Below are positions 1-64,000 of a DNA stretch of 64,000 nt, one piece after another. The translations under genes were made by a program, and so were the position numbers. Source of the stretch: Minisyncoccia bacterium (lineage in GTDB: Bacteria; Patescibacteriota; Minisyncoccia; 2-02-FULL-40-12; IGHO2-01-FULL-4-A); the NCBI GenBank assembly GCA_041499075.1, contig JBGQJN010000001.1, forward strand, positions 10,388 through 74,387, read 5' to 3'. Under the pieces are notes generated by a model. The model had not been told where the DNA came from, searched no databases, and saw only the letters and a program-made list of their open reading frames with translations. Positions within the stretch are counted from its first letter, which is position 1. Every line of letters starts with the position of its first letter.

Positions 1-445
1 TACCGAAATCACGTTTTGAAACCAGGTACTTCTGTATACGGTGCATAATCAAACGGCCAAGCGAGACAAAGATTATGGCAAAAAACCAGGCGCCCAGAAC
101 CAGAAATCTTGAATTGAAAAGAGTCTGCTGCAAAAAGATATAGATGATTACCACCATAATGCTGGCAGAAGAAGCAACGATAACTTTGAAAAATTCCTCC
201 AGAGTTTTACGCGTACTAGACAAGCTATAGAGCCCGGAAATGGCGTAACAAATTATGAAAATCAGCGACATAGTCAAGATCAAAATAAAGTATTTTTCCA
301 AGGGCAGGTTAAACTGAAAAAGTACTGGCCGAAATGAAGACAAAATCTGTGTCCTCAAAAAGTATGTCGTAAGCCCGGCCAGTATAAGCATGATAAAATC
401 AACCGGTAGAAGCAGGGCGCTGAATGTAAGTTCGGCTTTCTTCAT
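1..445 (-). CDS. N-terminal part (gene continues beyond window start) of a polyprenyl glycosylphosphotransferase / bacterial sugar transferase-like membrane protein
   Basis: Minus-strand ATG at 445 reads MKKAELTFSALLLPVDFIMLILAGLTTYFLR, then hydrophobic segments. This pattern is typical of the N-terminal membrane domain of the WbaP/EPS sugar-transferase family. It is not in the ORF track because no stop falls within the window. Confidence 0.4.
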   Translation of the reverse strand, partial: MKKAELTFSALLLPVDFIMLILAGLTTYFLRTQILSSFRPVLFQFNLPLEKYFILILTMSLIFIICYAISGLYSLSSTRKTLEEFFKVIVASSASIMVVIIYIFLQQTLFNSRFLVLGAWFFAIIFVSLGRLIMHRIQKYLVSKRDFG

Positions 446-490
446 GGTGTTAAATCTATTATAAAAAGAGTGAATTTTCAATGACCACTC

Positions 491-516
491 AAAAACCGGC
501 CGTATGGCCGGTTTTT
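491..516 (-). terminator. Rho-independent terminator downstream of rnpB (hairpin CCGGCCAUACGGCCGG plus U-run on minus strand; symmetric)
   Basis: aaaaaccggccgtatggccggttttt is a perfect 6-bp GC stem flanked by A-run and T-run. Confidence 0.6.
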
Positions 517-520
517 GAGT

Positions 521-1031
521 GCTTGGTAAATCTATAAGCCGAATTCTGTTTTTGTGTGATTATTTATCTGGGACCGGTATTGCTACCGACCTCTAGCGTA
601 CTAACTTTTCGAGGCACCACATTACTGCGATGCAACGCTGTACTTGCACCAGGCAGGGTTTAGCGCGACATCCGCCTTGCGGCGGAGCGATCCCGTTCGG
701 GAACTTTTCACCCGCAGTCCACGGCTTGCGCCGTGGAGCTCGGAATAGTCTCTGTGCCACTTTCCCTAGATTTTCCCAGCTCCACTTTTTCTTATTTACA
801 ATATAAGTAAAATTGTAGTTCTAGATTGTACTACTATCTTACCTTTCTAGAAAACTCGAAAAGTGGGGCTGGGTTATATCCGGCGGCCGTTAACCGCTGC
901 CTTTGGCTTCACTAGTGCTACGCACCGCGTCAGTAAACTTAAGCAGTGCTTGCACTGCGTAGCTTTAGCGGAGCAGTGTTCAGACTTTCCTCCCCGACAT
1001 AATGTGGGGGCAATCACCCGATTTACCAAGC
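521..1031 (-). ncRNA. rnpB: RNase P RNA (bacterial ribozyme), unusually long (~510 nt) with an AU-rich internal insertion
   Basis: The minus strand reads GGGGAGGAAAGUCUGAAC near the 5' end, matching the conserved P4 5' strand GGAAAGUCCGGGC. Near the 3' end it reads ACAGAAUUCGGCUUAUAG, matching the conserved ACAGAAnnCGGCUUA; P4 pairing CUGAA/UUCGG is preserved. A GCGCUAAACCC motif resembles CGGUAAAC. The P1 stem pairs GAUUUACCAAGC at 1020-1031 with 521-532. The region is about 600 nt of non-coding, highly structured sequence. Confidence 0.65.
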
Positions 1032-1063
1032 TATTTTAATTATACCAAAAATCAAAAAACGAG

Positions 1064-1498
1064 TCAAAGTAATCTGTTTAGCTCCTTATCCAGCGCCGCA
1101 TTCACGAGACGGTCGGCACCGCGATTTTTTTCGCGAGGTATGTGCTTAAAAAATACATCACCAAAGTCAACCTTGAGATTCCAGAGCTCCAAAAAATGCT
1201 TTTGTATAGTCTTATCCATAATCTTGTAATGACCGTTGAGCTGACGTTCAATCAATTCGCTGTCCAGATGGACTTCTACTGATGCTCGGCCGACAGCTTC
1301 TTTGCCTGCCAATTGTTTGAGTTTTTTCAAGGCAAAAATCACCGCTTGGTATTCGGCATCATTATTGGTGGTTTCCCCGATGTACTCGCTGTATTCCTTC
1401 TTCAGCGATTTGTCGGCTGCTTCTATTACCACGCCGATCGCCGCCGGTCCGGGGTTCCCACGCGATCCCCCATCTGTATGAATTATGTATTTAGTCAT
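1064..1498 (-). CDS. rnhA: Ribonuclease HI
   Basis: N-terminus IHTDGGSRGNPGPAAIGVV is the RNase H type-1 signature; 144 aa. Confidence 0.8.
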   Translation of the reverse strand: MTKYIIHTDGGSRGNPGPAAIGVVIEAADKSLKKEYSEYIGETTNNDAEYQAVIFALKKLKQLAGKEAVGRASVEVHLDSELIERQLNGHYKIMDKTIQKHFLELWNLKVDFGDVFFKHIPREKNRGADRLVNAALDKELNRLL

Positions 1499-2621
1499 AG
1501 TAATTTAGAGCTTCCAACCCGGGTAGTTTGTTGCCGGCAAGGAATTCCAGCATTGCACCGCCGCCGGTTGAGACAAAGCTCATTTTATCCAAAAGCCCGA
1601 GTTTGCCCACAGCGGATATGGTATCACCGCCGCCGATGATAGACACTGCCGCCGAAGCTACGGCAACACTGACGGCGTTAGTGCCTGCGGCAAACTCTTC
1701 TACCTCCGACAAGCCCATCGGCCCGTTCCAAACTACCATAGATGATCCGGCAATAATTTCCGCAAATTTCTTGGCCGTTTCCGGTCCAATATCAACTATC
1801 AAAAACTCCGGCTCAATGTCTTTAACCGCAGAAACTTCCGTACCAGATTTACCAGTTTTGTCATCAGAAATTAAAATATCTTCCGACAATAATATTTTAT
1901 CACTTTTTACGTCCAGTGAAACCGTATCGTCCACAACCGAATAGCCTACGTTGACGCCGTTTGCCTTGAAAAAATTATTCGCTATGGCACCGCCTATCAA
2001 AATTCGCTCCGCTTTGTCCAAAAAATTCTTAATAACCGGCAGTTTAGTTGAGATCTTGGCTCCGCCCATGACCAACACCTTGCCGGCAGAAGGCGCTTCA
2101 ATTGCTTTGGATAGACTCTCCGTTTCTTTTCTTATTAAAAATCCAGCATATGACGGTAAATGCTTAATAATGGCCGCTACCGAGGCGTGGTTACGGTGGC
2201 AAACCGCGAAAGCATCATTGACATAATAGTCAAAACCTGCCGCCAACTCTGCCGCGAATCCATCATCGTTTTTCTCCTCGCGCGGGTCTTGGCGAATATT
2301 ATCAAGGAGTAGTAGCGGACCCACCCCGAATAGTTTATCAACCGCGCCCAGTTCAGAGTGAGGTACCAAGGTAAGGGTATGATTCAGTATCTCGCCCAAT
2401 TCCTCCACTATCGGGCCAAAAGTATCGCCAATATCAATATGGCTAATCAAAAGCATTTTGGCACCGTTCCCCAATAGATAATCTATCGTCTCTTTGTTGG
2501 CTTTAACTTTGAAACTATCGACAATTTTGCCATCCTCCACCGGCACATTAAAATCCACCCGCAGTAAAACTTTTTTGCCGGCCAAATCTTCTTTTTTTAG
2601 CTCTTCTACAAATTTAATCAT
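1491..2621 (-). CDS. pgk: Phosphoglycerate kinase
   Basis: 376 aa with KVLLRVDFNVP and the PGK fold motifs throughout. Confidence 0.9.
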   Translation of the reverse strand: MIKFVEELKKEDLAGKKVLLRVDFNVPVEDGKIVDSFKVKANKETIDYLLGNGAKMLLISHIDIGDTFGPIVEELGEILNHTLTLVPHSELGAVDKLFGVGPLLLLDNIRQDPREEKNDDGFAAELAAGFDYYVNDAFAVCHRNHASVAAIIKHLPSYAGFLIRKETESLSKAIEAPSAGKVLVMGGAKISTKLPVIKNFLDKAERILIGGAIANNFFKANGVNVGYSVVDDTVSLDVKSDKILLSEDILISDDKTGKSGTEVSAVKDIEPEFLIVDIGPETAKKFAEIIAGSSMVVWNGPMGLSEVEEFAAGTNAVSVAVASAAVSIIGGGDTISAVGKLGLLDKMSFVSTGGGAMLEFLAGNKLPGLEALNYYD

Positions 2622-2628
2622 TAATTAA

Positions 2629-3627
2629 TTATACCAAATTTTCGTCTATGGTTTCCAATACCTTTCGCTTAAGATTGTAGCCATTGCCATACTCAAGCAT
2701 GCCCAAGTAAGAATCGGCAACTTCTTTTTTAACACCACAAGAAATCTTTTTAAACATTCGTCTTCTAGTTGTAGTCCTCAAAACTCTGTGATCTGGAAAA
2801 TTGACCCAGCCGAGAAAATCTACACCGGAAGTTATTGTTCTAATTGAGATTTTGTCTTGATGTAATTTCAGATGAAGTTTTCTATCTAAGAACTCCCCTA
2901 TCCTAGATAGAGCCAACCGAAGCCAAACTTTATCTTTGGATAAAACAACAAAGTCGTCAGCATAACGGATATAATATTTGGCACCAAGTTCATGCTTAAT
3001 GAACTGGTCAAACTCATTCATATAAATATTTACAAAAAGCTGGGAGGTCAGATTGCCCAAGGGTAAACCCCTACCATAACCAGCCGAGAAGCTATCAATA
3101 ACTTGCGACAAAAGCAATAATACATCCTGATCGGAAACATATTGAGATAATATGTTTTTCAAAATGACGTGATTAATATTTTCAAAAAACTTTTTGATAT
3201 CACACTTGAGCGTCCAACAAGTTCGGGTGTTGTTACTACTGGCTTGGTAAGCAAAACTTCTGAAATGATTGATAGCTTTGTGCGTTCCCTTGTTTAATCT
3301 GCAGGAAAAAGAATCGGCCACAAAGACCCGATCAAAAAACGGATACAAAATTCTGTAGATAGCATGGTGAAGAAGACGATCTCGGACCGGCGCTTTGTGT
3401 ATATGCCTTGGTTTCGGATCAGAGATATTGAACGCTTGATATCCGCCGTGTTTATATGTATGATTGGCAAGATGCAATTGCAAACTTAATATATTATCCA
3501 TCAGGTTTAACTGAAAGTCCTGCACGTCACGCTTGTTTCGTTTACCTTTAACGAATTCTCGCCAAGCCTCTAGCAAATTATCAACACTAATTATATCCTC
3601 AAATTTATGAGCCAAAATAGTTTTCAT
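2629..3627 (-). CDS. Diversity-generating retroelement reverse transcriptase
   Basis: Contains LPLGNLTSQLFVNIY, where the DGR-specific SQ replaces QG in RT motif 4. Also has the YADDFVV catalytic motif and a DGR-RT-like N-terminus NLLEAWREFVKGKRNKRDV...PVRDRLLHHA. The start is placed at the internal MKTIL (3627); the 383-aa track ORF would overlap avd. Confidence 0.85.
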   Translation of the reverse strand: MKTILAHKFEDIISVDNLLEAWREFVKGKRNKRDVQDFQLNLMDNILSLQLHLANHTYKHGGYQAFNISDPKPRHIHKAPVRDRLLHHAIYRILYPFFDRVFVADSFSCRLNKGTHKAINHFRSFAYQASSNNTRTCWTLKCDIKKFFENINHVILKNILSQYVSDQDVLLLLSQVIDSFSAGYGRGLPLGNLTSQLFVNIYMNEFDQFIKHELGAKYYIRYADDFVVLSKDKVWLRLALSRIGEFLDRKLHLKLHQDKISIRTITSGVDFLGWVNFPDHRVLRTTTRRRMFKKISCGVKKEVADSYLGMLEYGNGYNLKRKVLETIDENLV

Positions 3628-3648
3628 TTCAATAATCCATCTTCTAAG

Positions 3649-3658
3649 CCCCCCCCCC
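3649..3658. repeat. C10/G10 homopolymeric tract in the divergent avd-RT intergenic region
   Basis: Ten consecutive C lie 9 nt upstream of the avd ATG and 21 nt upstream of the RT ATG (opposite strand). Confidence 0.9.
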
Positions 3659-3667
3659 AGGCCTTCA

Positions 3668-4009
3668 ATGTCCATTATCCAAAGATTTGTCGCGGCATAC
3701 AAGCTTTGGCAAGAGTACATCAGCCACTTTCCGAAAAAATCTCGATATACGCTTGGAGGCAAAATTGACTCTCTTTTCATAGATACCGCAGAACTGATGT
3801 TTACTGCAAGTTATCTCACAAAAGACAAGAAACTGCCATATATTCAAAAAGCGTTGGGCACTTTTGATTTATTAAAATTCTTTCTGCAAATAGCTTGGGA
3901 AATCGGATCAATGGATAACAAGAAATATGCTGCGTTATCTGAACCGCTTAGTGAAATAGGAAGAATGCTCGGAGCCTGGTACAAACAAACACAAACCCCG
4001 TCTAAATAG
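3668..4009 (+). CDS. avd: Avd-like accessory variability determinant (four-helix-bundle, 23S rRNA IVS-protein family)
   Basis: 113 aa with FPKKSRYTLGGKIDSLFIDTAELMF...LGTFDLLKFFLQIAWEIG, the pattern of the four-helix-bundle/Avd family. It lies between TR and RT on the opposite strand. Confidence 0.7.
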   Translation: MSIIQRFVAAYKLWQEYISHFPKKSRYTLGGKIDSLFIDTAELMFTASYLTKDKKLPYIQKALGTFDLLKFFLQIAWEIGSMDNKKYAALSEPLSEIGRMLGAWYKQTQTPSK

Positions 4010-4036
4010 GCGGGTTTTGTAAAAATAACATTAGTT

Positions 4037-4168
4037 TCGGACAGCAGCGAAGCGGCAGTTGTCATTCCACCTGTTGTCGTTCCAGTTCAGGTTCAGCTTG
4101 CGCTTCGAGCCGTTCCTGTTGAGGTAAGGCACGTTGCGGTTGTCGTTGCTATTCTGCCACACGGAGCC
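4037..4168 (-). repeat. DGR template repeat (TR)
   Basis: 132 bp, near-identical to 4516-4649 apart from 25 positions. Every one of those is A on the minus strand of TR and G or T in VR. The TR sense strand is rich in AAC codons. Confidence 0.85.
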
Positions 4169-4423
4169 GTGTACAAGATATCATCTTTACCACTGCCCCT
4201 TGAATACTCTCAGGGCTGTATCGTATTTGGGATCTATAATCCTCCAATACCTTGTACCAAGTATTGTTATTTTAAGAGAAACTAGCGAGGCACGCTGAGA
4301 GAAGCCGTAACCGCCCCCATTCTGTCCTGCATAGCTCTAGAATTCGGCCACCGGAAGCCTTAACCGCCGGCAGATTCGCCTAATATCCAGATATATTAGA
4401 ACATATATTTTTATAAAAATGAA

Positions 4424-4458
4424 GAACTCCCGCTCGCGGAAACCGCGAACGGGAGTTA
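4424..4458 (-). promoter_or_regulatory. GC-rich hairpin immediately downstream of VR / target-gene stop (possible DGR homing-associated hairpin or terminator)
   Basis: actcccgctcgcggaaaccgcgaacgggagt is a 13-bp stem, followed on the minus strand by a U-rich run. Confidence 0.5.
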
Positions 4459-4511
4459 GGAGACCAGGGGTCCAGGGATCAACGGACCCAGAACTCCAGG
4501 AATCAGGGAAC

Positions 4512-5120
4512 CTACTTGCGGACAGCAGCGAAGCGGCAGCCGCCACTCCACCCGCCGTCGCTCCAGCCCAGGAACAGCCCGCGCTCCGAGCCGCCCCCGA
4601 TGAGGCAAGGCACGCTGCGGAAGCCGCTGCTATCCTGCCACACGGAGCCAAGAGCGAAGATTGGGAACTCGCGCTGCTTTTCCGGGTAGGTGACACCGAA
4701 GGCCAGTAGCTCAAGGAGAATCGCCGGACGCATGCCCTTTGACTCGAGGTCTTTGAGCACGTCGTCAGTCGACATATTCCGCCCATAGTGAACGAGCTCG
4801 ATGACGACATCCTGCTGGCCGCTGCCTTGGATCGGGAAGTGGTCGGCGTTGATGTCCTCATTCGCCCAGTCGTACTTGCCGGCCACGATCATCTCCTTGA
4901 GGGACTGGCCGTAGTTGACGACGACCTTGTAGCAGTTCTCGGCCACTCCGACCGCCGCGTCGATCAGCTTCAGAACGAACTCGTCGGTCAGCCGCTTGAT
5001 TGTGTCTTCGGACAGGCCGAGGATCGCTTCCTCCGCCTGGCGCAGCTTGACCGCGCCGATGATCCGAGTGGTGATGGTTGATACGAACCCGAACGCCGAA
5101 CCGATCGCTGACTTTGCCAT
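4512..5120 (-). CDS. DGR target protein (202 aa; C-terminal variable region, likely C-type-lectin-fold ligand-binding domain)
   Basis: C-terminus ...WQDSSGFRSVPCLIGGGSERGLFLGWSDGGWSGGCRFAAVRK is encoded by VR. GC content (~60%+) is well above the surrounding ~45%. Confidence 0.7.
   Translation of the reverse strand: MAKSAIGSAFGFVSTITTRIIGAVKLRQAEEAILGLSEDTIKRLTDEFVLKLIDAAVGVAENCYKVVVNYGQSLKEMIVAGKYDWANEDINADHFPIQGSGQQDVVIELVHYGRNMSTDDVLKDLESKGMRPAILLELLAFGVTYPEKQREFPIFALGSVWQDSSGFRSVPCLIGGGSERGLFLGWSDGGWSGGCRFAAVRK
4516..4649 (-). repeat. DGR variable repeat (VR) at 3' end of target gene
   Basis: See the TR entry. VR covers the last ~44 codons of the 4512..5120 ORF and runs to its stop codon. 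Confidence 0.85.
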
Positions 5121-5321
5121 GATCTTTCTCCTTTGTTTGGCTTACCCCTCACCCCATGGATTGCAGGGCCCCAGGCTTGCCGTTTTGGGTACAGCTTACA
5201 GAGCTCAATAAAATAAGCATCTAGAAGCTATACCCAGCCGTAATAAGTAGCCATTTAAAAGTACTATTTTGATAGTTCAATTATAGCAAAATTTAATGAT
5301 AAAGTCAAGCTAGACAAAATA

Positions 5322-6068
5322 CTATCCTAATGTAGCGGCTATTTTCGAAATCTCCGCAAATTCTTGTTTGTGCAAACTGGCACCGCCGATGACGGCGCCG
5401 GATATTTCTGGGTACTTGAGGAAATCAGCTACATTTTTTTCATTAACAGAGCCACCGTACAAACAGCCTGTGGCCGAGAGCTTATAGCTGATAGCTAAAA
5501 AATCTTTAATGATTTTAATGGCCCCAAGCGTATTTTCGGGAGTATCGGGTTCAGCTCCCGGTGCAGTGCTTATCGCCCAAACCGGCTCGTAGGTAATGAG
5601 AATTTTAGAAACTTCGCCGGCATTTAAGCCATTCAAATCAGCAGTTATCTGGTCTTCTAAAATCTTTTTTCTGTCGTCTCCTCTGTTTCGTTCGCCAACA
5701 AGCAAAACCGGGGTTATGCCGGCAGCCAACGCCGCTTTGATTTTTTTATTTATCACCTCGTCGGTTTCGCCTATTTTGTAACGCCTGTCCGAATGACCAA
5801 CCAAGACATGGGTTACGCCAAAATTCTTTAGCATATCCGGAGAAATCTCGCCAGTATAAGGCCCGGACCCCTCCCAAAATATATCTTGGGCGCCAAGATG
5901 TTCTCTGTCTATCTTAGACAGTTCTTCAATAAAAATCACCGGCGGACAGATCACGCTCGTTATACTGGCATATTCGCCGGCAGACTTAACTTCGGCGGCA
6001 AAAAGATCCTGTGCTTCATCTAGCTTAGCCGGGTTCATTTTCCAGTTTGCAATGATAATTTTTGTCAT
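5322..6068 (-). CDS. tpiA: Triosephosphate isomerase
   Basis: IIANWKMN, VGHSDRR and GE motifs of TIM. The start is probably the internal MTKII. Confidence 0.9.
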   Translation of the reverse strand: MTKIIIANWKMNPAKLDEAQDLFAAEVKSAGEYASITSVICPPVIFIEELSKIDREHLGAQDIFWEGSGPYTGEISPDMLKNFGVTHVLVGHSDRRYKIGETDEVINKKIKAALAAGITPVLLVGERNRGDDRKKILEDQITADLNGLNAGEVSKILITYEPVWAISTAPGAEPDTPENTLGAIKIIKDFLAISYKLSATGCLYGGSVNEKNVADFLKYPEISGAVIGGASLHKQEFAEISKIAATLG

Positions 6069-6676
6069 TTCTTTTTTTTGATATGTTTCCAAACAAACCA
6101 GATCAAGCCAACAATAATTACCGCCCCGATCACAAGTTCAAATTTCTGAAAATACGGCCTCAAAACATCCCAGTGATTACCCGTAACATAGCCAATGTAA
6201 ACCAGCGGCAGATTCCAAACTAATGACCCAAGTAGAGTGTACCAAACAAATCTTTTAAAATTAATACGGCTAACACCAATAATCAAAGAACTGAAAGTCC
6301 TGACACCCGGTAAAAGTCTTGAAAAGAAGGCAATCTTCGCTTCATAACGACCTGACCAGCTTTCAAGCTTTCTGACATCGGATTGATTTATCAAAAAGTA
6401 TTTACCGTAACGATCGACTAGCGGCCGTCCACCTAAGAATCCAACGGTATAGATCGCCACCGCTCCGGCAATATTTGCCGCCGTTGCGATCAGTACGATT
6501 AGCCACAGATTAAGTTTGCCGCTTGAAGCTAGGAAACCGCTAAAAGGCAAAACTACCTCTGACGGAATCGGTATGGCGGCGCTTTCAAGCATCATTGTAA
6601 AAAAAATACCGCCATAACCGAACTTGGCAATCAGAGCTAGGGCCCAAGCTACTATTTTTTCTATAATTGGACTCAT
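6065..6676 (-). CDS. DedA/TVP38 family membrane protein
   Basis: 203 aa, multi-transmembrane, with the conserved DedA region FFSRLLPGVRTFSSLIIGVS. Confidence 0.7.
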   Translation of the reverse strand: MSPIIEKIVAWALALIAKFGYGGIFFTMMLESAAIPIPSEVVLPFSGFLASSGKLNLWLIVLIATAANIAGAVAIYTVGFLGGRPLVDRYGKYFLINQSDVRKLESWSGRYEAKIAFFSRLLPGVRTFSSLIIGVSRINFKRFVWYTLLGSLVWNLPLVYIGYVTGNHWDVLRPYFQKFELVIGAVIIVGLIWFVWKHIKKKK

Positions 6677-6679
6677 TTT

Positions 6680-7681
6680 TTAAATATGCGTTTCTTTCAG
6701 TATTTTGGCCGACTCATCCGGGTCAACTACATTTACATCAATGCCACTGCCCAATTCAAAAGCGCCGATCATTGAAACCTTTGGTATTATTTCTATATGC
6801 CAAGTGTAAAAATTATGAGCATCAATTTCTGTTGTATCGAGGGGCGCAGTGTGAATAAAAAAATTGTAATCGGGATTATTCAAACCGGCGTGCATATTTT
6901 TCAACACTATTTGCATAGCTTCGCCTAGATAAGTAAGCTGCTCTTCGGGCATCTTTTCAAAGTGGGCATGGCCTGTCTGCGGGAATATCCGGACTTCGTA
7001 GGGAGTTCTGGAAATAAAAGGACAAAAGGCGATAAAATATTCATTCTCATAAAGTATTCTTTTCTTTTCTTCTTTCTCCCAGTCAATCATGACGTCATAA
7101 ATCCGTTTTTTATTTTTTTTATAGAACTCAGCCGAACCGTTAATGCTCCTTTTGACATCCGGCGGCAGAACCGGAATGGAAATAATTTGGGAATGCGGGT
7201 GCTCGATGCTTGCTCCAGCTTGAGGTCCGTTGTTGTGGAAAATTAAAGTATATTTGCGAGAGCTGTGATCCAGCATGTCGAGATACCTGTCCTGGTAAAT
7301 CTTGAAAACTCTGGCCAATTCTTCTTTTGAAAATTGCCATAATTGCTTATCGTGATCCCTGAAAATCACTATCTCGTGCCGGCCAACGCCGTTTTCAACA
7401 TTGAATGGGCCGGCCTTTTTGATCTGGGCAATTTCACCTTCTAAAACGGCTGGGAATTTATTTTTGGTAACTTTGGCCGACCAGTCTGACTTATCATCAT
7501 TCCAGTAGGTCGCCAAAACCACGTTGCCGTATTTCTCCGGATCTTCAAAAGGGCACTTGTCCTTGGATAGCGCTTCAACCTCGGGCTTTTCTTTTTTGAT
7601 AGTGTCCGGCCTCTTAGCTCTGCCGGTCGCAAACAATACCCATTCGCCGGAAACCAGATCTTCACGAAATTCGTTTAACAT
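6680..7681 (-). CDS. Galactose-1-phosphate uridylyltransferase-like (HIT superfamily, GalT class I)
   Basis: SGEWVLFATGRAKRP plus the HPHSQI (HxHxQ) active-site motif. Confidence 0.6.
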   Translation of the reverse strand: MLNEFREDLVSGEWVLFATGRAKRPDTIKKEKPEVEALSKDKCPFEDPEKYGNVVLATYWNDDKSDWSAKVTKNKFPAVLEGEIAQIKKAGPFNVENGVGRHEIVIFRDHDKQLWQFSKEELARVFKIYQDRYLDMLDHSSRKYTLIFHNNGPQAGASIEHPHSQIISIPVLPPDVKRSINGSAEFYKKNKKRIYDVMIDWEKEEKKRILYENEYFIAFCPFISRTPYEVRIFPQTGHAHFEKMPEEQLTYLGEAMQIVLKNMHAGLNNPDYNFFIHTAPLDTTEIDAHNFYTWHIEIIPKVSMIGAFELGSGIDVNVVDPDESAKILKETHI

Positions 7682-7688
7682 AGTTTAG

Positions 7689-8408
7689 TTATTTGTACTT
7701 ATTAGTCCACAAGTTCCATCTGATCCGCAAAACCTCCAGTAACATCCTGACCTTGCTCTTAAGCCCGCTGAACCTGCTGTCCAGATCATTAACCCATATG
7801 ATCGGTACCTCCTTGATCTTAAAATTCATTTTACGGGCAATCGCCAGTATCTCTACGTCAAAAGATCCTCCAAATATTGTCTGCTTCGGAAAAATAGCTG
7901 AAGCCGCTTTAGCCGAGAAAACCTTGAAGCCGGCTTGTGAGTCGGTTACACCAATCGGCACCAGAATATGGACTATGAAACGGAAAATGCTGCCTAGAAA
8001 ATCTCTCAGTAACGGCTGTTTGACGGCAATATCTGATCCGGCAATACGGCGAGAACCGATAACCATATCGTAGCCCTGATCGAAAAATGGCAAAAATCCC
8101 TCAACCTGATCCACGGTCGTAGAATTATCCGCGTCCATAAATAATCTGTAATCTCCGTGCGTCCCAAGCATACCCTGCTTCACCACCCAGCCCTTGCCGT
8201 GATTTTCTTTGTTATCAATCAGCTTGAGATTCTTTACTTGCGACGAGAGCCCCGAGACAACCGCCGCGGTATTGTCACGTGATCCATCATTGACAACGAC
8301 GATCTCGTACTCATACGTTTGCCTCGCCAAATACTCATGTACGCTCAAAAGCGTCTTGGTAATGCGTTTTTCCTCATTATAGGCCGGAATTATTACGGAA
8401 AAATACAT
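7689..8408 (-). CDS. Family 2 glycosyltransferase (dolichyl-phosphate mannosyltransferase-like)
   Basis: N-terminus VIIPAYNEE...VVVNDGSRDNT (GT2 DxD region). Confidence 0.75.
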   Translation of the reverse strand: MYFSVIIPAYNEEKRITKTLLSVHEYLARQTYEYEIVVVNDGSRDNTAAVVSGLSSQVKNLKLIDNKENHGKGWVVKQGMLGTHGDYRLFMDADNSTTVDQVEGFLPFFDQGYDMVIGSRRIAGSDIAVKQPLLRDFLGSIFRFIVHILVPIGVTDSQAGFKVFSAKAASAIFPKQTIFGGSFDVEILAIARKMNFKIKEVPIIWVNDLDSRFSGLKSKVRMLLEVLRIRWNLWTNKYK

Positions 8409-8423
8409 AAGACAATATTATCA

Positions 8424-9215
8424 TTATTGTTTTGTTAAAACTAGCGGGCCGGACTTGGTGATGGCAACCGTGTGCTCAAAATGGGCGGCAAAAGAAGCGT
8501 CATAGGTAACGTAGGTAAAGCTATTGCCGGCACGCTTAACTCGCCAATCGCCGACGGAAACCATCGGCTCGATGGCTACGACCATGCCTTCTTCCAGCCT
8601 GACACCTTCATTTTCAGAACCGTAGTTCGGAACTTGCGGTTCCTCATGAAGCTTGCGACCGATACCGTGACCGACTAGATCACGTATTACGCCAAAACCA
8701 CTTCTCTCCACTACCGCCTGCACGGCATGGCTTACTTTGCCAAGCCGATTACCGACCTTAGCTTCATTGATACCGGCATTAAGAGATTCTTTGGTCACAT
8801 CAAGTAAACGGTGGAGCCTGGGATTAAGTTTAGCCCATAGCTTATAATCCGTCTCGCCTAGAACCGGCAGGGTAATAGCACTATCAAGATAAAGTCCTTT
8901 GTAAACTATACCCATATCCAAACTAACGACTTCGCCTTCTTTGAGTATACGTTTGGAGGGTACGCCGTGTACCACCTCTTCGTTGATTGATACACAAAGT
9001 GCAGCCGGAAATCCGTCGTAACCGAGAAAAGCGGCTTTAACCGGCTTGCCACTTTCTTTGGCGTAAAACAAAATAAGCTCGCGTGCGAGCTTATCAAGAT
9101 CTTGAGTGGCAATCCCCGGTTTAACTTCTTTGGCTAACTTGTCCAATATTTCTGCCAGTATCCTGCCACCCTCACGCATTATTTGGATTTCTTCTGGAGT
9201 TTTTAGATTGATCAT
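8424..9215 (-). CDS. map: Methionine aminopeptidase type I
   Basis: 263 aa with metal-ligand motifs of the MetAP pita-bread fold (HGIGRKLHE). Confidence 0.85.
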   Translation of the reverse strand: MINLKTPEEIQIMREGGRILAEILDKLAKEVKPGIATQDLDKLARELILFYAKESGKPVKAAFLGYDGFPAALCVSINEEVVHGVPSKRILKEGEVVSLDMGIVYKGLYLDSAITLPVLGETDYKLWAKLNPRLHRLLDVTKESLNAGINEAKVGNRLGKVSHAVQAVVERSGFGVIRDLVGHGIGRKLHEEPQVPNYGSENEGVRLEEGMVVAIEPMVSVGDWRVKRAGNSFTYVTYDASFAAHFEHTVAITKSGPLVLTKQ

Positions 9216-9877
9216 TGGATGTTTTTCATTATATTCTCGGATATTTTTTGGGCCTCATCTTGGCCATTGACTTCAAAAACCTTATAACCTTTCTGCCGCA
9301 AATAATCAAGTACCGGTTCGGTTTCTATCTTATAGACTTCGTATCTTTCGCTTATTATATCCGGCTTATCAAGCTCTCTAGTTACAAGAAGTGAACCATC
9401 TTTGGGACAAGTGGTCATGCCCTCATACTCTGGTAAGTCCGGAATCGGGTGGCGATTAGCTTGGCAGATACGCCTGGCTGAATTGCGTTTTATCGACTCT
9501 TCTTTGCTCAATACAAGATGAAAGATTTTTATATTGTCATGACCGTATAGTTCTTCAAGCTCTGGCATAATATCTTTTGTTTCGGGCAGTGTACGCAATG
9601 AACCGGAGGTAGTAATACTCTTACCCTGCATAGCTAGTTCTCTGATCTCTTCCTTGAACCAACCAATGAATATGCTTGATGCGATCAATTCTCCGGCAAG
9701 CCATTTTCTTTTTTCTTCCTGCATCTTGGCATCATGAGGTTCGGCGTTTTTGAATTTAGCTTCTATTAATTTGGAGGTTTCTAAATGATAAAATCCTAAT
9801 TTCTCCGCCAAAAGATTCGCCTGGGTTCCCTTGCCGGATCCTGGTGGCCCGATAAAAACTACGACTTCCTTAGACAT
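9212..9877 (-). CDS. adk: Adenylate kinase
   Basis: GPPGSGKGTQ P-loop and a lid domain with Cys. Confidence 0.9.
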   Translation of the reverse strand: MSKEVVVFIGPPGSGKGTQANLLAEKLGFYHLETSKLIEAKFKNAEPHDAKMQEEKRKWLAGELIASSIFIGWFKEEIRELAMQGKSITTSGSLRTLPETKDIMPELEELYGHDNIKIFHLVLSKEESIKRNSARRICQANRHPIPDLPEYEGMTTCPKDGSLLVTRELDKPDIISERYEVYKIETEPVLDYLRQKGYKVFEVNGQDEAQKISENIMKNIQ

Positions 9878-9960
9878 ATTATCATTTTAACATATTTCCA
9901 CATTAAAAAACCAAAACTCCTTTGGCAAGGAGTTTTTAACTGCTGTCACCGACTAGCGAA

Positions 9961-11220
9961 CTAGTACTCGTACATAGATATTTGAGCATCTAGCGCTTTC
10001 ATGATTTCAAGGACGACGCTGACTACGATCAGTATTGAGGTGCCACCGATGGTAAGTATGGCAATGCCAGAAACGGCTCTGACAACCTGGGGCAAAATCG
10101 CGATTAAGCCCAAAAATACCGCTCCGACAAGGGTAACACGATTGAGAAGATGCATCAGGAATTGCGCTGTCGGCTGACCCGGACGGATGCCCGGGATGTA
10201 GCCGCCTTGTTTCTGAATGTTTTCGGAAATTGACTTGGGATCGAAAGTTACCGCTGTATAGAAATAGGTAAACAAAACTACCAACAGGAAATAAGAGATG
10301 TCGTAAGCTGTTTGATTCTGCACAAAGTTATTGAAAAATCTGGCCACGGTAGCAACAATATTGATCTTGGAGCCGCTGAAAAAATTAGCGATCATGCCCG
10401 GAAAAAGAAGAATAGACAAAGCAAAGATTATCGGCATCACGCCGGCATTATTGACGCGCATAGGCAGATAAGTAGACACCCCGCCGTAGACTTTATCGCC
10501 ACGTACACGCTTAGCGTAATTAATCGGAATATTGCGCTGGGCTTCAGTCAGATAGACGACTCCGGCAATGACAACCAGTCCAATAACAACGATTGCCACG
10601 TAGGTAAAAATTTGAGAGGAAGTGAAAGTAATAAGCGTCTCTCTGACAGTAGTCGGGAATCTGGAAACGATACCGGCAAAAATTAACAGCGAAACCCCAT
10701 TACCGATATTTTTTTCGGAAATTAGTTCGCCAAGCCACATCAGGAAAACCGAGCCGGCGGCAACAACTAAAAGAGAACTCGCCCAACCAAGCAATCCCAA
10801 ACTGCCGATTACGCCTTGGCGGGAGAGAATTATCATGAAGGCATAACCCTGGAGCATAGCCAAGGGCACAGTAATAACTCGGGAGTATTGGTTGAATCTC
10901 TGCCTGCCAGCCTCGCCTTCGTATTTATACATTTGCTCCAATGACGGGAAAATCATTGTCAAAAGCTGCATGATAATGGAGCCGGTTATATAAGGACCAA
11001 GACCAAGCATGGCAATAGAAAAATTGCTCAATCCGCCGCCAGTAAACGTGCTTATCAAGCCAAAAAGCTGGTTATTCTGAAGAAATGCCTTGAGTTTTAG
11101 CGGATCAACGCCGGGTATTGGTATAGCCGCAACCACGCGGAAAACTATCAGAAGCGCCAAAATAAAAATTACTTTATTGCGTAGATCGGGAATTTTAAAA
11201 ACTTTAAGTATTCTGTTCAT
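9961..11220 (-). CDS. secY: Preprotein translocase subunit SecY
   Basis: 419 aa with 10 transmembrane segments; position between rplO and adk. Confidence 0.9.
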   Translation of the reverse strand: MNRILKVFKIPDLRNKVIFILALLIVFRVVAAIPIPGVDPLKLKAFLQNNQLFGLISTFTGGGLSNFSIAMLGLGPYITGSIIMQLLTMIFPSLEQMYKYEGEAGRQRFNQYSRVITVPLAMLQGYAFMIILSRQGVIGSLGLLGWASSLLVVAAGSVFLMWLGELISEKNIGNGVSLLIFAGIVSRFPTTVRETLITFTSSQIFTYVAIVVIGLVVIAGVVYLTEAQRNIPINYAKRVRGDKVYGGVSTYLPMRVNNAGVMPIIFALSILLFPGMIANFFSGSKINIVATVARFFNNFVQNQTAYDISYFLLVVLFTYFYTAVTFDPKSISENIQKQGGYIPGIRPGQPTAQFLMHLLNRVTLVGAVFLGLIAILPQVVRAVSGIAILTIGGTSILIVVSVVLEIMKALDAQISMYEY

Positions 11221-11233
11221 GAAAACTTTGAAA

Positions 11234-11695
11234 TTATCTGATAGTTCCGCCGGCTTTTGCTATTTTTTCTTGTGCTGTTTTTGAAAATTTTAATCCCACA
11301 AATGTTAATTTCTTAATCAATTCCCCTTCTGCTAGTATTTTAACTCCTTTATTGCCCTTTTCAATAAGGCTCTTTTTTACGAGCGCTGACGGGGAAATCG
11401 TATCGCCACTTTCAAAACGCGAGTTTAGGTCGTTCAAATTTACGACAATCGCTTTGGTGCGCTTAACCTGGAAAGACCTGTGCTTAATATCAACTTTTTT
11501 GCTTGCCCCGCGCTGTTTGGGAAAAAGTTTCCAGATGGGATTGTCGCCGCCGCGAAAACCAGGCCTGATCCTGGCACCGGCTCGGGATTTTTGGCCTTTA
11601 CTGCCATGGCCAGAATAAGTACCACGCTTGCCGCCGCGGCCGACACGTTTGCGATCTTTTTGCTTATTTTTTGATTTTAGCTGATGTAGTTGCAT
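11234..11695 (-). CDS. rplO: Ribosomal protein L15
   Basis: KRVGRGGKRGTYSGHGSKGQKSR. It directly follows rpsE, with no rpmD in between. Confidence 0.85.
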   Translation of the reverse strand: MQLHQLKSKNKQKDRKRVGRGGKRGTYSGHGSKGQKSRAGARIRPGFRGGDNPIWKLFPKQRGASKKVDIKHRSFQVKRTKAIVVNLNDLNSRFESGDTISPSALVKKSLIEKGNKGVKILAEGELIKKLTFVGLKFSKTAQEKIAKAGGTIR

Positions 11696-11707
11696 AATAC
11701 GGTTAAT

Positions 11708-12226
11708 TTAAGGTTTCAGTTTACTTAAAGCACCTATCGTTGCTCTGGCGACATTGATTTTGTTATTTGTTCTCTCTATCAGCTTGGCAGTCAGATTTTC
11801 TATGCCGGCAAGACGCGCAACCACGCGCACCGGACCGCCAGCCTTGATACCGCTGCCATGAGCCGCCGGCTTAAGCATGACTACAGCGCTATGATATTTA
11901 TAAATAATATGATGCGGAATCGTGGCATTTTTTATAGGCACTCTTATAAGATTTTTCTTGGCTTTACTTGTCGCCTTGTTCATGGATTGGACCACGTCAT
12001 GCCCCTGAGCCACGCCGACTCCAACCCGACCCTTACCGTCACCGATTACCATAGTGGCGCGAAAACTAAACCTCTTACCGCCTTTGGTCACCCTAGTCAC
12101 ACGCGCCAAATCCAAAAGCTTAGAATCAAATTCCGATTTTTCTTTGGGCGCTCCTCTGAATGGTCCCCTCCTGCCACGGCCACCGCTATGAGGTCCGCCG
12201 AAATTATTTTTTGGTTTTTCTTCCAT
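11708..12226 (-). CDS. rpsE: Ribosomal protein S5
   Basis: S5 dsRBD and C-terminal domain; position in the spc operon. Confidence 0.85.
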   Translation of the reverse strand: MEEKPKNNFGGPHSGGRGRRGPFRGAPKEKSEFDSKLLDLARVTRVTKGGKRFSFRATMVIGDGKGRVGVGVAQGHDVVQSMNKATSKAKKNLIRVPIKNATIPHHIIYKYHSAVVMLKPAAHGSGIKAGGPVRVVARLAGIENLTAKLIERTNNKINVARATIGALSKLKP

Positions 12227-12237
12227 TTATTTTTTAG

Positions 12238-12591
12238 TTAAAATATTAAACCGCCCTTGCGCAAGCCTTCAGCCAGCGCCTTCACTCTGCCGTGATATTT
12301 ATAGCCGCCCCGATCAAAAACTACTTTTTCTATTCCCGCCTCTTTGGCTTTTTGGGCTAGCATTTCTCCAATTTTTGCGGCAAGTTCAGTTTTTCTTTCT
12401 TTGAGTTTACTTTTCTTTTGTGATTTAACGATACTGCTTAGTAATGTTTTGCCGACAGAATCGTCAACTATCTGAACAAAAATATGGCGATTACTTCTAA
12501 AAATAGAAACCCTAGGAACCACGTCCTTACCTGTAACCTTGGCTCTAACCCGTTTCTGGCGCCGTATTCTATTTTCTCTTTTATCAGACAT
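12238..12591 (-). CDS. rplR: Ribosomal protein L18
   Basis: Sequence and operon position. Confidence 0.85.
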   Translation of the reverse strand: MSDKRENRIRRQKRVRAKVTGKDVVPRVSIFRSNRHIFVQIVDDSVGKTLLSSIVKSQKKSKLKERKTELAAKIGEMLAQKAKEAGIEKVVFDRGGYKYHGRVKALAEGLRKGGLIF

Positions 12592-12601
12592 AATTCTAAT
12601 A

Positions 12602-13156
12602 TTATCCAGCTGTTGCCACAGCCTTTTTGCCTGCCTTACGGCGAATCACTTCATCTTTATATTTGATACCCGTTCCCTTATACGGCTCCGGCGGGCGGGC
12701 GGCACGAACAAGAGCGGCAACATGGCCTACCGCCTGTTTATCTATGCCGGTTATCTTAATCATGCTTTTTTCAACTTGGAAAATCACTCCCGCTGGCGCT
12801 TTGATCCTCACCGGGTTGGTATAACCGAGATTCAACTCCAGACTGTCTCCCTTGACTTGAGCCTTGAAGCCGATGCCGTTAAATTCTAAAATTGTCTCAA
12901 AATTTTCGGATACGCCCTTTATCATATTGGATAAAAGCGCGCGACCCAAACCCCATATCTGCGATTCCTGCCTGGTAATCAGCAAGCCTTCTTTCAAGTT
13001 AACATGGGCCATACCATCAGAAACTTTTATATCCAAAATCTCAGGGAATTCTTTTTCCAACTGGCCCTTGGGTCCTTTGACTACTGCTTCCCTGCCGTTG
13101 ATATTTATTTCCACTCCAGCAGGTATTTTGATTGGTTTTTTACCTATGCGACTCAT
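12602..13156 (-). CDS. rplF: Ribosomal protein L6
   Basis: MSRIGKKPIKIPAGV start. Confidence 0.9.
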   Translation of the reverse strand: MSRIGKKPIKIPAGVEININGREAVVKGPKGQLEKEFPEILDIKVSDGMAHVNLKEGLLITRQESQIWGLGRALLSNMIKGVSENFETILEFNGIGFKAQVKGDSLELNLGYTNPVRIKAPAGVIFQVEKSMIKITGIDKQAVGHVAALVRAARPPEPYKGTGIKYKDEVIRRKAGKKAVATAG

Positions 13157-13176
13157 AATTTAAAAAAATATTTTAT

Positions 13177-13575
13177 TTACCAAACTTCACATATTATCTC
13201 TCCTCCTAATCCGGCTTTCTTGGCGTCCTCTCCACTCATAACTCCTTTAGAGGTTGAAATAATTGCTACTCCGTAACCATTCTTGACCGGCTTCAGATCG
13301 GACTTGCCGAGATACATCCGGCGAGAGGGTTTGGAAATCATTTTCGTACCTATTATGCCGCCTACTTCATTGTCGTACTTTAATTTTATCCAAAGCGTAT
13401 TTATTTCTGATTTTTTGGTTTTGGTTTTTTTCTTGTCAACATCGGCAATGAAATTTTTATTTTTTAAAATCTGGGCAATATTAAATTTTAACATTGAAAA
13501 AGGCAAAACCGTCTCCTCTTGGCCCCGAGACTGAGCATTTCTTATTTGACTTAACATGTCAGCGATTGGAGACAT
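13177..13575 (-). CDS. rpsH: Ribosomal protein S8
   Basis: MSPIADMLSQIRNA start. Confidence 0.9.
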   Translation of the reverse strand: MSPIADMLSQIRNAQSRGQEETVLPFSMLKFNIAQILKNKNFIADVDKKKTKTKKSEINTLWIKLKYDNEVGGIIGTKMISKPSRRMYLGKSDLKPVKNGYGVAIISTSKGVMSGEDAKKAGLGGEIICEVW

Positions 13576-13578
13576 ATA

Positions 13579-13764
13579 TTACCAGGAAGATTTGTGTACT
13601 CCAGGCAACAAGCCTTGGCTGGCCAGCTCCCTGAAATGTATACGGCATAGACCAAACTGCCTCATGAAACCGTGTTTTCGACCGCACATAAAACAACGTA
13701 AAACTATCCTTGATGAAAACTTAGGCTTTTTGTTTGATCTTGCAATTGTTGATTTTTTAGGCAT
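13579..13764 (-). CDS. rpsN: Ribosomal protein S14 type Z (zinc-binding)
   Basis: 61 aa with CFMCGR...C motifs. Confidence 0.85.
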
Positions 13765-14338
13765 GTTTTATTGGAAAACCGATCAGTCTTAATAACTCAA
13801 TCCCTTCTTCTTTGCTCTTAGCAGTCGTGGCTATGGTGATTTGCAGACTGAAAATATCCTTCATTGACTCATATGTCACTTCCGGAAAAATGTTCTGTTC
13901 TTTAATGCCTAAGTTCAGATTGCCATGCTGGTCAATATTCTTAGGATCCAGGCCGTGAAAATCACGCGAACGCGGTAAAGCTATGGAGATCAGCCTATCT
14001 ATAAAATCATACATTCGCCTTCCGCGCAAGGTTACAATTGACCCGATTTCCAAACCCTGTCTTAATTTAAAGCCTGAAATTGACTGCTTAGCTTTGCGAA
14101 CCGACGTTTTCTGACCAGTAATCTTGACCAGGTCTTGCTCTATTTTTTCAATGCCTTTAGTATCCTTGGCTACCGCCTTGCGGCCGTAGCCGACATTAAC
14201 GACAACCTTTTCAATTTTCGGTATGGCCATTACATTCTTGTAACCGAACTTGGCCCGCATGGCTGGCATTACCTCTTTTCTGTATTTAGTTATAAGTCTC
14301 GGAATTGACATAATTGTGACTAATTCTCTGCTCCGCAC
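13757..14338 (-). CDS. rplE: Ribosomal protein L5
   Basis: Sequence and position; the real start may be the internal MSIPRL. Confidence 0.85.
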
Positions 14339-14625
14339 TTCTTACAAATTCTTGTCTTATTCTTACCATCAATCTTATGTCCGATCCTGGTCGGCTTGCC
14401 GCAACTCTTGCATACCAACATAACGCTTGAAGCATTAATCGCCCTCTCTTTGTGAACTATCTGACCCTTCTGGCCTTCTTTTCTTGCCCTTTGATGTCGC
14501 GCCACCAAATTCAACCCTTCGACCACAACCTTACCATCTTCAGGAAAAACAAATAAAACTTTGCCCGTCTTGCCACGGTCTTTGCCATTTAGCATTTTTA
14601 CATTGTCACCTTTTCTAATATTCAT
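14320..14625 (-). CDS. rplX: Ribosomal protein L24 with C-terminal CxxC...CxxC zinc-ribbon extension
   Basis: KOW domain N-terminus; C-terminal [27 protein letters not shown]. Confidence 0.85.
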   Translation of the reverse strand: MNIRKGDNVKMLNGKDRGKTGKVLFVFPEDGKVVVEGLNLVARHQRARKEGQKGQIVHKERAINASSVMLVCKSCGKPTRIGHKIDGKNKTRICKKCGAEN

Positions 14626-14637
14626 GTATTAAAGCTA

Positions 14638-15009
14638 CTAGACAATCTCCTGTGCTAAACTGGCGATGGTGTCATAGCCTCTTTCTTTTATCTCGCGCGG
14701 GATAGGACCAAATATGCGTCCACCCTTGGGTTCTTTGCTCGCGCCCTCCAAGATAACTATGGCATTCTCGTCAAATCTGACGTAACTGCCGTCTTTTCTG
14801 CGGAAATTATTACGCTGACGCACAATAACTGCTTTGAGTACTTCTTTTTTCTTGACGGTTTTGCGCGGTTCGGCTTCCTTAACTGAAACAACGACAATAT
14901 CGCCGAGCTGGCCGTACCTGCGCTTGGATCCGCCCAAAACCTGAATAACGCCAACTTTCTTGGCACCACTATTGTCGGCAACATTTAATATGGAACGTAA
15001 TTGGATCAT
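14638..15009 (-). CDS. rplN: Ribosomal protein L14
   Basis: [17 protein letters not shown]. Confidence 0.9.
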
Positions 15010-15021
15010 GTTATTTTCGGG

Positions 15022-15270
15022 CTATATTTTTGATACGACCCTCCATTTTTTGTCCTTAGACATCGGCCTGATTTCCTGAATAATCACCTTGTCGCCGGTG
15101 TGATATTCTCCTTTCTCGTCATGGGCCTTAAATCTGCTGGTAACCTTATAATACTTCTTATATTTGGGATGCTTCTTCAGCCGGGTAATTGAAACCACTA
15201 CAGTTTTCTGCATTTTATCGGAAACGACAATTCCTTTCAGTGTACGATTTTTTTTATTTGTTTTTTCCAT
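15022..15270 (-). CDS. rpsQ: Ribosomal protein S17
   Basis: Sequence and position. Confidence 0.85.
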
Positions 15271-15478
15271 TTTGAATAAGCAATTTTGAGTTAATAGCGG
15301 TCAAAAATCTTGCAATATCTTTCTTGGTTTTATTTATCTGACTAAAATCCTTCAAGGTCTTATTGGCCAATTCAAACCTCAATTTCCCCAAGCCAACCTT
15401 CAACTCTTTGAGCATTTCCTGAAGTTCTTCTTTACCCTTGTTTTGCAAATCTGCGTATTTCATAGTATTTGACATCAA
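15254..15478 (-). CDS. rpmC: Ribosomal protein L29
   Basis: Sequence and position. Confidence 0.8.
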
Positions 15479-15530
15479 TTTAACTTCTTGCTATTATACA
15501 GAAAAGTAGCAATTTAACAAGGAGCTTCAA

Positions 15531-15683
15531 ATGCTAATATTCAAGATACTAGGCATAGCAATCTATCTACTTGTTACCCTCAGCGTAGGTTATTCATTAA
15601 CTTCTTTATCTACTAAGGAAATCTTTAAGACCCTACTTCCAAGTTTTATTATTCTACTAATAGCATGTTACTTAATCCCTTAG
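15531..15683 (+). CDS. Small hydrophobic protein (50 aa, two predicted TM helices), antisense to the ribosomal-protein operon; followed by a terminator hairpin
   Basis: RBS aaggag 7 nt upstream of ATG; MLIFKILGIAIYLLVTLSVGYSLTSLSTKEIFKTLLPSFIILLIACYLIP. The hairpin cttgcaataaattgcaag plus T-run follows. Below the ORF-track size cutoff. Confidence 0.4.
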   Translation: MLIFKILGIAIYLLVTLSVGYSLTSLSTKEIFKTLLPSFIILLIACYLIP

Positions 15684-15743
15684 CGGCTCGGCCCAACTTG
15701 CAATAAATTGCAAGTTTTTATTTTTAAAAAAAGACAAGATTAA

Positions 15744-15952
15744 GCGTAGCAGGGTACCCTCTGGGGGATTCCAAAATTGGGAATTGCTGCTTGGTGAAGT
15801 TTCTTGTTGGCGGTGCTTTAGCCCGCCAATAGAATCTCCGTGGTCGCAAGCGGTATAATTATTCCTACCGCGAGCGAATTCACAATTTTGAAATAGTGGA
15901 GTCTGCCGCTGGAGCAGACGAAACGTCCTCCAGAGGATACCCTGCCGAAGCA
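15744..15952 (-). repeat. Structured intergenic repeat family 1, copy A (~210 nt, includes a 52-nt insertion relative to copy B); abuts rplP stop codon
   Basis: Near-identical to 18271-18429. Closing inverted repeat gcagggtaccctctgg / ccagaggataccctgc plus several internal hairpins. No coding potential. Confidence 0.7.
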
Positions 15953-16357
15953 CTATTTTTTAATAAACCTCGTCTTAATTGGTAACTTATGCGCCGCCAG
16001 TCTAAATGCCGCCCTTGCCGTCTCTTCACTTACACCATCCATTTCAAAAATTATCCGGCCGGCTTCCGTCGGTGCCACAAAATGCGACAATGACCCTGCG
16101 CCGCCGCCCATGCCCACTTCAGCGCCCTTCTGCGTCCTTGGCTTGTCAGGGAAAACTCTTATCCATAATTTACCGCCTCTTTGAATAAAATGGGTAACCG
16201 CGCGACGCGCCGATTCCAGCTGTGTCGCTTTTAGCCAGGTTGATTCCATCGCTTTTAAACCATAACTGCCAAAGCTCAAATAGTGGCCGCGGGTTGTGAC
16301 TTTTTTCAAACTTCCCTTATGTACCTTACGATGTTTTATTCTTTTAGGTTGTAACAT
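15953..16357 (-). CDS. rplP: Ribosomal protein L16
   Basis: MLQPKRIKHRKVHKG. Confidence 0.9.
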   Translation of the reverse strand: MLQPKRIKHRKVHKGSLKKVTTRGHYLSFGSYGLKAMESTWLKATQLESARRAVTHFIQRGGKLWIRVFPDKPRTQKGAEVGMGGGAGSLSHFVAPTEAGRIIFEMDGVSEETARAAFRLAAHKLPIKTRFIKK

Positions 16358-16358
16358 G

Positions 16359-16991
16359 TTATAATTTCAGTCCTTTATAAATCCAGACTTTGATTCCGAC
16401 GGTTCCGTACGTCGTATAGGCAGTAGCTTTGGCAAAATCTATATCCGCCCTCAAGGTCTGAAGCGGCAAACTGCCCTCTTCCAAATGCTCGGTCCTAGCT
16501 ATATCATTGCCGTCCAAACGTCCGCCGAGCCTGACTTTAGCCCCCTTAACATCGCGATTGGACATAATTTTAGCCAATGACTGCTTCAACACTCTGCGAT
16601 ATTGAATGCGCCGTTCTATTTGTTCGGCCATCTGTTCGGCGACAATGCGGGCTGAAGCTTCCGGATTTTTGACTTCCTGAACCTCAAGTCGAACGGCAGT
16701 TTTACGTTTGATTCTTTTGGCAATTTCCGTTTTTATGTCTTCGATGCCGGTGCCGCCGCGGCCAATTATCAAGCCGGGCCTGGCGGTTTTGATCGTAATC
16801 GCCAAAACATCCGGACTGCGCTCTATCTCGATACTGTCCACGCTCATATTTTTCAATTTCTTTTCAAGAAAATCCCTTATCAAAACGTCTTCTTTCAAAA
16901 ATTCCGTATAGTTTCTTAATTTAAACCAGCGGGATTTCCAGTCCTTGTTTATACTGAGCCTGAATGATGTTGGTGATATTTTCTGACCCAT
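16359..16991 (-). CDS. rpsC: Ribosomal protein S3
   Basis: KH domain and S3 C-terminal domain. Confidence 0.9.
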   Translation of the reverse strand: MGQKISPTSFRLSINKDWKSRWFKLRNYTEFLKEDVLIRDFLEKKLKNMSVDSIEIERSPDVLAITIKTARPGLIIGRGGTGIEDIKTEIAKRIKRKTAVRLEVQEVKNPEASARIVAEQMAEQIERRIQYRRVLKQSLAKIMSNRDVKGAKVRLGGRLDGNDIARTEHLEEGSLPLQTLRADIDFAKATAYTTYGTVGIKVWIYKGLKL

Positions 16992-17008
16992 ATTATTATA
17001 TCTATTAT

Positions 17009-17548
17009 TTATACAACTTTTCTTCTAAAAAATTTCTTGCCTAAGCCGCTGACTCTGCCGAATAGTCCGCCCTTCTTACCTAATTCCTTTTTGACTTCCG
17101 GCTTGGCGATTAATTTTTCAGTTTTGGATTCTTTTACTTCCGATTCCGAGGCTTTTTGTTTTGACTCCGGCTCCAGTTTTTTCATTTCAACTTCCTTGGC
17201 CGGCTTAAGGCCCGGTACTTTTTCTTCCAAGACAATCTTGATATGTGATGTCTTTTTTTCTATCGGCGAGGCCATGCCGAAACCTTTGGGTTTGAATCTT
17301 TTAAGCTTCGGCCCTTCGTTGACAATAATATCCTTGATAAAAAGATTCTCTCTGGCCAGGTTAAAATTATTTCTGGCGTTGGAAATCGCAGAATTGATCA
17401 GTTTGACTATCGGCTTGGATGATTTTTTAACAATATGATCAAGTTGATATTTAGCCGCATTCGCGTCCATACCCTTAATGATCCTGGCGACAAGTCTTAC
17501 CTTGCGCGGCGATATTCTTAAATTGTTTAATTGAGCTGTTACTTGCAT
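17009..17548 (-). CDS. rplV: Ribosomal protein L22 with long Lys/Glu-rich C-terminal extension
   Basis: The core MQVTAQLNNLRISPRKVRLVARIIKG is followed by ~80 extra residues. The start is placed at the internal Met to avoid overlap with rpsS. Confidence 0.8.
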   Translation of the reverse strand: MQVTAQLNNLRISPRKVRLVARIIKGMDANAAKYQLDHIVKKSSKPIVKLINSAISNARNNFNLARENLFIKDIIVNEGPKLKRFKPKGFGMASPIEKKTSHIKIVLEEKVPGLKPAKEVEMKKLEPESKQKASESEVKESKTEKLIAKPEVKKELGKKGGLFGRVSGLGKKFFRRKVV

Positions 17549-17549
17549 A

Positions 17550-17894
17550 TTATTTCTTTGCTTCCGCCTCCGGCGCCTTCGCGGCTTTGGCGGCATCTAT
17601 ATCTTTTTGCTTAGCGGCGGCTTCTATTTCTCTTTGCATTCGGCCTCCATGCCTGACAAATTTGCGCGTCGGAGAAAATTCTCCCAGCTTGTGGCCAACC
17701 ATATCTTCTGTTATCAAAACCTCTATAAAAATTTTGCCGTTATGCACTCCGAAAGTATAACCAACCATTTCCGGCGTAATCGTTGAAGCCCGCGCCCAAG
17801 TCTTGATTATCGTTTTATCGCCAGCCCTAAGCCGGCCGATCTTTTTCAGCAATTTCGCATCCACATATACACCCTTTTTTATTGATCTTGACAT
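17550..17894 (-). CDS. rpsS: Ribosomal protein S19
   Basis: Conserved GHKLGEF motif. Confidence 0.9.
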
Positions 17895-17950
17895 AACTTA
17901 TAATCTTTGATACCTTATATTAAATTTCGTTATTTTACAAGGAGAAAATT

Positions 17951-18184
17951 ATGGCTACGCAATACCCTCCGAATATGATTATTTACAGTAGAAGAGGCCA
18001 AATTTATAATTACCTAGCCAGTACCTGCTTGATCGTGGCGGTTCTACTCATGATCTCTACTTTCTTTCTGGATATTATCGGAATGAAACATTTGGCAAAC
18101 ATCATCATTCTCTCAGCACTTTTCACTGGTATATCTAGTCTAATTTTCAATATCAAAGCCTCGAAACATAGCACTGTGATTTAG
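17951..18184 (+). CDS. Small hydrophobic protein (77 aa, two predicted TM helices), antisense to the ribosomal-protein operon; followed by a terminator hairpin
   Basis: RBS aaggag upstream; MATQYPPNMIIYSRRGQIYNYLASTCLIVAVLLMISTFFLDIIGMKHLANIIILSALFTGISSLIFNI. The hairpin ctcgcgaaaaatcgcgag plus T-run follows at 18190-18220. Confidence 0.45.
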   Translation: MATQYPPNMIIYSRRGQIYNYLASTCLIVAVLLMISTFFLDIIGMKHLANIIILSALFTGISSLIFNIKASKHSTVI

Positions 18185-18270
18185 CTCTGACTCGCGAAAA
18201 ATCGCGAGTTTTTATTTTTAAAGCGGCGGAATCGAAATGCCTTGCGTGTATCGCACTTGCTAAAAATCAA

Positions 18271-18429
18271 GCGTAGGCAGGGTACCCTCTGGGGGATTCC
18301 AAAATTGGGAATTGCTGGGTCGCAAGCGGTATAATTATTCCTACCGCGAGCGAATTCACAATTTTGAAATAGTGGAGTCTGCCGCTGGAGCAGACGGAAC
18401 GTCCTCCAGAGAGTACCCTGCCGAAGCGC
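18271..18429 (-). repeat. Structured intergenic repeat family 1, copy B (~160 nt); abuts rplB stop codon
   Basis: Near-identical to copy A; same closing stem cagggtaccctctgg / ccagagagtaccctg. Confidence 0.7.
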
Positions 18430-19257
18430 TTACTTTTTCCTCCTTCTTACTATAAACTTACTAGATTTTTTCTTGCGGTTACGCGTCTTAACTCCCAGTG
18501 CGTGTTTGCCCCATGGTGTCTTCGGATATTTCAAACCGATTGATTGTCTGCCTTCTCCTCCGCCATGCGGATGATCCACTGGATTCATGGCCGAACCGCG
18601 CACTTTTGGCCGTCTACCAAGATAGCGCGAACGGCCGGCTTTGCCAAGACTGATCGAACCGTGTTCCGTGTTGGATAATTGCCCGATAGAAGCCATGACT
18701 TCACCGCTAAAACGCCTGACTTCAGATGACGGCATAACCACCTGGACATACTTGCCTTCGTGCGCCAGCACCGTGGCACCGCCGCCAGCCGAGCGGACCA
18801 CCTGCCCGCCTTTGCCCGGCTGTAACTCAAGATTGTGGACTATCGTGCCTTGAGGGATATTTTTAAGTTTCATCCTGTTGCCCGGCTCAAGCGCCGTTTT
18901 TTCAGAAGCGACAATGCTACTGCCGGCCCTTAATCCTTCCGGAGCGAGAATGTACCTTCGCTCGCCGTCGGAGTAATGCAGTCTGGCGATCCTTGCGGTA
19001 CGATTTGGATCGTACTCAATGGAGAAAACTTTAGCCGGTATGTTCACTTTGTCCTGTTTGAAATCAATAAACCGGTAAACCCTCTTCACGCCGCCGCCGC
19101 GATGTCGGGAGGTTATCCGACCTTGGTTATTCCTGCCGACCGCACGCTGAAAACCGGTCATTAGATTCTTCAACGGCTCAACTTTGGACAGATTTGAGTA
19201 ATCATAACCCAGCATCTGCCTTCGTCCCGGGGTTGTCGGTTTGTATATTTTGGACAT
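18430..19257 (-). CDS. rplB: Ribosomal protein L2
   Basis: 275 aa, VDHPHGGGEG motif. Confidence 0.95.
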   Translation of the reverse strand: MSKIYKPTTPGRRQMLGYDYSNLSKVEPLKNLMTGFQRAVGRNNQGRITSRHRGGGVKRVYRFIDFKQDKVNIPAKVFSIEYDPNRTARIARLHYSDGERRYILAPEGLRAGSSIVASEKTALEPGNRMKLKNIPQGTIVHNLELQPGKGGQVVRSAGGGATVLAHEGKYVQVVMPSSEVRRFSGEVMASIGQLSNTEHGSISLGKAGRSRYLGRRPKVRGSAMNPVDHPHGGGEGRQSIGLKYPKTPWGKHALGVKTRNRKKKSSKFIVRRRKK

Positions 19258-19261
19258 ATTA

Positions 19262-19681
19262 TTATGCCGCTAAGTCTATTTTACTGCCCTCTTTTAAGGT
19301 TACGATCGCCTTTTTGAAACCTGGCTTATGGCCCTCGTATTTACCGATCATCCTCTGTCTGGCTCTGGCTTTCAATATATGTACCTTGACAATGCTCACC
19401 TTATACAGCTTCTCAACAGATTTTTTTATATCAATTTTATTGGCACCATCAGCCACCTTGAATACATATTTATTGAGCGAACTCATGAGTGAACCTTTCT
19501 CGGTGATGTACGGCGCCAAAATTATTCCGTAAGCATGTTCGTCTTCGCCTTTGGGCATTGCTACCGCACCTTCTTCGGCCTTAATTTCTGCCGCTTTTTT
19601 CCCTAGGTCCGCTTCGCGGACCAGGATCCCGGCCGTAGGCCTAGGGACTTTTTCAGTTTTCTTTTTTCCAAATATAGCCAT
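19262..19681 (-). CDS. rplW: Ribosomal protein L23 (with N-terminal extension)
   Basis: Core KYVFKVADGANKIDIKKSVEKLYKV. Confidence 0.8.
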   Translation of the reverse strand: MAIFGKKKTEKVPRPTAGILVREADLGKKAAEIKAEEGAVAMPKGEDEHAYGIILAPYITEKGSLMSSLNKYVFKVADGANKIDIKKSVEKLYKVSIVKVHILKARARQRMIGKYEGHKPGFKKAIVTLKEGSKIDLAA

Positions 19682-19690
19682 GATAAAAAA

Positions 19691-20350
19691 TTAAAGCTTA
19701 AATGTCTCGGCAATGACTGGCAGGGAATCCTTCAACAAAACCAGATATTTATTAGCCAGAACATCTTTTACATTCAAATTTCTTGCTGAGGCAGTATCTA
19801 TAAATGAAAGGTTACTGGTCGCTCTGAAAATCATTTTATCCTGGTTTGGCATGACAAGCAGAATTGAATCGCGCTTCTTCTTGGTTTCTTTGTAGCCATC
19901 CATCTTGCCTGACAAAATCTTGAAAACTCCGGCTGCCATTTTTGTCTTCGGAGATTCAAATTTAAGATTTTCTAGGACAATTAGCTCGCTGTCCTTGACT
20001 TTACTTGATAGGGCCATGAAAAGCGCGTTACGTTTCATTTTTTTATTTATTTTTTTGCTAAAATTGCGTTCTTTGGTTGGGCCAAATGTTACGCCGCCGC
20101 CTTTCCAAATCGGCGATCTGATGGAACCGTGTCTGGCCCGGCCGGTACCCTTTTGCTTCCAGGGTTTGCGTCCGCCGCCGTGTACTTCGCCCCTGCCTTT
20201 GGTATGCGCCAAGACTTGCCTGGAATTAGCTGACTGTGCTTCCAAAACCTGTCTCACCAAATCCGTGTTCATGGCCACGCCAAAAATCCTGTCCGGCAAG
20301 TCGACATCACCGATCATTTCAGCGTTTTGATTGTATAAGATTGTTTTCAT
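19691..20350 (-). CDS. rplD: Ribosomal protein L4
   Basis: Sequence and position. Confidence 0.85.
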   Translation of the reverse strand: MKTILYNQNAEMIGDVDLPDRIFGVAMNTDLVRQVLEAQSANSRQVLAHTKGRGEVHGGGRKPWKQKGTGRARHGSIRSPIWKGGGVTFGPTKERNFSKKINKKMKRNALFMALSSKVKDSELIVLENLKFESPKTKMAAGVFKILSGKMDGYKETKKKRDSILLVMPNQDKMIFRATSNLSFIDTASARNLNVKDVLANKYLVLLKDSLPVIAETFKL

Positions 20351-20973
20351 TATAATTTTACTATTTCTAAAATTGTGCTGCGTCTTCCCGGCACCGCTCC
20401 CTTGATTGCCAAAAAATTATTTTCCTTGTCCACGGCCGCCACTTTCAGGCCACGCGTGGTAACTCTTTTACCGCCCATGCGGCCGGCCATACGCATACCC
20501 TTGAGCGTGTGCTGCGGGAAACGCTGGCCGATTGAGCCAACATGTCGCATGACGTGGTGATGGCCGTGGCTCGCCGGCATACCGTGGAAACCGTGGCGTT
20601 TGACTGCTCCCTGGAAACCCCTACCCTTGGCTATACCGCTTATCTTGACCGTGTCGCCGACATCAAAAACCGAAACATCCAGGATATCGCCTCGTACCAA
20701 ATTTTTTTCTTCTTCGCCGACTTTGGCCTTCAAGATTTTAAATTCCTTGAGATACTTTTTACTCTCTAAGTCTTTTAGGTGGCCGGACTTTGCCTTGTTA
20801 CTCTTTTTCTCTTTGGCATAGCCGACTTGCACCGACTCATAGCCGTCTTTTTCTTTAGTTCTGATCTGGGTCACGGTTATCGGTCCGGCTTCAATCAAAG
20901 TCACCGGTATAACTCGTCCGTCTTCCTGAAAAATCCTGGTCATCCCGATTTTCTTACCTAGTATGAAACTCAT
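20350..20973 (-). CDS. rplC: Ribosomal protein L3
   Basis: Internal start MSFILGKKIGMTRIF is the canonical L3 N-terminus. Confidence 0.85.
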   Translation of the reverse strand: MSFILGKKIGMTRIFQEDGRVIPVTLIEAGPITVTQIRTKEKDGYESVQVGYAKEKKSNKAKSGHLKDLESKKYLKEFKILKAKVGEEEKNLVRGDILDVSVFDVGDTVKISGIAKGRGFQGAVKRHGFHGMPASHGHHHVMRHVGSIGQRFPQHTLKGMRMAGRMGGKRVTTRGLKVAAVDKENNFLAIKGAVPGRRSTILEIVKL

Positions 20974-21142
20974 TTTAACAGAAAACCCAGATTCAGCTGG
21001 GCAATTCAAACTAGCTGGATCTTTGTGTTACCAATCAAATTTTGCTTAACAAAATTTGCATTAAGTTATAATTGCTACCTTACCACGGAGCAAAAGTAGC
21101 AAAGATGGCTGTACAAATTTTGCACAGTCATCTCTATTACTT

Positions 21143-21478
21143 TTACATTTTTATTTCAATATCTACACCGGCTGGCAAATTAAGATTCATTAAGGAATCT
21201 ATGATCTTGGAATTGGGTTGGGAAATATCAATCAGGCGCTGATGGACGCGCATCTCAAACTGCTCACGCGAATTCTTATCAATGAAGGCCGCGCGATTGA
21301 CGGTATACTTGTGGATCTGCGTCGGCAACGGCACCGGACCGGTGACATGGCCGCCGTTGCGCTCAATCGTCTCCACGATCTGCTTGGCAGATTTATCTAT
21401 GATCTTATTATCATACGCCTTGAGCTTGATTCTTATACGCTGGGCTAATTCCGGTGGTTTGTCTTTTTTAGTTGGCAT
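21143..21478 (-). CDS. rpsJ: Ribosomal protein S10
   Basis: Sequence and position upstream of rplC. Confidence 0.9.
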
Positions 21479-21542
21479 TTTCGTAAGGTGCTAAGGTACT
21501 ATTACTGACAACCCCGCCGAGTCTGACTCGGCGGGGTTGTTT

Positions 21543-22745
21543 TTATGCATTAATTTTTGTAACAACTCCGGCCCCTACCGTCTTACCACCCTCTCTGATG
21601 GCAAAACGCTGTTTCTCTTCCATAGCAATCGGGGCAATGAGTTTAACTTTGAATGTAACGGTATCTCCCGGCATAACCATTTCTGTACCTTCCGGCAAAG
21701 TCACTTCCCCAGTCACGTCTGTAGTTCTAAAGTAAAATTGCGGCTTATAGCCCTTGAAAAACGGCGTGTGACGTCCACCTTCTTCTTTGGACAAAATATA
21801 GGTCTCGGCATCAAACTCCGTATGCGGCGTGATTGATCCGGGTTTGGCAAGCACCTGACCGCGAGCGACGTCTTCTTTTTTCAAACCTCGCAAGAGCAAA
21901 CCGGCATTATCCCCGGCCCTGCCTTCGTCAAGCTGCTTATTGAACATTTCAATGCCGGTTACCACGGTTTTAACGCTCGGCTTGAGGCCGACTATTTCCA
22001 ACTCTTCGTTAATTTTGACCTGGCCCCTTTCAATTCTTCCTGTCACGACCGTACCACGGCCTTCAATAGAGAAAACGTCTTCAACCGGCATCAAAAATGG
22101 TTTATCCAGTTCACGTACCGGTTCCGGAATGTAGGAATCGAGCGTGTCAACCAATTCTTTAATCGGCTTAATCGCCGGGTCATCCTTGGTCTTAGCTTCA
22201 AGAGCTTTCAGGCTGGAGCCACGGATTATCGGCGTCTTGTCGCCGGGAAATTGATTCTTGTTAAGTAATTCACGAATTTCCGCCTCTACCAAGTCGAGCA
22301 TTTCCGGATCATCTACTTGGTCAACTTTATTAAGAAAAACGATAATAGAAGGTACGCCGACTTGGCGGGCAAGCAGGATGTGCTCTCGGGTTTGAGGCAT
22401 GGGTCCGTCAGTTGCGGCTACGACAAGTATCGCGCCGTCCATTTGAGCGGCACCGGTGATCATGTTTTTGATGTAGTCGGCGTGGCCGGGTGCATCAACA
22501 TGGGCATAATGGCGTTTGGGCGTTGAGTATTCAGAGTGATGCAAAGCAATGGTAATACCTCTGGCTTTTTCTTCGGGAGCATTGTCAATCTGATCGATTT
22601 TCTCAACCCTAGCCTCGTAACCTTCGTCTTTATACATATCCAGAGTGTGCAAAATCGCCGCCGTTAAGGTGGTTTTGCCGTGATCAACATGACCGATTGT
22701 GCCTACATTCAAATGAGGCTTAGTTCTTTCAAATTTTCCTGCCAT
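21543..22745 (-). CDS. tuf: Elongation factor Tu
   Basis: [17 protein letters not shown]-type motifs; 400 aa. Confidence 0.95.
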
Positions 22746-22913
22746 ATTTGAGTCATTTATAGGTACTAGTTATTAGGTTGTAGGCATAAGCCTAGCACCC
22801 AAAAGTTAGCGCCTAATGCTCTTTAATAAATTGAAACCTGATTGATTTAAGAATTACCCCTCTGCTGGAGAAAGACTAAAAACAATCACGACCTTACCAT
22901 TATAATCCAAAGC

Positions 22914-23243
22914 TTAATCCAGGTCAATACCTTCAGCAACCTGTTCTGTGGATTGCTCGTCTCCAAGCAATTCGGCAGATTCTTTTTGCCTGATCTCCTC
23001 CTTGAGGGCCAGTATCTCCTGATTCAATCTGTCAAATATTTTCTGGTCCTCATAATTCAATGGTTCAGAAGAACCAATGGGCTCTCCGCCGGTATTATCT
23101 CGTCCGAGTATCTCTATATCTTCACCGGCATCAAGAGCCCGATATTTATCATAAGATAGTACCACAAATTCCGGCTCATTGCCATTCATAACTAAAATCG
23201 CGCCCACTCGTTTTATCATGTCCCTAAGTTTCTTAAAATCCAT
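22914..23243 (-). CDS. Hypothetical protein (109 aa); N-terminal region weakly Phd/YefM-antitoxin-like, acidic C-terminus
   Basis: VGAILVMNGNEPEFVVLSYDKYRAL resembles the beta-alpha core of YefM/Phd. No toxin partner is visible. Confidence 0.3.
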   Translation of the reverse strand: MDFKKLRDMIKRVGAILVMNGNEPEFVVLSYDKYRALDAGEDIEILGRDNTGGEPIGSSEPLNYEDQKIFDRLNQEILALKEEIRQKESAELLGDEQSTEQVAEGIDLD

Positions 23244-23362
23244 AATAATAACCTTCTAACAAAAAAGTGAGAACCATGCAAGCCAGCGAGTGGGAATGGT
23301 TGCGGCTTATCTACGGGCGGGGTTTGACTAAAAAAGCTAATTCTGCTAATCTGTCTCCAACA

Positions 23363-23830
23363 ATGGAGAGCACACCCGAAACCAAATCTTACGAGCTAGC
23401 CTATCACTTGACGCCTGATATTGAAGAGAGTGAGGCCAGAAACAGAGTGCAGGAGCTCAATGATATAATAACGACCAGCGGCGGTTCAGTTTTAGTTGCC
23501 AAAGAACCGAGAAAGATACATTTGTCTTACTCCGTTAAAAGCAAAAATTATGCTTACTTCGGGATAATGGACTTCCAGGCGGCCAGTGACTCGATAGACA
23601 AGATAAACAACCAGATGAAGCTTCAGAATTCCATCTTACGTTATTTGTTAGTTAAGAAGCCGGAATTCAAGGAAGTGCGAACTTTGGGTGAATATCGCGC
23701 TCGAGCTAGAGTCAAAAAGACTTATGAACCTGCGCCGACAGAAGCCCGCAAAAGCGCACCCAAAGAAAAAACGGCGGAAGAAAAAGCTCAATTAGATGAG
23801 GAACTGGCAAAAGTAATAGAAGGATTATAA
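23363..23830 (+). CDS. rpsF: Ribosomal protein S6
   Basis: KSYELAYHL...YAYFGIMDFQA pattern; the start is chosen at the internal MEST. Confidence 0.8.
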   Translation: MESTPETKSYELAYHLTPDIEESEARNRVQELNDIITTSGGSVLVAKEPRKIHLSYSVKSKNYAYFGIMDFQAASDSIDKINNQMKLQNSILRYLLVKKPEFKEVRTLGEYRARARVKKTYEPAPTEARKSAPKEKTAEEKAQLDEELAKVIEGL

Positions 23831-23834
23831 CAAT

Positions 23835-24368
23835 ATGAATCTAAACAAAGTTTTCTTAATCGGCCGGCTGGCCGCAGATCCGGAATCGCGTACAACACCA
23901 TCGGGGCAGACCGTGACTACTTTAAGATTGGCCACAAATCGCGTTTGGAATAACAGAACTACTGGCGAGAAACAAGAACAGGTTGAGTTTCACACCGTGA
24001 TTGCCTGGGGTAATCTCGCCGAAATATCCTCCAAATACTTACGCAAAGGCCAGCTGGCGCTTTTTGAAGGCCGGATACAGACAAGGTCATGGCAAGGCCA
24101 AGATGGTGTCAAGCGTTATCGCACCGAGATCGTAGCCGACGGCTTACAGTTGGGACCCAAGGCCAGCAATATGCCTGGTAGTTATACGCCAAGGGACTCA
24201 ACATCGGATCAGCAAGTCCAGAGCAATAAACCAGCTTCCGCCGCTAGCACAATAAAAGAAGAAGATATTCCGGTTATCAACGAAGACTCCCCTATTACCA
24301 GCGATCCGGTTATAGCCGATAGCGAAGTGGAGGAAAGTGAAATTAATCTTAAGGATATACCTTTTTAA
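23835..24368 (+). CDS. ssb: Single-stranded DNA-binding protein
   Basis: OB-fold N-terminus LIGRLAADPESRTTPSGQTVTTLRLATNR...FHTVIAWGNLAE and an acidic C-terminal tail ending DIPF. Confidence 0.9.
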   Translation: MNLNKVFLIGRLAADPESRTTPSGQTVTTLRLATNRVWNNRTTGEKQEQVEFHTVIAWGNLAEISSKYLRKGQLALFEGRIQTRSWQGQDGVKRYRTEIVADGLQLGPKASNMPGSYTPRDSTSDQQVQSNKPASAASTIKEEDIPVINEDSPITSDPVIADSEVEESEINLKDIPF

Positions 24369-24369
24369 T

Positions 24370-24582
24370 ATGGTTTGCATTTGTTGCCAGGAAAAAATTA
24401 ATCACGTTGATTATAAAAATACGGACATCCTCCGTAAGTTTGTCTCGGGCCAATTTAAGATCTCCTCTTCTGCCCGCACCGGCCTGTGCCAGAACCATCA
24501 GCGCATGGTCGCCAACGCCGTTAAACTCGCCAGATATATGGCACTGATGCCATATACGAAGTTACAGACATTGAAAAAATAG
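24370..24582 (+). CDS. rpsR: Ribosomal protein S18 (copy 1)
   Basis: MVCICCQEKINHVDYKNTDILRKFVS...; starts 1 nt after the ssb stop. Confidence 0.9.
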   Translation: MVCICCQEKINHVDYKNTDILRKFVSGQFKISSSARTGLCQNHQRMVANAVKLARYMALMPYTKLQTLKK

Positions 24583-24586
24583 TTGA

Positions 24587-24650
24587 CGAGTGTAGGCGAG
24601 GAAATACTGAGGCCAACAGGCCGAACGTGTCGCTCGCCCCTCAATTTTTC
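24587..24650 (+). repeat. Intergenic repeat family 2 (one ~30-nt unit GGCGAGGAAATACTGAGGCCAACAGGCCGAACGTG in stem-loop), directly after rpsR stop
   Basis: Shares TTGACGAG...GGCGAGGAAGTACTGAGGCTAGCAGGCCGAACGTGCCGCTCGC with 56848-56925 and, inverted, 29400-29521. Confidence 0.6.
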
Positions 24651-24867
24651 TTTCAACATCTGTCCCCGGCAAATAATATATTGATTTTCTCATTTCCCTG
24701 GATAAAAAATCATACCCCTTCCGCTACGCAGAGCCCCGACATTAGTCAGGGCTCTGCTTTGCCACATCCTAATTTATTTATCAGCGGAAGATATCAAAAA
24801 TCAATATTTATTTGTACGGCACCATATGGATGACGAGGATCAGAGAGTGTCGCTCTAGATCTCGCTA

Positions 24868-24896
24868 CAAAAACAAAACCGACATGCGATGTCGGC
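24868..24896 (-). terminator. Rho-independent terminator after 125-aa island gene
   Basis: ccgacatgcgatgtcgg hairpin followed by a U-run on the minus strand. Confidence 0.5.
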
Positions 24897-24900
24897 AGGA

Positions 24901-25278
24901 TTATTGAGCTAGAGCAACCTCGGGCTCGGGATCTGGCAATTGATCGGATTGCAAGAACTTACCAAGCAAAACTTCTCTCTCGAGACATGCTAAAGTTTTA
25001 TGGCCATAATTAACACCTTCATCATACCAAGGGATACCTTCTTCGTAAATCTCACGGGTGAATCCAGCGGCAATTAATTTTTCTTTATCAGAACTATACA
25101 ATTTATCCCAGATGACTTTGGCTTCTACATCAAAAGCTCTAGCTAGCGGGCAATTACATGTACCATGGCTACCGACACCTTTAAGCGCCTCTTCTTTTCT
25201 AGTAAATAACAGTCTAATCCATTGCTGCACATTTGCCGCTAATTTTTTAAAGATCCGCTCAAGCTCTGGATCCATCAT
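24901..25278 (-). CDS. Hypothetical protein (125 aa) with Cys/His cluster (HGTCNCP...H...C)
   Basis: ORF in the island between the rpsR copies; no recognisable family. Confidence 0.4.
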   Translation of the reverse strand: MMDPELERIFKKLAANVQQWIRLLFTRKEEALKGVGSHGTCNCPLARAFDVEAKVIWDKLYSSDKEKLIAAGFTREIYEEGIPWYDEGVNYGHKTLACLEREVLLGKFLQSDQLPDPEPEVALAQ

Positions 25279-25520
25279 CTTCCGGCTCCTTGTCTGATTG
25301 ATTATCTACCTGGAACTTTACACCATCTAAAATCTTCCGCAAGCCAAATATAAAAGTGCCAAAAGGCACTTTTATATTTGTTAGTTTCAGATGAATGACG
25401 AAAATCAGAGGACATCGCTTTGGCCTGGGGTATCCTTGGATGGGAACAGAAGCGGGTCACCGATACATTAGACGCTAGTATATGCGGACTAAACAACTGT
25501 TTAATCCCCTATCTAAAATA

Positions 25521-26348
25521 TTATGCCCTGTGTATTTCTAATAGATCGCTTAGAACACTGTCCAAGTACATTTTGATTTGTAGAATCTCCGACCGTCCCT
25601 CTCTGTGGCTGTGAGCCGAAAGTGATCCACGTTCATAAACAGCCCTGACTAAACGAGGCACACTTTCATCAACTATTTGAGCAGCCATTTTCGGAGCTTC
25701 CATGGCCGTATCGGGGATTTCTCTGATTTTGAGAATATAGTGTACTTTCTGTTTCATTGTTGGCTGCTTTTCCCCTTCTTCAAATTTAAAGCCAGGGATC
25801 GCCTCAACTTCGGCATCGGGAGCCAAGTGATCCAAAACCTCACGAAGAACCTCTCGCAACTCAGTAGCCGTACCTCGGTATGATGCTCGGTTTTCCTGCA
25901 GGTCAGCAAGTGCTTGTTTATACGATATCGCCGCTCCAGGAACAACCTGTTCAAGCATATTTAGTATAACTTCATCCTGCTGGGAAGTATTTTTTGTGGC
26001 TGTTCCTTGAGTCCCTCCGGAGAGTCGTTGACTATTTAAATATTCGCGAGATATTTCTGCCTCAGCAAGATTTGCTCCAATTTTTGCAAAAACTTTTTTG
26101 TATACTGTTACCGAGGTGCGGGCACTGGCCATTCTCATCAAATCTTGCATCTGCTTGTCCAGCACCTCCGTTGCAACCATGCCAACAACCAGTTCGGGCC
26201 GTAACTCTCGAAAATATCGTTGCACAAAATATCGGATTCGGTTCTGCAGATTAGCAGAACTGATTTGAATAGAATTGGCACGATTTACTCTGGAAAGAAT
26301 CAGTTTTGTTTCGCGCACAATGGAAAGAAAGGTGTCGCTTTCCGACAC
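25521..26348 (-). CDS. Hypothetical protein (275 aa), predicted all-helical; C-terminal R-x5-H motif (VYERGSLSAHSH) reminiscent of HEPN-type RNase/abortive-infection domains
   Basis: ORF in the island; motif-level resemblance only. Confidence 0.35.
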   Translation of the reverse strand: MSESDTFLSIVRETKLILSRVNRANSIQISSANLQNRIRYFVQRYFRELRPELVVGMVATEVLDKQMQDLMRMASARTSVTVYKKVFAKIGANLAEAEISREYLNSQRLSGGTQGTATKNTSQQDEVILNMLEQVVPGAAISYKQALADLQENRASYRGTATELREVLREVLDHLAPDAEVEAIPGFKFEEGEKQPTMKQKVHYILKIREIPDTAMEAPKMAAQIVDESVPRLVRAVYERGSLSAHSHREGRSEILQIKMYLDSVLSDLLEIHRA

Positions 26349-26384
26349 CCCAGGAGATGTGTTAGCAGATTTAATTCTAGCGGC

Positions 26385-26712
26385 GCTTTTTGAAGGCCGG
26401 ATTCAGACAAGATCATGGCAAGGCCAGGATGGCGTCAAACGCTACCGCACCGAGATTGTAGCCGATGGTTTACAACTGGGACCCAAGGCAAGTAATCCAA
26501 GCACTGCGAATTATCAATCAAACAATCAGACATCGAGACCATCCTCCTACACCTCTCCTTCGCATAAAGCTCCGGATGAGCAAAGCAAGTCTTCGGTAAA
26601 GGAAGAAGACATTCCCGTTATCAATGAAGACTCTCCCATTACCAGCGATCCGGTTATTTCTGATAGTGATGTGGAAGAAACGGAAATTAATTTAAAAGAT
26701 ATACCGTTCTAA
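26385..26712 (+). pseudogene. Diverged duplicate of the ssb 3' half (lacks OB-fold N-terminus)
   Basis: About 85-90% nucleotide identity to 24060-24368. Encodes LFEGRIQTRSWQGQDGVKRYRTEIVADGLQLGPKASN...EEDIPVINEDSPITSDPVI...INLKDIPF. The unrelated upstream frame supplies an ATG. Confidence 0.7.
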
Positions 26713-26814
26713 TCAACGAATAGCGAATATGTACGAATATACCAATATACGAAATGGATTAATTAGTACTTTCGTAAATTAGTATAAATTCGTAATTCGT
26801 TGATAGCGACAAGC

Positions 26815-27024
26815 ATGTGTATTTGTTGCCAGGAAAAAATTAATCACGTTGATTACAAAAATACGGACATCCTCCGCAAGTTTGTTTCCGGTCAATTTAA
26901 GATTTCTTCTTCGGCCCGCACCGGCCTGTGCCAGAATCATCAGCGCATGGTCGCCAACGCCGTCAAACTCGCCCGGTATATGGCGTTGATGCCTTATACC
27001 AAGTTACAAACTATAAAAAAATAA
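26815..27024 (+). CDS. rpsR: Ribosomal protein S18 (copy 2, intact paralog; many synonymous differences vs copy 1)
   Basis: MCICCQEKINHVDYKNTDILRKFVSGQFKISSSARTGLCQNHQRMVANAVKLARYMALMPYTKLQTIKK. Confidence 0.75.
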   Translation: MCICCQEKINHVDYKNTDILRKFVSGQFKISSSARTGLCQNHQRMVANAVKLARYMALMPYTKLQTIKK

Positions 27025-27063
27025 AAACTTCACTTGCCCCATACTTATTACCATAAGTGTGGG

Positions 27064-27104
27064 GTGGCCCTGATGCCGTACACCAAACTCCAGACTATAA
27101 AGAA
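27064..27104 (+). pseudogene. Third remnant of the rpsR 3' end (last ~13 codons LMPYTKLQTIKK*)
   Basis: ctgatgccgtacaccaaactccagactataaagaaataa matches copy 1 at 24540-24582 and copy 2 at 26983-27024, with synonymous changes. Confidence 0.6.
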
Positions 27105-27146
27105 ATAAAAAAAACCGCCAACCAGCGGATTTTTTATTTCTTATTT

Positions 27147-27629
27147 TTAGTAACCTCTCTGATCTTGCTGGAACCTTTCTTCTATTTTTCTTTTTTCGTT
27201 TTCTAAGTCGCTGATTTTCTTTGAGTATTCATCTATCTGCCTCCCGAGATGCGCTTTCATCTCTTGCGTTACAGCTCGGCTATCTTTAAGAGCACTTGCC
27301 CAATCCTCATATTCCCTTCTCCTATTTGGATCCGTAGCATCAACCGGTGACAGTGCGGCATTAAGTTCGTATTCCTTGTCCAATATTTTCCTCATATCTG
27401 GGCCCCTCGATATTTCTAGCCTTCGCTTAAAATCCTCAATTTCAGCAGGGATTTCTGATAATCTCTTTTCGAGCTTAGGTTTTTCCACCACAAATTTCCT
27501 CTTGGCTTCTTCTAGCTTGGCTTGTCTAGCCGCTTCACGTTCTTTTCTAGCTACTTCTTCCATCGGCTCTGGTTCTTTTTCCGCTTCTGCTTTGGGCTTT
27601 ATACCTAAAAATTCTTTAAATGTTGGCAT
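27147..27629 (-). CDS. Hypothetical coiled-coil protein (160 aa, Lys/Glu-rich)
   Basis: ORF; no recognisable family; downstream of recA. Confidence 0.4.
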   Translation of the reverse strand: MPTFKEFLGIKPKAEAEKEPEPMEEVARKEREAARQAKLEEAKRKFVVEKPKLEKRLSEIPAEIEDFKRRLEISRGPDMRKILDKEYELNAALSPVDATDPNRRREYEDWASALKDSRAVTQEMKAHLGRQIDEYSKKISDLENEKRKIEERFQQDQRGY

Positions 27630-27678
27630 GTTCCCAATCTACCACTAGTGTTTTTTTTTGCAATTCGGTTATCAACAT

Positions 27679-27720
27679 AGCTCCGTATATAATTAGCATA
27701 TGCTAATTATATACGGAGCT
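27679..27720. promoter_or_regulatory. Perfect 42-bp palindrome (candidate operator)
   Basis: agctccgtatataattagcata|tgctaattatatacggagct; between the recA stop and the 27147..27629 start. Confidence 0.5.
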
Positions 27721-27746
27721 ATCAGTTAAAGGCATTAATCTAAAGC

Positions 27747-27776
27747 AAAAAGGACTCCTTTTCAAGAGTCCTTTTT
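27747..27776 (-). terminator. Rho-independent terminator after recA
   Basis: aaaaaggactc cttttcaa gagtccttttt. Confidence 0.6.
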
Positions 27777-27872
27777 GCTGACACGCAGATTTAGCTCGTA
27801 ATTTATAGAGCTATTCCACCGTTAATCCAAGTATAGCAAAATGGAGTGGTAGAGTCAATACTTGTTATCAAC

Positions 27873-28907
27873 CTATGCCTCCTTGACTGCCGCCGCTTTG
27901 CGGACGGCACCAAGTATCTCCTTCTCAATCTTGGGATTTTCTTTGAGGAATTGGCGGGCGCCTTCAATGCCCTGACCGAGCTTCTGTTCACCGAAGTTAT
28001 ACCAGGCACCGGCCTTAGCAACCACGCCGAGAATCACACCGGTATTAACCAGATCGGCATGTCGGGAGATGCCCTCGTTATAGAGAATATCAAACTCTGC
28101 CACACGGAATGGCGCGGCAACTTTGTTTTTGACGATTTTGACTTTGACTCGATTGCCGATAATTTTCTCGCCGGATTGTATCTGCGCGGCTCGGCGGATC
28201 TCAATTCTGACTGAAGCATAAAATTTAAGAGCAAGGCCACCGGTTGTCGTTTCCGGATTGCCGAACATAACACCAATCTTGTGCCTTATTTGGTTTATAA
28301 ACAAAACCGTGGTGTTGGTTTTGGAAACCACGCCGGTCAGTTTGCGTAAAGCATGTGACATCAGCCGCGCTTGTAGGCCCATGTGCTGTTGGTCCATTTC
28401 ACCTTCAATCTCGGCACGCGGTGTGAGCGCGGCCACGGAATCTACTACTACAAGTTGAATCCCACCAGACCTTACCAAAGTTTCTACTATCTCAAGCGCT
28501 TGCTCGCCGTTGTCCGGTTGAGAAATTAAAAGATCGTTAACCCTGACGCCGATTTTTTTGGCATATTCCGGGTCAAGCGCGTGCTCGGCATCGACATATG
28601 CCGCCACACCGCCGGCCTTCTGGACTTCAGCTACGAGATGCAAAGCCAAAGTCGTCTTACCGGAACTTTCCGGACCATAGACTTCTACCACGCGTCCTCG
28701 TGGAATACCGCCAACACCCAATGCCAGGTCCAGCGAGATCGAGCCGGTTGGTATAACGTCGACATCAACTCTCCGCGCGTCACCAAGTTTCATAATCGAG
28801 CCGTCACCGTATTTTTCCTGTATCTCCCTGACAGCGAGATCCACGCTCCTGTTACTTAGATCAGACTTACTCTGCTTCTCCTCCTTCTTATTTTTTTCTT
28901 TAACCAT
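27873..28907 (-). CDS. recA: Recombinase A
   Basis: GPESSGKTT Walker A; L1/L2 loops; 344 aa. Confidence 0.95.
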
Positions 28908-28990
28908 AAAAAATTAACAATGCCCTCCCGGCCATTGGTTGTTTAGTAAAATTAACTTAGCAAATTAAACTTCTCACGGCAACTATTACG

Positions 28991-29371
28991 TTATTTCCTC
29001 AATTTTTTCTTTAGGTAAAATACATACTTTAATTTTTTATAGCCAAGCTGATATGCCTTGGCCAAACGGTGTAATCCATCCAAGACCGGCCACCTATTAT
29101 TATTTCTCATAATATCCAGAGGATAATCTAGGTTTGCATTATCAATTTTTTTCTGGTGGTCCTTACTGCCTTCAGTTTTTTTAATTACCTCCCAAGGAGT
29201 AAGATTCCAGTCGTCAGTATCATCTTTTTCCCAGAAAGGTATATCAAAATGCCAAATTAATTCTTCTATATCTAGCTCCGTAACGGGCAGCTCCAGTTTC
29301 CAAAGTTTTTGAAAATTAATTTTAAAGTTAAATCCTAAATCTTCGAGTAATTTTGGCCCGTGGTTTTCCAT
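28991..29371 (-). CDS. Hypothetical protein (126 aa)
   Basis: ORF only. Confidence 0.35.
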   Translation of the reverse strand: MENHGPKLLEDLGFNFKINFQKLWKLELPVTELDIEELIWHFDIPFWEKDDTDDWNLTPWEVIKKTEGSKDHQKKIDNANLDYPLDIMRNNNRWPVLDGLHRLAKAYQLGYKKLKYVFYLKKKLRK

Positions 29372-29399
29372 TGAAATATTCTATTCTTCCGTTGCAATC

Positions 29400-29521
29400 T
29401 TATCATCACATTCAGGCTGCTGCCTTCAGTATTTCCTACATTCAGCTTGTTAGCTTCAGTACTTCCTCGCTTCCTCTCGGTCGTCGCCGGAGTTTATACT
29501 GAGCCAGCGAAGTGCTCCTCA
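29400..29521 (-). repeat. Intergenic repeat family 2 (expanded copy, two tandem ~30-nt units) directly after ftsK stop
   Basis: Reverse complement reads GGTTGAGGAGCACTTCGCTGGCTCAGTATAAACTCCGGCGA...GGAAGTACTGAAGCTAACAAGCTGAATGTAGGAAATACTGAAGGCAGCAGCCTGAATGT. Confidence 0.6.
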
Positions 29522-29524
29522 ACC

Positions 29525-31783
29525 TCATTCTTCTATGGCTATCTTGTCGTCTAGCTTTGAATCTACAGATACAACCTCGGCTGTGCTACCATCATCCACG
29601 TAGTTATCTTCAACGGGCACAGGCACGCCCCCGCCCCTGCCGATATAGACTTCCCTGGGTTTAGCACCCTCGCCGGGGCCGATTATGCCCGCCTCTTCAA
29701 GTAGGTCAAGCAATCTCGCCGCTCTGGCATAACCCACTCGCAATCTACGTTGGAGTAAAGATGCCGATGCCTTGCCGGCTTGAGCCACGACGACCTTGGC
29801 ATCACCAAATAAGACGTCTCCCATGCCGTCATCAGAGCCGGTCAAGGTCGCATCAGAAACCGGAGCATCAAGGTCAAGCTTGAGATCACTGCCCTCCGTC
29901 TCGTCGGCATTTTCTTCTTCAAGACTTTCGGCCTGTTGTTTGATAAATTTAACGACATCCTTGACTTCTTTCTCGGTGACATAAGAACCTTGTAACCGGC
30001 GTGGTTTGGCAGTATCGCCGGCAAGATAAAGCATATCGCCGTTGCCCAAGAGTTTTTCGGCGCCGGACATATCCAAAATAGTCCGCGAATCAACTTGAGA
30101 AGCAACTTGTAAAGCAATACGCGAAGTAATGTTCGCCTTGATCAAACCGGTAATGACTTCTACTGACGGGCGCTGGGTAGAGACAACCAGATGAATACCG
30201 ACTGCGCGGGCCATCTGGGCCAAACGCACGATCCCGGCTTCCACATCCCTGCCGTGCGCCGCCATCAAATCAGCCAATTCATCAATAACAATAACTATGA
30301 ACGGCATGAGATCAGCTTTGGCTTCAGACTGTTTAGTATTAAATGAGAACAAATCGCGCGAACCGGAAACCGAGAGACGTTCGTAGCGTTTTTCCATTTC
30401 TCTGACTGCCCAGCGCAAGGCGTTGACTACTTTTTTGCCATCGGTAATGACCGGAGTAATCAGGTGCGGAATATTATTGTAAAGTGATAGCTCGACGCGC
30501 TTGGGGTCAACCAAAATCAGCTTGAGCATATCCGGCGAATGCTTGTACAAAAGTGAAAGCAAAAGCGTATTAATGGCAATGGATTTGCCGGTGCCAGTCG
30601 CACCGGCTATTAACATATGCGGCATCTTTTCAAGCCCGGCATAGACCGGGAAACCGGCAACATCGCGGCCGATAGCAATCGGCAGAGAATATTTACTTTT
30701 CTTGAAATCTTCCGGCTCAAACATATCGCGTAAACCGACGAGGGCGGATTTCTTGTTAGGGACTTCTATGCCGACAAGCGCCTTACCGGGAATGGGTGCT
30801 TCTATTCTTATGGGATGCGCCGCCAAAGCCAAAGCTAAATCCGGTCCCAGGGCGGTAATCTTTGACAGCTTCACGCCCACTGCCGGACGCAAAGTGAATT
30901 GGGTAACAGTCGGTCCGATGGAGACTTCGCCCATTTCAACGTCAATGCCGAAATTCTGAAGCGTGCGCTTGATCACTGTCACATTGGCATTGATATCCCC
31001 TGATCTAGGTTGGTCTTTGTCAGAATGCAATATCTCAATCGGCGGCAGAACCCATTTGCCTGATTTGGACGTCTTAATCACAAACTCCCGCTCTTCGTCA
31101 TCATGTTTGGCGGCAGTTTTGGCAATAACTTGGAGTTTCGGATTTTTAGCGGCGGCTTCCTCAGCCCTTTGCATTTCCGCTGTAATTACCTGGGTACCGC
31201 GCTTGATAACAACGTTGTCTTTGAGCACGGGCACTCCCGTGCTTTCTTCAGTTTCGTCTTCGGTTTTCCACAATAACTTATGAAATGGAATGTTTAAAGC
31301 TATAAGCACCGATACAAAAAGCAAAATCAGAAGAATAATAAATGAAGCAACAAAGCCAACCGAGCTATATATGGGAAGTCCCAGGATAAGGCCGAGATAA
31401 CCGCCCTGATGCACCCGCAAAGCAAAGTCGCCTTTGCCTATAATGTAAAACAGCGCCAAAAAAGTCAGAACAAAAAGCAGCGTACCCAAGGTTGCGCTTG
31501 AGTAAATACGGCGGGACATTGATTTCAAGAAGGCAACACCGAGCAATATCAGCGCCAGTGGCACCAAAAACATACCCCAGCCGAAAAGTGCGCCGGCCAC
31601 GGAACCAAAAAGATCTCCGGCCCCGCCGGCTTTGTGGAAGAACGCCAGCGTGCTTACCAAGGCCAGACCTAGACAAGCTACTCCCCAGATGCCATTTTTC
31701 GTCTCTTGCGACAAACCCAAATGCTCTTTAGTCTCCCCTGTTTCTTTTTCAGCCTTATTATATTTTTTGAGCTTCTTTTTCAC
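29525..31783 (-). CDS. ftsK: DNA translocase FtsK/SpoIIIE
   Basis: N-terminal TM domain, Walker A GATGTGKS, C-terminal gamma (winged-helix) domain. Confidence 0.9.
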   Translation of the reverse strand: MKKKLKKYNKAEKETGETKEHLGLSQETKNGIWGVACLGLALVSTLAFFHKAGGAGDLFGSVAGALFGWGMFLVPLALILLGVAFLKSMSRRIYSSATLGTLLFVLTFLALFYIIGKGDFALRVHQGGYLGLILGLPIYSSVGFVASFIILLILLFVSVLIALNIPFHKLLWKTEDETEESTGVPVLKDNVVIKRGTQVITAEMQRAEEAAAKNPKLQVIAKTAAKHDDEEREFVIKTSKSGKWVLPPIEILHSDKDQPRSGDINANVTVIKRTLQNFGIDVEMGEVSIGPTVTQFTLRPAVGVKLSKITALGPDLALALAAHPIRIEAPIPGKALVGIEVPNKKSALVGLRDMFEPEDFKKSKYSLPIAIGRDVAGFPVYAGLEKMPHMLIAGATGTGKSIAINTLLLSLLYKHSPDMLKLILVDPKRVELSLYNNIPHLITPVITDGKKVVNALRWAVREMEKRYERLSVSGSRDLFSFNTKQSEAKADLMPFIVIVIDELADLMAAHGRDVEAGIVRLAQMARAVGIHLVVSTQRPSVEVITGLIKANITSRIALQVASQVDSRTILDMSGAEKLLGNGDMLYLAGDTAKPRRLQGSYVTEKEVKDVVKFIKQQAESLEEENADETEGSDLKLDLDAPVSDATLTGSDDGMGDVLFGDAKVVVAQAGKASASLLQRRLRVGYARAARLLDLLEEAGIIGPGEGAKPREVYIGRGGGVPVPVEDNYVDDGSTAEVVSVDSKLDDKIAIEE

Positions 31784-32328
31784 TAACTAAATTTTATGAG
31801 AAACAGCGCTAAAAAGCAAATGGCAATAGGCGGTCATTTTCAAAAAATATCATTGACATCAAAAACCTCATATGTTATCTTTACCCTTAGTTACTATAAA
31901 ATTTAATAGCGGAGGGAACTTATGAGTCTATCTCAAATGCGCATAGACACTAGATTACTCAATAGCAATGAGCTGTTAGGGGTTTTAAAAGACCAAATCT
32001 TCCACCCAAAAGATAAAAAAATTATATATACTTCGTTCCTTAGAAGAAATCGAGGCAGAGTTACAAGAGGCTGGTTATTCTTATAATTTCGTGGATCTAG
32101 AAAATCTCATAATATATCTCGTTGAGCAAGCGGCATATTTAGGAATTAGAATAATAGCGGTTGCGGTTAAGGAGTTTGATATAGAAAAACCTATGTCATG
32201 GGCCAAAGGTTGCATAATAAAGTTCATTCATTTCATGTATTAGATATCTGAGGCAAATAGACAGGTTAAATCCCAAAATCTAGAAGAGGCCAGACGGTCT
32301 CTTTTTTCAAAAACAAATACAAAAAAAT

Positions 32329-32586
32329 ATGATCTTAGCCATTGAACTTAGCCAGGATACAATTACTCTGGAGCTGTCAGACAAAGGCAGGGCTGTTGAC
32401 ATTGAAACAGCAAAGTACTATCATGATATAGACGATGTGTTGATAACTAGTATTGACAGACTTTTAAAAAGGAATAAGATTGACATCAAATCACTAAAAA
32501 GCTATAGAATACTTGGTAATTTAGGTTCTGACAGCACTTCATACAAAATAGCCCAGGCTTTCGTAGAGGGCTTAAAAGTTAGGTAA
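32329..32586 (+). CDS. Short TsaB/YeaZ-like fragment (N-terminal domain only, 85 aa); possibly degenerate
   Basis: MILAIELSQD...YRILGNLGSDSTSYKIAQAFVEGLKV aligns with the ILAIDTS...VGPGSFTGLRIG pattern of TsaB but stops after ~85 aa. Confidence 0.3.
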   Translation: MILAIELSQDTITLELSDKGRAVDIETAKYYHDIDDVLITSIDRLLKRNKIDIKSLKSYRILGNLGSDSTSYKIAQAFVEGLKVR

Positions 32587-32712
32587 TGGCCTGCGATATA
32601 GTTACTTAACTTGTAATCCTTAAGATTGGCTACTGATATCTCGAAAAATTAAAGAGAGGAATTTTAATTCGTCCCCGCTAAGCGGGGCTAGGTGTTTTTG
32701 TCTTCTCAAAAT

Positions 32713-35700
32713 ATGCGTAAGATTTTCTCCAAATATTCGCCGGATACTTTCGAGGCGCCTAACCTGGTGCAGGTACAACTTGACTCGTACCAGTGGTTTT
32801 TAGATGTCGGCTTAAAAGAACTGCTCAACGACGTTTCCCCCATCTCTGATTGGACCGGCAAAGAGCTTGAGTTGAGGTTTTTAGATTTCAAACTTGAAGA
32901 GCCAAAATTCAGTGAACGTGTCGCCCGAGAAAAAAATATTACCTTTGAAGCTCCATTACGCGTAAAAATAGCTCTGACCAACAAGAAGACCGGCCAGGTT
33001 GACGAACAGGAAGTTTATCTTGGCGATTTTCCGATTATTACGCCTCGCGGCACATTTGTAATTAACGGCGTTGAGAGAGTCGTGATCTCACAGCTCATTC
33101 GTAGCCCAGGCGCATTCTTTTCTTTATCACGTTCAAGCCGTTTCAAACGGTTTTTTGGTGCTAAGATAATTCCTTCGCGCGGCGCTTGGCTGGAGTTTGA
33201 AACTGAATCAAGTGGAGCAATTTCAGTAAGGATCGATCGTAAAAGAAAAATACCGGCAACTTCCATCTTGCGTGCCTTTGGCGTCAGCAAAGACGAAGAC
33301 ATAAAAAAACTTTTTGAGGATGTAGATACCGATCCGGAGATGAAGTACATCCTATCAACCATTGTTGCTGATCCGGCATCCACCGAAGAAGAAGGCCTGA
33401 TTGAAGTGTACAAACGATTACGTCCGGGCGATCCGGCCACGGTAGACACCGCCCGGCAAATGGTCACTAATACATTTTTTAACTTCTCGAGGTATGACCT
33501 TTCCAAAGTAGGCCGCTACCGGATGAATGAACGCTTCCAGAAAGACTATCCTCTTGATGAAAAGAATCGGGTTTTGAAATTGGATGATGTCGTCTGCATT
33601 ATGCGCGAAATCATAAAGCTCAATAACGACCCGGCTGCCCAACCGGACAATATTGACCATTTAGGCAACCGCAGGGTTAAAACTCTGGGTGAACTACTGC
33701 AAGACAAATTGCGACTATCCTTCACCCGAATGGAGCGTATTATCAAGGATCGCATGAGCACGCTTGATATTACTACCGTAGTACCGGCTCAACTGGTTAA
33801 CTCCCGTCCCTTCGTAGCCTCGGTAAAAGAGTTCTTTTCTTCTGGTCAGCTTTCACAGTTCATGGACCAGGTTAATCCGCTGGCTGAGCTTGAACACAAG
33901 CGCAGACTATCCGCCTTAGGCCCCGGCGGTCTTACCCGCGAACGAGCAAGCTTTGAGGTACGTGACGTTCATCCTTCGCATTACGGCCGAATTTGTCCTA
34001 TTGAAACGCCCGAAGGTCCGAACATTGGTCTTGTCGGCCATCTAGCTTTGTATGCTAATGTCTCTCCTCTGGGTTTCATACTTACACCTTACCGCAAAGT
34101 GGTGAAGGGCCATGTTACCGACCAGATAGACTATTTGGGTGCGACTGAAGAGGAACGTTTCATCATTTCGCACGCCGGCGCCAAACTTGATGCTAAGGGC
34201 AAGTTTTTGGAAGATAAGATCCCCGCTCGAATCCACTCCGAACCTGGCTTAGCCATTCCGCAAGAAATAGACTACATCGATGTCTCACCAAAACAACCGT
34301 TTTCTGTAGCCACTTCTTTGATCCCCTTTCTTGAAAATGACGATGCTAACCGCGCTTTGATGGGATCGAACATGCAACGCCAAGCCGTACCTATAATCAC
34401 GCCGGAAGAACCGATTGTCGGTACCGGCCTTGAAAGCAAAGTCGCCCGTGATTCAGGCATGATGGTCATTTCCGCTGACGCCGGAACGGTAGAAGAGGTA
34501 GATAGCTCGCATGTTATGCTCAAAAATACCAAAGGAGAAAAGACGATTTATGATCTGCTCAAATTCAACAAATCAAACAGCTTTACCGCCATCAACCAGC
34601 GGGCAATTGTCCGGGTTGGCCAAAAAATTAAAAAGGGCGACGTTTTAGCCGACGGACCGGCAACGCAAAACGGCGAGTTGGCTCTGGGACGCAATCTTCT
34701 GGTAGCCTTCATGTCTTTTGAAGGAGCCAACTTTGAAGACGCGGTTGTGCTTTCGGAAAAATTGGTCAAAGAAGACCTTTTCACTTCAATACATATAGAA
34801 GACTACTCGATTGACGTGCGCGAAACCAAGCTCGGTCCGGAAATAACAACTTATGATATTCCCAACCGGTCAGAAGAAAAACTCAAAGATCTGGACCCCG
34901 ATGGTGTAGTCAGGATCGGCGCCGAAGTTAGATCGCAGGATATTTTGGTAGGTAAAATTTCGCCTAAAGGCGAGAGTGACCTGACTGCCGAAGAAAGATT
35001 ACTGCGTGCAATATTCGGAGAAAAATCACAGGACGTCAAAGATACCTCTTTAACTCTTGATTATGGTAAAATCGGCCGTGTTGTTGGCGTGCGTGTCTTT
35101 TCACGCGAGCAGGGAGACAAACTGCCTGCCGGTGTCATCAAAACCATTCAGGTTTCAATCGCTCAGATGCGTAAAGTACAGGTCGGCGATAAGCTTGCCG
35201 GACGTCACGGCAACAAGGGTGTTATCTCCACGATACTACCTGAAGAAGATATGCCTTTCTTGCCTGATGGCCGACCGGTTGACATGATATTGAGCCCCCT
35301 GGGTATCATTTCACGTATGAACATCGGCCAGGTTCTTGAAACTCATCTTGGCTGGGCTGCACAAAAACTCGGTTATAAGGCCGCCGTGCCTTCTATGGGC
35401 GGAGCTACTGAAGACATGATCAAAGAAGAGTTGCACAAAGCCGGTTTGCCCGAAGACGGCAAAATTTATGTATACGATGGCCGGACCGGCCGGAGGTTTG
35501 AGCAAAAAACCACTGTCGGCGTAATTTATTTCATGAAACTGATGCACATGGTTGAAGATAAAATTCATATGCGTTCAATCGGTCCGTACTCACTGATCAC
35601 CCAGCAGCCGCTTGGCGGCAAGGCGCAATTCGGCGGCCAAAGATTCGGAGAAATGGAAGTCTGGGCGCTTGAGGGATATGGCGCCGCTCATACTTTACAG

Positions 35701-35865
35701 GAGATGCTGACGATTAAATCAGATGATGTTCAGGGCCGCGCTAAAACGTATGAATCAATAGTTGAAGGCGAAGAGATACGCGCCCCGCATCTGCCTGAAT
35801 CATTCAAGGTATTATTGTCAGAAATCAAAGGATTGGGATTAAACATTGAGCTTAAAGAAATGTAA
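32713..35865 (+). CDS. rpoB: DNA-directed RNA polymerase beta subunit
   Basis: ~1050 aa with conserved rpoB blocks. Start set at MRKIFSKYS, because the upstream ATG overlaps a hairpin plus T-run (32663-32695). Confidence 0.95.
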
Positions 35866-38800
35866 TCATATGAATTTTAGCGCATTAAAGCTTAAGATTG
35901 CCTCTCCGGAAGAGATTTTAGAATGGTCTTACGGCGAAGTCACTAAACCGGAAACCATCAATTATCGCACGCAGAAACCGGAGAAAGAAGGGCTTTTTTC
36001 AGAGTCTATTTTCGGGCCGACCAAAGACTGGGAATGTTATTGCGGTAAATACAAGAGGATCCGCTACAAGGGTATCATATGTGACCGCTGCGGCGTTGAA
36101 GTAACGCGTTCTATCGTCCGCCGTGAGCGAATGGGCCATATTAAACTGGCTAGTCCGATAGCACATATATGGTTTTTGCGCGGCGTGCCCTCACGTATTG
36201 CGACACTGCTTGACGTTTCACTTCCTGATTTGGAAAGGGTGATTTACTTTGCAAGCTATATCGTAACTAAGGTCAATGAAGAGCTTAAGGTGGAAGCCGT
36301 CAAAAAAATGGAATCCGAGTTCAAGTCTCTCATTAAAAATGCCAAGCAAGAAACCGAGCAGGATAAAATCAAAGCCCAAAAAGAAAGAGAGCGAGAGAAC
36401 CTCCGCAGTCTCAAAAAATATCAAATACTTTCTGAACTTGATTTCCGAGACCTATCTCTTAAATACGGAGAGGTTTTTGAAGCCAGTATCGGCGCTGAAG
36501 CCGTAAGACGTTTGCTTGAAGAGATGAACCTTGAGGAAGAGGTAAAAAAGGGTGAAGCCTCCGTGAAAGACATGGATAATACCGTAGCTCAGAAAAAAAT
36601 GCTGCGCCGCCTCAAAATGCTAAAACGCATGTGGCGAAGCAACATTCGGCCTGAATGGATGATCATGACCGTTCTGCCTATTATTCCGCCGCTTCTGCGG
36701 CCAATGGTCCAACTTGACGGCGGACGCTTTGCCACTTCCGATCTCAACGATCTCTATCGCCGCGTTATCAATAGGAACAACCGCTTAAAACATTTACTTG
36801 AACTTCGCGCGCCTGAAGTTATTACCAAAAACGAGAAGCGCATGCTTCAAGAAGCGGTGGATGCCTTAATCGACAACAGTATGCGCCGAGGCCAAACACT
36901 GGTTTCTGCTTCAACCGGTCAAAAACGGGCATTGAAATCTCTGGCGGATATGCTCAAAGGCAAACAGGGTAGATTCAGACAAAACTTACTCGGTAAGCGT
37001 GTGGATTATTCCGGCCGAAGCGTTATCGTCATCGGACCGGGGCTTAAGCTTGGCGAATGCGGTCTGCCTAAATACATGGCTTTAGAACTTTTTAAACCAT
37101 TCATCATTAACTATCTTAAAACCAAAGGTCTGGCTCACAACATACGTTCGGCAAATCATTTAATAGACCAGGAAGTGCCGGAAGTCTGGGAAGCACTGGA
37201 TGAGGCAATTAAGGATAAGCTGGTATTGCTAAATCGCGCGCCAACTCTACACAGACTGTCAGTACAAGCGTTCAAGCCGGTATTGATTGAGGGTAAGGCA
37301 ATCAAGATCCCCGCCTTGCCTACCCGTGCCTTCAACGCCGACTTTGATGGTGACCAGATGGCTGTCCATTTGCCGCTGACCAAAGAAGCTCAGCAAGAGG
37401 CTCAGGATCTTATGCTCTCGACCCATGGTATTTTGAAGCCGGCAAGCGGCGAACCGGTCGCCATTGCTACCCGCGACATTACTTTCGGCTGTTACTATCT
37501 TACCAGTATCCACAACGGCGCAACTGGAGAAAACAAGATATTTTCATCCGAGTCAGAAACCATGCTCGCCTACGACCATGGCGTTATTGATTTGCGAGCT
37601 AAAATCAAAGTGCATTTGACCAAAAAACCGGCCAACGGCGAAGACAAGCTGGTTGAGACCACCATAGGCAGAATTATCTTTAACCATGCTCTGCCGGAAG
37701 CTCATATCTTCATAAACAAAACACTGAATCAGACCGACTTGCGCAATATAGAAGCCGAGATTTTACATAACTATGGCGAAGATCGAACGGTAGAATTTTT
37801 AGATGCCATCAAAGAATATGGTTTTCATTACGCCACCGTCTCGGGCGTATCCTGGGGCATGAATGACTTGAGGATCCCTATTGAAAAAAATGAGCTTATC
37901 GCTGAAGCTGAAAAAATAATAGAAGAAAACAAATCACTCTACGAGCAGGGACTACTTACTGAATACGAAAGAAAATCAAAGGCAATTGAGCTTTGGACAC
38001 TGACCAAAAGCAAACTTGAAAAACTTGTCAGTAAACAATTCGGCGAGGACGACGCAGTATTTATGATGGTAGATTCAAAAGCCCGCGGCAATTGGGGCAC
38101 GGTCAACCAGCTTGCCGGTATGCGTGGTTTGATGGTCAAACCCGACGGTGAACTGATTGAATTGCCGGTTAAAAGCTCCTTCAAACAGGGCTTAAATGTT
38201 TTGGAATACTTTATCTCTACTCACGGTGCCAGAAAAGGTCTGGTAGACACGGCTTTGCGTACAGCAACCGCCGGTTATCTTACCAGACGCTTAGTTGATG
38301 TCGCCCAAGATGTTGTCATCAAAGAAGAAGATTGCAAGGACAAAGAGGGTTATACCCTACACGCCCAGGATGGCAAGGCTGCCGGCGGTGAAAATATCGG
38401 CAAACGCTTGCATGGCCGCACTTTGCTTGAAGATATCAAAGACGCCGAAGGCAATGTTATCGCCAAGAAAGGCCAGGTGGTCAACAGAGAAGTCAGCCAT
38501 AAAATTGATCAGATTAAACTTGATAAAATCAGGATTCGTTCGGTTATTACTTGTAAAGCCGTTGATGGCATCTGCCGCATGTGCTACGGCTACGATTTGT
38601 CCAAAAACAAGCTCGTAGAAATCGGCGAGGCCGTGGGTATCGTTACCGCCCAAGCTATCGGCGAACCGGGTACTCAGCTAACAATGAGGACGTTCCACAC
38701 CGGCGGTGTGGCCAGCGTTGGTGATATTACCATGGGTTTGCCGCGCGTGCAGGAAATATTTGAAGTGCGTCCGCCGTCAGGCAAGGCTTTGATTTCTGAA

Positions 38801-39457
38801 ATTGACGGTAAAATTACCAGTCTAGAAGAGAAAGGCGGCCAATTCATCGTCAAAATGATTTCTGATATCGGTGAAGAGCGAGAATATTTAACAATGCCGG
38901 GCAGCCAACCGACGGTGGCGGCTGGAGATCTAATAACCGCCGGCCAACAGCTCTCCGATGGTCACGTTGACCTGAAAGAGTTGTTTCAAACCACTGCCAG
39001 CATTGAAGTTGTAGCTAGATATGTTATCCGTGAAGTACAAAGCATTTATCTGGCGACCGGTGAAGGCGTCAATGATAAACATGTTGAATTGATAGTCAGA
39101 CAGATGTTCTCGCGCGTGAAAATTACAGAAGCGGGTGACACAGATCTATTGCCCGGTGATGTCGTGGAAAAACGCACTCTGCTTGAAGCCAATATCGCAG
39201 CTAAACAAAACCAGCAAGGCGGTGGCAAACCGGCTCAATTCCAGCAGTTACTTTTGGGCATAACTAAAGTTTCTCTCTCAACCGAAAGCTATCTCTCTGC
39301 CGCATCCTTCCAAGAAACTGCCAGAGTCTTGATTGACGCGGCAATTTCAGGCAAAGAGGATCCTCTGCGCGGACTTAAAGAAAATGTCATCATTGGCCGG
39401 CTCATTCCTGCCGGTACTGGGTATGGGCAGGTTAGCCAGCCGGTTACAGAAGAGTAG
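35846..39457 (+). CDS. rpoC: DNA-directed RNA polymerase beta' subunit
   Basis: Zinc-finger [23 protein letters not shown] and the [14 protein letters not shown] catalytic motif. Confidence 0.95.
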   Translation: [1203 protein letters not shown]

Positions 39458-39523
39458 ACGCTCGCTCAAGTAAAATATAAAAATAAAAAACCCACAATAA
39501 GTGGGCCAATCTATGTACGAAAG

Positions 39524-40003
39524 CTATTCATCTTTTTTAAACTTGATACTCTTAAATATTTTTAAGACTAATTGTCTTTGGCTAGAGCTAAGATCTTGAG
39601 TGCTCGTTATAGACAAAGCAACCCATTGTCGCATTACCAACTTATTTTGTAAGTACATCCCAATTAAACCTTTTTCTGCCCTGGCATTTACAATTTTGGT
39701 TCTGTGACCAATCCTAAACTTGTGCGCAAACTTAGCAATAATATTTCCCCTGTTTACGCGGTAGTCTTTTCCCTCATAATCACTAAGGCTATTAGAATAC
39801 CACCCGTAATCGAAACTTAAAGCTATCATATCTCCTTTAAAGCTACCAATAAAAGAATCTACACCTCTTGCTGGCTGGAATACCCAACCAGAAGGCAAAG
39901 AAATAGTAAACGGACCGACATCCTTAACTTGCCATTTAGATTGGCCTAAGCATTGAGAAGCCAAGAATAAAAAGATCAATACAGGAATAGCTCTTCGTGA
40001 CAT
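39524..40003 (-). CDS. Hypothetical secreted protein (signal peptide)
   Basis: MSRRAIPVLIFLFLASQCLG signal; terminator at 39490-39515. Confidence 0.4.
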   Translation of the reverse strand: MSRRAIPVLIFLFLASQCLGQSKWQVKDVGPFTISLPSGWVFQPARGVDSFIGSFKGDMIALSFDYGWYSNSLSDYEGKDYRVNRGNIIAKFAHKFRIGHRTKIVNARAEKGLIGMYLQNKLVMRQWVALSITSTQDLSSSQRQLVLKIFKSIKFKKDE

Positions 40004-40154
40004 ATTAACTCCTAATTTTAAAGATCGTCTATCAAAGTCTATGCCAAACTTAACCCAAAGTAAATAGATTGATTAGCCTAAAACAAAAACGCCACGGCGG
40101 GGATGGGCCCGCGCGTGGCGTGATTTTTTGGGGGAATTTTCGCTTCAGTGTTTG

Positions 40155-40988
40155 TTAGTCAACACCAAAATCGTACAATTTGCCGCCGGCGCTAGCCATA
40201 TCGCCAACGGCTCTGACGCCGCCGGCCGGGTAGAAAGCGTACTCGCCCGGCTTGAGTGGCTCCTCGAAGATGATCTGGTACTGCTCGCCTGCTTTCTTGG
40301 CAGTGAACTTCACCAGATTCTTCTTCTCAAAGCCGACGCTCTGACCGGTGATGCCCATGGAACCGATGGTCACCTCTCTCTTGTCCGGCTGCCTTTCCAG
40401 ATGCAGCAGAACGTACTCCCTAGGACTAGAATCGTCCCGAGGAATGAAGAGTAACGTCGGTTGTCTGCTGGTCCGAATACGGGCAGCCGGTCCTTGAATT
40501 TCGGCCTTTTCTCGCCCTTTGAGGGCGCCGAAGGTTCCAATCATCTTGCCGGCACTTTTGATGCCGATCTTCTGCCGGCCGAAGGCAGTCGCTTCGATTT
40601 GGTCCAGCTTGCCATCCTGGACTAGATAGAAGCCTGGTTTGGTCGGCTGGCCGGTGATGGCCGTTGCCGCCGGCATGTCCCTTGTGACCGGCGAGATCTT
40701 TACGGTTGGCATCGGTGCCGGTGATGTAGCCAGAAGCGCCAGGATGACCTCCTCCTTGCAGGAGGCTCCCTTAAGGGTCATCACCTGGCCACTACTGACC
40801 GGTGCCTGCGGCGGCCGTTGTTTTATGAACGCCAGAATGATACTGTCCGACGTTCTGCCAATACAGAGCTGGGCGATACCATCAACAACGGGGTCGGCCG
40901 TGGTGGTCTCGGCTCCGGCGGTCATCGTAACCGCCAGGAGGATTGTAACCAAGCAAAACATCTTGATCTTCATGCTATTTTCCTCCAA
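40155..40988 (-). CDS. Hypothetical secreted protein (277 aa), GC-rich relative to neighbourhood
   Basis: Signal peptide MKIKMFCLVTILLAVTMTAGA; ~58% GC; strong terminator at 40098-40128. Confidence 0.45.
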   Translation of the reverse strand: MEENSMKIKMFCLVTILLAVTMTAGAETTTADPVVDGIAQLCIGRTSDSIILAFIKQRPPQAPVSSGQVMTLKGASCKEEVILALLATSPAPMPTVKISPVTRDMPAATAITGQPTKPGFYLVQDGKLDQIEATAFGRQKIGIKSAGKMIGTFGALKGREKAEIQGPAARIRTSRQPTLLFIPRDDSSPREYVLLHLERQPDKREVTIGSMGITGQSVGFEKKNLVKFTAKKAGEQYQIIFEEPLKPGEYAFYPAGGVRAVGDMASAGGKLYDFGVD

Positions 40989-41125
40989 GCGGTTGTGAGA
41001 TACCGCAAAACTTAAGTTAACGAACTACCTTATAATAATAGCATACTTTAGCAAAAGTAGCAAGTACCACATCAAAAAACCTTGTAAAACAAGGTTTTTT
41101 GATGAATAAAATCAACGAATTGCAT

Positions 41126-41461
41126 TCAGCTCTTCTTAACCCTACGTTGAGTATCGCGAATCTTAGATTTGAACTTTTTGATCTGGCGCTCTATCTCATC
41201 GCGCACGGAATCTATGGCTGTATGCAAATCAATATTCTCATTGACGCCACGCAAGAGCTTGCTGCCTATCTTAAGGTTAATTTCTGCATAATAGACAAGA
41301 CCCTTCTTGTGATGCTTAGACAGCTTACCGACTTCAACTCTAGTTTCGCTTAACCGATCATCCTTATTTAGAAATTTGGAGATCATAGCCATCTTTTCTT
41401 CAATAAAAGCTTGAATAGATGGAGTCAGATCTATATTTTTGGCATGAATCATCAATTTCAT
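41126..41461 (-). CDS. hpf: Ribosome hibernation promoting factor / RaiA family
   Basis: MKLMIHAKNIDLTPSIQAFIEEKM...GLVYYAEINLKI. Confidence 0.8.
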   Translation of the reverse strand: MKLMIHAKNIDLTPSIQAFIEEKMAMISKFLNKDDRLSETRVEVGKLSKHHKKGLVYYAEINLKIGSKLLRGVNENIDLHTAIDSVRDEIERQIKKFKSKIRDTQRRVKKS

Positions 41462-41963
41462 CCCGCTAATCTTAGCACACTAGAGAATAATTGAAAACCC
41501 TCCGCCATAAGCGGAGGGTTTTCTGGTCGCGCCAGCTGGCGCGAGGAAGAGACTATATTTGCAAGCGAGTCTACAAGTAAAGAATTTATTTGAGACGAGC
41601 GAAGCAAATACATGCCTGTCGCATTGCGACAGTGCCTATATTCTCTTCTTTTTCTTTGCTTTTTTTCTTGGCATAGTCTAAGTATACGAGACGATGAGAC
41701 AAAATCTTAAATCAAATTTTTGATATTTGATTTTTGATATTTGATTCGATCATCTCGCCCTCCTAATATGACAGTCGACCAAACTGCCAACGTAAACTAA
41801 AAGCTAAAAACGAAAAGTAGAAAATTTTTAATGAATCTCTACTAACGCTTACCTCTTAATTATACTGCAAAAAAATAATAATAAAACAAAAAAGTTGATA
41901 ACTTTTAGGAATAAAAAGGAGCCATAATTTTTTCAACATCATGTAAAAAAATTTCTGGCTCCT

Positions 41964-42413
41964 TTAGATGTCTAATCTGACAAATTCGCCTATTTTAATA
42001 TTCTCACCGAGCTTGGCAACAGATTGGTTGATGAGTTCCTTAATGGTAACATCTTGATCTTTGATGAAAGGCTGGACCAGGAGTTCTTTGGTATTTTCCG
42101 GAGCCATCGCGGCCACATGCATGGCAAGATTATGGGCCAGTTCTACAAACAACGGGTTGCGGGCTACGAAATCGGTCTCACAAAGCAGTTCTACCATGGC
42201 ACCAACCTTTTTGGTGGCATGGATGTAGGATTCTATTATCCCTTCACCGGTAGTACGGGCGGATTTTTTTTCGGCAATCGTCGCACCGTGAGCTTTCAAC
42301 ACATTAATCGCTCTGGCTTTATCACCGCCGGCCTCTTCCAGTGCACGCTTGATTTGCGCAAAAGAAAAACCTGTCGTATCACGAAGCTCCTTGATTATTT
42401 CAATGTCAGGCAT
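41964..42413 (-). CDS. tsf: Elongation factor Ts (short form)
   Basis: UBA-like N-terminus [30 protein letters not shown]; 149 aa. Confidence 0.85.
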
Positions 42414-42417
42414 AATG

Positions 42418-43200
42418 TTATTGACTGGCGACTGGTGACCCGATTGCTTTTTTGATGGTTTCCAATATCAGCTCCACTGATTTTTTAGAATTATCGTTGG
42501 CCATAATCGGGTAATCAATTTGCTTGGGATCGCTATCAGTGTTTACTATGCCGACTATCTTAATCCCCATTTTCTTAGCCTCATGAACCGGTAACTGGCT
42601 TTCCTTCAAAGAAGAGACAAAGATAATATCCGGCAGGCGCGCCAGCTTGCGGATGCCGTCAAATTTCTTCTTCATGGCCACAATTTCGCGCTCTTTAAGG
42701 ATTCTTTCTTTTTTGGTAAATTTCTCAAAGCCATCTTCGGCTTGTTTTTTTTCAAGATCTTCCAGGTATTTTACTCGCGCCATAATTGTCTTAAAATTAG
42801 TGGCTGTACCACCAAGCCAGCGTTCTATGACATACGGCATATTAAGGGCTTCGGCTGTGGCTTTGACGGCTTCAGCCGATTGTTTAGTCAAACCGACAAA
42901 TAAAATCAGCTTGCCTTCAGCCAGCGCCGACTTCAAAAAATTAGCCGCTTTTATCAAACTGCCGGTTGTTTTGATCAAATCAAGGATGTAGATATTATCC
43001 TTGAGAGTATAGACGTAGGGCTTCATATTTGGATGAAAAACGGTCTTCTTACGACCAAAATGCATCCCCGATTTGACCATGTCTTCATAGGCCGGCAATA
43101 AGTTTTGGATGTTTGTTTCTGGCATATTAGTCAGAATGGTAGCAAGAAAAGTTAAATTATGCAAATTTTTGAGCTTGGCGCGTACACTCTCTATCACCAT
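42418..43200 (-). CDS. rpsB: Ribosomal protein S2
   Basis: Sequence and tsf adjacency. Confidence 0.9.
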
Positions 43201-43403
43201 TTGTCCGCTCAGCGAGCGGACTGCATTCCGTTGAAAGCGTGGATTTTACTCGCAGTGGCGAATTATACTGCTCACAAACCATGCAATCCACTCTTTCAAC
43301 GGTGCTATAGAGCATGTGCGCCAGACTCAAAAATTTATCCAAAAATTACAAACCGGAGCCGATAGCAATCGGCGATACCTGGCAATCAGATAGTTATTAA
43401 GTA

Positions 43404-43486
43404 AAGGATGTTTTAGTAGGCGGAGGCGCGTGCGTTTTGCGCCTGTCCCGAAGGGCCAGCAAAACACGCGCGCGTAGCCGTACTAA
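43404..43486 (-). repeat. Intergenic repeat family 3 (~85 nt GC-rich hairpin element), copy 1
   Basis: Reverse complement is nearly identical to 58386-58469. Core gcgcgtgcgttttgc-gcctgtcccgaagggccagc-gcaaaacacgcgcgc. Confidence 0.6.
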
Positions 43487-43532
43487 ATACTTTTTTGCTA
43501 AGTGGGTTTGTAATTTTTGAGGAAACTGGCAA

Positions 43533-44102
43533 TTATTTTAAGACATACAAATACACCAAATGGCGCCCTATTTTTTGAGATTTAAGCAGTTGGAATTCCG
43601 GGTGAGAAGTAAGATCAATCGGAAAACTGGGACAGAGGATTTTAATGCCTGGCCTGACTTCACACGCAATCTTAGAAGCAAGCTGGTTAATTAACTTGGG
43701 AAAAAGATACATATAGATAAAGGTTGCCTCCGACAAATCGGCAGACAGGAAATCTCGTCTCTTGATATTAAGCTTTGCCCTATCGGCGGCAGAGGTATTG
43801 AGAGCTAATGCAAATTTAGATTCCAGGTACGGCCAGAAAGATACCTCACAGCCAACGGCTTTTTTGACGCCGAAATTTTTAACTGCCGATATCAGCACTC
43901 GCCCGTCACCAGAGCCGAGATCGTAAAAAATATCCTTGCCGGATAAGCCACCAAATGATAATAACTCCCCCACTAGTTTGCTCGCTATCGGAACATAAGG
44001 CGCACCGTGAATGCTTGAAACTACACCCGACAGTAAAAATACACTAAAAACTAACACTACGGCCAACATCAAAAATAAAATAAAAACAAGAAGCAGAATC
44101 AT
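43533..44102 (-). CDS. Membrane-anchored class I SAM-dependent methyltransferase-like protein
   Basis: N-terminal TM helix, then YDLGSGDGRVLI (motif I). Confidence 0.5.
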   Translation of the reverse strand: MILLLVFILFLMLAVVLVFSVFLLSGVVSSIHGAPYVPIASKLVGELLSFGGLSGKDIFYDLGSGDGRVLISAVKNFGVKKAVGCEVSFWPYLESKFALALNTSAADRAKLNIKRRDFLSADLSEATFIYMYLFPKLINQLASKIACEVRPGIKILCPSFPIDLTSHPEFQLLKSQKIGRHLVYLYVLK

Positions 44103-44172
44103 GAATTAACTTTACAAAATAGCCATGAAAAACACAAAACCCCGCTAAGGGGTTCGTGTTTTTTAATAATAT

Positions 44173-44550
44173 CTAGAATGCGCCACCGCTCAAGCTAGAT
44201 ACAACGTAGTTTGCGGTAGCAAGTATCAAACCAACAGCCACCACCACCACTATTCCTATGAAACCATGAAGTATCGTGCCTCTGGCTTCCTCCGCCTTTT
44301 TCGCGTCACCTCGGGCAAGCATGTATTTCAAACCACCATAAACTATGAAAATAACTCCGATCGTGACACCAACTACCATCAAATATGTAGCAGCCTGGTT
44401 GATGATGCCAACAATACCATTTAATGTTACTGCTCCCGTTGTAGAACCAGGATTAGGAATAGGCACCTTTGCTTGTGCTAATGCTAATAACGGTAAGGCA
44501 AACCATGCCAACGGACTTGCCATCTTAATCATTTTTTTAATTTTATTCAT
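44173..44550 (-). CDS. VirB2/TrbC-like pilin (125 aa: signal peptide plus two hydrophobic helices separated by a charged loop)
   Basis: LNGIVGIINQAATYLMVVGVTIGVIFIVYGGLKYMLARGDAKKAEEARGTILHGFIGIVVVVAVGLILA; this architecture is typical of T4SS pilins. Confidence 0.55.
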   Translation of the reverse strand: MNKIKKMIKMASPLAWFALPLLALAQAKVPIPNPGSTTGAVTLNGIVGIINQAATYLMVVGVTIGVIFIVYGGLKYMLARGDAKKAEEARGTILHGFIGIVVVVAVGLILATANYVVSSLSGGAF

Positions 44551-44677
44551 ACGACACCCCCCTTCAGACTAGAATCTAGCGCTAGTTTTTAGTTACTAGT
44601 GCTTATCGCCGGCTGAACTAAAAACTAAACCTAGAACCTAGAAATCTTAATATTAAATTCTTGTTTCTATAGACAAA

Positions 44678-45700
44678 TTAACAAACTAGCGGAATAATGG
44701 AAACACTTGAACCTACCGCGTAAGCAACAGTAGCCATTATAACATACACGCCTATGATTACCAGTAAACCTATCAACACATGGCCAAAATTCTTTGTAGC
44801 GGCGGCAAATGCCGTAGGATTGCCTCTGGCATGCATGAAACGCAAACCGGCAATGACAATGAAAATAACCATTATGCCGTCGGCGGCGGTAAGCAGATAG
44901 CAGGCAAGCTTGGTGATTATCTTAAAAACATCCTGAATGGTCAGGTCAACCCCCGGCAAACCGCTGGTACCCGTAGTAGTCCCCGCTCCCGTCCCCGCTC
45001 CCGTACCCGTACCCGTTCCCGTACCTGTCCCAGTTCCAGTACCTGTCCCAGTTCCAGTACCTGTGCCTGTACCAGTGCCACCACCGGCAGGATTGGTAAC
45101 ACAAGTTGTGCCTGTCCAACTACAAGCTGGATTAAGGTTACATCTATTACCCGTACAATCGTTCGGCACTGGATAGTTAGCACAGCTTGTAATAGTTGAA
45201 CAATTAGGATTGATGGTTGTAGCCCGGGTCTGGATGTTAAATTGCGGTGAGGACCAGGTTTGACCTGGATTGAGACTGGCCAGAGTATCTAAAGCAGCTT
45301 TGGAAGTCCCCTGGCTTGATGCCGAACAATAGAAGAAACCAACGTAACGATTCTGCTGTTGATCAACACCCGAGCTAAAATTATAAGTTATATCTTGACC
45401 GCTGCCAGGAGACAGATACTCATAGTTAATGGCCGATCCGGCAATATAGTGCCTGACGGCATTAAAGAGTGAACCGGAATTGCAGGTAGGAGGTGAGCCA
45501 TTCGATTGTTGAAATACAGAAAAACTTAAATTAACAGTTTGAGCCGGGTCAACACCGGTCGCTCCAGTGGCAAGATCATCGCTTTCGTTGACACAAATAC
45601 CGTTATTACAACTTTGAGCGGTGTTGGTAGCAGAAACATTGTTTCCAATTAAAAACGTTGCAATGATTATTAGAAGCAATATTTTGTAGAAATTTTTCAT
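44678..45700 (-). CDS. Secreted Cys-rich protein with (Gly-Thr)n linker and C-terminal VirB2/TrbC-like two-helix module
   Basis: Signal peptide; many Cys; GTGTGTGTGTGTGTGTGTGTGTGTGAGTGAGTTTGT linker; C-terminus IMVIFIVIAGLRFMHARGNPTAFAAATKNFGHVLIGLLVIIGVYVI. Confidence 0.55.
   Translation of the reverse strand: MKNFYKILLLIIIATFLIGNNVSATNTAQSCNNGICVNESDDLATGATGVDPAQTVNLSFSVFQQSNGSPPTCNSGSLFNAVRHYIAGSAINYEYLSPGSGQDITYNFSSGVDQQQNRYVGFFYCSASSQGTSKAALDTLASLNPGQTWSSPQFNIQTRATTINPNCSTITSCANYPVPNDCTGNRCNLNPACSWTGTTCVTNPAGGGTGTGTGTGTGTGTGTGTGTGTGTGTGAGTGAGTTTGTSGLPGVDLTIQDVFKIITKLACYLLTAADGIMVIFIVIAGLRFMHARGNPTAFAAATKNFGHVLIGLLVIIGVYVIMATVAYAVGSSVSIIPLVC
44950..45075 (-). repeat. Imperfect hexanucleotide (GGNACN)n coding repeat encoding Gly-Thr linker, including an 18-nt perfect tandem duplication
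   Basis: Plus strand ccccgctcccgtccccgctcccgtacccgtacccgttcccgtacctgtcccagttccagtacctgtcccagttccagtacctgtgcc. Confidence 0.8.
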
Positions 45701-45704
45701 TGAA

Positions 45705-46835
45705 TTACGGGCCTTTTAAGCTCAGTATACTTTGGATTAAGCTGACAAATCCTTTGCCAATCAATACAATTGCCAGACCGATGACGGCATAGGTCAAAGC
45801 TTTTTTGCCCAACTCATAACGTTTAGGGCTACCGCCGGAAGTTAGCAATAAAATACCGGCATAAATTATTACAATCACCGCAAGCGGTATTGAAAGATTA
45901 AAAATCCAGGTACCAATGATGTTGACTAGATCTTGAAAGGTACTGATACCGATGGGGTTTTGTAAAGTAAAGGTTTGGTTGCCACCGCCAGTTGTGCCAC
46001 CGCCAGTTGTGCCACCGCCACCACCACCACCAGCAGCAGCACAGCCTGTACAATTATCGGTGCCCGCTCCCGGCACCACAACACAAACATTACTTTGACA
46101 TTCCTTGTGGCTTTGCGTCGACACCTCTTTTCCGCATAAAGTGCTGTCGCTTAGTTTCGCACATTGTGTCCTATCCGTGCAACCAGTCGTATTGACACAG
46201 GTACTGTCGTTTTTGGAATCACAAATATAAACAGTTTTCCCAACGGCATCGGGTCCGGTACACGCGAAGATGTTGTATGTGCCCGATGTTAGTTTTATAG
46301 AATACTGGCCGCTCGAGGTAAGAATTGTACAATTGTTTGTAAAAAAGCCGCCGGTTTTGCAAACCACAACATAGGCTTTTACTGGCATGCTATCCCCGGC
46401 TGTAAAACCTCCTATATTGGAATCTATAAGATCAGATGGTGTAACCGTAACAGAACTGCCATAAGGCGTCGGCTTATTCTGCGTCATATTTATAGTATTG
46501 GTTGCATACCTATTTCCTAGACCGTTTTTTGCTTGGGGCGGTGCATCGCTTAAATCAAGTGAATAGGCTTGGTAAAAATCATAGTAAACATAAAACTTAT
46601 TAGAACAAATGGTACCGTCAACGCTACAATAGCCATCGCATGTTCCACCGTTAACAAAGCCGCCCATAGTCACTTGGCTTGTGATCGTAAGCGGTCGGTT
46701 AAAAGACAAATTGCCCGAAGGAAGATTTACTTGAATATTTGCCGTACAATTAGCACTTGCAATTTTTACCGGAATCAAAACAAACAAAAAACCCGCGATT
46801 AATGTAACGATTAAAATTTTATAAGTATTCCGCAT
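45705..46835 (-). CDS. Secreted Cys-rich protein with Gly-rich linker and C-terminal VirB2/TrbC-like two-helix module
   Basis: Signal peptide; AAAGGGGGGGTTGGGTTGGG linker; C-terminus LAVIVIIYAGILLLTSGGSPKRYELGKKALTYAVIGLAIVLIG. Confidence 0.55.
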   Translation of the reverse strand: MRNTYKILIVTLIAGFLFVLIPVKIASANCTANIQVNLPSGNLSFNRPLTITSQVTMGGFVNGGTCDGYCSVDGTICSNKFYVYYDFYQAYSLDLSDAPPQAKNGLGNRYATNTINMTQNKPTPYGSSVTVTPSDLIDSNIGGFTAGDSMPVKAYVVVCKTGGFFTNNCTILTSSGQYSIKLTSGTYNIFACTGPDAVGKTVYICDSKNDSTCVNTTGCTDRTQCAKLSDSTLCGKEVSTQSHKECQSNVCVVVPGAGTDNCTGCAAAGGGGGGGTTGGGTTGGGNQTFTLQNPIGISTFQDLVNIIGTWIFNLSIPLAVIVIIYAGILLLTSGGSPKRYELGKKALTYAVIGLAIVLIGKGFVSLIQSILSLKGP

Positions 46836-46884
46836 ATTTAATTTGATTGGATTTCTTTTATCAAGGGCTCTAAAATGTCAAACG

Positions 46885-47227
46885 TTAGTTGGTTAGCAGG
46901 TCTTGCGCAAGGCGATCAATCTTTTCCGGGATCAGTTGAATTATTAAATCAATATCGGCTGTAAACCGCGGCCTACCCCAAATCGCAAGGGCAAAACTTC
47001 CGGTAATAACGTAGGAAATTCTTAAATTATCAAGGATTGCGGCTATTATTGTCAGTAAGTTTTCTTGCTCCATAATTAAAATATGCCGGGTTAAGCTTGC
47101 GGGCCAACTTAAAGAAATTGCTGACTATTTTTACTTTTTGTTCGGCCGACATTTTTTGAAAAACCTCGTCCTGAATATCTTGAGCGGTTTTTATTTTGGC
47201 CGTTTGAGCTGATGACATATTGGGCAT
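46885..47227 (-). pseudogene. Possible remnant of a small two-gene module: 65-aa ORF plus truncated minimal nucleotidyltransferase (MNT)-like ORF (GSFALAIWGRPRFTADIDL)
   Basis: Two overlapping short ORFs; the second has the GS...DxD nucleotidyltransferase motif but only 62 aa. Confidence 0.3.
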
Positions 47228-47274
47228 TGTACTTGCTATTAATTCCCTTATGATATTTTACTACCTAAAACGAA

Positions 47275-47958
47275 TTACGGCAATTTAATCTGTGGAGGAA
47301 GAGGCGGCAATGGGTTGCTAGGTCCGATATTTTTCTTGGTAACCGAACGTCTGACCAGCCAAATGACAATCACGATGGCAATTCCGCCCAACAAGTAAAG
47401 TATCGCCCCCAGCCAATTACTGCCGCTCTTGGCCGCCAGTTGCGGTGTAACGGAAGTACTCGGCGGCGGTTTCAAATGGCAATCAGTCGGACAGTTGTCG
47501 GAATTCTCACCGACATCCGAGTTACAAATATTATCATCATTGCAAAATGAGCTCGCTGAAACGCTCAAAGTCAAAAGTAATTGATTGTTGCTGTCATAAA
47601 AATTGACATTGTCACCATCAGCAAAATATGGTCCCTTTACCGAAAATCTGCCCTTAACAATACTCGTATCAAATTGAAAAGTAGCCAGTATTTTATTTTG
47701 GAAATTAACTATTTCTCCGTGATAAGGGTTGGCTGTTTTTAAAACTGGCACTAAATAGGGTTCGGCGACAATGTCGTATTGAAACTTAACATCCCGATCG
47801 GCGACTAGCTGATTATTAGAAAAGTAAAGATGAAAAAGATATGTAAAACCACTATCACTTGCAGTTTTGGTATCAGCGCTAGTTTTGTACGCGTAGAACC
47901 CGGCTACTGAAACTAGCCCTATGAATAAAAATACAAATATTTTTTTAATCTTAAGCAT
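47275..47958 (-). CDS. Secreted, C-terminally membrane-anchored hypothetical protein (227 aa, Cys-rich stalk, Pro-rich tail)
   Basis: Signal peptide, C-terminal TM segment LGAILYLLGGIAIVIVIWLV. Confidence 0.45.
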   Translation of the reverse strand: MLKIKKIFVFLFIGLVSVAGFYAYKTSADTKTASDSGFTYLFHLYFSNNQLVADRDVKFQYDIVAEPYLVPVLKTANPYHGEIVNFQNKILATFQFDTSIVKGRFSVKGPYFADGDNVNFYDSNNQLLLTLSVSASSFCNDDNICNSDVGENSDNCPTDCHLKPPPSTSVTPQLAAKSGSNWLGAILYLLGGIAIVIVIWLVRRSVTKKNIGPSNPLPPLPPQIKLP

Positions 47959-47963
47959 ATTAA

Positions 47964-50900
47964 TTAAAACCCGGGATTAGCAGTACAATAAATAATCTTG
48001 GTTGCCCCGGCCTTGGTTTGATTATAACCTAGCTTAATATCGCTGTCTCCATTGCAAATAGTATGCGCGTTATCATCGTAAAGACACTCCCACTTGCGGA
48101 CATTATTAGTGCCATCACAACTTTTTTCAGGAGGCAGACAATTAGCACTGTCGGCACAGGCACCGGCAGCAGTCCATCCTCCATTATAACCGGCATAAAT
48201 ATTTCTGACTTGAGAACCGCAGGTTCCAGCGGCTATTACATTGATAAAGTTCGCGCCGATGCAGATACTCGCATCGGCATTTATGGGATTAGTTAGCCAA
48301 GCGCGCGTAACCATACATCTATTAAGAATGCTGTCCCAACGGCCTCCGGCAGCAGTACAACTTAGCGAGCTATTTTGAATTGGACAGCCTCGACTATTCT
48401 GGTTGGCGGTGTCAACGTTAAGCTGCATTAAACCGAATGAAGACGGTGGATTGTCAAATGATACCGCACCGACATTACAGGAAGATTCGGCCAATATTAT
48501 CGCTTTCAAAATATTAGCCGTCGCCGCTCCGTTGTTGGTACCATACTTATTAGCAGAAGCGGCATATTGGGCGCTACAGTTGCCGTTACTACATGCTGTT
48601 GATTGGCCCTGACAAAGATTTAAACTGCTAAACATGCAAATTGCTCCCGTTGTTGTTCCCGTTCCTGTCCCTGTGCCTGTTCCAGTTCCTGTCCCAGTAG
48701 TTGTCTGGCTGGGATTAGTACAAATAACCGTGTTCCAGTTTTGCCCAAATAAGCTATTGCCCGCAATAGATTTGAGTACGGAATTGGTGATCATCCATGC
48801 CGCAAAAATTATTATCAGCCCCCAAGTAGTATTTTTAAAAAACGTTTTGCCGGTCCCGACCCAGCCAGGATTGAATCCGCCGAGTAATATCATTGTTCCG
48901 GCGATCAGATACATCAGCACCGCGATTGCCGGCACAAGCGTGAAAAGAACAAAATTAATCACCCGGCTCAATAGAGCCAGGATATCGCATGGTTGGCATG
49001 GCTGAGCTTCAGCGGCAGTATAGCCAGGAATTGGAACAGGATTGCCGCTAGAATCAATGGCTGAATAGTGGCCGCAAGGTACCAATGATGTTTTAGTTCC
49101 CGCCGCGTTGGTAGTCGCACCCGTACCGGTCCCCGTCCCTGTACCTGTACCTGTACCTGTACCCGTGCCTGTCCCCGTACCCGTGGTAGCTGCCTGAGCA
49201 ATATTAGGTCCAAAGGCAATGTCCGCTGCCGCTTTTTGCGCAGGATTACTAGAATCGGTAGCTTCCACGCCAACGCCATTGGCAGGCACAGCGGCTTGGG
49301 CAATATTAATAATATTTCGAGGGAAATTTACGGCTATGGTCCCGGTAATTAACCCATCCGAACTTAAATTGAAACCAGTAGGTAAATTTCCGCGTATTAT
49401 CTTCCAGGTATAGGGTGCAGTTCCATTTTGAACTGTCAGTTGAGCCTGATAACTAGTTGCCTGCGCAACGTTAATGAGCTTAGACGGCGATTTGGGTGTT
49501 GCTAATGATATTGTTCTGCTTGTGTCAGGGATAAATAATGAGTTGCCGGGTATAGACAGGTCGGGCGAAGAAATCTTAAACCTAATGGTCGTCGATTTAT
49601 CAGCATTAGCGCCGACAAGCAACCATTCTACCCAAGAACCATTGAGACTGGCCTCATCGAATCCGGCCCAGCTATTCTCAAGTGACCAGTTGCCACCGCC
49701 ATCTGTGGTCAGCGGGGCAGCAATGCCTAAATCTCCGACCGGCGTACAGCCCAGAGAGCTGCCATTTTGTTCGGCGCATATCTGAAGTGTGGCGTTGGCA
49801 GGTGCACCCGTTAGATTAAGCCGCCAAGAATCTATATTCCAAAATCCGGGATTTCGAAATGGCTTGGTGATATTAGTAATCGTCAACTTAGGACCACAGG
49901 CTGAACCGCCGGTAAGGCCGCAAATGTAGTCACCCGCAGGCGTCAGTGTCGCGCTGGAATCATAGAGTCCGAACTGTCCGCCAGCATCAAGTAGATTCCA
50001 GACGAAAGCGTATTTGACTCCCGAGTCCACGGCCACTTGTGTCACGATTGCCACTTTACTTTCGATATCCTGCCTGCTTCCTTGATCAAAACCGTACTCA
50101 CCGATTACCAGATTGCCGGAATTCTTACCGGCAGAGGAGATAACACTTCTTATCAAACTGAGGTCGTTCCTTAATTGAGTGCCATCGTCGCCATTGTAAA
50201 GTGCGTTAATTGATTCGTAAGATGAATAGGAGTAATAGTCGGCGTTAACTGCCGGTATGACATCGTAGAGAACGCTTAGTAAACCCCGGTCTTTCAAATT
50301 ATGAACAATATTGAATTCCACGGCACTGAAAACATTGGAGGCACCAGATGATTTTATGCCTGCCGTGCGCGCATTGATCCATTTCTCGAAACCAGCCATA
50401 GAGTTCAGGTAGCTCGGGCAACCGGCAGCAGTAGCACCAAATGCCGCACCGCAATAGATGTCGTTATCACCCTCCCAGTTTGAAATGATAAATGTTTTGT
50501 TGGGATAATTGGTGGCCAGATAACTTGCAAAATTAGCATATTCGTTTTGAATACGCTGGGTATTAGCTGCTGTGAAAAAGCTAGGATTGAGATAATTCTT
50601 AGTAACACAATCAGCAAAAGAAACACCGTCATAAGCAGTAATCATAATCACATTAAAGTTTGGGTCGCTCAATAGTGTATTGAAATCCGCCCTCCGCGCT
50701 AAACTTGTAAGGGAAAAATTGCTAATGCAACTCCCGCCACCGTAATCCTTGTCTGATTGCGGACCCATTACTATTCTTACGTTTTTAGGTCCTAAATCCT
50801 GCAATAGCATATCACCAGCCTGCAGCATGCCACTAGGCTGATTGCTTATTCTGCCGGCCCAAAAATATGCCCCGACATTATTGGCAGTAAGGGCTAAGGA

Positions 50901-50978
50901 GTGTGTTATGCCAACAGAAAAGACTCCAACAACAATTAGGAGGGTAACCGCTAAGATTTTAGATGCATTATTATTCAA
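47964..50978 (-). CDS. Giant multidomain surface protein (1004 aa): GH5-like (clan GH-A) glycoside hydrolase, Ig-like/cadherin-like domain, (Thr-Gly)n linker, VirB2/TrbC-like two-helix module, second linker, C-terminal lytic transglycosylase (SLT) domain
   Basis: NWEGDND and GEYG catalytic-region motifs; GNLPTGFNLSSDGLITGT; two TGTGTG... linkers; FVLFTLVPAIAVLMYLIAGTMILLGG...WGLIIIFAAWMI; ILKAIILAESSCNVGAVSFDNPPSSFGLMQLN (SLT E-S...GLMQ motif). Confidence 0.6.
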   Translation of the reverse strand: MNNNASKILAVTLLIVVGVFSVGITHSLALTANNVGAYFWAGRISNQPSGMLQAGDMLLQDLGPKNVRIVMGPQSDKDYGGGSCISNFSLTSLARRADFNTLLSDPNFNVIMITAYDGVSFADCVTKNYLNPSFFTAANTQRIQNEYANFASYLATNYPNKTFIISNWEGDNDIYCGAAFGATAAGCPSYLNSMAGFEKWINARTAGIKSSGASNVFSAVEFNIVHNLKDRGLLSVLYDVIPAVNADYYSYSSYESINALYNGDDGTQLRNDLSLIRSVISSAGKNSGNLVIGEYGFDQGSRQDIESKVAIVTQVAVDSGVKYAFVWNLLDAGGQFGLYDSSATLTPAGDYICGLTGGSACGPKLTITNITKPFRNPGFWNIDSWRLNLTGAPANATLQICAEQNGSSLGCTPVGDLGIAAPLTTDGGGNWSLENSWAGFDEASLNGSWVEWLLVGANADKSTTIRFKISSPDLSIPGNSLFIPDTSRTISLATPKSPSKLINVAQATSYQAQLTVQNGTAPYTWKIIRGNLPTGFNLSSDGLITGTIAVNFPRNIINIAQAAVPANGVGVEATDSSNPAQKAAADIAFGPNIAQAATTGTGTGTGTGTGTGTGTGTGTGATTNAAGTKTSLVPCGHYSAIDSSGNPVPIPGYTAAEAQPCQPCDILALLSRVINFVLFTLVPAIAVLMYLIAGTMILLGGFNPGWVGTGKTFFKNTTWGLIIIFAAWMITNSVLKSIAGNSLFGQNWNTVICTNPSQTTTGTGTGTGTGTGTGTTTGAICMFSSLNLCQGQSTACSNGNCSAQYAASANKYGTNNGAATANILKAIILAESSCNVGAVSFDNPPSSFGLMQLNVDTANQNSRGCPIQNSSLSCTAAGGRWDSILNRCMVTRAWLTNPINADASICIGANFINVIAAGTCGSQVRNIYAGYNGGWTAAGACADSANCLPPEKSCDGTNNVRKWECLYDDNAHTICNGDSDIKLGYNQTKAGATKIIYCTANPGF

Positions 50979-52309
50979 GGGCCGTTTTGACTGCGTTGCA
51001 TTAAAACATTAACTTTATTTTGAGCGGAATCGAGAGCATCGCGGGCACTGGCGCGCCCAAAATTAACGTCATCTATCATGTTGGCAAATATGGTTTCGAT
51101 GGCAGAACTGTTAACTTGGTACCAGCATTTAGCCGAAAGGGCTTGCTCGGCAAAGACACCGATATCCGGCTGGCCCTTTTCTTGCTCAATCAGATCACGC
51201 CTGGCTGACGGGCGGCCGGAAGCCGTAAGATACAAGCCCGCACCTTTGGCCGAACTAAGGTAAACTAAAAATTTCCAGGCGGCAACCGCGTTTTTGGATT
51301 GTTTAGAAACTGTTGGCGCCCAATAATTTGCATAATTGACGGCAACTTGTGAACCGGCTATCTGCGGCATTGGCGCAATTCCGAAATTAAATCTTGCCGA
51401 TTTGGAACGGATTGTCGTAATCTCATGGGAATAATTGAACATCATTGCCGCATTGCCTCCGGCAAAGGCGTCAATTGAATATTGCTGTTGGTCGTTCCAG
51501 GTGTAAACCTGCTTGGTTGAGTTGGCAAAATCAGTGTAATACTGCAAAGCCGTTTCACCGACATTCTGGCCGCCTACTGAAAGCGCGAAAGCAGCGCTCC
51601 TGTGGCTATCGTCAGTCATTTTAACACCGCTTTGCATCATCAGAAGTCCCAGGATATCAGTCGAACGATTAATATTACTTGCTGTGCCAATAGCCGCTCC
51701 GGCTCTGACAATATTGCCGTGAGAATCAAGAACGGTGAGTTTTTTGACGTCATCATTAAATTCATCCCACGTCTTGGGCGGCTGAGCTATACCGGCAGTG
51801 TTAAAAAGATCTTTATTGTAGTAAAGCGCCATGCTGTCCATGTAAATCGGCAGGGCGTAGATTTGACTGTTTTGAGTCAAATCATTAAGCGCGCCGTCAA
51901 CAAACTGATCTTGGAATTGCTTAATCGTAAAGATGGACACTTTCGCGCCGCTAAGAACTTGCTGAGGCAAAGGCTGAATCTCGGCGATATGCTTGGGCAA
52001 CCAAGTGTTGTGCATCAGCCAGATATCCGGACCAGTACCGGCGGCAAAAGAATTTATCAGCTGACTTTCATAATCGGCGAAATTGAACTGCCTATAAGCA
52101 ATTCTGATACTGGGATTCGTCTTCTGGAAGTCAGTAATTGCGCTATTATAAAAACTAACATCATCATAAACACCCCAGAATTGTAAAGTTACGGACTGCG
52201 GCGCCGGCGGCGCGCCAAGACCTCCGAAAAAAAAGACCAAAATCAAAAGCAGGATCAGCACCACAAGGCCAGCGAGAGAACCGATTATGATTAGTTTAGT
52301 TTGGGACAT
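50975..52309 (-). CDS. ABC transporter extracellular solute-binding protein (carbohydrate family 1)
   Basis: N-terminal TM anchor, then VTLQFWGVYDD...; 444 aa. Confidence 0.7.
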   Translation of the reverse strand: MSQTKLIIIGSLAGLVVLILLLILVFFFGGLGAPPAPQSVTLQFWGVYDDVSFYNSAITDFQKTNPSIRIAYRQFNFADYESQLINSFAAGTGPDIWLMHNTWLPKHIAEIQPLPQQVLSGAKVSIFTIKQFQDQFVDGALNDLTQNSQIYALPIYMDSMALYYNKDLFNTAGIAQPPKTWDEFNDDVKKLTVLDSHGNIVRAGAAIGTASNINRSTDILGLLMMQSGVKMTDDSHRSAAFALSVGGQNVGETALQYYTDFANSTKQVYTWNDQQQYSIDAFAGGNAAMMFNYSHEITTIRSKSARFNFGIAPMPQIAGSQVAVNYANYWAPTVSKQSKNAVAAWKFLVYLSSAKGAGLYLTASGRPSARRDLIEQEKGQPDIGVFAEQALSAKCWYQVNSSAIETIFANMIDDVNFGRASARDALDSAQNKVNVLMQRSQNGP

Positions 52310-52334
52310 TAAAATTCAACTGCAGATCTACAGT

Positions 52335-52955
52335 TTAGATTTTCTTGAAAGTCATACCATAGTGAAATAGGCCGGCATCAATATCGCTTATATGTCCGAA
52401 GCCATGATTGAGAATCATCTGCCTCATCTCTTCTTGGTCGGTCCGAAGATCGTCCGGCGGGCCAAAACCGCCTGTACCCTTGCGCCAATCTATGACAACA
52501 ATGATCCCGCCGGGCTTGAGCACGCGCTTAGACTCGTCGATGATAGAAGGCTTATTTTTGTTCTGGAAAAGTATATTGGCCAGGATCGCCATATCCTGCG
52601 ACTCATTGGAAAGTCCGGAACTGCCGAGAACCTCAAGATTAGATCTAACCGTTTCAATGTTGCTCAAACCTTCCATCTTGGCTTTGGCGCGCAAAGTATC
52701 CAGGGCGTTATTCATGACATCCACCGCCGTGACAACGCCGCTATCACCAAGCATTTTAGCAATAATAATAGCAAAAAATCCCGCACCAGAACCGAAGTCA
52801 GCAATACGCATACCTTCGGTTACACCAAAACCGGCCGCTACCTTTTGCGGATCTATAAACCCCCCGCTTCCAGGTACGTGTTGAGCAGGAGTAAAACCAG
52901 TTGTGTTCAACTGCATTTCTATACTTCTAATTTTAGCACTGCTAGCTTTCAACAA
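52335..52955 (-). CDS. Class I SAM-dependent methyltransferase
   Basis: IADFGSGAGFFAI (motif I) ... LKPGGIIVVIDW. Confidence 0.7.
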   Translation of the reverse strand: MLKASSAKIRSIEMQLNTTGFTPAQHVPGSGGFIDPQKVAAGFGVTEGMRIADFGSGAGFFAIIIAKMLGDSGVVTAVDVMNNALDTLRAKAKMEGLSNIETVRSNLEVLGSSGLSNESQDMAILANILFQNKNKPSIIDESKRVLKPGGIIVVIDWRKGTGGFGPPDDLRTDQEEMRQMILNHGFGHISDIDAGLFHYGMTFKKI

Positions 52956-52996
52956 AAAGCCGCGTTGTTCACAACGTGGCTTTTCTAAATCTTAAT

Positions 52997-55438
52997 TTAA
53001 ACTACCACTACCGATGCGACGGCGTCGCCGGTATCAAGTTTCATGATACGCACACCCTGGGTGGCGCGGCTTAATACGGAGATACTGCCAAGTTCTGTCC
53101 TGATTACTACGCCCTTGCCCGAAACAGCGATAATTTCTTTGTCCTCCTCGCTTGTCACGTGTGCTGATACTATATCTCCGGTCTTGGCCGTAATCTTGGC
53201 GGTTAAGATACCTTTGCCGCCGCGTCGCTGCAGACGATACGAGTTGACGTCCGTCCGCTTACCATAGCCATGCGCCATGACTACAAGCAATTCCAAACCT
53301 TTCTGCTGGTTAGTATTCGCCGGAATGACATCAGCACCGACAATCTTGGCACCGGCATCAAGGCGCATGCCGATCACGCCGCCAGCACCGCGGCCCATAG
53401 GCCTGACATCTTTTTCTTTAAAACGCACGGCTGAACCGTCGGACGTCACCAACATGATTTCGTCAGAGCCGGAACTGGTCCTGACCCACTTGAGTTCGTC
53501 ATCTTTTTTAAGCTTTATCGCCACCATGCCCGAGCGACGCACTTGAGAAAATTCATCAATGGCAACTTTCTTGATGATGCCGTTAGCCGTGACCATAACC
53601 AGATACTTATCCTTGAGTTCTTTAGATATCGGGATGATTGCCGTAATCAAGTCACTTGGCGAGGTATTGAGGAAGTTAACTATGGCTTTGCCTTTGGTCT
53701 GACGCGATGTTTCCGGCACCTCGTAACCTTTAGTATTGTAAATTTTACCGGAGTTAGTGAAAAACATCAGGCTGTCATGCGTATTGGCAACGAAAAAATG
53801 CCTGACTGCGTCTTCTTCTTTGGTAGCCATGCCGACCAAACCTTTGCCGCCTCTTTTTTGCGAACGCAAAGTATCCGGCGGAATGCGCTTGATATAGCCG
53901 CCGTAAGTCATCATAAAAAGCGATTCTTCGTCAGGTATAAGCTCTTCTTCTCCGATTTCCTTAAGCGCCGATTTAATAATATTCGTCCTGCGCTGGTCGC
54001 TGTATTTAGTCTTGATCTCGTGGAACTCATCCTTGACTATGCCCAGGACTTTTTTAGGATGCGCCAGTAAATCTTCAAGGGAAGTAATCAATATCTTTTT
54101 TTCTTTGAGTTCATCTTCAACCTTTTTACGCTCAAGTCCGGCAAGCGCCTGTAAACGCATCTCTAGAATTGCCGCCGATTGTTTGTCTGAAAATTTGAAA
54201 GTTTTAATTAGATTCCGGAAGGCCTCTTCCTTGGATTCTGATTTCTTAATGAGTTTAATGATCTCATCAATATGATCAAGTGCTTTTTTAAGCCCTTCCA
54301 ATATATGCGCCCGCTCCTGCGCCTTGTGCAGGTCATACTGGCTGCGCCTGCGGACTATAATCTGGCGATGTTCAATAAATTTACCAAGCATACTTTTGAG
54401 ATCCAAAATCTGCGGCTGTATGCCGTCAACCAGGGCAAGAATGTTAACATGGAAAGATTTCTGTAGTTCGGTGTACTTGAAAAGCTGGTTTAAAACTTTG
54501 CGCGGATAGGCATCCTGCTTGAGATCTATGGCTATACGCAGGCCTTCTCTGTCTGATTCGTCGCGTATATCCTTGATACCGTCTACTTTTTTCTCTTTAA
54601 CCAGGTCGGCAATTTTTATGATTAATTCCGCTTTATTAACCTGGTAAGGAATTTCCGTAACAATTATCTGGAATCCTCTTTTTTCGGATTCTACTATTTC
54701 AGTCTTAGCACGCATAATAATCGGTCCTTTGCCCGTTGCGTAGGCATTCAAAATATCACGCTCGTTATAGATCGTGCCGCCAGTCGGAAAATCCGGACCT
54801 TTGACGAATTGCATAAGATCACTGACATCAGAATCTGGATTATCAATCAAGTGGATAAGCCCGTCTAAAACTTCGCCTAGATTGTGAGGCGGGATGTTGG
54901 TCGCCATACCGACGGCAATACCCATTGAGCCGTTAATGAGCAGATTAGGAACTCGTGTCGGTAAGATTGTCGGCTCCTGTGCCGTACCGTCAAAATTATC
55001 CCTGAAATCCACGGTCTCCTTATCAATATCGGCAAGAAGATATTCCGATATCGGAGCAAGCTTAGCTTCGGTGTACCTGTATGCCGCGGCACGATCGCCG
55101 TCAACACTGCCGAAGTTGCCTTGGCCGTCAACCAAGGGATAACGCAGAGAAAAATCTTGCGCCATGCGAACCATGGAATCGTAAGCGGCAGAATCACCAT
55201 GGGGATGGTACCGGCCAAGCACATAACCGACTACTGTGGCTGATTTGCGGTATTTTGCCTGTGGCCGCAGTCCCATTTCGTGCATAGAATACAAAATCCT
55301 CCGGTGAACCGGCTTGAGTCCGTCTCGCACGTCAGGCAGGGCTCGGTCAACGATCACGCTCATTGCGTAATCAAGGAACGACTCCTGCATCTCCTGCACG
55401 ATTTCCCGAGGTTTGATTGTACCAGCTAAAACAGCCAT
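52997..55438 (-). CDS. gyrA: DNA gyrase subunit A
   Basis: [27 protein letters not shown] and the active-site Tyr region; 813 aa. Confidence 0.95.
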
Positions 55439-55516
55439 TAAAAAAAGTTATAAGCTATAGGCCTTAAGCCATGTTAAGTGGCTTGTTGCCTACAGCTTAT
55501 AGCTTATGGTCCATAG

Positions 55517-55873
55517 TTAATCTGATAAAGGTAATTTTTTCGGCGGCACTATTTCTGTTTGGGTGTTTTGCCCATTATTGATGTCTAAACTTGCCGGTTT
55601 ACCACTAATAAGTTCTGAAATGTTCGCCTGTAGATCCTTGAACGAATTGAAAATCGTAGCAAATGGTGATGGCTGTTTTGGTTTATTACTGTCGGCCAGC
55701 GCCTGGTCTTGGGCGGTTTCAGGATGCAGTAAGGCCACAAACTGCTTGCTAGTTGAACGGAACCAAACAAAACCGATCACCGAAAAACAAATCACGACCA
55801 TGAGCCACATGAAAACATGGCGGATATGTTCTGGCTGTTGTCGGATTTCTTCAAGTAAGCTTTTCATAAACAA
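55517..55873 (-). CDS. Hypothetical membrane protein (118 aa)
   Basis: One TM helix; ORF only. Confidence 0.35.
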   Translation of the reverse strand: MFMKSLLEEIRQQPEHIRHVFMWLMVVICFSVIGFVWFRSTSKQFVALLHPETAQDQALADSNKPKQPSPFATIFNSFKDLQANISELISGKPASLDINNGQNTQTEIVPPKKLPLSD

Positions 55874-55875
55874 AT

Positions 55876-56511
55876 TTACATTTTAAACATTACCAATTTG
55901 ATTTCCTCCGTTGGCAGATTTTTTGCCGCGATCTTGAAAATGTCTACTTCTTCCGGCTTAAGCCCAATCTCTTTCAAAAATTTCTGCGGGCTATCAATAT
56001 CTACATTGAGTCCAGTGACTTTGTAATGCATTGGAATGATTATTTTGGGCTCTATTTGTTTCACTATCTCCGCCGCCTCCTTGCCGTCAATGGTATATTT
56101 GCCACCCACGGGAATAAACAAAATATCTATATCGCCGATCGCTTCAACTTGTTCGTCGGTCAGCTTGGCCTGGCCGAAGTCCCCCATGTGGCACAGTCTC
56201 ATATCTTCCATCCTGATTACGTAAATCGTATTCAGGCCGCGTTCGGTGCCTTGCATGTTATCATGATACGACATAATGCCTTCGACATAAACCCCCGACT
56301 TTTCATATTCGCCAGGTCCGCGTACGACAAATGCCTCTGGCGGTACGCCCTCCACATTATTATGGTCATAGTGCTCGTGGCTGACAAGAAAGACATTGTC
56401 ATTCAGGCGCGGTACGCGCAGGCCAATATCCTTGGAAAATGGGTCTATTAGGACACTTACTCCCTTGGATTCCAGACGAAAACACGATTGTCCGTACCAA
56501 CTGATGGTCAT
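55876..56511 (-). CDS. MBL-fold metallo-hydrolase
   Basis: HEHYDHNN (HxHxDH) motif. Confidence 0.75.
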   Translation of the reverse strand: MTISWYGQSCFRLESKGVSVLIDPFSKDIGLRVPRLNDNVFLVSHEHYDHNNVEGVPPEAFVVRGPGEYEKSGVYVEGIMSYHDNMQGTERGLNTIYVIRMEDMRLCHMGDFGQAKLTDEQVEAIGDIDILFIPVGGKYTIDGKEAAEIVKQIEPKIIIPMHYKVTGLNVDIDSPQKFLKEIGLKPEEVDIFKIAAKNLPTEEIKLVMFKM

Positions 56512-56595
56512 ACACTAATTATAGCAAAATAATGACGACCTATCAACTACCTGGGAAGCATTGCGTTTTTTATTTTTTATGCTAAAATCAGATTA

Positions 56596-56844
56596 ATGAA
56601 AGCTAGTATACATCCACAATATTATGAGGCGACAGTACACTGCGCCTGCGGCAATAAATGGAAAACCGGCTCAACTATGCCGGAAATTAGCGTGGAAATA
56701 TGCAGTAACTGCCATCCATTTTACACCGGCAAAGAGAAGCTTTTGGATGCTCGCGGCCGGGTAGATAAGTTCAAAAAACGTATGAGCAAGTCCGAAGAAA
56801 TCATAAAAACCAAGGCTGCCAAGAAACCCCGCACCAAAAAGTAA
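56596..56844 (+). CDS. rpmE: Ribosomal protein L31
   Basis: [22 protein letters not shown]...[11 protein letters not shown]. Confidence 0.9.
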
Positions 56845-56847
56845 TTG

Positions 56848-56925
56848 ACGAGCACTTCGCCAGCTCAGCATAAACTCCGGCGAGGAAGTACTGAGGCTAG
56901 CAGGCCGAACGTGCCGCTCGCTTAT
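56848..56925 (+). repeat. Intergenic repeat family 2 copy directly after rpmE stop
   Basis: TTGACGAGCACTTCGCCAGCTCAGCATAAACTCCGGCGAGGAAGTACTGAGGCTAGCAGGCCGAACGTGCCGCTCGC. Confidence 0.6.
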
Positions 56926-56929
56926 CCGA

Positions 56930-57820
56930 ATGCCGACTACCGAAGAACTAAAAAAAGAACTTGAAGAGATCCAAAAACAACTCGCTGATGCCGAGTTTGT
57001 TTTAGATTACAAACGAGTGGTTGAAGCATCTAAACGCTATGCTGAGATCGAACGACTGCTCTCTGGCGGCCCTTCGACAAGCTCAGGGCAAGTCCGGTCA
57101 GAGGTTATTGTAGAAATCCGCGCCGGTACCGGCGGTGAGGAGGCGGCACTTTTTGCCAACACTCTTTTTGAAATGTACAAAAAATACGCCATACTCCAAG
57201 GCTGGCGGTTGGATGTGCTTGATTACAGCCGCACTACAATCGGCGGTTACAAAAATATTACTTTTGAAACTTCCGGCAAAGATGCTGGCACAAAAATGCT
57301 ATATGAATCAGGCGTGCATCGCGTTCAGCGTATTCCCGAGACGGAAAAAAGCGGCCGGGTACATACCTCAACGGTCACCGTGGCAGTCCTGCCCAAGGCT
57401 AAAGAAAGTGAGATTGAGATAAAACCTGATGATATTGAGATGTCCGCTTACCGTTCCGGCGGTCCGGGCGGTCAAAATGTTAACAAGGTATCCACCGCCG
57501 TCAGAATTCTGCACAAGCCGTCAGGCATCGTTGTCAGCTCGCAAGAGGAACGCTCGCAGGCGCGCAATAAGGAGCGGGCCCTTGATATTCTGCGTGCAAA
57601 GTTGTTAGATATCAAAAGAAGCCGTGAAGTCGGTGTTGTCACCGAAGAACGGCGCAAACAAATAGGTTCGGCCGAGAGAGCAGAAAAGATCCGGACTTAC
57701 AACTTCCCCCAAGACCGCATCACCGACCACCGCATCAAAAAAAGCTGGGGTAACATAGAAAAAATACTTAACGGCTACCTGGAACCAATAACTGAAGAAT
57801 TAAGCAAACAACTAAAATGA
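56930..57820 (+). CDS. prfA: Peptide chain release factor 1-like (short, 296 aa)
   Basis: GGQ motif ([12 protein letters not shown]) and a PxT-type tripeptide (RIPETE) rather than SPF. Confidence 0.75.
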
Positions 57821-58332
57821 CAGAGTATCAACCGGAATTAATGACTCCGCCAGACAATAAATACCCGGGTAGCGGGCCGGTCTTTGAAGCCGGACCAGGC
57901 TGGGGCAAAAAGCTAAATGAGTGGTTTAAGAAAAATTTTGCTAAATGGATTCTACCGGTAGTGGGAGCTGTGATCATAGCTGCCATCATATTAAATCTTT
58001 ACAAAAATAATCCCGGGGCAACGGCGACGCCAACTGTTGCCAATACCAACTTGATCTCACAGCCGGTGCAAAAGGGTGACAGCCGCACACTTGTAGCACG
58101 CCATGCTTTGGCCCAATATCTACAGATGAATCCTGATCAATCCCTTACAAACGGCCAGAAACTATTCATAGAAGAAGTACTTAGACGCAAAATAGATGCC
58201 AAACCCCTGGCTGTCGGCACAACAATTGAATTCAGCGTATCTGACATCGAATCTGCTATTTCCCAGGCCAAGCAACTCGCCCCCTCCACTCTTGCTAAAT
58301 GGGAAATCTACGCCAAAAACGTTAGGTTTTAG
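57817..58332 (+). CDS. Hypothetical membrane protein (171 aa)
   Basis: One TM helix; ORF only. Confidence 0.35.
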
Positions 58333-58385
58333 TTGTAATCAAAAATTAAAAACTAGCTTAGCAAAAACTTTTTAGTACGGTTGCG

Positions 58386-58469
58386 CACGTGCGTTTTGCT
58401 GGCCCTTCGGGACAGGCGCAAAACACACGTGCCTCCACCTACTGGAACATCCTTTGATTGGTAATTAGG
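58386..58469 (+). repeat. Intergenic repeat family 3, copy 2 (inverted relative to copy 1)
   Basis: agtacggttgcgcacgtgcgttttgctggcccttcgggacaggcgcaaaacacacgtgcctccacctactggaacatcctttg. Confidence 0.6.
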
Positions 58470-58540
58470 CAAGTTAAAAAAACCACCGACTGGTGTCGGT
58501 TTGTGGTTTTTAATTTTTGATTACAATGAAACAGGAGCGA

Positions 58541-58700
58541 GGCTGGGTAGTGCTTTGTGGGTATTCCAGCGAGCAGATTGCTTGGTTAATTTTTGATACA
58601 ATTTTTCCTCATCAAAAATTAAATCTGTGAGATGAAATAGCGGAGCCGCCGCTGGAGCGGCGGAGCGTACCAAAAAAGCACTACCCTGCCGAGCGCTACT
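58541..58700 (-). repeat. Intergenic repeat family 1, diverged copy C
   Basis: ...gaaatagcggagccgccgctggagcggcggagcgtacc...taccctgccgagcgctact parallels the 3' half of copies A and B. The 5' part gggtagtgctttgtgggtattccagcgag parallels gggtaccctctgggggattccaaaattg. Confidence 0.5.
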
Positions 58701-58726
58701 TTTTATTTCTGCACAAATGGCGGCAA

Positions 58727-59413
58727 CTACTGATGCGTTATGAAGGCAAAATCCATTTTTTCTACAAAATAATTGCGAAAGTTTTTAGGCAAGGAGTTTA
58801 GTACGTCAGGTACTGTCCACGGCCGTTTTGCTATATGGTCACGAATTACTTTGGGATCAGAATACAGCTCCCCCAAATCTACCAGAATGATGTTGCCGTC
58901 GGCGCTTGTAGCAAAGTTATCCGTAATAAGAAAATTCCTATCAATGAGCGAATGTCCGATCAGGGTTTTATTAAATTCAACAAAAGCGTCAATAATTTTT
59001 TTAGCTTCTTCTAACGTCGCGGACTTCAAGCATCTACGCAATGGAGTGACTTTATCCTGTTCGTAATCAAGTTCATTGAGAACCCTAGGGTTACCGAGTA
59101 CCCGACCCTCTAGCGTGGTATGCAGGATTTTTTGTATTGATCCGGCAGCTTCTTGCCGGCATCTTTTATAGTATTTATGAAATTTCCAAAAAGGATGCCT
59201 GACGTAAGGAAAACTGTCATGTAACATCATGAGATAAGCAGTAAAACGAGTGTTGAATTTCTTTAACACTCTAGCGTTACCTATGTCATAAGTTGTATAC
59301 TGCCACCCCCTGCCAATTACTTTCATATCTTTATTGTGCCAACATCTGTTTAATTGTTTGATAGACGGGTTTTTGACTGCCGTCATAACGAAGAATGCCG
59401 AAGAAATTTTCAT
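58727..59413 (-). CDS. Hypothetical protein with protein-kinase-like features (Gly-rich loop IGRGWQYTTYDIGNARVLKKF; DLG motif)
   Basis: Motif-level resemblance only; the true start may be the internal MKVIGRGW (~59329). Confidence 0.35.
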   Translation of the reverse strand: MKISSAFFVMTAVKNPSIKQLNRCWHNKDMKVIGRGWQYTTYDIGNARVLKKFNTRFTAYLMMLHDSFPYVRHPFWKFHKYYKRCRQEAAGSIQKILHTTLEGRVLGNPRVLNELDYEQDKVTPLRRCLKSATLEEAKKIIDAFVEFNKTLIGHSLIDRNFLITDNFATSADGNIILVDLGELYSDPKVIRDHIAKRPWTVPDVLNSLPKNFRNYFVEKMDFAFITHQ

Positions 59414-60467
59414 TTGTACTGTTGCTGGTACCTAAGTCTTTGTAACTGTAGAAGAACAACGGGCCAGCCCAGGAATAGCTGCGAACCAAGTTGATACCGT
59501 CCTGGTAAATAGTAGACTGCAGGCCCTCTGAAACATGATCGGGGTTTTTGCTCAAGTTACTATTGGTAAGCGAGGCTTCCGCGCCCGGTCCGTCTGTCGG
59601 AGCACCGAATTCTGTCATCCAGATTTGCTTACTTGCATCACTGTTTGTGATCATTATACTGCGTAAACTCGGATTAGTCACCGATATCTGCGACCAAGCA
59701 TTTGAGTTAGCCGGTCTTGAGGGAAATGAGTATGGGTGGACCCCAATAGCGTCAAAATAATTTTTGGCGTTATTTTCATATAATTGGGAAATAAAATCTA
59801 CCGGCAGGATATCGCCCCTGGCAGTATTAGCCGGACCGACGCCACCTGTTACCACAAAGGCAGTAGGGTCCTCGCTTTTTATCGCGTTATGGACAGCTTT
59901 AAGAAGATCGGTGTAGTCGGCGGCATCAGGGGAGGGCTCCCAAAATGTTTTCAAATTAGGTTCGTTCCATATTTCCCAATTATGTATGCCTTGTGAAGCA
60001 TAGCGCTGAACGGCGGCGGCGGCAAATGTAGCGAAGGCGGAGTTATCCGCCGGCCGACATTGGGCTGAAAAACAGCCATCTTGACGTGCCCAAGGCGGCG
60101 TATAGTCAAGTATCGGGAGTAACTTAATGTGGCGAATATTGGCAGCCGTCACAAGACGATCAATGGCATTCCAATTAAAACTATCGGCATCATTTGGCTG
60201 AACACTACTCCAATCAATGTCAAAGCGCAGCCAACCGATATTTAGCGACACCAGGTCATCTAACTCCGCGTTTACATCACCCTTACCCCGTGAAAGAATT
60301 GTACCGGTTGATACGCCGAATCTATATGCAACTGGATTTTTTACAACAGTGGTGCCAGGAATTGAAATAATAAAACTACCCGACAAAAAATACCAAATTA
60401 AAAACATCCCGCCTAAAAAAATAACCAGCGATCCTAAAAATAACTTGAAGTGTCCCTTTTTTCTCAT
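59331..60467 (-). CDS. Secreted GH5-like (clan GH-A) glycoside hydrolase, 378 aa
   Basis: N-terminal TM/signal, IWNEPN acid/base motif and MTEFG nucleophile motif. Confidence 0.65.
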   Translation of the reverse strand: MRKKGHFKLFLGSLVIFLGGMFLIWYFLSGSFIISIPGTTVVKNPVAYRFGVSTGTILSRGKGDVNAELDDLVSLNIGWLRFDIDWSSVQPNDADSFNWNAIDRLVTAANIRHIKLLPILDYTPPWARQDGCFSAQCRPADNSAFATFAAAAVQRYASQGIHNWEIWNEPNLKTFWEPSPDAADYTDLLKAVHNAIKSEDPTAFVVTGGVGPANTARGDILPVDFISQLYENNAKNYFDAIGVHPYSFPSRPANSNAWSQISVTNPSLRSIMITNSDASKQIWMTEFGAPTDGPGAEASLTNSNLSKNPDHVSEGLQSTIYQDGINLVRSYSWAGPLFFYSYKDLGTSNSTNENFFGILRYDGSQKPVYQTIKQMLAQ

Positions 60468-60483
60468 AAATTAATCAGTCCGT

Positions 60484-60768
60484 CTATTCCCTGACGAGAT
60501 TCCAAACAAAGAAGGAGACAAAAGACATCAAAAAACATATGGCACCGAATGTGTCCTCGCGGGGAAATGGCAAGAGGTGCGTCAACGGTAGTTCAAGTGT
60601 TTCCGGATGAGTGGAGGCATTAACTGCAATATAGATCCAACCCAGCAATCCAAAAACAAACAAGGTTAATGAAAGTGAACGAATTATTTTTATATTATCT
60701 ATCCTCATATCTTTATTGTACCAGCATCTGCTTAATTGTCTGATAGGCAGGTTTTTGACTGCCGTCAT
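60484..60768 (-). pseudogene. Remnant of the kinase-like gene produced by tandem duplication (shares MTAVKN..QL.RCW.NKDM N-terminus with 58727..59413, then unrelated hydrophobic tail)
   Basis: 59330-59390 and 60710-60770 are about 85% identical. Confidence 0.4.
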
Positions 60769-62782
60769 ATCTTAATACGCCAAAGAAGTTCTCATTGGTG
60801 CTTGAACTGGTACCCAAGTCTTTGTAACTGTAGAAGAATATCGGGCCAGCCCAGGAATAGGTGCGAACCAGGTTAATGGCGTCGCCTATGATTAAGCTTT
60901 GAAGTTCTTCCGTGACATGGTCAGGGCTTGCATCTAGGTTATAATTGGTTGCCGTGGCCAATGCTCCCGGTCCGCCTGTCGGAGCGCCGAATTCTGTCAT
61001 CCAGATTTGCTTGGCTGAATCGCCGTTTGTGATCATTATACTGCGTAAACTCATCGATGTAAGCGACATCTGTGACCAGGCATTCCATGATGCCGAATAT
61101 GATGGCTTAACGGGGTATGAATATGGATGAAACCCAACCTGGTCAAAATATGGCCTAGCCCCGTTCTGATACATCTGGTTGAGATAATTTACCGGTGCAA
61201 TATTGCCGCCGCCTGTGGCAGAAGGTGCCATGCCACCGGATATGACAACTGCCGAAGAGTCTTTATTTTTTATGGCCGGGTAGACTGCTTTAAGTAAGTT
61301 TGTATACTCAAGTGAATCAGCTCCCGAGCTCCAGAATGATGTTGAATTCGGTTCGTTCCATATCTCCCAGTTATGTATGCCCTGCGGAGCATAGCGCTGA
61401 ACGGCAGCGGCAGCAAATGCGGCAAAAGCGGAGTCATCTGCCGGCGGACACCATAAAAAAGAGGAGCAGCTGACAGACCTGGCCCAAGCCGGTGTATCGT
61501 CTAATACGGGAAGTAACTTTATATTGTGGGTGTTAGCCGCTGCGACCAAACTATCTATCACACTCCAATGAAAAGTCGATGCACCGCTAGATTGGATGCT
61601 GTTCCAACTAATATCAAAACGGAGCCACGTAATTCCCAGAGAAGCCATATCACTAAGCCGAGCATTCAATTCGGTACTGGATAGGGAAAGAAATGTTTCA
61701 CCTACCGACATGCCAAAATTATTAGAAATAATAGTTGTCGGGGTTGGAGTCAGCGTTGGTGTTGTCGTAGGCGTTGGAGCCGGAGATGCAGAGACAATAG
61801 TCGAGGGAGTTGGTGTCGGAGTTTTTGTTGGTATGGGTGTTGGGATTACAGTCGGTGTTGAGATAGAGGTTGAACTTGGGGTAGGGATTGGAGTCAAACT
61901 AGGAGTTGGGGCAGGTGTGGAAGTATAGCTTGGGGTTGTCGAAGGCATTGGAGCCGAAGATCCCGATACGGCAGGCGAGGAAGTTGGAGTAGGAGTTGGT
62001 GTTGAATTCGGAACTGGGGTGAGGGTTGGTGTCAGCATTAGGGTAGCTGAAGGTCCTGGGCTTGGGGTTGTCGAAGGAGTTGGGGTCAATTTAGCAGTTG
62101 ATATCGGGGCGGCGTTTACTATTAATCGCGTAGTGCTTAGTTTGTAGCCAACATTACCCTTGTTATCATGAGTTTCAAGACTGTACCACCAAGTACCTTT
62201 AGCCGGAGTATCCTGTAAAACAGAGGCCCAAGAATCCAGATTCGCCGGAACATTAGTAGTCGCCACAGCCGACCAAATACAATCTGATTTCTTACTTGTA
62301 TTACATTTTGATACCGAATATGGAGCATGATTGAGACCCACATAACTTAAATGCGAACCGCCGGAATCGGTGACTGTAAATGATGCTGTCATGGAATCGC
62401 CGGCATTTATACTGCGTGGCTGTATATCAAACAAATTAACCACGGGGACGGTCCCGTCATCGGCCGGTAAAGGAATCGGTGTAGGGCTGGTAGTACCGGC
62501 ATTCTTAGGGATAGAAGCGAGCTGGCTGTCTGCCCCGATATCGATTATAGTCTCATTTATGTTTCCCAGTTTAAAAATTGTGGTTACCGGCGGGAAAAAG
62601 AAAATAACCAAAAACGCTTCGACAACAAAGAGTATCGACAGACCAATAATAAGTTTGAATTTTGATGTTTTGTAGATAATGTTTTTATAATACCGGATTT
62701 TTTTCCTTTTGATATTATGCCAAAAAAATGTATACTTTATTCTTGGCATCACATCATACCATAAATGACGTATTCTCCACAA
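60713..62782 (-). CDS. Secreted GH5-like glycoside hydrolase paralog with N-terminal Ig/FN3-like domain and Pro/Thr-rich linker (689 aa)
   Basis: C-terminal 330 aa is paralogous to 59331..60467 (IWNEPN, MTEFG); the PT-rich segment is TPTPTPTSSPAVSGSSAPMPSTTPSYTSTPAPTPSLTPIPTPSS... Confidence 0.65.
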   Translation of the reverse strand: MWRIRHLWYDVMPRIKYTFFWHNIKRKKIRYYKNIIYKTSKFKLIIGLSILFVVEAFLVIFFFPPVTTIFKLGNINETIIDIGADSQLASIPKNAGTTSPTPIPLPADDGTVPVVNLFDIQPRSINAGDSMTASFTVTDSGGSHLSYVGLNHAPYSVSKCNTSKKSDCIWSAVATTNVPANLDSWASVLQDTPAKGTWWYSLETHDNKGNVGYKLSTTRLIVNAAPISTAKLTPTPSTTPSPGPSATLMLTPTLTPVPNSTPTPTPTSSPAVSGSSAPMPSTTPSYTSTPAPTPSLTPIPTPSSTSISTPTVIPTPIPTKTPTPTPSTIVSASPAPTPTTTPTLTPTPTTIISNNFGMSVGETFLSLSSTELNARLSDMASLGITWLRFDISWNSIQSSGASTFHWSVIDSLVAAANTHNIKLLPVLDDTPAWARSVSCSSFLWCPPADDSAFAAFAAAAVQRYAPQGIHNWEIWNEPNSTSFWSSGADSLEYTNLLKAVYPAIKNKDSSAVVISGGMAPSATGGGNIAPVNYLNQMYQNGARPYFDQVGFHPYSYPVKPSYSASWNAWSQMSLTSMSLRSIMITNGDSAKQIWMTEFGAPTGGPGALATATNYNLDASPDHVTEELQSLIIGDAINLVRTYSWAGPIFFYSYKDLGTSSSTNENFFGVLRYDGSQKPAYQTIKQMLVQ

Positions 62783-64000
62783 AAAAAAATCCGAGATTGG
62801 CTTAAAAGTTTACACAGCGACAGTTTATTCCGTAATTCTTTCTACTTAATGCTAAACACTGGAATACAGGCCATACTTGGCTTTTTTTTCTGGCTGATTT
62901 CCGCTCATCTCTTCACGCCGGCAGAGATCGGAGTGGCGGCTTCTTTTATTTCCGCCATGACGCTTATTTCCTACCTTAGTCTTCTGGGCTTCAATACCAC
63001 GTTCGTTCGCATTCTACCGACTTCCACAAACAGAGACAACGAGATTAACACCGGCCTGTTATTATCCATAAGTGCAGCGCTTATTATAGGAACTGCGTAT
63101 GTTTTACTGGCTCCCCACATCGCGCCCAGCCTTGATATTATTCGTGAAAATATTTTTTATGCTATGGGCTTTATCATACTGGTTGCCTTGGCCACGATAA
63201 ATTTATTGACCGATAGCATTTTTATCGCTCTACGCGCGGCAAAGTATAATCTTTTGATAGACGGCTGGATAATGGGCACCATCAAAATGCTTTTGCCGTT
63301 TGCGTTTGTAGACCTCGGTGCTTACGGTGTGTTTGCCGCATCCAGTTCCGCTGCGGCTATAGCAATGTTCTTAAGTATAGTATTTCTTGTTACAAAATTT
63401 GGTTATAAACCCAGGCTGAATATTAACATGCAAACGCTTCGCAATATGTTTCATTACGCATCCTCTAATTATTTTGCAAATCTTTTAAATATTGCTCCAG
63501 TAATGATTTTGCCGCTAATCGTGATTAACCGTCTTGGTTCCACAGAGGCCGGCTATTATTATTTGGCATTTACGGTAGCCAATTTGCTGTATGCAGTGGT
63601 ATATTCGGTATCGTCATCACTTTTTGCAGAGGGTTCTTATGGCGAGGTTAAGTTAAAAAAATTATTTATACGTTCGTCGTTAATTATTACCGCCATCATC
63701 ATCCCTGTCGGATTGATACTTGCATTCTTTGGTCCATTAATATTACAGTTGTTTGGAAAATCCTATAGCGATGCGGCTTCTCGTGTAATCATCCTCCTAG
63801 CGCTAGCATCGCCGGCCGTTGCCGCCTACACGCTAGGTAATGTGCTATTACGAATCATGCATCGTATATACTCTATAGTTATAGTTAATTTAGTGTATAT
63901 GGTTACTATCAGCGGGCTAGCAATACTTTGGGTTAACCGCGGACTTCCCTGGATAGCGATAGCTTGGATGATAGGAAACGTAGCGGCTGCCGCTACCGGA
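62765..64000 (+). CDS. Polysaccharide biosynthesis protein / Wzx-like flippase (MOP superfamily), C-terminus beyond window
   Basis: Open frame from ATG 62765 to the window end; 12 or more hydrophobic helices. It is not in the ORF track because no stop falls within the window. Confidence 0.55.
   Translation, partial: MTYSPQKKIRDWLKSLHSDSLFRNSFYLMLNTGIQAILGFFFWLISAHLFTPAEIGVAASFISAMTLISYLSLLGFNTTFVRILPTSTNRDNEINTGLLLSISAALIIGTAYVLLAPHIAPSLDIIRENIFYAMGFIILVALATINLLTDSIFIALRAAKYNLLIDGWIMGTIKMLLPFAFVDLGAYGVFAASSSAAAIAMFLSIVFLVTKFGYKPRLNINMQTLRNMFHYASSNYFANLLNIAPVMILPLIVINRLGSTEAGYYYLAFTVANLLYAVVYSVSSSLFAEGSYGEVKLKKLFIRSSLIITAIIIPVGLILAFFGPLILQLFGKSYSDAASRVIILLALASPAVAAYTLGNVLLRIMHRIYSIVIVNLVYMVTISGLAILWVNRGLPWIAIAWMIGNVAAAATG

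Follow-up and report, generated by a model that had tools for sequence, protein, structure and literature searches.

The ssb-rpsR locus of an uncultivated Candidatus Yanofskybacteria (CPR) genome probably bears two superimposed scars of imprecise recombination with DNA from sister lineages that was homologous to the chromosome on just one side. The locus was analyzed within a window, the term used here for the whole stretch of 64,000 nucleotides. The gene order is rpsF-ssb-rpsR (copy 1), a 1.8-kb island, ssb′ (from codon 75) and rpsR (copy 2), followed on the 3′ side by a 28-nt hairpin, a third rpsR copy that consists of the last 14 codons, a terminator, and then p160-recA. At least two separate events are needed to account for this arrangement, as an earlier note on this DNA had proposed, and neither scar requires a site-specific recombinase. 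The observation underlying that note was confirmed and its interpretation was partly supported.

The duplicated ssb-rpsR segment

The operon starts with rpsF (ribosomal protein S6; 23276-23830, plus strand, identified by an S6 gene call, PF01250), followed by a full-length ssb coding for 177 amino acids (23835-24368, plus strand; Pfam SSB, E = 1.8e-35) and by rpsR copy 1 (24370-24582, plus strand; S18, 70 amino acids; Pfam Ribosomal_S18, E = 3.7e-20), which is coupled directly to ssb (TAAT ATG). The synteny of EF-Tu, p109, S6, SSB and S18 is kept in all relatives. A repeat search and Pfam analysis confirmed that the 3′ half of ssb together with rpsR recurs, with the direct repeat located at 24056-24582 and 26382-27024 (a duplicated segment of 527 or 643 bp) instead of starting at 24060 and 26385 as first described. 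Its right end is the rpsR stop codon, exactly where homology between lineages ends, and its start is an arbitrary point inside ssb. An identity of about 85-90% had been claimed for the whole copy. The copies can be aligned in three blocks, at 24056-24170/26382-26496 (88%), 24253-24369/26597-26713 (84%) and 24376-24581/26818-27023 (90%), but collinearity breaks down between them. No alignment is possible for the SSB linker, which lies between the 88% and 84% blocks, and an AT-rich palindromic spacer of 102 nt (26713-26814) separates ssb′ from rpsR in copy 2 only. This spacer includes inverted repeat I1, with 42-nt arms that are 76% complementary, and related spacers are found in the rpsF-ssb and ssb-rpsR gaps of lineages L004, L081, L083, L084 and L127. 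The second ssb allele is represented by its 3′ part, from codon 75 to the stop, as an open frame (ssb′; 26383-26712, plus strand) that encodes the C-terminal part of SSB and matches positions 73-102 of the Pfam SSB profile. The second rpsR is intact (26815-27024, plus strand; S18, 69 amino acids; Pfam Ribosomal_S18, E = 3.9e-20). The last ~47 nt of the gene form a three-copy family, at 24539, 26981 and 27065.

Few of the nucleotide differences between the copies change an amino acid. The two rpsR copies share 89.7% nucleotide identity with 18:1 synonymous to nonsynonymous codon differences, and the comparison of ssb with ssb′ gave ratios of 14:0 in the OB part and 13:3 in the tail. Random decay would not give such ratios, which indicate that the copies diverged while they were part of functional genes in different lineages; the purifying selection proposed in the earlier note is therefore upheld, and the copies are of foreign origin, from different lineages. 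Between the copies, the divergence of the SSB linker and of the spacer that separates ssb from rpsR is of the kind seen between species, and the ssb′ linker is closer to P0122 and P0123 (76% and 72% identity) than to copy 1 (68%). Among the lineages sampled, the two rpsR copies of the window are closest to each other (89.7% vs ≤86%), and no closer relative of either allele was found in genome, metagenome or protein collections.

The island and the rpsR-recA gap

The island extends from 24583 to 26381 and, as previously described, has two genes on the minus strand and no integrase; ORF, Pfam and PADLOC searches of the island detected no recombinase. Its GC content is in line with that of the flanks. 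Immediately after rpsR copy 1 lies a 43-nt dispersed repeat (24595-24637), preceded at the stop codon by TTGACGAG. A second copy, 91% identical, is located after rpmE at 56879-56921 with TTGACGAG again in front of it, and the repeat was absent from every relative's locus examined. It is followed by a structured non-coding stretch of 175 nt (24642-24816), 73% identical to the minus strand of L083 at 5098-5264, without a match in Rfam; the fold z-score for 24583-24900 is -4.75. The first cargo gene, p125 (24901-25278, minus strand), has its own terminator at 24878-24896 according to a terminator scan. It is an ORFan that matches only itself among 5.8 billion proteins and has no match in Pfam, PADLOC or NCBIfam.

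The second cargo gene (25521-26348, minus strand) encodes a full-length pP_pnuc_1 ('pPIWI-associating') nuclease, identified by Pfam PF18165 (E = 5.2e-14; 52.5 bits, cutoff 26.3) and by PADLOC Aga_Nuclease (E = 1.7e-9), with homologues of 258-304 amino acids. The protein has the domain expected of a pPIWI/Argonaute-associated nuclease but not the neighboring Argonaute/PIWI gene: no PIWI gene adjoins the nuclease gene in the window, in L069-L077 or in L159-L164. In all six other contexts examined (L069, L070, L071, L076, L159 and L162) it is preceded by a partner gene coding for an uncharacterized protein of 169-197 amino acids, and this partner was not found in the 64-kb window. The nuclease module adjoins a large serine recombinase in L162-L164 and lies near a tyrosine integrase in L076, which shows that elsewhere it is carried by such elements. 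Searches for phage or plasmid relatives of the cargo, and for a viral relative of rpsR, found none.

The same region was compared in about 45 related lineages. The distance between rpsR and recA varied from 36 bp (empty) to 5.9 kb, and the gap contained 73 unrelated ORF families, with many different cargos at the same place in other relatives. The earlier note had proposed a search of related genomes for an empty site; such sites were found in L005, L007, L010, L079, L088/L089, L126 and L127, where rpsR, the terminator and recA follow one another within 36-83 bp. The island is thus not universally present, and the picture is not that of a simple tandem duplication. From this comparison, the gap between the convergent rpsR and recA genes is a variable-content hot spot in Candidatus Yanofskybacteria. 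Its conserved right flank is recA (27873-28907, minus strand; Pfam RecA_N and RecA_C, with conserved synteny), so that recA adjoins the hot spot. The gene p160 (27147-27629, minus strand), which encodes a coiled-coil protein, has homologues directly after rpsR in L004, L006, L087 and L096 and is a semi-conserved resident of the gap, not cargo. A scan of 46 ORFs across the window and of the 20 largest ORFs in the relatives' islands identified neither a recombinase nor a transposase. Two full rpsR copies were not found in any related lineage. The nearest approach to a before-and-after pair is provided by two lineages of a single sample, L079 with an empty site and L136 with a filled one that is represented by its right joint only.

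The joints and the proposed recombination events

The island meets ssb′ at joint J1 (26380-26382), with an overlap of 0-3 nt. Homology to L069 (83% at the nucleotide level) spans 25522-26382, and homology to ssb copy 1 begins at 26382. J1 is located 34 nt upstream of the nuclease start and cuts the conserved module of partner gene and nuclease gene, of which only the latter is left. Because the partner gene was removed, J1 is not an intact element terminus. On the other side of rpsR copy 2, joint J2 lies at the 3′ foot of the 28-nt hairpin (27037-27064; CCCCATACTTAT TACC ATAAGTGTGGGG) and shows no evident overlap. The hairpin has a DNA folding energy of -9.6 kcal/mol (z = -3.5) and is single-copy within the window. 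Homologous hairpins, likewise 28 nt long and with compensatory changes, occupy the same position in L081 and L096, and members of the family are scattered through the L081 genome, where 20 kb contain 5 copies. The remnant that follows J2 had been described as ~13 rpsR codons at 27064-27104; it is present, but comprises the last 14 codons plus the stop (27065-27108, plus strand), beginning with the TG of Met56 and continuing with ALMPYTKLQTIKK*. It differs from copy 2 at 9 nt, all synonymous (8 codons, 8:0). The bidirectional terminator common to rpsR and p160 (27109-27140; stem at 27115-27128 in the terminator scan) is conserved with L006, L007 and L017 and ancestral. The remnant is collinear with it as in these three lineages (79% over 75-82 nt), and the series remnant, terminator and p160 is collinear with the ancestral layout of L006 and L007. 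Judging from this collinearity, the remnant would be the displaced original 3′ end of rpsR.

Displaced fragments start at ssb codon 75 in the window and at rpsR codons ~37 (L136, where a cargo gene abuts rpsR′), 57 (window and L081) and 61 (L096), that is, at four different positions across lineages, with two of the five starts coinciding. The coincidence concerns the hairpin: a short rpsR remnant abuts the 3′ foot of the homologous hairpin in three lineages (the window, L081 and L096), and the breakpoint is the same nucleotide, in codon 57, in the window and L081. A mosaic boundary between L136 and L079 also falls near this codon.

We propose that the large scar originated from a ~2.3-kb piece of a sister genome that began in the middle of ssb, covered rpsR and reached into the hot-spot island of the same genome. 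From this island it would have taken along the 43-nt repeat, the structured non-coding stretch and both cargo genes, with the break just upstream of the nuclease start. The piece would have closed on itself at J1, and the resulting circle would have crossed once into the resident ssb′-rpsR by RecA-type homologous recombination, generating an intact operon, the cargo, and a second ssb′-rpsR that starts abruptly at the closure joint. The same map would be produced by a linear fragment with one end anchored by homology and the other joined illegitimately (HFIR). Either copy could be the resident one. The small scar may be the result of an earlier replacement of the rpsR allele in which the right-hand end was joined without homology, the foot of the hairpin to codon 57 of the old rpsR, so that the final 14 codons of the old gene stayed behind, followed by the old terminator. 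In this case a circle would be only 83 nt, a circular origin is impossible, and a second sub-mechanism is needed. Since no parental genome, neither the pre-insertion recipient nor the donor, was found in any collection searched, we only infer the circular intermediate and the polarity; the order of events and the participation of RecA are likewise deduced. The DNA may have entered by competence or through a T4SS. T4SS-pilin genes are present in the window. Competence genes are conserved across CPR, with natural transformation demonstrated in Saccharibacteria only (PMC10633639).

The model agrees with two properties of the locus. Homology is confined to ssb′-rpsR, while J1 and J2 offer 0-3 nt and no evident overlap, and the repeat stands on both sides of the foreign DNA and ends where homology ends. 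Identical runs of 35, 26 and 23 nt inside the repeat and of 21 nt at its left edge could have served as seeds for homologous pairing. Experiments in E. coli with one-sided homology gave comparable products: 56 of 60 recombinants had a partial duplication of the homologous locus, of 109-950 bp in 14 sequenced clones, which arose by a RecA-dependent single crossover of a degraded and recircularized molecule (Amarir-Bouhram et al. 2011, PMC3240628). As in such Campbell-type single crossovers or HFIR, the locus is anchored by homology at one end and joined with little or none at the other, and the anchor is partly duplicated around foreign DNA (527 or 643 bp here). These reactions depend on RecA and need no element-encoded recombinase, and RecA would have had the same role here. 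Unlike the experimental systems, the present case is natural and comes from a CPR bacterium that has not been cultivated, and its anchor is 10-16% diverged and made of essential genes. Canonical HFIR produces an insertion with a deletion and here there is a duplication; its joints have 3-10 bp of microhomology (PMC3240628, citing de Vries & Wackernagel 2002, Prudhomme et al. 2002, and Meier & Wackernagel 2003), more than the overlap at J1. Besides the unsuccessful search for parental genomes and the second sub-mechanism needed for the small scar, two further points speak against the model. An allele divergence of 10-16% should strongly depress homologous recombination, and the shared hairpin-foot joints are not predicted by random illegitimate joining, so that the joining of remnant and hairpin foot in three lineages stays unexplained.

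Alternative explanations and related systems

In integrase-type systems, an element inserts into the 3′ end of a conserved gene and brings a replacement end, as in e14 or phage 21 at icd, islands at tRNA and tmRNA genes, and SCCmec at rlmH; typically the crossover core is fixed, the element keeps intact termini, and one end carries a recombinase gene. The earlier note had interpreted the copies in this way, as serial attL/attR remnants of elements mobilized by a tyrosine or serine recombinase that target the 3′ part of ssb-rpsR, the island being decayed or mobilized in trans. The layout is classical: the gene on the left is an intact hybrid, a synonymously diverged 3′ end has been displaced to the other side of the insert, and repeated insertions can give rise to several remnants. 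Empty and filled sites in relatives, the association of the nuclease module with recombinases elsewhere, and the breakpoint common to two small scars are also in its favor. We consider this explanation unlikely, and the att-site reading was not sustained, because the recombinase, the fixed core and the intact termini were all tested and none of the three was found. The island, the 46 window ORFs and the 20 largest island ORFs of relatives have no recombinase; the breakpoints (ssb 75; rpsR ~37, 57, 57 and 61) form no single core; and J1 cuts an operon with hardly any overlap. Moreover, a replacement of 527-643 bp over two genes is far above the usual att-linked segments, and the 21-nt identity at the left edge is shorter than the internal identical runs and hence not exceptional. 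An old in-situ tandem duplication of ssb′-rpsR, with both S18 genes kept by selection and cargo inserted between them after divergence, would account for the open frames of copy 2 and ssb′ and for the mutual closeness of the rpsR copies. This reading is very unlikely in view of the lineages surveyed, none of which has two full rpsR copies, and of the linker and spacer, which differ as between species. It would also leave the cut operon at J1 unexplained, as well as the synonymous-only change in the OB part of a truncated ssb′ and in a 14-codon tail remnant, neither with a plausible function. An assembly chimera of two co-occurring strains might be suspected in a metagenome-assembled genome whose alleles are about 90% identical. 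It is extremely improbable: the same arrangement is found in NCBI GCA_041486835.1, with 100% identity over 12 kb, and in a JGI contig that has a single mismatch in 12 kb, Logan assemblies likewise contain the nuclease protein, and neither J1 nor J2 has the k-mer-length overlap with the joined sequence that would allow contigs to be misjoined.

The small scars could have another origin. Work from 1990 by Shyamala, Schneider and Ames (PMC551756, cited in PMC11784200) is said to describe REP sequences as join-points of chromosomal duplications. By analogy, the REP-like hairpin might be cut or recombined at its foot by a trans-acting enzyme, such as an HUH/RAYT-like nuclease, gyrase or a Xer-like recombinase, and so become a preferred join-point with the rpsR tail. 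The likeness lies in a dispersed palindromic repeat that marks the join-point of a duplication; the REP reaction takes place between two REP copies, whereas here the hairpin foot is joined to the coding sequence of a foreign or old allele. The exact position of the remnant at the foot of homologous hairpins in three lineages and the dispersal of the family in L081 suggest such a step. We regard it as improbable, since no HUH, RAYT or extra Xer gene was present among the window ORFs scanned, L096 shares no rpsR-side core with the window and L081, the hairpin is single-copy in the window, and an exonuclease that stalls at a stable hairpin would leave the same pattern with no need for a specific enzyme. 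A bolder version, for which we see only a slim chance, is that the rpsR tail and the hairpin form a genuine recombination site, where foreign DNA is repeatedly joined, at the hairpin foot, to rpsR codon 57 by a host enzyme acting in trans, either an HUH/RAYT-like nuclease or a recombinase of the Xer or integron type that works on the folded hairpin. If so, Yanofskybacteria would own a targeted, integrase-less site of island capture that always restores an essential ribosomal protein gene.

One-sided-homology recombination, the explanation we favor, has a parallel in the sequential 3′-end displacement arrays of Rhs, CDI and T6SS effector-immunity loci, for which HFIR-like recombination was proposed with no integrase (Kirchberger et al. 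2017, PMC5361080; Jackson et al. 2009 and Poole et al. 2011, cited there). In both cases a full-length gene is followed by orphaned 3′ fragments left by alleles that recombine in a conserved upstream part. The displaced ends of those arrays encode different toxin tips with immunity genes and are kept by selection. Here they encode the same S18 and SSB residues with no toxin/immunity pair, the variable cargo is located downstream of the gene instead of inside it, and the displaced ends look like neutral scars. The likeness to these arrays is one of mechanism, and the locus does not belong to them.

Layout of the ssb-rpsR locus and origin of its copies

The genes rpsF (23276-23830), ssb (23835-24368) and rpsR copy 1 (24370-24582) follow each other on the forward strand and are separated by an island of 1.8 kb (24583-26381) from ssb', a second ssb present from codon 75 on (26383-26712, forward), and a complete rpsR copy 2 (26815-27024, forward). 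A palindromic spacer of 102 nt (26713-26814) lies between ssb' and rpsR copy 2 and is found in copy 2 only, not in copy 1. Twelve nucleotides past rpsR copy 2 there is a 28-nt hairpin (27037-27064), single-copy in the window, followed by a remnant (27065-27108, forward) of a third rpsR, of which only the last 14 codons are present. A bidirectional terminator and, on the reverse strand, p160 (a coiled-coil protein gene) and recA are located to the right of this remnant. The earlier note had described the ssb-rpsR duplication with its third tail; this arrangement was confirmed and the coordinates were slightly corrected. The assembly GCA_041486835.1 is identical to the window over the 12 kb compared, and a JGI contig has the same layout with 1 nt different in 12 kb. 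The 102-nt spacer belongs to a single family of AT-rich palindromic spacers found in the rpsF-ssb or ssb-rpsR gaps of several related loci, here designated by L numbers (L004, about 9413-9443; L081, 658-733 and 1281-1355; L083, 1171-1223; L084, 1122-1179; L127, 1049-1132 and 1697-1784), and this family could serve the rpsF-ssb-rpsR operon as a regulatory or REP-like element. A perfect palindrome of 46 nt, with 23-nt arms and no loop, was observed between p160 and recA (27677-27722), and the non-coding DNA flanking it is 88-90% identical to L096.

The repeat blocks between the two ssb-rpsR copies are 88%, 84% and 90% identical, and between the first and the second block the SSB linker cannot be aligned. 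The ratio of synonymous to nonsynonymous codon differences is 18:1 between the rpsR copies, 14:0 in the OB part and 13:3 in the acidic tail of ssb (ssb' vs copy 1), and 8:0 between rpsR copy 2 and the 14-codon remnant. Since decay in place leads mostly to nonsynonymous changes, the divergence arose within working genes, and the ssb and rpsR pieces were brought together recently. The ssb' linker is 76% and 72% identical to those of P0122 and P0123, SSB proteins of other Yanofskybacteria, vs 68% to that of copy 1. The overwhelmingly synonymous differences and this resemblance bear out the proposal of the earlier note that the copies evolved in different lineages. Of all the lineages sampled, none has an rpsR closer to either copy than the other copy is, indicating that donor and recipient belonged to sister lineages; neither exact look-ups nor SSB-linker searches turned up a relative of either allele closer than 76%. 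The stretch from the remnant through its terminator to p160 is collinear with three related loci (L006, L007 and L017), which identifies the remnant as the end that the resident rpsR originally had. The reading frame of this remnant agrees with that of copy 2 in the window, whereas the remnants of L081 and L096 are in the +1 frame and that of L096 has no start codon, so stop-codon readthrough and a small ORF were rejected. A diversity-generating retroelement (a VR/TR pair) was also rejected, because the differences between copies are synonymous and not adenine-specific.

The rpsR-recA gap in related lineages

S18-centred scans of genome and metagenome collections recovered about 45 distinct related Candidatus Yanofskybacteria (Patescibacteria) lineages. 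All share the gene order EF-Tu, p109, S6, SSB, S18, variable gap, RecA, FtsK. The length of the rpsR-recA gap varies between 36 bp and 5.9 kb, and across lineages the gap holds 73 unrelated ORF families, including a restriction-modification pair, a radical-SAM enzyme, glycosyltransferases, RelA/SpoT and an AAA ATPase. The hot spot that had been suspected from the window is supported. The earlier note had also proposed looking for empty sites in relatives, and these are present; the shortest gaps (for instance in L005, L007, L010, L079, L088 and L126) contain the shared terminator only. Neither the 20 largest island ORFs of relatives nor the 46 ORFs scanned in the 64-kb window include a recombinase or transposase. 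The window has no tRNA or tmRNA that could serve as integration target. A scan for 3'-end remnants, which covered the window and all loci, detected none from genes other than rpsR and ssb. The recA match of locus L018 is split (2683-3444 and 4795-4995, about 1.35 kb between them), a split that an intein or an insertion in recA could explain.

The island and its joint with ssb'

The GC content of the island shows no anomaly. The whole window has no Rfam match at the gathering threshold, and the region 24300-27300 gave chance-level matches only (E up to 5). A 43-nt repeat follows the rpsR copy 1 stop codon (24595-24637) and, 91% identical, the rpmE stop codon (56879-56921), with TTGACGAG directly after the stop codon at both sites; the repeat was not found at the locus of any relative. 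Next to it is a structured non-coding stretch of 175 nt (24642-24816; fold z = -4.75 for 24583-24900), with a promoter-like TTGATT-N17-TAAAAA followed by a hairpin (24727-24757). This stretch has no Rfam match; in L083 a sequence 73% identical to it lies on the opposite strand (5098-5264). The cargo gene p125 is an ORFan with its own terminator, for which no homologues were found. The other gene (25521-26348) codes for a full-length pP_pnuc_1 nuclease (Pfam, 52.5 bits; PADLOC Aga_Nuclease). A phage or plasmid origin was rejected: no relatives of S18, the nuclease or p125 were found among viral contigs, and tblastn of the nuclease against plasmid and phage collections gave no match. A literature search for 'pPIWI-associating nuclease' found no paper.

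In six other contexts (L069, L070, L071, L076, L159 and L162) the nuclease gene lies directly 3' of a homologous gene for a protein of 169-197 amino acids without Pfam or PADLOC family; this partner gene is not present in the window. In L162-L164 a large serine recombinase and RM genes adjoin the pair; in L076 a tyrosine integrase is near it, and no Argonaute was found nearby. Nuclease and partner are an uncharacterised two-gene module that is apparently mobile. L069, the closest relative, matches the DNA of the window at 83% identity from the nuclease stop codon to 26382, precisely where the ssb homology begins, so the overlap at the joint between island and ssb' (26380-26382) is 0-3 nt. The joint interrupts the conserved module 34 nt before the nuclease start, which fits a point of breakage and joining, not the end of an integrative element.

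Probable recombination with one-sided homology

In this map an intact gene is followed by foreign DNA and then by a second homologous segment that starts abruptly and ends where the homology ends. Such a map arises when a circular molecule carrying only part of the homologous region undergoes a single homologous crossover with the chromosome, and we consider it fairly probable that the locus represents serial scars of recombination with one-sided homology. The circle would be about 2.3 kb long, with the island/ssb' joint as its closure joint; alternatively, a linear fragment anchored at its left or right end would generate the same map. The duplicated anchor is 527 or 643 bp long, with identical runs of up to 35 nt. 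The 43-nt repeat after copy 1, which is native to this genome, and the hairpin after copy 2, single-copy here but of a family dispersed in L081, may hint at which copy is the resident one. The small scar at the remnant would need an illegitimate join, because a circle would be only 83 nt, which is too short. When Amarir-Bouhram et al. studied one-sided homology in E. coli, 56 of the 60 recombinants had a partial anchor duplication (109-950 bp in 14 sequenced clones), attributed to a RecA-dependent single crossover after the incoming molecule was degraded and recircularised; true homology-facilitated illegitimate recombination (HFIR) produced insertion with deletion and 3-10 bp microhomology (PMC3240628). 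The closest described natural analogues are the T6SS, Rhs and CDI loci, where sequential 3'-end displacement by an HFIR-like mechanism was proposed (PMC5361080); unlike those at ssb-rpsR, their displaced ends encode different toxins. Conserved competence genes occur across CPR, and Saccharibacteria have been shown to undergo natural transformation (PMC10633639). Together with three T4SS-pilin-domain ORFs in the window (44173-44550, 45705-46835 and 47964-50978, all on the reverse strand), this makes DNA entry plausible. These ORFs, the largest of which also carries an SLT transglycosylase domain, look like the patescibacterial T4SS, a conjugation-like cluster (see PMC12102498).

Scars were also found in other lineages. 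In L081, rpsR and a homologous hairpin are followed by ALMPYTKGQTIKK and a stop codon, with 10 synonymous and no nonsynonymous changes, and in L096 by YTKGQTIKK and a stop codon (5:0). In L136, a gene for a 487-aa cargo protein abuts an rpsR' that starts at about codon 37 and has 6 synonymous differences from the empty-site allele L079, found in the same groundwater sample. The rpsR breakpoint is identical in the window and L081, and the differences between L136 and L079 end near the same codon. The remnants carry their own lineage's amino acid variant (KLQTIKK vs KGQTIKK) and differ from the full copy only synonymously. One scar that was inherited and then decayed is thus an unlikely source of them, unless recombination with working alleles has refreshed the remnants again and again.

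The earlier note had interpreted the nested 3' ends as att remnants of a site-specific element. This interpretation is not supported, because the joint at 26380-26382 cuts a two-gene module, the start points differ (four among the five displaced fragments, including ssb codon 75 in the window) and no recombinase is found in the scanned ORFs. Nonetheless, the window, L081 and L096 agree in having the remnant attached exactly at the 3' foot of the homologous 28-nt hairpin, a recurrence that could indicate a more specific mechanism. The scar hairpins are stable (z from -3.5 to -7.2) and show compensatory changes between lineages. In L081, five palindromes of their family (about 28-36 nt, CCCnCACACnnAT..ATnnGTGTGnGGG) occur in 20 kb (2085-2116, 8623-8658, 8729-8758, 10219-10246 and 10326-10355). 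Joints at the hairpin foot could result from exonuclease stalling at the hairpin, from an enzyme cutting at its foot, or from the hairpin acting as a REP-like join-point, as reportedly described by Shyamala et al. in 1990. A dif/Xer-like reading was dropped because the inner arm has the opposite orientation to the dif consensus. That a truly site-specific process is behind these joints seems quite improbable.

The locus is a clean natural case of foreign DNA captured beside essential genes of a streamlined, uncultivated CPR bacterium, and the capture appears to have occurred by homologous recombination on one side only, without mobile-element machinery. One-sided events are known mainly from laboratory transformation or conjugation and from polymorphic-toxin loci; here they mark the rpsR-recA hot spot and a turnover of defence-like and other cargo across the whole family. 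Events of this kind are known, but essential genes of a CPR bacterium are an unusual place for them. The finding supports the reported exchange of ribosomal protein genes among Patescibacteria (PMC12455944), and the concrete layout is in principle reproducible in transformable Saccharibacteria such as Southlakia epibionticum (PMC10633639).

Two other features of the window were observed. A reverse-transcriptase ORF (2629-3780, reverse strand; RVT_1, E = 1.5e-21) adjoins the phosphoglycerate kinase gene, 20 kb from ssb-rpsR, with an RNase H/RVT_3-like ORF nearby (1064-1498, reverse strand); it may be a DGR or retron, elements that are common in CPR. Two tandem GH5/GH39-like glycosyl hydrolase paralogues (59331-60467 and 60713-62782, reverse strand) have similar C-termini.

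Follow-up and report, generated by a model that had tools for sequence, protein, structure and literature searches.

The sequences that stand at the stop codons of rpsR, rpmE and ftsK in the window (the whole stretch of 64,000 nucleotides that was analysed) are copies of an element of 47-49 nt that consists of two hairpins rich in G·A pairs and recurs in many lineages of Patescibacteria. The element is almost certainly a real structured family. Its best explanation, to which we assign a probability of roughly 0.6, is a non-autonomous, strand-specific structured insertion element that is selfish or once was; we infer its mobility from its distribution. Read in this way, the three odd post-stop sequences of the window would be ordinary insertions, and their interpretation as terminators falls away. 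Patescibacteria have tiny, streamlined genomes with very few characterised non-coding or mobile features. The element has apparently not been described before: the searchable literature, exact sequence strings included, gave no description of it or of such a repeat, and a permissive Rfam search on two copies (E up to 10) matched no family except for a non-significant match to the archaeal C/D RNA sR16 (E 0.46 to 1.7, 14-17 bits compared to a 70-bit cut-off).

Window copies and the structure of the unit

Four motif units lie at three loci of the window, which we call copies A, B and C (Table 1). The degenerate unit GGAARTACTGARGCYARCARGCYGAAYGT matches the window four times (24600-24628 +, 56884-56912 +, 29438-29466 - and 29408-29436 -), with 0.00 matches expected by chance according to dinucleotide-preserving shuffles. 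A covariance model, R1, built from copies of the element in other genomes, finds exactly those four units, the next match having an E value of 0.5, and a repeat finder independently ties all three loci together (pairs I2, I4 and I8). The sequence-only reading of this DNA, which had described a modular hairpin repeat at three loci, is confirmed to this extent. It had also placed the copies 0-3 nt from stop codons and in the orientation of the genes, and this holds as well: copies A and B follow the stops of rpsR (24580-24582) and rpmE (56842-56844) with a gap of 0 nt, copy C follows that of ftsK (29527-29525) with a gap of 2 nt, and all three are in gene-sense orientation. The copies run with the local gene direction and GC skew keeps one sign over most of the window, a comparison that is weak evidence, with three copies in 64 kb and GC skew confounded with gene strand.

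Conservation in the matched flanks reaches 18-19 nt upstream and ends sharply after GAAYGT-R. The unit is about 48 nt long and has two hairpins, not the ~30 nt of the sequence-only reading, and several of the parts named there have to be redrawn. The supposed lead-in TTGA(C/G)GAG forms the 5' strand of hairpin 1, what had been taken for an "18-nt insert" in the ftsK copy is itself a canonical hairpin 1 that belongs to a complete unit, and the stem that had been named (GGCGAGG...CGCTCGCC) is present in copies A and B only and is not the conserved stem.

We derived the fold by running RNAalifold on 61 distinct units and then counting pairs. Hairpin 1 has the form RY-GA-CC-GA-RY-[4-5-nt loop]-RY-GA-GG-AA-RU, in which short Watson-Crick steps have tandem purine-purine loops between them. 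From the outside inwards it comprises Y3-R25 (CG 48, UA 12), G4A5 opposite A23A24, C6-G22, C7-G21, G8A9 opposite G19A20, R10-Y18 (GC 42, AU 11, GU 4) and Y11-R17 (CG 56, UA 5). Hairpin 2 has the form UAC-UGA-[4-bp free-sequence stem, ANCA loop]-GAA-Y-GUR, with U26-R50, A27-U49 and C28-G48 paired, U29G30A31 opposite G44A45A46 and Y47 bulged. Its apical loop is AGCA in 70% of units, and 51 distinct combinations of its stem occur among the matches listed.

The covariation strongly supports this two-hairpin fold. Fold and covariation analysis, proposed as a check in the sequence-only reading, bears out a structured repeat: 97.1% of cells are paired, compared to 84.6% after shuffling, and the covariation score is 0.414, compared to 0.174 in shuffled alignments, with 0 of 500 shuffles scoring as high; columns fixed by the search pattern are invariant by construction in these comparisons, and the stem columns are unconstrained. 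Two-sided changes occur at seven pairs of the fold, and a slid control, in which the 3' partners were shifted, pairs at only 21-40%. In 117 model-aligned sequences, the eleven pairs hold G:U 51 times and A:C 21 times; a separate count of hairpin 2 alone gives 21 and 7. This excess implies that the gene-sense strand folds alone, as RNA or as single-stranded DNA. The single-sequence folding energy of the window copies is unremarkable (z-scores -1.9, -0.3 and -0.8).

Units occur singly, in tandem, 5'-truncated to hairpin 2, or enlarged by additional sequence in the hairpin-1 loop, and the window holds several of these forms. Copy A has an a-type hairpin 1 with one C-G pair fewer than the canonical form and a 4-nt loop. 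Its 3' flank is the source of the outer stem seen in the sequence-only reading, a local feature and not one of the family. Copy B, which R1 matches at 56857-56913 (E 4e-8), also has an a-type hairpin 1 (TTGACGAGC...GGCGAGGAAGT), with an insert of ~25 nt (56854-56878) in place of the apical loop. The same loop insert is found in the first module of copy C, which is homologous to the 5' part of copy B and represents an a-type hairpin 1 that has been truncated; the module and 56845-56886 form inverted-repeat pair I2 (42 nt, 88% identity). A 31-nt module, GAGCACTTCGCYRGCTCAGYATAAACTCCGG, is common to copies B and C. The hairpin-2-only unit at the end of copy C lies 35 nt upstream of the start of the next gene at 29371. 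The gene after that for L31 encodes a class-I release factor (prfA). A stretch within prfA that resembles the element (57072-57086) was rejected as a further copy; it is a variable linker that is present in relatives too. No tRNA genes were found in the window, and no Rfam family was found in the whole window at gathering thresholds.

Table 1. Copies of the element in the window, their parts and the genes upstream of them
Feature	Position	Strand	Basis or remark
S6, SSB and S18 genes	23267-24582	+	upstream of copy A
Copy A, one complete unit, after the rpsR stop	24583..24629	+	R1 46.8 bits, E 1.5e-10, full model covered
Copy A hairpin 1, short "a-type" TTGACGAGTGTAGGCGAGGAAAT	24583-24605	+	sequence
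Copy A hairpin 2, ACTGA-GGCC-AACA-GGCC-GAACGTG	24606-24629	+	sequence
Copy A 3' flank TCGCTCGCCCCTCAA, partly complementary to the 5' strand of hairpin 1	24630..24644	+	minimum-energy fold uses GGCGAG/CTCGCC
FtsK gene	29525-31783	-	upstream of copy C
Copy C, whole locus	29407-29522	-	
Copy C first module, TTGAGGAGC + ~25-nt loop insert + GGCG	29485..29522	-	2 nt after the ftsK stop
Copy C complete canonical "b-type" unit, ACGACCGAGAGGAAGCGAGGAAGTACTGA-AGCT-AACA-AGCT-GAATGTA	29437..29484	-	R1 57.4 bits, E 2.4e-13, best in window
Copy C 5'-truncated unit, hairpin 2 only, GGAAATACTGA-AGGC-AGCA-GCCT-GAATGTG	29407..29436	-	R1 28.4 bits, E 1e-5
L31 gene	56596-56844	+	upstream of copy B
Copy B, after the rpmE stop, ends 16 nt before the prfA start	56845..56913	+	pattern match and R1
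Copy B hairpin 2	56889-56913	+	sequence

Distribution and genomic context of the element

A motif search in other genomes, the other check proposed in the sequence-only reading, showed that the repeat extends well beyond the window. Scanning one genome per species with the exact pattern GGAARTACTGANNNNANCANNNNGAAYGT yielded at least 116 stretches, and the matches listed come from Patescibacteria genome assemblies of many projects, with the exception of six chance matches. R1 gives 128 matches within the listed loci. The lineages named are Kaiser-, Yanofsky-, Lloyd-, Jorgensen-, Taylor-, Nomura-, Vogel- and Zambryskii-bacteria and Paceibacterota, together with one Microgenomatus and many records labelled Saccharibacteria. 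The chance matches are L027, L119 and a coding motif of Firmicutes nrdD-like genes; the nrdD-like matches outside Patescibacteria are a different coding sequence without the hairpin. In 2.9 million viral contigs scanned with the same pattern there was one chance match of the nrdD type and no element.

Copies per genome often seem to be few, for example 2-3 pattern matches on contigs of 0.4-0.5 Mb. One assembly (CAYIPF...) has matches on at least 13 contigs, where they lie within a larger repeat of ~250 nt. This larger repeat has further hairpins (e.g., CGTCCGCCTTTGGCGGACG and CCTCGGGGCTTTGCCCCGAGG) and holds one or two 48-nt units; it accounts for L026, L065, L083, L095, L104, L113, L013, L057 and L102, from two assemblies, and its copies are near-identical, which suggests a recent burst; the repeat may be a MITE or a non-coding RNA.

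Genomic context was assessed with crude gene calls on about 130 composite copies. The sequence-only reading had treated placement directly after a stop codon as a property of the repeat, and as a rule for the family this does not stand. Among the matches listed, about a third of the copies elsewhere lie inside coding sequence, ~50 of the about 130 copies fall inside long open frames, and the distance to the upstream stop ranges in other genomes from -28 to more than 2000 nt. Intergenic copies between co-directional genes are in sense orientation in 28 cases and antisense in 12 (among the matches listed).

The copies inside genes are probably read as protein. A strict test, in which the sense frame had to be open for at least 150 nt on both sides, left 22 sense copies among the matches listed, 14 in frame 0 and 8 in frame 1; frame 2, which reads TAC TGA, was used by 0 of the 22. 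Programmed ribosomal bypass or an excised mini-intron at these copies is rejected, since the stop-containing frame is never used. In a Pfam scan of ten sense hosts, seven were well-known proteins: a Wzy-type ligase, SerRS, DNA polymerase I (PolA), NAD-dependent LigA, an epimerase, GDH and PurD. The insert mostly falls within the Pfam domain of those hosts. In LigA it corresponds to a gap of 19 residues in the comparison with E. coli LigA, and a homologue of the Wzy-type protein without the insert exists. A further sense copy lies within atpD. Copies inside genes are therefore probably translated as a hydrophilic insert of 16 residues and not removed. By comparison, antisense ORFs that span a copy have Pfam support in two of nine cases, with the insert outside the domain in both. 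Inserts of 16 residues in essential enzymes affect annotation, structure prediction and alignment.

The element is also linked to tRNA genes. Six or seven of the eight tRNA-Pro genes in the listed loci have it directly 3', in the orientation of the tRNA (L031, L041, L064, L067, L100, L111 and L112), for three isoacceptors (GGG, TGG and CGG anticodons) and in at least five genomes, a Microgenomatus among them. In L041, L111 and L112, the first base of the element comes directly after the 3' end of tRNA-Pro. This linkage looks more like a conserved association than random insertion; the element marks tRNA-Pro 3' ends, and use as a lineage marker is possible. A different arrangement is found in L106 (1560-1775 -), where, after a complete tRNA-Ser(GGA), its 3' half occurs in part a second time, and exactly one 47-nt unit breaks the T-loop of the partial tRNA, with at most 1 nt of junction ambiguity. 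The layout of L106 resembles an att-like duplication beside a tRNA gene.

Some copies occupy the same site in different genomes. These are conserved above their flanks, and the differences between them are compensatory pairs. In L018 and L038, for example, whose flanks are 84/82% identical, the stems are GCGC/GCGC and GCUU/AAGC, respectively. L024 and L105 have the stems GGCG/CGCC and GCUC/GAGC, with the encoded peptide altered, and L029 and L118 have C3-G25 and U3-A25. This pattern would fit selection that acts on the structure at its site, and equally gene conversion or a templated correction of quasi-palindromes.

Insertion, mobility and alternative readings

The spacer between rpmE and prfA illustrates how placement after stop codons can arise. 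Among 80 loci encoding release-factor relatives, in which PrfA is mostly 74-82% identical, those with rpmE upstream have a spacer that is mostly 0-15 nt long, a few having other, unrelated inserts. None of these spacers contains the element, and R1 finds 0 copies in the whole 398 kb from the relatives. Given a spacer of 0-15 nt, any insertion there must touch the stop codon. The copies in the window abut stop codons because the spacers are tiny, and their position is not evidence of a signal.

The element lacks the terminal inverted repeats and the target-site duplication of a MITE: within 150 nt downstream of ~120 units there were 0 inverted copies of the 5' end, the only partial one being at window copy A, a target duplication of more than 1 nt is absent at the tRNA T-loop of L106, and no duplication is seen at the rpmE-prfA site. 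All-against-all clustering of 2,353 ORFs from the 8-kb flanks of ~106 loci found no linked gene family in more than 8 loci, and no transposase, reverse transcriptase or nuclease was consistently linked in those flanks. Small GIY-YIG nuclease genes occur in 7 of the ~106 loci and adjoin the element in only two. The suggestion in the sequence-only reading of a short repeat derived from an insertion sequence was thus close to the evidence in proposing a mobile-element-like repeat; the derivation itself found no support, with no transposase, inverted termini or link to an insertion sequence. The matches listed include tandem, truncated and nested copies, and the tandem copies of L115 are identical.

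The element most resembles known repeats in its behaviour. Like REP/BIME with RAYT and like IS200/IS605, it has short (20-50 nt) strand-specific hairpin units, present singly and in clusters, without terminal inverted repeats or target duplication, and as with REP/BIME its copies are mostly intergenic, about a third being in coding sequence, and often right after stop codons. It differs from REP in its two G·A-looped hairpins per unit. Its stems vary freely and its loops and flanks are invariant, unlike REP, in which the stems are conserved within any one genome; and its range takes in deeply divergent Patescibacteria lineages, whereas REP is usually specific to one genus. In addition, many of its copies are inside genes, and no RAYT or Y1 transposase turned up close to a copy in the 8-kb flanks of the ~106 loci or among the window ORFs scanned.

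Rickettsia palindromic elements (RPE) are known as selfish DNA in protein-coding genes. Like them, the element is a structured repeat that lies in frame in conserved essential genes, where it would be translated as an extra hydrophilic segment, and that is also present in non-coding regions and beside RNA genes; the hosts SerRS, PolA, LigA, GDH and PurD carry it in frame, and only open frames are used. RPE are about 100-150 bp long and, as far as is known, confined to Rickettsia, whereas the element has 48 nt (16 codons) and occurs in many Patescibacteria lineages. The two probably have unrelated sequences, and the resemblance we claim is one of behaviour only. Pneumococcal BOX (boxA-boxB(n)-boxC) and mycobacterial MIRU are likewise modular, with variable tandem sub-units, and sit in short operon spacers in the orientation of the genes. 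Their sequences and sizes are different, however, and neither is found in frame inside genes; the overlap of MIRU with the stop and start codons of flanking genes is no feature of the element.

We propose that elements of this kind would have landed in the very short gene-to-gene spacers of the window genome, thereby touching stop codons, and that copies would be carried inside transcripts and, within genes, translated. Their spread may involve the gene-sense strand as a single-stranded intermediate, and a putative trans-acting enzyme would recognise the invariant loops and flanks of that intermediate. The version we tentatively prefer, at less than even odds, is a single-stranded DNA route like that of REP/RAYT or IS200/IS605. 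An RNA route with a reverse transcriptase is our second choice and a distinctly less likely one. Several observations count against the insertion reading, namely the lack of a consistently linked transposase, reverse transcriptase or nuclease in the flanks, conservation across lineages, compensatory pairs at the same site, linkage to tRNA-Pro and seemingly few copies in many genomes. Conservation of sequence over deep Patescibacteria lineages is unusual for elements of the REP or MITE type, which are usually genus-specific.

Alternatively, the element could be a cis-acting RNA that serves the host, either as a protective or processing structure at 3' ends or as a source of small RNAs from 3' UTRs and tRNA trailers. 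In this alternative, which we consider less likely but a real possibility, the module would be bound by a conserved Patescibacteria protein, and copies would arise inside genes only as by-products. Functional RNAs likewise combine invariant loops with covarying stems, and compensatory differences at orthologous sites point the same way. G:U exceeds A:C on the gene-sense strand, sense copies outnumber antisense ones between co-directional genes, antisense ORFs seldom have Pfam support, and the window copies track gene direction under a GC skew of one sign. At L041, L111 and L112, 3' processing of tRNA-Pro would release an element with a defined 5' end. A 3' external transcribed spacer such as 3'ETS-leuZ of E. 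coli, or a small RNA derived from a 3' UTR, is comparable in being a structured segment that starts at a tRNA 3' end or a stop codon and is releasable by 3' processing; the element differs from these in being dispersed, in lying also in coding regions and antisense, and in being known from sequence alone. However, the distribution is patchy, as the empty rpmE-prfA spacer of close relatives illustrates, gene context is not conserved, antisense orientation is found in 12 of the 40 intergenic copies that lie between co-directional genes, and the element is absent from Rfam. Nor is there an obvious RNA purpose for insertions inside the catalytic domains of essential enzymes. A role as RNA in 3'-end processing or stabilisation is possible.

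A claim that spans the insertion reading and the host-RNA alternative, and that we regard as possible rather than probable, is that the element is a structured nucleic-acid module common to many Patescibacteria lineages and read by conserved machinery specific to the group. It would be either a new mobile structured element that draws on a conserved enzyme of its host or a functional RNA released from the trailers of tRNA-Pro and from 3' UTRs, its structure being kept at individual loci even in coding sequence, at the expense of the peptide. The same invariant bases are found from Parcubacteria-type groups to at least one Microgenomates genome, which points to a conserved partner that reads the element; an enzyme or an RNA-binding protein would be candidates.

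The sequence-only reading had suggested a terminator role, and an intrinsic (Rho-independent) terminator after rpsR, rpmE and ftsK is very improbable. Copy A could form a long outer stem and has TTTTTCTTTC 6 nt further on, but no window copy has a terminator-like stem plus T-run on its own strand, and copies B and C, without a T-run, end 16 and 35 nt before the next co-directional gene. The outer stem is unconserved, the family consensus runs from its terminal GAAYGUR straight into unconserved sequence, where a terminator would have a U-run, and in other genomes sense copies lie in frame within essential genes. A small self-cleaving ribozyme with a hammerhead-like layout (hairpin, CUGA, hairpin, GAA) is equally improbable. 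We take the arrangement UGA-[stem]-GAA to match U7-G8-A9/G12-A13-A14 of hammerhead domain 2, and a ribozyme would also suit the abundance of unpaired bases that do not vary, the tandem arrangement of some copies and the high copy number. The C3-U4-G5-A6 that precedes U7 in the hammerhead and the A15.1 that follows A14 are absent, however, with GUAC and Y in their places, no Rfam ribozyme family, the hammerhead included, matches at E up to 10, and cleavage at the sense copies in atpD, polA, ligA and serS would destroy the mRNAs of these genes. An origin in chance or low-complexity similarity, or in an artefact of assembly or adapters, is refuted: only the shortness of the motif speaks for it, and against it stand 0 matches expected by chance, many independent projects, covarying stems, in-frame contexts and a handful of matches outside Patescibacteria that are hairpin-free nrdD-like coding sequence.

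Several known structures were compared with the element and rejected. The hammerhead core, CUGANGA ... GAAA, does not correspond to the element, in which CUGA comes directly before the stem and is followed by GAAY. A kink-turn or box C/D RNA has a C-stem, a 3-nt bulge, tandem sheared G·A pairs and the boxes RUGAUGA and CUGA; the internal loops of the element are symmetric 2x2, or 3x4 with a 1-nt bulge. The core sites R''/R' of integron attC (RYYYAAC ... GTTRRRY) are absent from the consensus, and the contexts of the element are housekeeping genes. A TIGR array (TIGR-Tas) is a long tandem array with two variable spacers per unit beside a Tas gene with a Nop domain (PMC12045711). The element is excluded from that class by its architecture, being made of dispersed singletons whose sole variable part is a self-complementary 4-bp stem.

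The ssb-rpsR island and other features of the window

Copy A lies at the edge of a duplicated segment. The 3' part of ssb together with rpsR (24056-24581) recurs at 26382-27023 with 84-90% identity, and a third rpsR 3' fragment of 41 nt is found at 27068-27108. Copy A begins where the homology of the ssb-rpsR copies ends, right after the left rpsR stop, and the displaced right rpsR copy (copy 2) has no element. This is consistent with copy A having arrived as part of an incoming segment, downstream of that segment's rpsR. Its place at the island border would then arise because it directly follows the stop codon of the incoming rpsR copy. The ssb-rpsR copies enclose two ORFs on the minus strand, of which one (25521-26348) has a predicted pPIWI-associated nuclease domain. 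The 3' end of rpsR resembles a site of repeated integration or recombination; no integrase was seen at 24056-27110.

The window contains other repeats as well. A second family is palindromic, ~180-230 nt long, with copies at 15745-15965 and 18270-18440 - that are 94-100% identical. It has the terminal inverted repeats GCAGGGTACCCTCTGGGGGA, one copy has an internal insert of ~50 nt, and each copy stands right after a stop codon in a ribosomal-protein gene cluster. This second family looks like a classical MITE. A diversity-generating retroelement occupies 2629-5120 -. Its reverse transcriptase (RVT_1) is encoded at 2629-3780, its template repeat lies at ~4032-4168, and its variable repeat (~4513-4649) is located at the 3' end of ORF 4512-5120; wherever the two repeats differ, the template copy has an adenine. 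A 105-nt inverted-repeat pair (43391-43495 and 58363-58467), 84% complementary and 15 kb apart, is adjoined by 29-nt arms at 43492-43520 and 58339-58367. A perfect palindrome of 46 nt (ATAGCTCCGTATATAATTAGCAT / ATGCTAATTATATACGGAGCTAT) lies at 27677-27722, between recA (27873-28907 -) and ORF 27147-27629.

In the region 44173-50978 -, pilin-like domains of type IV secretion are encoded by ORFs at 44173-44550 and 45705-46835, which adjoin ORFs with tandem repeats of 12 and 18 nt (44961-45088 and 48643-49208). The ORFs with tandem repeats probably encode repetitive surface proteins. Two adjacent paralogous glycoside-hydrolase-like genes (GH5/GH39), at 59323-60059 and 60705-61450, have 75-84% nucleotide identity over ~700 nt, which suggests a recent tandem duplication.

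Follow-up and report, generated by a model that had tools for sequence, protein, structure and literature searches.

A single-copy perfect palindrome downstream of recA in a Minisyncoccia genome, tentatively read as a lineage-specific hairpin

The intergenic region downstream of recA in a 64-kb stretch of Minisyncoccia DNA (the whole stretch analyzed, hereafter the window) carries a perfect 46-bp palindrome, which appears from comparison with related loci to be single-copy, hairpin-forming spacer DNA that fills a fast-evolving slot between two conserved blocks, A and B. Most likely, it is neither the operator of a regulon nor an SOS-type site. The explanation that we place first, at somewhat less than even confidence, is that the palindrome is a lineage-specific hairpin of recent origin, born by inverted duplication, i.e., by a template switch, and that any role it has upstream of the promoter P2 in block B is structural at most. 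An origin at the DNA level, and not long-term selection for protein binding, is favored because its 23 base pairs are perfect, it exists as a single copy, it is absent from sister lineages, and the boundaries of the slot are sharp.

Sequence and folding of the palindrome

The original prediction described a perfect 42-bp inverted repeat with the arms agctccgtatataattagcat and atgctaattatatacggagct at positions 27679..27720. This repeat was confirmed, and an inverted-repeat scan extended its perfect symmetry by 2 bases on each side (Table 1). The outer clamps of the palindrome are GC-rich (AGCTCCG/CGGAGCT), and its middle is AT-rich. It exceeds every other perfect inverted repeat of the window in length; arms of 16 nt, belonging to terminator-type hairpins, come next, and all other inverted repeats with arms of at least 14 nt show the A-run/GC-stem/T-run architecture of terminators. 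The chance expectation for 23 successive complementary pairs, calculated from base composition, is ~1e-9 per 64 kb, and the half-site, with up to 3 mismatches allowed, was found in none of 100 dinucleotide-preserving shuffles of the window. Chance is ruled out as the source of the palindrome. The window contains one copy, and the same sequence is present in two separate assemblies of the organism, a 43-kb contig of the JGI metagenome 3300052991 (L001) and a 98-kb contig of the NCBI MAG GCA_041486835.1 (L002), both of which match the window without a difference over 8.5 kb.

As DNA, the palindrome folds into a hairpin of -20.8 kcal/mol (z = -10.5), and in the RNA fold it forms a 21-bp stem; the intergenic region between recA and the next gene folds with a z value of -9.75. 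Of the suggestion that this is a cruciform- or hairpin-forming site, the physical capacity is borne out by these values, and extrusion is favored by the GC clamps and the AT-rich center, both being statements of potential and not of function. Each arm also contains a -10-like TATAAT, but these were rejected as promoters, having no usable -35 or TG extension and not being called by the promoter scan. Rfam gave no match at the gathering threshold, below which only generic hairpins (miRNA precursors) matched the palindrome. When the intergenic region was compared with plasmids and phages by BLAST, the few marginal matches were all to the hairpin of the terminator T1.

Table 1. Positions of the features discussed, in the window unless a related locus (L number) is given
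Feature	Position	Strand	Description
recA	27873..28907	(-)	ORF annotation
Promoter P1	27830..27872	(-)	GTTGATAAC, 27872..27864; -35 TTGACT, 27858..27853; 17-nt spacer; TGcTATACT, -10 at 27835..27830
Candidate small RNA	27740..27823	(-)	~85 nt; 5' hairpin ATAGCTC-N10-GAGCTA (27814..27792), then T1
Terminator T1	27744..27779	(-)	14-bp-arm hairpin with A and T runs at its sides (bidirectional type); conserved in L019 and L025
Slot spacer	27723..27739	(-)	ATTAATGCCTTTAACTG; 17 nt, unique; with the palindrome, a 63-nt lineage-specific slot
46-bp palindrome	27677..27722	none	Arms ATAGCTCCGTATATAATTAGCAT and ATGCTAATTATATACGGAGCTAT; 23-nt arms, spacer 0, GC 0.30
Promoter block P2	27636..27677	(-)	TGTTGATAA(C), DnaA-box-like, 27677..27668; -35 TTGCAA, 27663..27658; 16-nt spacer; extended -10 TGGTAGATT, 27644..27636
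TGTKGATAAC motif	27668..27677; 32438..32457; L019:5342-5351; L023:121-130	(-) at 27668; (+) at 32438	
Extended -10 to ATG	27627..27644; L023:155-171; L025:~2856-2875	(-) in window and L025	
160-aa ORF, orphan coiled-coil gene	27147..27629	(-)	ATG 48 nt from the palindrome edge
Bidirectional terminator	27100..27140	none	Counterpart of the recA/rpsR terminator of L014 and L021
Slot tRNA or tRNA-like gene	L023:6-78; L019:~5177-5256; L025:~2953-3031	(-) in L025	
Nested ssb-rpsR duplications	23835..27111		Intact ssb and rpsR; partial ssb-rpsR copy, 26382..27024; third rpsR 3' fragment, 27065..27111
rpsJ-end perfect hairpin	L014:8579-8629; L021:8811-8861		23-24-nt arms; identical in two species, flanks diverged
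rpsJ end in the window	~21145..21170	(-)	Same coding end, without the inverted copy
MITE-like elements	L003:3681-3905; L015:5061-5222; L018:4298-4497		160-225 bp; imperfect TIRs of 27-35 nt
T4SS-pilin-like protein cluster	44173..50978	(-)	PF18895 domain

Conserved flanks, the variable slot, and neighboring genes

The gene order on the minus strand is ftsK, a 126-aa ORF, recA, a 243-nt intergenic region, the 160-aa ORF, and a terminator. The coordinates agree with the earlier placement of the palindrome between the recA terminator and the start of the 160-aa gene; this is the downstream, not the upstream, side of recA. The proteins nearest to this RecA, at up to ~92% identity, are annotated as Candidatus Yanofskybacteria (Parcubacteria group, CPR). 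The 160-aa gene and the elements before it form a cassette that is carried by three independent relatives, namely L019/L020 (GCA_016185545.1 and an SRA assembly), L023 (an SRA assembly), and L025 (a JGI metagenome contig found through a scan with a conserved 23-mer). RecA is ~92% identical in all of them, and blocks A and B are conserved on both sides of the slot.

The 160-aa protein has no match in Pfam or PHROG and belongs to a small family, with 11 members detected, that is restricted to the Parcubacteria group. Its predicted structure is a two-helix antiparallel coiled coil (pLDDT 85), and the predicted fold contains no DNA-binding domain and has no significant PDB match. A role as an autoregulator is unlikely for a coiled-coil hairpin of this kind. 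A shorter coiled-coil homolog of 111 aa (L008-L013, gene 4001-4336) lies, in many contigs, directly downstream of a DUF87/TrwB-type (VirD4/HerA-like) ATPase gene, the homolog in L003 comes after ftsA-ftsZ, and the window copy comes after ftsK-recA; this repeated proximity to DNA-translocase and division genes may be a functional hint. In another part of the window, a cluster encodes proteins with a T4SS-pilin-like domain, one of which, of 1004 aa, also has an SLT transglycosylase domain.

Block A extends from the recA stop to a TTTAG at 27740, with 85 to 90% identity to L019 and L025, and the similarity to L019/L020 ends sharply at this TTTAG. It contains the promoter P1, a candidate small RNA, and the terminator T1. 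P1 can be considered a promoter footprint because its hexamers (TTGACT and the TG-extended -10) are kept in L019 and L025 while its spacer varies. The candidate small RNA is ~90% conserved in the same two relatives, with base pairs preserved by substitutions, and has no match in Rfam. T1, which lies 22 nt upstream of the palindrome, is predicted to end the transcripts of both recA and P1.

Block B is the promoter block P2, which reads TGTTGATAAC, 4 nt, TTGCAA, a 16-nt spacer, TGGTAGATT, 6 nt, and ATG. The last base of the palindrome is the first base of this block, i.e., the two abut directly. The P2 block is conserved in L023, L025, and L019 and partly in L003; from TGTKGATAAC, where the similarity restarts, as far as the ATG, 46 of 51 positions are identical to those of L023. 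In three lineages, the extended -10 (TGGTAGATT or TGGTAGGCT) stops 6 to 7 nt before the ATG of the coiled-coil gene, and owing to this short distance the coiled-coil mRNA is predicted to be leaderless. The classical DnaA-box consensus is TGTGGATAA, and the TGTKGATAAC motif agrees with it in L019 and L023 and differs from it by one base in the window and in L025. P1 and the region upstream of rpoB (32440) have a longer version in common, TTGATAAC-nAG-TATTGAC, and such sharing of motifs among promoters may reflect DnaA-dependent or other common control. Over the whole window, DnaA-box-like motifs number 20, with 14.8 expected and one at the palindrome site, and they are neither enriched nor clustered. 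The direct repeat of GTTGATAAC that flanks the segment from P1 to the palindrome was considered as the 9-bp target-site duplication of a 187-bp insertion and rejected, because the motif is a recurrent promoter architecture that is also found upstream of rpoB and because TGTKGATAAC is present in the P2 of relatives that have no palindrome.

The contents of the slot between the two blocks differ among the lineages. L023 has a tRNA-Pro(TGG) gene in the slot, followed by a perfect terminator hairpin (T2); the place of this gene is taken in L019 and L025 by a divergent tRNA-like gene, also followed by a perfect T2. The tRNA-like copy of L019 was called by neither ARAGORN nor Rfam, and the L019/L025 copy, as read from its sequence, has an unusual 9-nt anticodon loop (CGTCGACAC). 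The T2 hairpins have perfect arms of 17 to 19 nt; those of L023 and L019 are unrelated in sequence to that of L025, and the distance from T2 to P2 is 1 nt in L025, 6 nt in L023, and 57 nt in L019. Hairpins at the slot position thus turn over fast yet stay perfect. In this genome, the slot has neither the tRNA nor the T2 terminator, and the 64 kb contain no tRNA gene at all. Between the window slot and those of the relatives there is no similarity in sequence, and on this ground the palindrome was rejected as the remnant of a decayed tRNA or of T2. The palindrome is absent from the orthologous loci in which both flanks are conserved (L019, L023, and L025) and from the more distant homologous loci L003, L005, and L006. 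The whole cassette is missing in L014 and L021.

In the latter two loci (RecA 91 to 92% identical), recA and rpsR are convergent, 30 to 41 nt apart, and share one bidirectional terminator, whose counterpart in the window marks the ancestral recA/rpsR junction. In the window, ~3.3 kb separates recA from the intact rpsR, and this stretch contains the cassette of the 160-aa gene, a third rpsR 3' fragment, a partial second ssb-rpsR copy, and a two-gene island. The partial copy is 84 to 90% identical to the intact ssb and rpsR, and the copies bracket the island, which consists of a 125-aa ORF and a 275-aa pPIWI/Aga-nuclease-like protein (PF18165, PDLC02413). Such an arrangement points to integration events that recurred at the 3' end of rpsR. 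The cargo after recA is also different in L015, L018, and L022, and the recA-rpsR gap is an insertion hot spot. MITE-like elements are located downstream of recA in L015 and L018 and upstream of the coiled-coil homolog in L003. The repeats of the L003 and L015 elements have CAGATACAG in common, and none of the elements in L003, L015, and L018 has a match in Rfam.

Origin of the palindrome and alternative explanations

An inverted duplication, made by fold-back synthesis or by template switching during replication, would have given rise to the palindrome in one step, and such a mechanism would give perfectly paired arms at once. Template switching can create a whole hairpin with perfect base pairing from a single event (PMC10710096), and in Escherichia coli, quasipalindromes are made perfect through template switching (PMC7202029). 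A perfect new arm that is absent from sister lineages with conserved flanks, as a template switch would leave, is found at this locus. A second case is seen at the end of rpsJ in L014 and L021, where the last 23 coding nucleotides are repeated exactly, in inverted orientation, in the 23 nt that follow the stop, whereas rpsJ in the window has the coding end alone (Table 1). The rpsJ end is a clear precedent for the creation of long perfect inverted copies in this clade. As to the source of the arm, it resembles the small-RNA hairpin located 90 nt away (ATAGCTC[CG]TATA[T]AATTA; p ~0.007-0.013); the resemblance is weak and gives a weak hint of a local donor. Neither arm was found in any relative or collection searched, as a single-arm outgroup or as a donor.

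After its birth, the palindrome would owe its persistence to being harmless or of slight use, purely as a structure. At the DNA level, it could be extruded as a hairpin or cruciform in the interval from T1 to P2, and in transcripts that read through T1, the perfect 21-bp stem could pause the RNA or mark it for cleavage. In both forms, it would set a boundary on the upstream side of P2, in the place taken by a terminator hairpin in the relatives, and no sequence-specific binding protein would be necessary. The palindrome is not a functional terminator replacement for T2, because the features of a terminator are missing: its center is AT-rich, the ends of its stem run into GTTGATAAC or CAGTTAAAG with no T-run, and it was not called by the terminator scan.

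There is a counterpoint to a purely structural role. The rpsJ-end hairpin has stayed identical despite diverged flanks, and therefore long perfect hairpins can be under selection in this clade; by analogy, the palindrome might have a specific function under selection. In addition, its placement right upstream of a conserved promoter block is also expected of an activator or repressor site. A bolder proposal, which we regard as speculative and rather unlikely, is that Yanofskybacteria-type CPR genomes repeatedly make perfect hairpins with ~23-nt arms de novo by inverted duplication and keep some of them as functional structured elements. The palindrome would then be a newborn cis-element in the position of the lost tRNA and terminator, serving as a cruciform or RNA-duplex switch for the leaderless, DnaA-box-bearing P2, and the rpsJ-end hairpin would have come from the same process at an earlier time.

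The operator for SOS-like control of the downstream gene that had been proposed found no support. With up to 3 mismatches allowed, neither the half-site nor the inner 18-mer, the middle 14-mer, or the outer clamps occur beyond the palindrome in the 64-kb window, the upstream region of recA included, apart from one chance-level match inside a gene at 9351, and no copy of any of them is present in 25 fetched related loci. Exact searches with a 19-mer half-site gave no match in a genome collection (596 Gb of representative genomes) or in a metagenome collection, and a 17-mer half-site gave none in viral contigs. The palindrome contains no CTGT, ACAG, GAAC, or GTTC on direct reading, and the earlier statement that it matches neither the CTGT-N8-ACAG nor the GAAC-N4-GTTC type of LexA box is correct. 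A scan of ~30 window ORFs turned up neither LexA nor an HTH regulator. Within the 64 kb and the collections searched, the half-site is single, and the palindrome is absent from the orthologous loci where both flanks are conserved; these are the two outcomes that the original prediction had set against itself. Of the general features of an operator, dyad symmetry beside a promoter is present, at -48 to -93 from the ATG of the 160-aa gene and abutting P2; conservation in orthologous promoters is not, since L023, L025, and L019 have kept P2 and have no palindrome.

A dedicated local operator or activator site, at which a dimeric or tetrameric protein would bind the dyad, centered at -70.5 from the ATG (the presumed start), and control P2 only, is unlikely, although it comes next after a template-switch origin. 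It would account for the perfect dyad symmetry, for the contact with a conserved promoter block in a range (-48 to -93) typical of upstream activator and repressor sites, and for the nested symmetry (inner TTAGCATATGCTAA, outer AGCTCCG/CGGAGCT), which on a reading of the sequence could fit two dimers. However, all orthologous P2 promoters (L023, L025, L019, L003, and L005) are devoid of the palindrome, the 64 kb hold no further site, no regulator gene is found among the neighbors or the scanned ORFs, and the downstream protein is a plain coiled coil without a DNA-binding fold. In addition, all 23 positions of the arm are paired, far more than a dimeric operator needs, and 46 perfectly symmetric positions greatly exceed what protein recognition would maintain.

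The palindrome could instead be a selected hairpin at the RNA level, transcribed by read-through from recA or P1 or from the opposite strand, in which the 21- to 23-bp duplex would be a processing site for a double-strand-specific RNase or a stability element. RNase III-type enzymes usually require a substrate of at least about two helical turns, and the stem, of about two turns, fits this minimum. The strong fold of the intergenic region (z = -9.75) and the AT-rich hairpin at the rpsJ end of L014 and L021, which lies inside the rpsJ gene cluster, is presumably transcribed, and has been kept identical, are also in line with an RNA element. Nevertheless, with the strong T1 located 22 nt upstream and the P2 start downstream, the palindrome falls in a predicted non-transcribed gap, and it is not conserved in relatives, which makes an RNA-level hairpin rather improbable.

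tRNA genes are classic integration targets, and the relatives carry a tRNA gene at the position of the palindrome. The palindrome may thus be thought of as a footprint of recombination or mobile DNA, either the target or scar of a site-specific recombinase or a hairpin-forming transposase left by the loss of the tRNA and T2 or a minimal 40-bp palindromic MITE with a TA duplication. The recA-rpsR gap is a hot spot in which the cargo differs per lineage, and three nested rpsR 3' ends are found in the window; MITE-like elements with TIRs are present in the same region of L015, L018, and L003, and the sequence itself allows the reading TA-[40 bp]-TA. We consider this origin quite improbable. The palindrome is a single copy with no related sequence in the 596 Gb of genomes, the metagenome collection, or the viral contigs, and the window has no integrase or transposase nearby. 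Its perfect symmetry leaves no asymmetric core of the sort that gives recombinase sites their direction, and the TA flanks may be no more than part of the palindrome, TA being itself palindromic and indistinguishable from an extension of the symmetry.

An assembly or library artifact, such as a fold-back chimera, might be suspected in a metagenome-assembled genome, and the L019 and L020 contigs break in the same region, but it is very improbable, given that two separate assemblies with contigs of different length (43 kb and 98 kb) show no difference across the site, that the relatives are collinear with both flanks, and that the window has no second occurrence of the arm, leaving no source for a chimeric copy. 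Least credible of all is a chromosome-maintenance site, be it an unwinding element of an origin, adjoining a DnaA box, or a dif-like Xer site in the vicinity of ftsK, to which the adjacent TGTKGATAA (the classical DnaA-box consensus in L019 and L023), the AT-rich center, and the proximity of ftsK (2 kb) might point, but against which stand the unenriched and unclustered DnaA-box-like motifs (20 versus 14.8 expected), the lack of a GC-skew switch at 27.7 kb, the absence of the palindrome from relatives that retain the DnaA-like box, and a 46-bp perfect symmetry unlike that of 28-bp dif sites with an asymmetric center. The origin reading was rejected on the first two of these observations, and a dif/Xer or tyrosine-recombinase core was rejected for want of an asymmetric 6- to 8-bp center and of a GC-skew switch.

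Significance and comparison with known systems

Taken alone, the palindrome is a minor feature of an ordinary kind, being a perfect inverted repeat that is confined to one lineage and lies in a hypervariable spacer, and the present evidence indicates no new regulatory system. It may serve as a worked example in which a striking palindrome beside recA appears to be a lineage-specific slot filler and not an SOS box. If hairpins in reduced CPR genomes do arise regularly by inverted duplication, organisms that are poor in regulators would gain new terminators, processing sites, and promoter-proximal structures at little cost. The neighboring elements, namely the candidate small RNA, the tRNA-like gene, the leaderless P2 with its DnaA-box-like motif, and the rpsJ-end hairpin, may be more promising than the palindrome itself.

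Among known systems, LexA boxes and other dyad operators of dimeric regulators share with the palindrome their dyad symmetry and their position adjoining a promoter. The palindrome differs from them in being downstream of recA, single, unconserved, without a nearby regulator, and 2 to 3 times as long as a typical operator. Its inner core has ends like the TTAGCA/TGCTAA that we take to be those of CIRCE (HrcA) and of Xanthomonas-type LexA boxes, but the spacing is wrong. The target sites of protelomerases, presumably long perfect palindromes of 40 to 56 bp with an AT-rich center in phages and plasmids, are similar in form, but the palindrome lies among chromosomal housekeeping genes, with unique flanks that are collinear with those of the relatives; it has no similarity to phages or plasmids, and no such enzyme was found among the scanned ORFs. 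The multiple copies that characterize REP and MITE families are not seen, there being one copy in 64 kb and none in the 25 related loci or the collections. Intrinsic bidirectional terminators, represented here by T1 and by the T2 of L019, L023, and L025, resemble the palindrome in that it, too, is a perfect, long-armed hairpin, lying just upstream of P2 in the position of T2; unlike them, it has no GC-rich core beside a T-run and no flanking A/T tracts. The remaining comparison is with template-switch duplications of the quasipalindrome type. The palindrome differs from these in having no identifiable ancestral arm or donor, with the mechanism being inferred and not reconstructed, and it is like them in that its arms are fully paired and lineage specific between conserved flanks, with the rpsJ end providing a second case.

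Follow-up and report, generated by a model that had tools for sequence, protein, structure and literature searches.

Arrays of VirB2-like pilins occur widely across Patescibacteria (Quinonero-Coronel et al. 2025, PMC12102498). In the sole species tested, Ca. Southlakia epibionticum, the array is essential and lies within the T4SS cluster SEML1_0006-0019 (Wang et al. 2023, PMC10633639; PMC11665869), and no Patescibacterium has been observed to bear a pilus of this kind (PMC12857230). Here we describe a locus in a 64-kb window (the whole stretch of DNA that was analysed) that is an array of VirB2-like (PF18895) pilin genes on the chromosome of an ultra-small CPR bacterium of the Paceibacteria, related to Ca. 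Yanofskybacteria. The explanation that we favor, and hold with moderate confidence, is that of a four-class PF18895 array in which a hairpin acts as a docking and assembly module displaying outer domains, served by a VirB4-type T4SS encoded elsewhere.

Layout of the array and its shared module

Four minus-strand open reading frames at 44173-50978 encode proteins of 125, 340, 376, and 1004 aa, with coordinates that an ORF check reproduced. An earlier note on this DNA had proposed that they share a two-helix module, and the ORF check, hydropathy, blastp, and the Pfam profile PF18895 all bear this out. Each protein has one N-terminal hydrophobic signal sequence, with AxA-type cleavage sites read from the sequence, and one hydrophobic helix pair; the shared membrane module is a helix-turn-helix of ~90 aa, present in a single copy in all four. 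By hydropathy, the helix pairs lie at residues ~46-74 and 93-111 of the 125-aa protein, 265-283 and 308-326 of the 340-aa protein, 314-332 and 349-367 of the 376-aa protein, and 681-699 and 721-739 of the 1004-aa protein, which places the module, as the note had it, at the C-terminus of the 340- and 376-aa proteins and in the middle of the longest. AF2 models contain helical hairpins at 300-332/337-373 and, in the 1004-aa protein, 663-701/704-739. In each of the three long proteins, a Gly/Thr-rich linker comes before the module, as the note had said (G+T fractions 0.87, 0.68, and 0.59), and the 1004-aa protein carries a second Gly-Thr linker after it. The 340- and 376-aa proteins are indeed Cys-rich and have signal sequences, with 12 and 16 Cys, respectively; the 125-aa protein has none and the 1004-aa protein has 28.

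The four modules are packed into 6.8 kb and share 14-37% identity, the picture of a tandem array of divergent paralogues, located on the core chromosome between gyrA and rpsB/tsf. The note's four-gene cluster holds for the pilin-module genes, though a fifth conserved gene (227 aa, 47275-47958) inside the interval had gone unmentioned. A terminator-like hairpin at 44137..44155 on the minus strand, 18 nt past the last pilin gene, is probably the operon end as judged from a consensus match; terminator-like sites in the region are no more numerous than the shuffled expectation. At the other end, the stop of a gene for an orphan, membrane-anchored SBP of 444 aa (50975..52309, minus strand; SBP_bac_1/SBP_bac_8, Pfam E = 4.6e-33) shares 4 nt with the start of the 1004-aa gene. 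An SBP gene stands directly upstream of the class A gene in nine tabulated syntenic loci as well as in L024 and L025, and no ABC permease or ATPase gene adjoins it.

Pairwise blastp relates the modules directly: the 125- and 340-aa proteins are 37% identical across 92 aa (E = 4e-14), the 125- and 376-aa proteins match at E = 2e-7, and the 376- and 1004-aa proteins at E = 4e-5. PF18895 (T4SS_pilin), which comprises VirB2-like pilins from Patescibacteria, has a gathering cut-off of 26.6 bits. The 125-aa (43.7 bits) and 376-aa (43.9 bits) proteins exceed it by ~17 bits; the 340-aa protein, at 16.6 bits, and the 1004-aa protein, at 19.8 bits (25.8 when its module is scored alone), fall below it. 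All 28 modules of the locus and its relatives, including orthologues of the four classes, match PF18895 at E ≤ 0.01. Only the 125-aa protein has the small stand-alone size (~100-140 aa) typical of PF18895; the other three have extra folded domains. The note had called the module VirB2/TrbC-like, a claim that stands insofar as PF18895 is the best match and 13 of the 28 modules also match PF04956 (TrbC/VirB2) at E ≤ 0.01, with a best E of 1.6e-7. It does not extend to the window proteins as PF04956 members: all four are below the gathering cut-off of 27.9 bits, the best being the 376-aa protein at 19.2 bits. Searched against 177,635 PDB sequences, the module profile found only Agrobacterium VirB2, weakly (E = 0.044 and 0.12). 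The sub-cut-off PF04956 scores, taken with this weak VirB2-only match, indicate remote homology of the sequences to TrbC/VirB2 rather than membership. The outcome that would have refuted the note's assignment, a match to an unrelated two-TM family instead, did not arise: the modules score best as PF18895, and their profile matches VirB2 alone in the PDB.

Domains carried by the four classes

The class A fusion (1004 aa, 47964..50978, minus strand) consists of a signal peptide, a GH-A barrel, a β-sandwich/Ig region, a GT linker, the pilin module, a second GT linker, and an SLT domain, an architecture kept complete in P0001-P0004 (48-51% identity, 96-100% coverage). Residues 30-360 (49899..50891, minus strand) are modeled by AF2 as a (β/α)8 barrel with pLDDT ~95, for which Foldseek returns GH2, GH5, GH158, GH39 (PslG), and GH1 structures with E down to 3.8e-11. 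E169 (in NWEGDND, just past strand 4) and E294 (in IGEYG, where strand 7 ends) do not vary among 34 sequences. On the predicted structure, this glycoside-hydrolase-like domain belongs to clan GH-A, by virtue of the barrel together with the catalytic-position Glu residues at strands 4 and 7. No GH family can be named by sequence: the barrel domain has no Pfam match in 34 of 34 homologues and no PDB sequence match. It is followed by β-sandwich and Ig-like (He_PIG-type) domains at residues 364-590 (49209..49889, minus strand; AF2 strands at 364-469 and 508-589); PF05345 (He_PIG) matches three homologues of this region, and L001 faintly.

The class A pilin module itself (residues 656-745, 48744..49013, minus strand) is preceded by a conserved PCxxCD motif, and PF18895 reaches a best E of 7.7e-8 among class A orthologues. 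The C-terminal part, residues 791-1004 (47967..48608, minus strand), holds a VirB1-like domain and a Cys-rich tail. By HMM score (PF01464, 24.1 bits at residues 818-861, above the 21.3-bit cut-off) and by its motifs AE831S, GLMQ, and YAGYNGG, this domain is a predicted SLT lytic transglycosylase; its helical fold spans 799-931 with modest AF2 confidence (pLDDT 50-78). The pilin-SLT unit recurs in 2498 representatives at E ≤ 1e-3, so that the pattern (~2,500 cluster representatives) is a large protein family and not a single gene. All 90 top representatives bearing both parts have the pilin before the SLT domain, and 65 of the 90 keep the SLT catalytic motif. In class A, ~630 aa lie to one side of the hairpin and ~260 aa to the other, flanks that a VirB2-type helical filament would, we reason, have difficulty accommodating.

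Class B (376 aa, 45705..46835, minus strand) has a signal peptide, an ectodomain made of an Ig/FnIII-like β-sandwich (residues 31-183) and small Cys-rich β units (189-255), a disordered G/T linker (266-288), and a pilin module at residues 289-376 (nt 45708-45971). Class C (340 aa, 44678..45700, minus strand) follows the same plan, with a signal peptide, a Cys-rich ectodomain at residues 25-204, a (GT)n linker at 205-249, and the pilin module at 250-340 (nt 44681-44953). Its orthologues are mainly short (123-140 aa), and its ectodomain turns up elsewhere joined to class B modules, in different genomes. Class D (125 aa, 44173..44550, minus strand) is a plain pilin, with an ALAQA cleavage-type site and a pilin module at residues 38-125; hydropathy, this site, and its PF18895 score confirm the T4SS-pilin layout that the note had recognized. 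It is short in all relatives (106-150 aa) and, on its sequence, is a candidate major subunit; its match to the NCBIfam Mbov_0395 pilin-like family (27.3 bits) is under the cut-off. The fifth gene, P227 (47275..47958, minus strand), encodes a bitopic surface protein of 227 aa with a signal peptide, a β-rich ectodomain containing a CxxDxxC...CPxDC knot, a C-terminal TM helix, and a Pro-rich tail. P227 has no match in Pfam, NCBIfam, or the PDB, and genes for homologues with 36-53% identity immediately follow the pilin-SLT gene in L006, L007, L009, L011, and L012, and also in L014.

Conservation, function, and rival readings

The comparative genomics and structure predictions proposed in the earlier note were both productive: in addition to the hairpins, AF2 gave a confident TIM barrel and β-sandwiches, and 11 related Paceibacteria loci share the fixed order gyrA, methyltransferase, orphan SBP, A, (P227-like), B, C, D. 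Class orthologues are 50-76% identical across genomes, and the four pilin classes A-D are old, non-redundant, and fixed in order. Pairwise identity averages 76% across the pilin module vs 33.5% across the ectodomain, and the invariant module positions outside the hydrophobic core are W310, N313, P317, G327, G353, G360, and G362. Among orthologous pilins, an outer domain is present in some and absent in others, and one outer domain occurs on differing pilin classes in different genomes; this last finding directly supports the module as a modular anchor or display scaffold. The note's suggestion of variable adhesin or enzyme domains on a common module has thereby gained substance in the GH-A TIM barrel, the SLT domain, the Ig-like sandwiches, and the exchange of outer domains between classes.

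In the explanation that we favor, all four proteins would be exported by Sec and lose their signal peptides, and the hairpin would then sit in the membrane as VirB2 does, with both ends outside and a short loop inside. Class D would likely be the bulk subunit, and in classes A-C the same hairpin would serve for docking and assembly, with the Gly-Thr tethers placing covalently attached outer domains at the cell surface or on a filament. The class A enzymes, a glycosidase-like barrel with Ig domains N-terminal to the hairpin and a VirB1-like lytic transglycosylase C-terminal to it, may cut glycan or peptidoglycan of the cell's own wall or that of a host, and the Ig-like/Cys-rich binding domains of classes B and C, fast-evolving and swappable, might set attachment specificity. 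Assembly is proposed to require a T4SS of the VirB4 type whose genes lie at another site in the genome. As the note had said, VirB4/VirD4 are absent from the window; no T4SS core gene occurs there or within 10 kb past either end, and the only window ORFs of at least 500 aa encode FtsK, RpoB, RpoC, GyrA, the 1004-aa protein, and a GH5/39-like protein. The 11 related loci likewise have no T4SS core gene closer than 10 kb to the array. Table S1 of PMC12102498 lists VirB4 as 'Yes' for relatives including GCA_001794755.1, and that genome bears the same array (locus L005).

An alternative with an appreciable but minority chance is that the pilin-derived hairpin is a mere membrane anchor, so that the locus makes tethered surface enzymes and adhesins with neither T4SS nor filament and the 125-aa protein is some other small membrane protein. 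In its favor, none of the 11 loci has virB4 beside the array, the class A hairpin is flanked by large domains, outer domains are exchanged as one would expect of a generic anchor, and the co-transcribed orphan SBP is itself a membrane-anchored surface protein. A passive anchor, however, would not usually be so much better conserved than the domains it carries, with invariant residues besides; 76% identity is more than expected of a plain lipid anchor. Four distinct classes, one of them unfused, keep their order in every genome, and the related S. epibionticum array is essential and inside a T4SS cluster (PMC10633639), both of which weigh against it. The favored explanation can be carried further, to a T4SS-type filament or surface lattice of one plain and three enzyme- or adhesin-bearing pilins, a decorated conjugative-type pilus that grips and opens a host envelope while the SBP captures released products; this extension we regard as doubtful, and a role in host interaction is something that we infer.

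Two further readings are highly improbable. The T4SS-pilin likeness could be a compositional artefact of hydrophobic hairpins with only a generic two-TM segment in common, for which one may cite weak Pfam matches to DUF4153, DHHC, and Saf_2TM (E = 0.01-0.8) and the sub-cut-off TrbC scores; yet two proteins exceed a curated PF18895 cut-off by 17 bits, pairwise blastp E values reach 4e-14, the profile finds VirB2 only in the whole PDB, and the classes are orthologously kept across genomes. A two-helix hairpin with a lysozyme-like domain superficially recalls a holin/endolysin pair or a signal-anchor endolysin, and the window contains a reverse-transcriptase element elsewhere, so one could imagine class A as a phage-derived lysis or bacteriocin module among unrelated small membrane proteins. 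This candidate is largely refuted by genomic context, namely core chromosome from gyrA to rpsB/tsf, synteny in 11 genomes, no phage genes nearby, and no PADLOC match above noise; the hairpin, moreover, matches PF18895/VirB2 and no holin family, and class A comes with large additional domains and a signal peptide that can be cleaved.

The locus offers testable handles in its enzymatic-cargo pilins, its four-class order, and its pairing of a constrained module with exchangeable outer domains. Should a filament display the fusions, they would represent a new use of a conjugative-type pilus and a plausible tool for episymbiont attachment and feeding; if they are anchors only, the locus would show a pilin fold put to new use as an all-purpose display scaffold on the surface of bacteria whose genomes are very small.

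Comparison with known systems

Subunits that carry large functional domains are familiar as the minor pilins of type IV pili and the T2SS and as the tip adhesins of sortase pili. As proposed for the array described here, a plain major subunit is accompanied by a few domain-bearing ones that share its assembly module; the likeness is one of analogy only, since neither the assembly modules nor the machineries are related and there is no homology. The 125-aa pilin weakly matches the hairpin region of pilin-like TM proteins from the conjugation systems of Mycoplasma ICEs and Bacillus pLS20 (NCBIfam NF045849, NF045848, NF045889, and NF045890; E = 2e-6 to 0.03). Three of these families have a similar layout, at 300-377 aa with a near-N-terminal hairpin and then an extension, but the extensions are unrelated, and scores far under the curated cut-offs leave membership unsupported.

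The VirB2/TrbC/TraA pilins (Agrobacterium T-pilin, PDB 8exh and 8cue) share the leader peptide followed by a helix-loop-helix hairpin, and the profile match to VirB2 is weak but specific. The classical pilins differ in that they are small, unfused, and encoded in a T4SS operon, in that some are cyclised or acetylated, and in that they are assembled across two membranes. The Arg of the VirB2 'MFGRAS' stretch, which we take to bind lipid in the T-pilus, aligns with the ARG-loop Arg of classes C and D, in alignments that are weak. VirB1 and the peptidoglycan hydrolases of monoderm T4SSs (PrgK, TraG of pIP501, TcpG, and CD419) provide a membrane-tethered SLT domain, as class A does, and a membrane-tethered SLT-type lytic transglycosylase has been proposed to open the wall for the T4SS (PMC12102498). 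In the monoderm hydrolases, the tether is a single TM helix, whereas here it is a pilin hairpin; class A also lacks a CHAP or NlpC domain, has an extra GH-A glycosidase-like domain, and is not encoded beside virB4.

The published patescibacterial VirB2-like arrays (PMC12102498, PMC10633639) likewise consist of PF18895/PF04956 modules in a monoderm CPR host, arranged as 2-11 tandem paralogues that are at times split by a non-pilin gene. Paralogue identity is reported as ~25% there, vs 14-37% here, and the reported arrays are commonest in Microgenomatia and Saccharimonadia, whereas this one is from Paceibacteria. The present array differs in being unlinked to virB4, in its fixed gyrA-methyltransferase-SBP context, and in that three of its four genes carry large fused outer domains (GH-A, SLT, and Ig-like); as far as searched, the array papers contain no discussion of outer domains fused to pilins. 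Patescibacterial VirB2-like arrays are known from the 2023 and 2025 reports; the fusions and the swapping of their outer domains are what is little described.

Four pilin genes and their shared hairpin module

The interval 44173-50978 encodes four pilin proteins, which we name by length: P125 (44173-44550), P340 (44678-45700), P376 (45705-46835) and P1004 (47964-50978). The four open reading frames that an earlier note had claimed here are all confirmed, on the minus strand and with the same coordinates. Its picture of a four-gene cluster holds for these genes and misses a fifth, at 47275-47958 on the same strand, for P227, a protein with a signal peptide, a beta-rich ectodomain, a C-terminal transmembrane helix and a Pro-rich tail. 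Each of the four pilins has an N-terminal hydrophobic signal sequence with an AxA-type end, as read from the sequence, together with a single pair of hydrophobic helices. P125, a plain pilin, has no fused domain; in all three long proteins the expected Gly/Thr-rich linker precedes the helix pair, P1004 has a second such linker after it, and the linker-encoding DNA is an imperfect hexanucleotide repeat. P125 matches P340 (E = 4e-14, 37% identity over 92 aligned aa) and P376 (E = 2e-7), and P376 matches P1004 (E = 4e-5); by these pairwise similarities, the modules are related beyond chance. A terminator-like hairpin follows the P125 gene, and a promoter scan of the region gave a site count not above shuffled expectation, so we claim no promoter. 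Two small ORFs lie at 46885-47227, between the P227 and P376 genes; one, of 62 aa, looks like a truncated piece of an AbiEii-like nucleotidyltransferase (19.5 bits, a sub-threshold score), probably what is left of a toxin-antitoxin system inserted into the array.

The best Pfam family for all four proteins is PF18895 (T4SS_pilin), with P125 (43.7 bits) and P376 (43.9 bits) above its cut-off of 26.6 bits and P340 (16.6 bits) and P1004 (19.8 bits) below it. Alignment A2 brings together 28 modules, taken from the present locus and from loci and proteins related to it; 28/28 match PF18895, and 13/28 match TrbC/VirB2 PF04956 (best E = 1.6e-7). Against 177,635 distinct PDB sequences (E <= 10), the A2 profile returned two matches only, both Agrobacterium VirB2 (structures 8exh, E = 0.044, and 8cue, E = 0.12), which are weak but specific. 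The NCBIfam "pilin-like conjugal transfer protein" families (Mycoplasma ICEs, pLS20) gave sub-threshold matches only. AlphaFold2 (AF2) models of P376 and P1004 show long helical hairpins, with helices at 300-332 and 337-373 in the former and 663-701 and 704-739 in the latter, joined by turns of 2-4 residues. Taken together, the Pfam, profile, PDB and AF2 results indicate that the module is a VirB2-like pilin hairpin of a Patescibacteria family, as had been suggested for all four proteins; on its profile matches it is not a bona fide member of PF04956. We regard it as highly probable that the locus is an array of VirB2-like pilins, some of them fused to other domains.

Domains fused to the pilins

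In the AF2 model of P1004 (34 sequences, mean pLDDT 71), residues 30-360 form a (beta/alpha)8 barrel predicted with very high confidence (pLDDT ~95), which Foldseek places in clan GH-A (GH2 glucuronidases, GH5, GH158, PslG/GH39, GH1) with E-values down to 3.8e-11. E169 in NWEGDND, just past strand 4, and E294 in IGEYG, where strand 7 ends, are each invariant in 34/34 homologues and occupy the acid/base and nucleophile positions of clan GH-A (the 4/7 superfamily). No Pfam family covers the barrel in any of the 34 homologues, and a PDB sequence search with P1004 returned only Gly-Ser/Gly-Thr linker artefacts. Residues 364-590 comprise a beta-sandwich and He_PIG-type Ig domains, followed by the first GT linker, the hairpin, the second GT linker and a helical SLT domain (24.1 bits against a Pfam cut-off of 21.3), in which the AES, GLMQ and YNGG motifs are kept; a PDB sequence search with this SLT tail alone gave no match. 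In the P376 model (mean pLDDT 79.6), an Ig/FnIII-like sandwich (31-183) and small Cys-rich beta units (189-255) precede a disordered linker and the hairpin. The diverse extracellular domains envisaged for these proteins can thus be given predicted identities from AF2, Foldseek and Pfam, namely a GH-A glycosidase-like barrel, an SLT domain and Ig-like sandwiches. Elsewhere the GH-A domain occurs C-terminal to a pilin module, in one homologue (P0017), and in unrelated secreted proteins with PG_binding_1, SH3_3, PKD, fn3 and T9SS sorting domains. At 59331-62782 lie the genes for two secreted GH5/GH39-like proteins (378 and 689 aa), next to a large glycosyltransferase/polysaccharide-synthesis cluster that runs past the window end (10 kb beyond, L019); the two proteins have no similarity to the P1004 GH-A domain by blastp (E <= 1e-3).

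A search with the pilin-SLT part of P1004 (residues 655-1004) against 1.84 billion cluster representatives gave 2498 matches at E <= 1e-3, 327 at <= 1e-10 and 62 at <= 1e-30. Both parts were present in 90 of the best 150 of the 2498 representatives, with the pilin first in 90/90. Among these 90 the median length is 421 aa and the median leader 42 aa, the stretch N-terminal to the module exceeds 100 aa in only six, and the E[ST]...G[LIVM][MLF]Q motif is retained in 65. A word-indexed search with the module profile found mostly short pilins and was uninformative on fusion architectures. The gene for a P227 homologue follows the pilin-SLT gene in six other loci (L006, L007, L009, L011, L012, L014). 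The P227 ectodomain contains a CxxDxxC...GENxxxCPxDC knot; its family has no database annotation, and a PDB sequence search produced noise.

Four pilin classes in a conserved chromosomal setting

The locus lies in the core chromosome, with gyrA, a methyltransferase gene and a membrane-anchored orphan SBP_bac_1 gene upstream and a DOT1-like methyltransferase gene, rpsB and tsf downstream. The SBP_bac_1 gene (50975-52309), whose stop overlaps the P1004 start by 4 nt, immediately precedes the array in every related locus; neither an ABC permease gene nor an ATPase gene lies near it. Among named organisms, Ca. Yanofskybacteria and Zambryskibacteria (class Paceibacteria) are the closest relatives. 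JGI contig Ga0534154_0000355 (3300052991) is 100% identical to the window, and contig JBGPMC010000002.1 of NCBI MAG GCA_041486835.1 is near-identical. The first GT linker of the P1004 gene (~49102-49162) shows repeat-length polymorphism: the MAG lacks ~60 bp of (GGTACN)n repeat and encodes 983 rather than 1004 aa, with the JGI contig as in the window, a difference that could be strain variation or assembly collapse. Locus L001 has HicAB between gyrA and the methyltransferase gene, on the upstream side of the array, and GIY-YIG fragments within the array and just after it.

The window's gene order is found again in 11 independent loci: gyrA, methyltransferase, SBP, class A, (P227-like), class B, class C, class D. 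Each window pilin has orthologues of its own class, whose modules are 44-74% identical to its own in the closer syntenic loci. Class A (P1004) spans 331-1004 aa in relatives and usually consists of leader, pilin and C-terminal domain, an SLT domain in many; the GH-A/Ig N-terminal block is confined to the window and its closest relatives (L001, L002, P0001-P0008). Class B (P376; ~320-540 aa in relatives) nearly always has an N-terminal ectodomain, lost in the 119-aa protein of L002. Class C (P340) measures 123-140 aa in most loci and has an ectodomain in the window, L001, L013 and L023, and class D (P125; 106-150 aa in relatives) is always short. In the class B family mean identity is 76% in the module versus 33.5% in the ectodomain, and the module has many invariant residues other than simple hydrophobic ones; the cargo is far less constrained than the module. 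The P340 ectodomain, at 47-68% identity, also sits on class B modules in five other proteins, these modules being 68-76% identical to that of P376, which indicates that ectodomains have been exchanged between pilin classes. The proposed modular display of variable domains is directly supported by this finding of one ectodomain on different pilins. In the class B alignment (A4), an F-x-L-x-N-P-I-G motif (P376 residues 289-296; F289 and P294 invariant, other positions conserved) marks the exact junction of disordered linker and pilin module; it could be a processing site releasing the ectodomain, or part of an assembly interface.

As the earlier note had observed, the window contains no VirB4 or VirD4; we found no T4SS core gene there, its sole FtsK/VirD4-type ATPase being FtsK (alpha and gamma domains), and none within 10 kb beyond either end. 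A link to virB4 was likewise not found by context: the long-contig homologues P0151, P0129, P0054, P0152, P0064 and P0099 all returned the same gyrA-SBP array, this lineage having been the source of the profile. Elsewhere in the window, a complete diversity-generating retroelement occupies 2629-5120 on the minus strand, with a reverse transcriptase (RVT_1, 2629-3780), a template repeat (4032-4168) and a variable repeat (4513-4649) at the C-terminus of a 202-aa target ORF (4512-5120) that has no Pfam match; the repeats differ at 28 of 137 nt, 27 of these at template A positions. The ORF at 25521-26348 has a predicted pPIWI-associated nuclease domain (pP_pnuc_1, E = 5e-14), and we noticed no adjoining Argonaute/PIWI gene. 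A defence-system reading of the pilin locus was dropped, PADLOC having given one noise-level match.

Assembly, alternatives and relation to known pilin arrays

VirB2 sits in the membrane as a hairpin whose two ends face outward. After Sec export and signal-peptide cleavage the hairpins described here would adopt the same topology, and with both ends outside, the N-terminal and C-terminal cargo of P1004 would both be extracellular. Class D may then be the bulk subunit, with classes A-C present in few copies to supply binding and wall- or glycan-cutting activities, and the whole would be assembled by a T4SS encoded elsewhere in the genome. We consider such T4SS-dependent filament assembly an approximately even prospect at best, and the combined reading, a pilin array with domain fusions assembled in this way, moderately probable.

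The main rival holds that the hairpin is now only a membrane anchor for the cargo. Because the four distinct hairpin classes are strongly conserved, we suggest that the hairpins make specific protein-protein contacts, whether during polymerisation or on docking to a machine. Such contacts would be superfluous for a passive anchor, and we judge the anchor explanation less likely than the combined reading, though more likely than any other rival. We give next to no credence to a lysis module, or to chance similarity as the source of the resemblance to pilins. Overall, our results support the earlier interpretation of a pilin-like module displaying variable domains.

VirB2-like pilins (PF04956 and PF18895) are reported from 1,948 Patescibacteria assemblies, with a pilin gene near virB4 in 1,135, and in 441 arrays of 2-11 pilin genes whose paralogues average 25% identity and which are most abundant in Microgenomatia and Saccharimonadia (PMC12102498). 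Table S1 of that study records VirB4 in most Yanofskybacteria and in GCA_001794755.1, the genome of L005, which bears the same array as the window. In Ca. Southlakia epibionticum the pilins lie inside the T4SS cluster and are essential (PMC10633639), and a 2025 review treats the possible pilus of these monoderm systems as an open question (PMC12857230). A limited literature search, which is not proof of absence, found no discussion of pilin fusions with enzymes or with adhesin-like domains, or of this gyrA-SBP-linked array. Patescibacterial VirB2-like pilin arrays are already known as a kind of system, and the present locus is not a new category; what sets it apart as a variant is the fusion of pilins to enzymes and adhesin-like domains, a fixed four-class organisation without virB4 linkage, the conserved SBP and P227 partners, and the shuffling of ectodomains between pilin classes.
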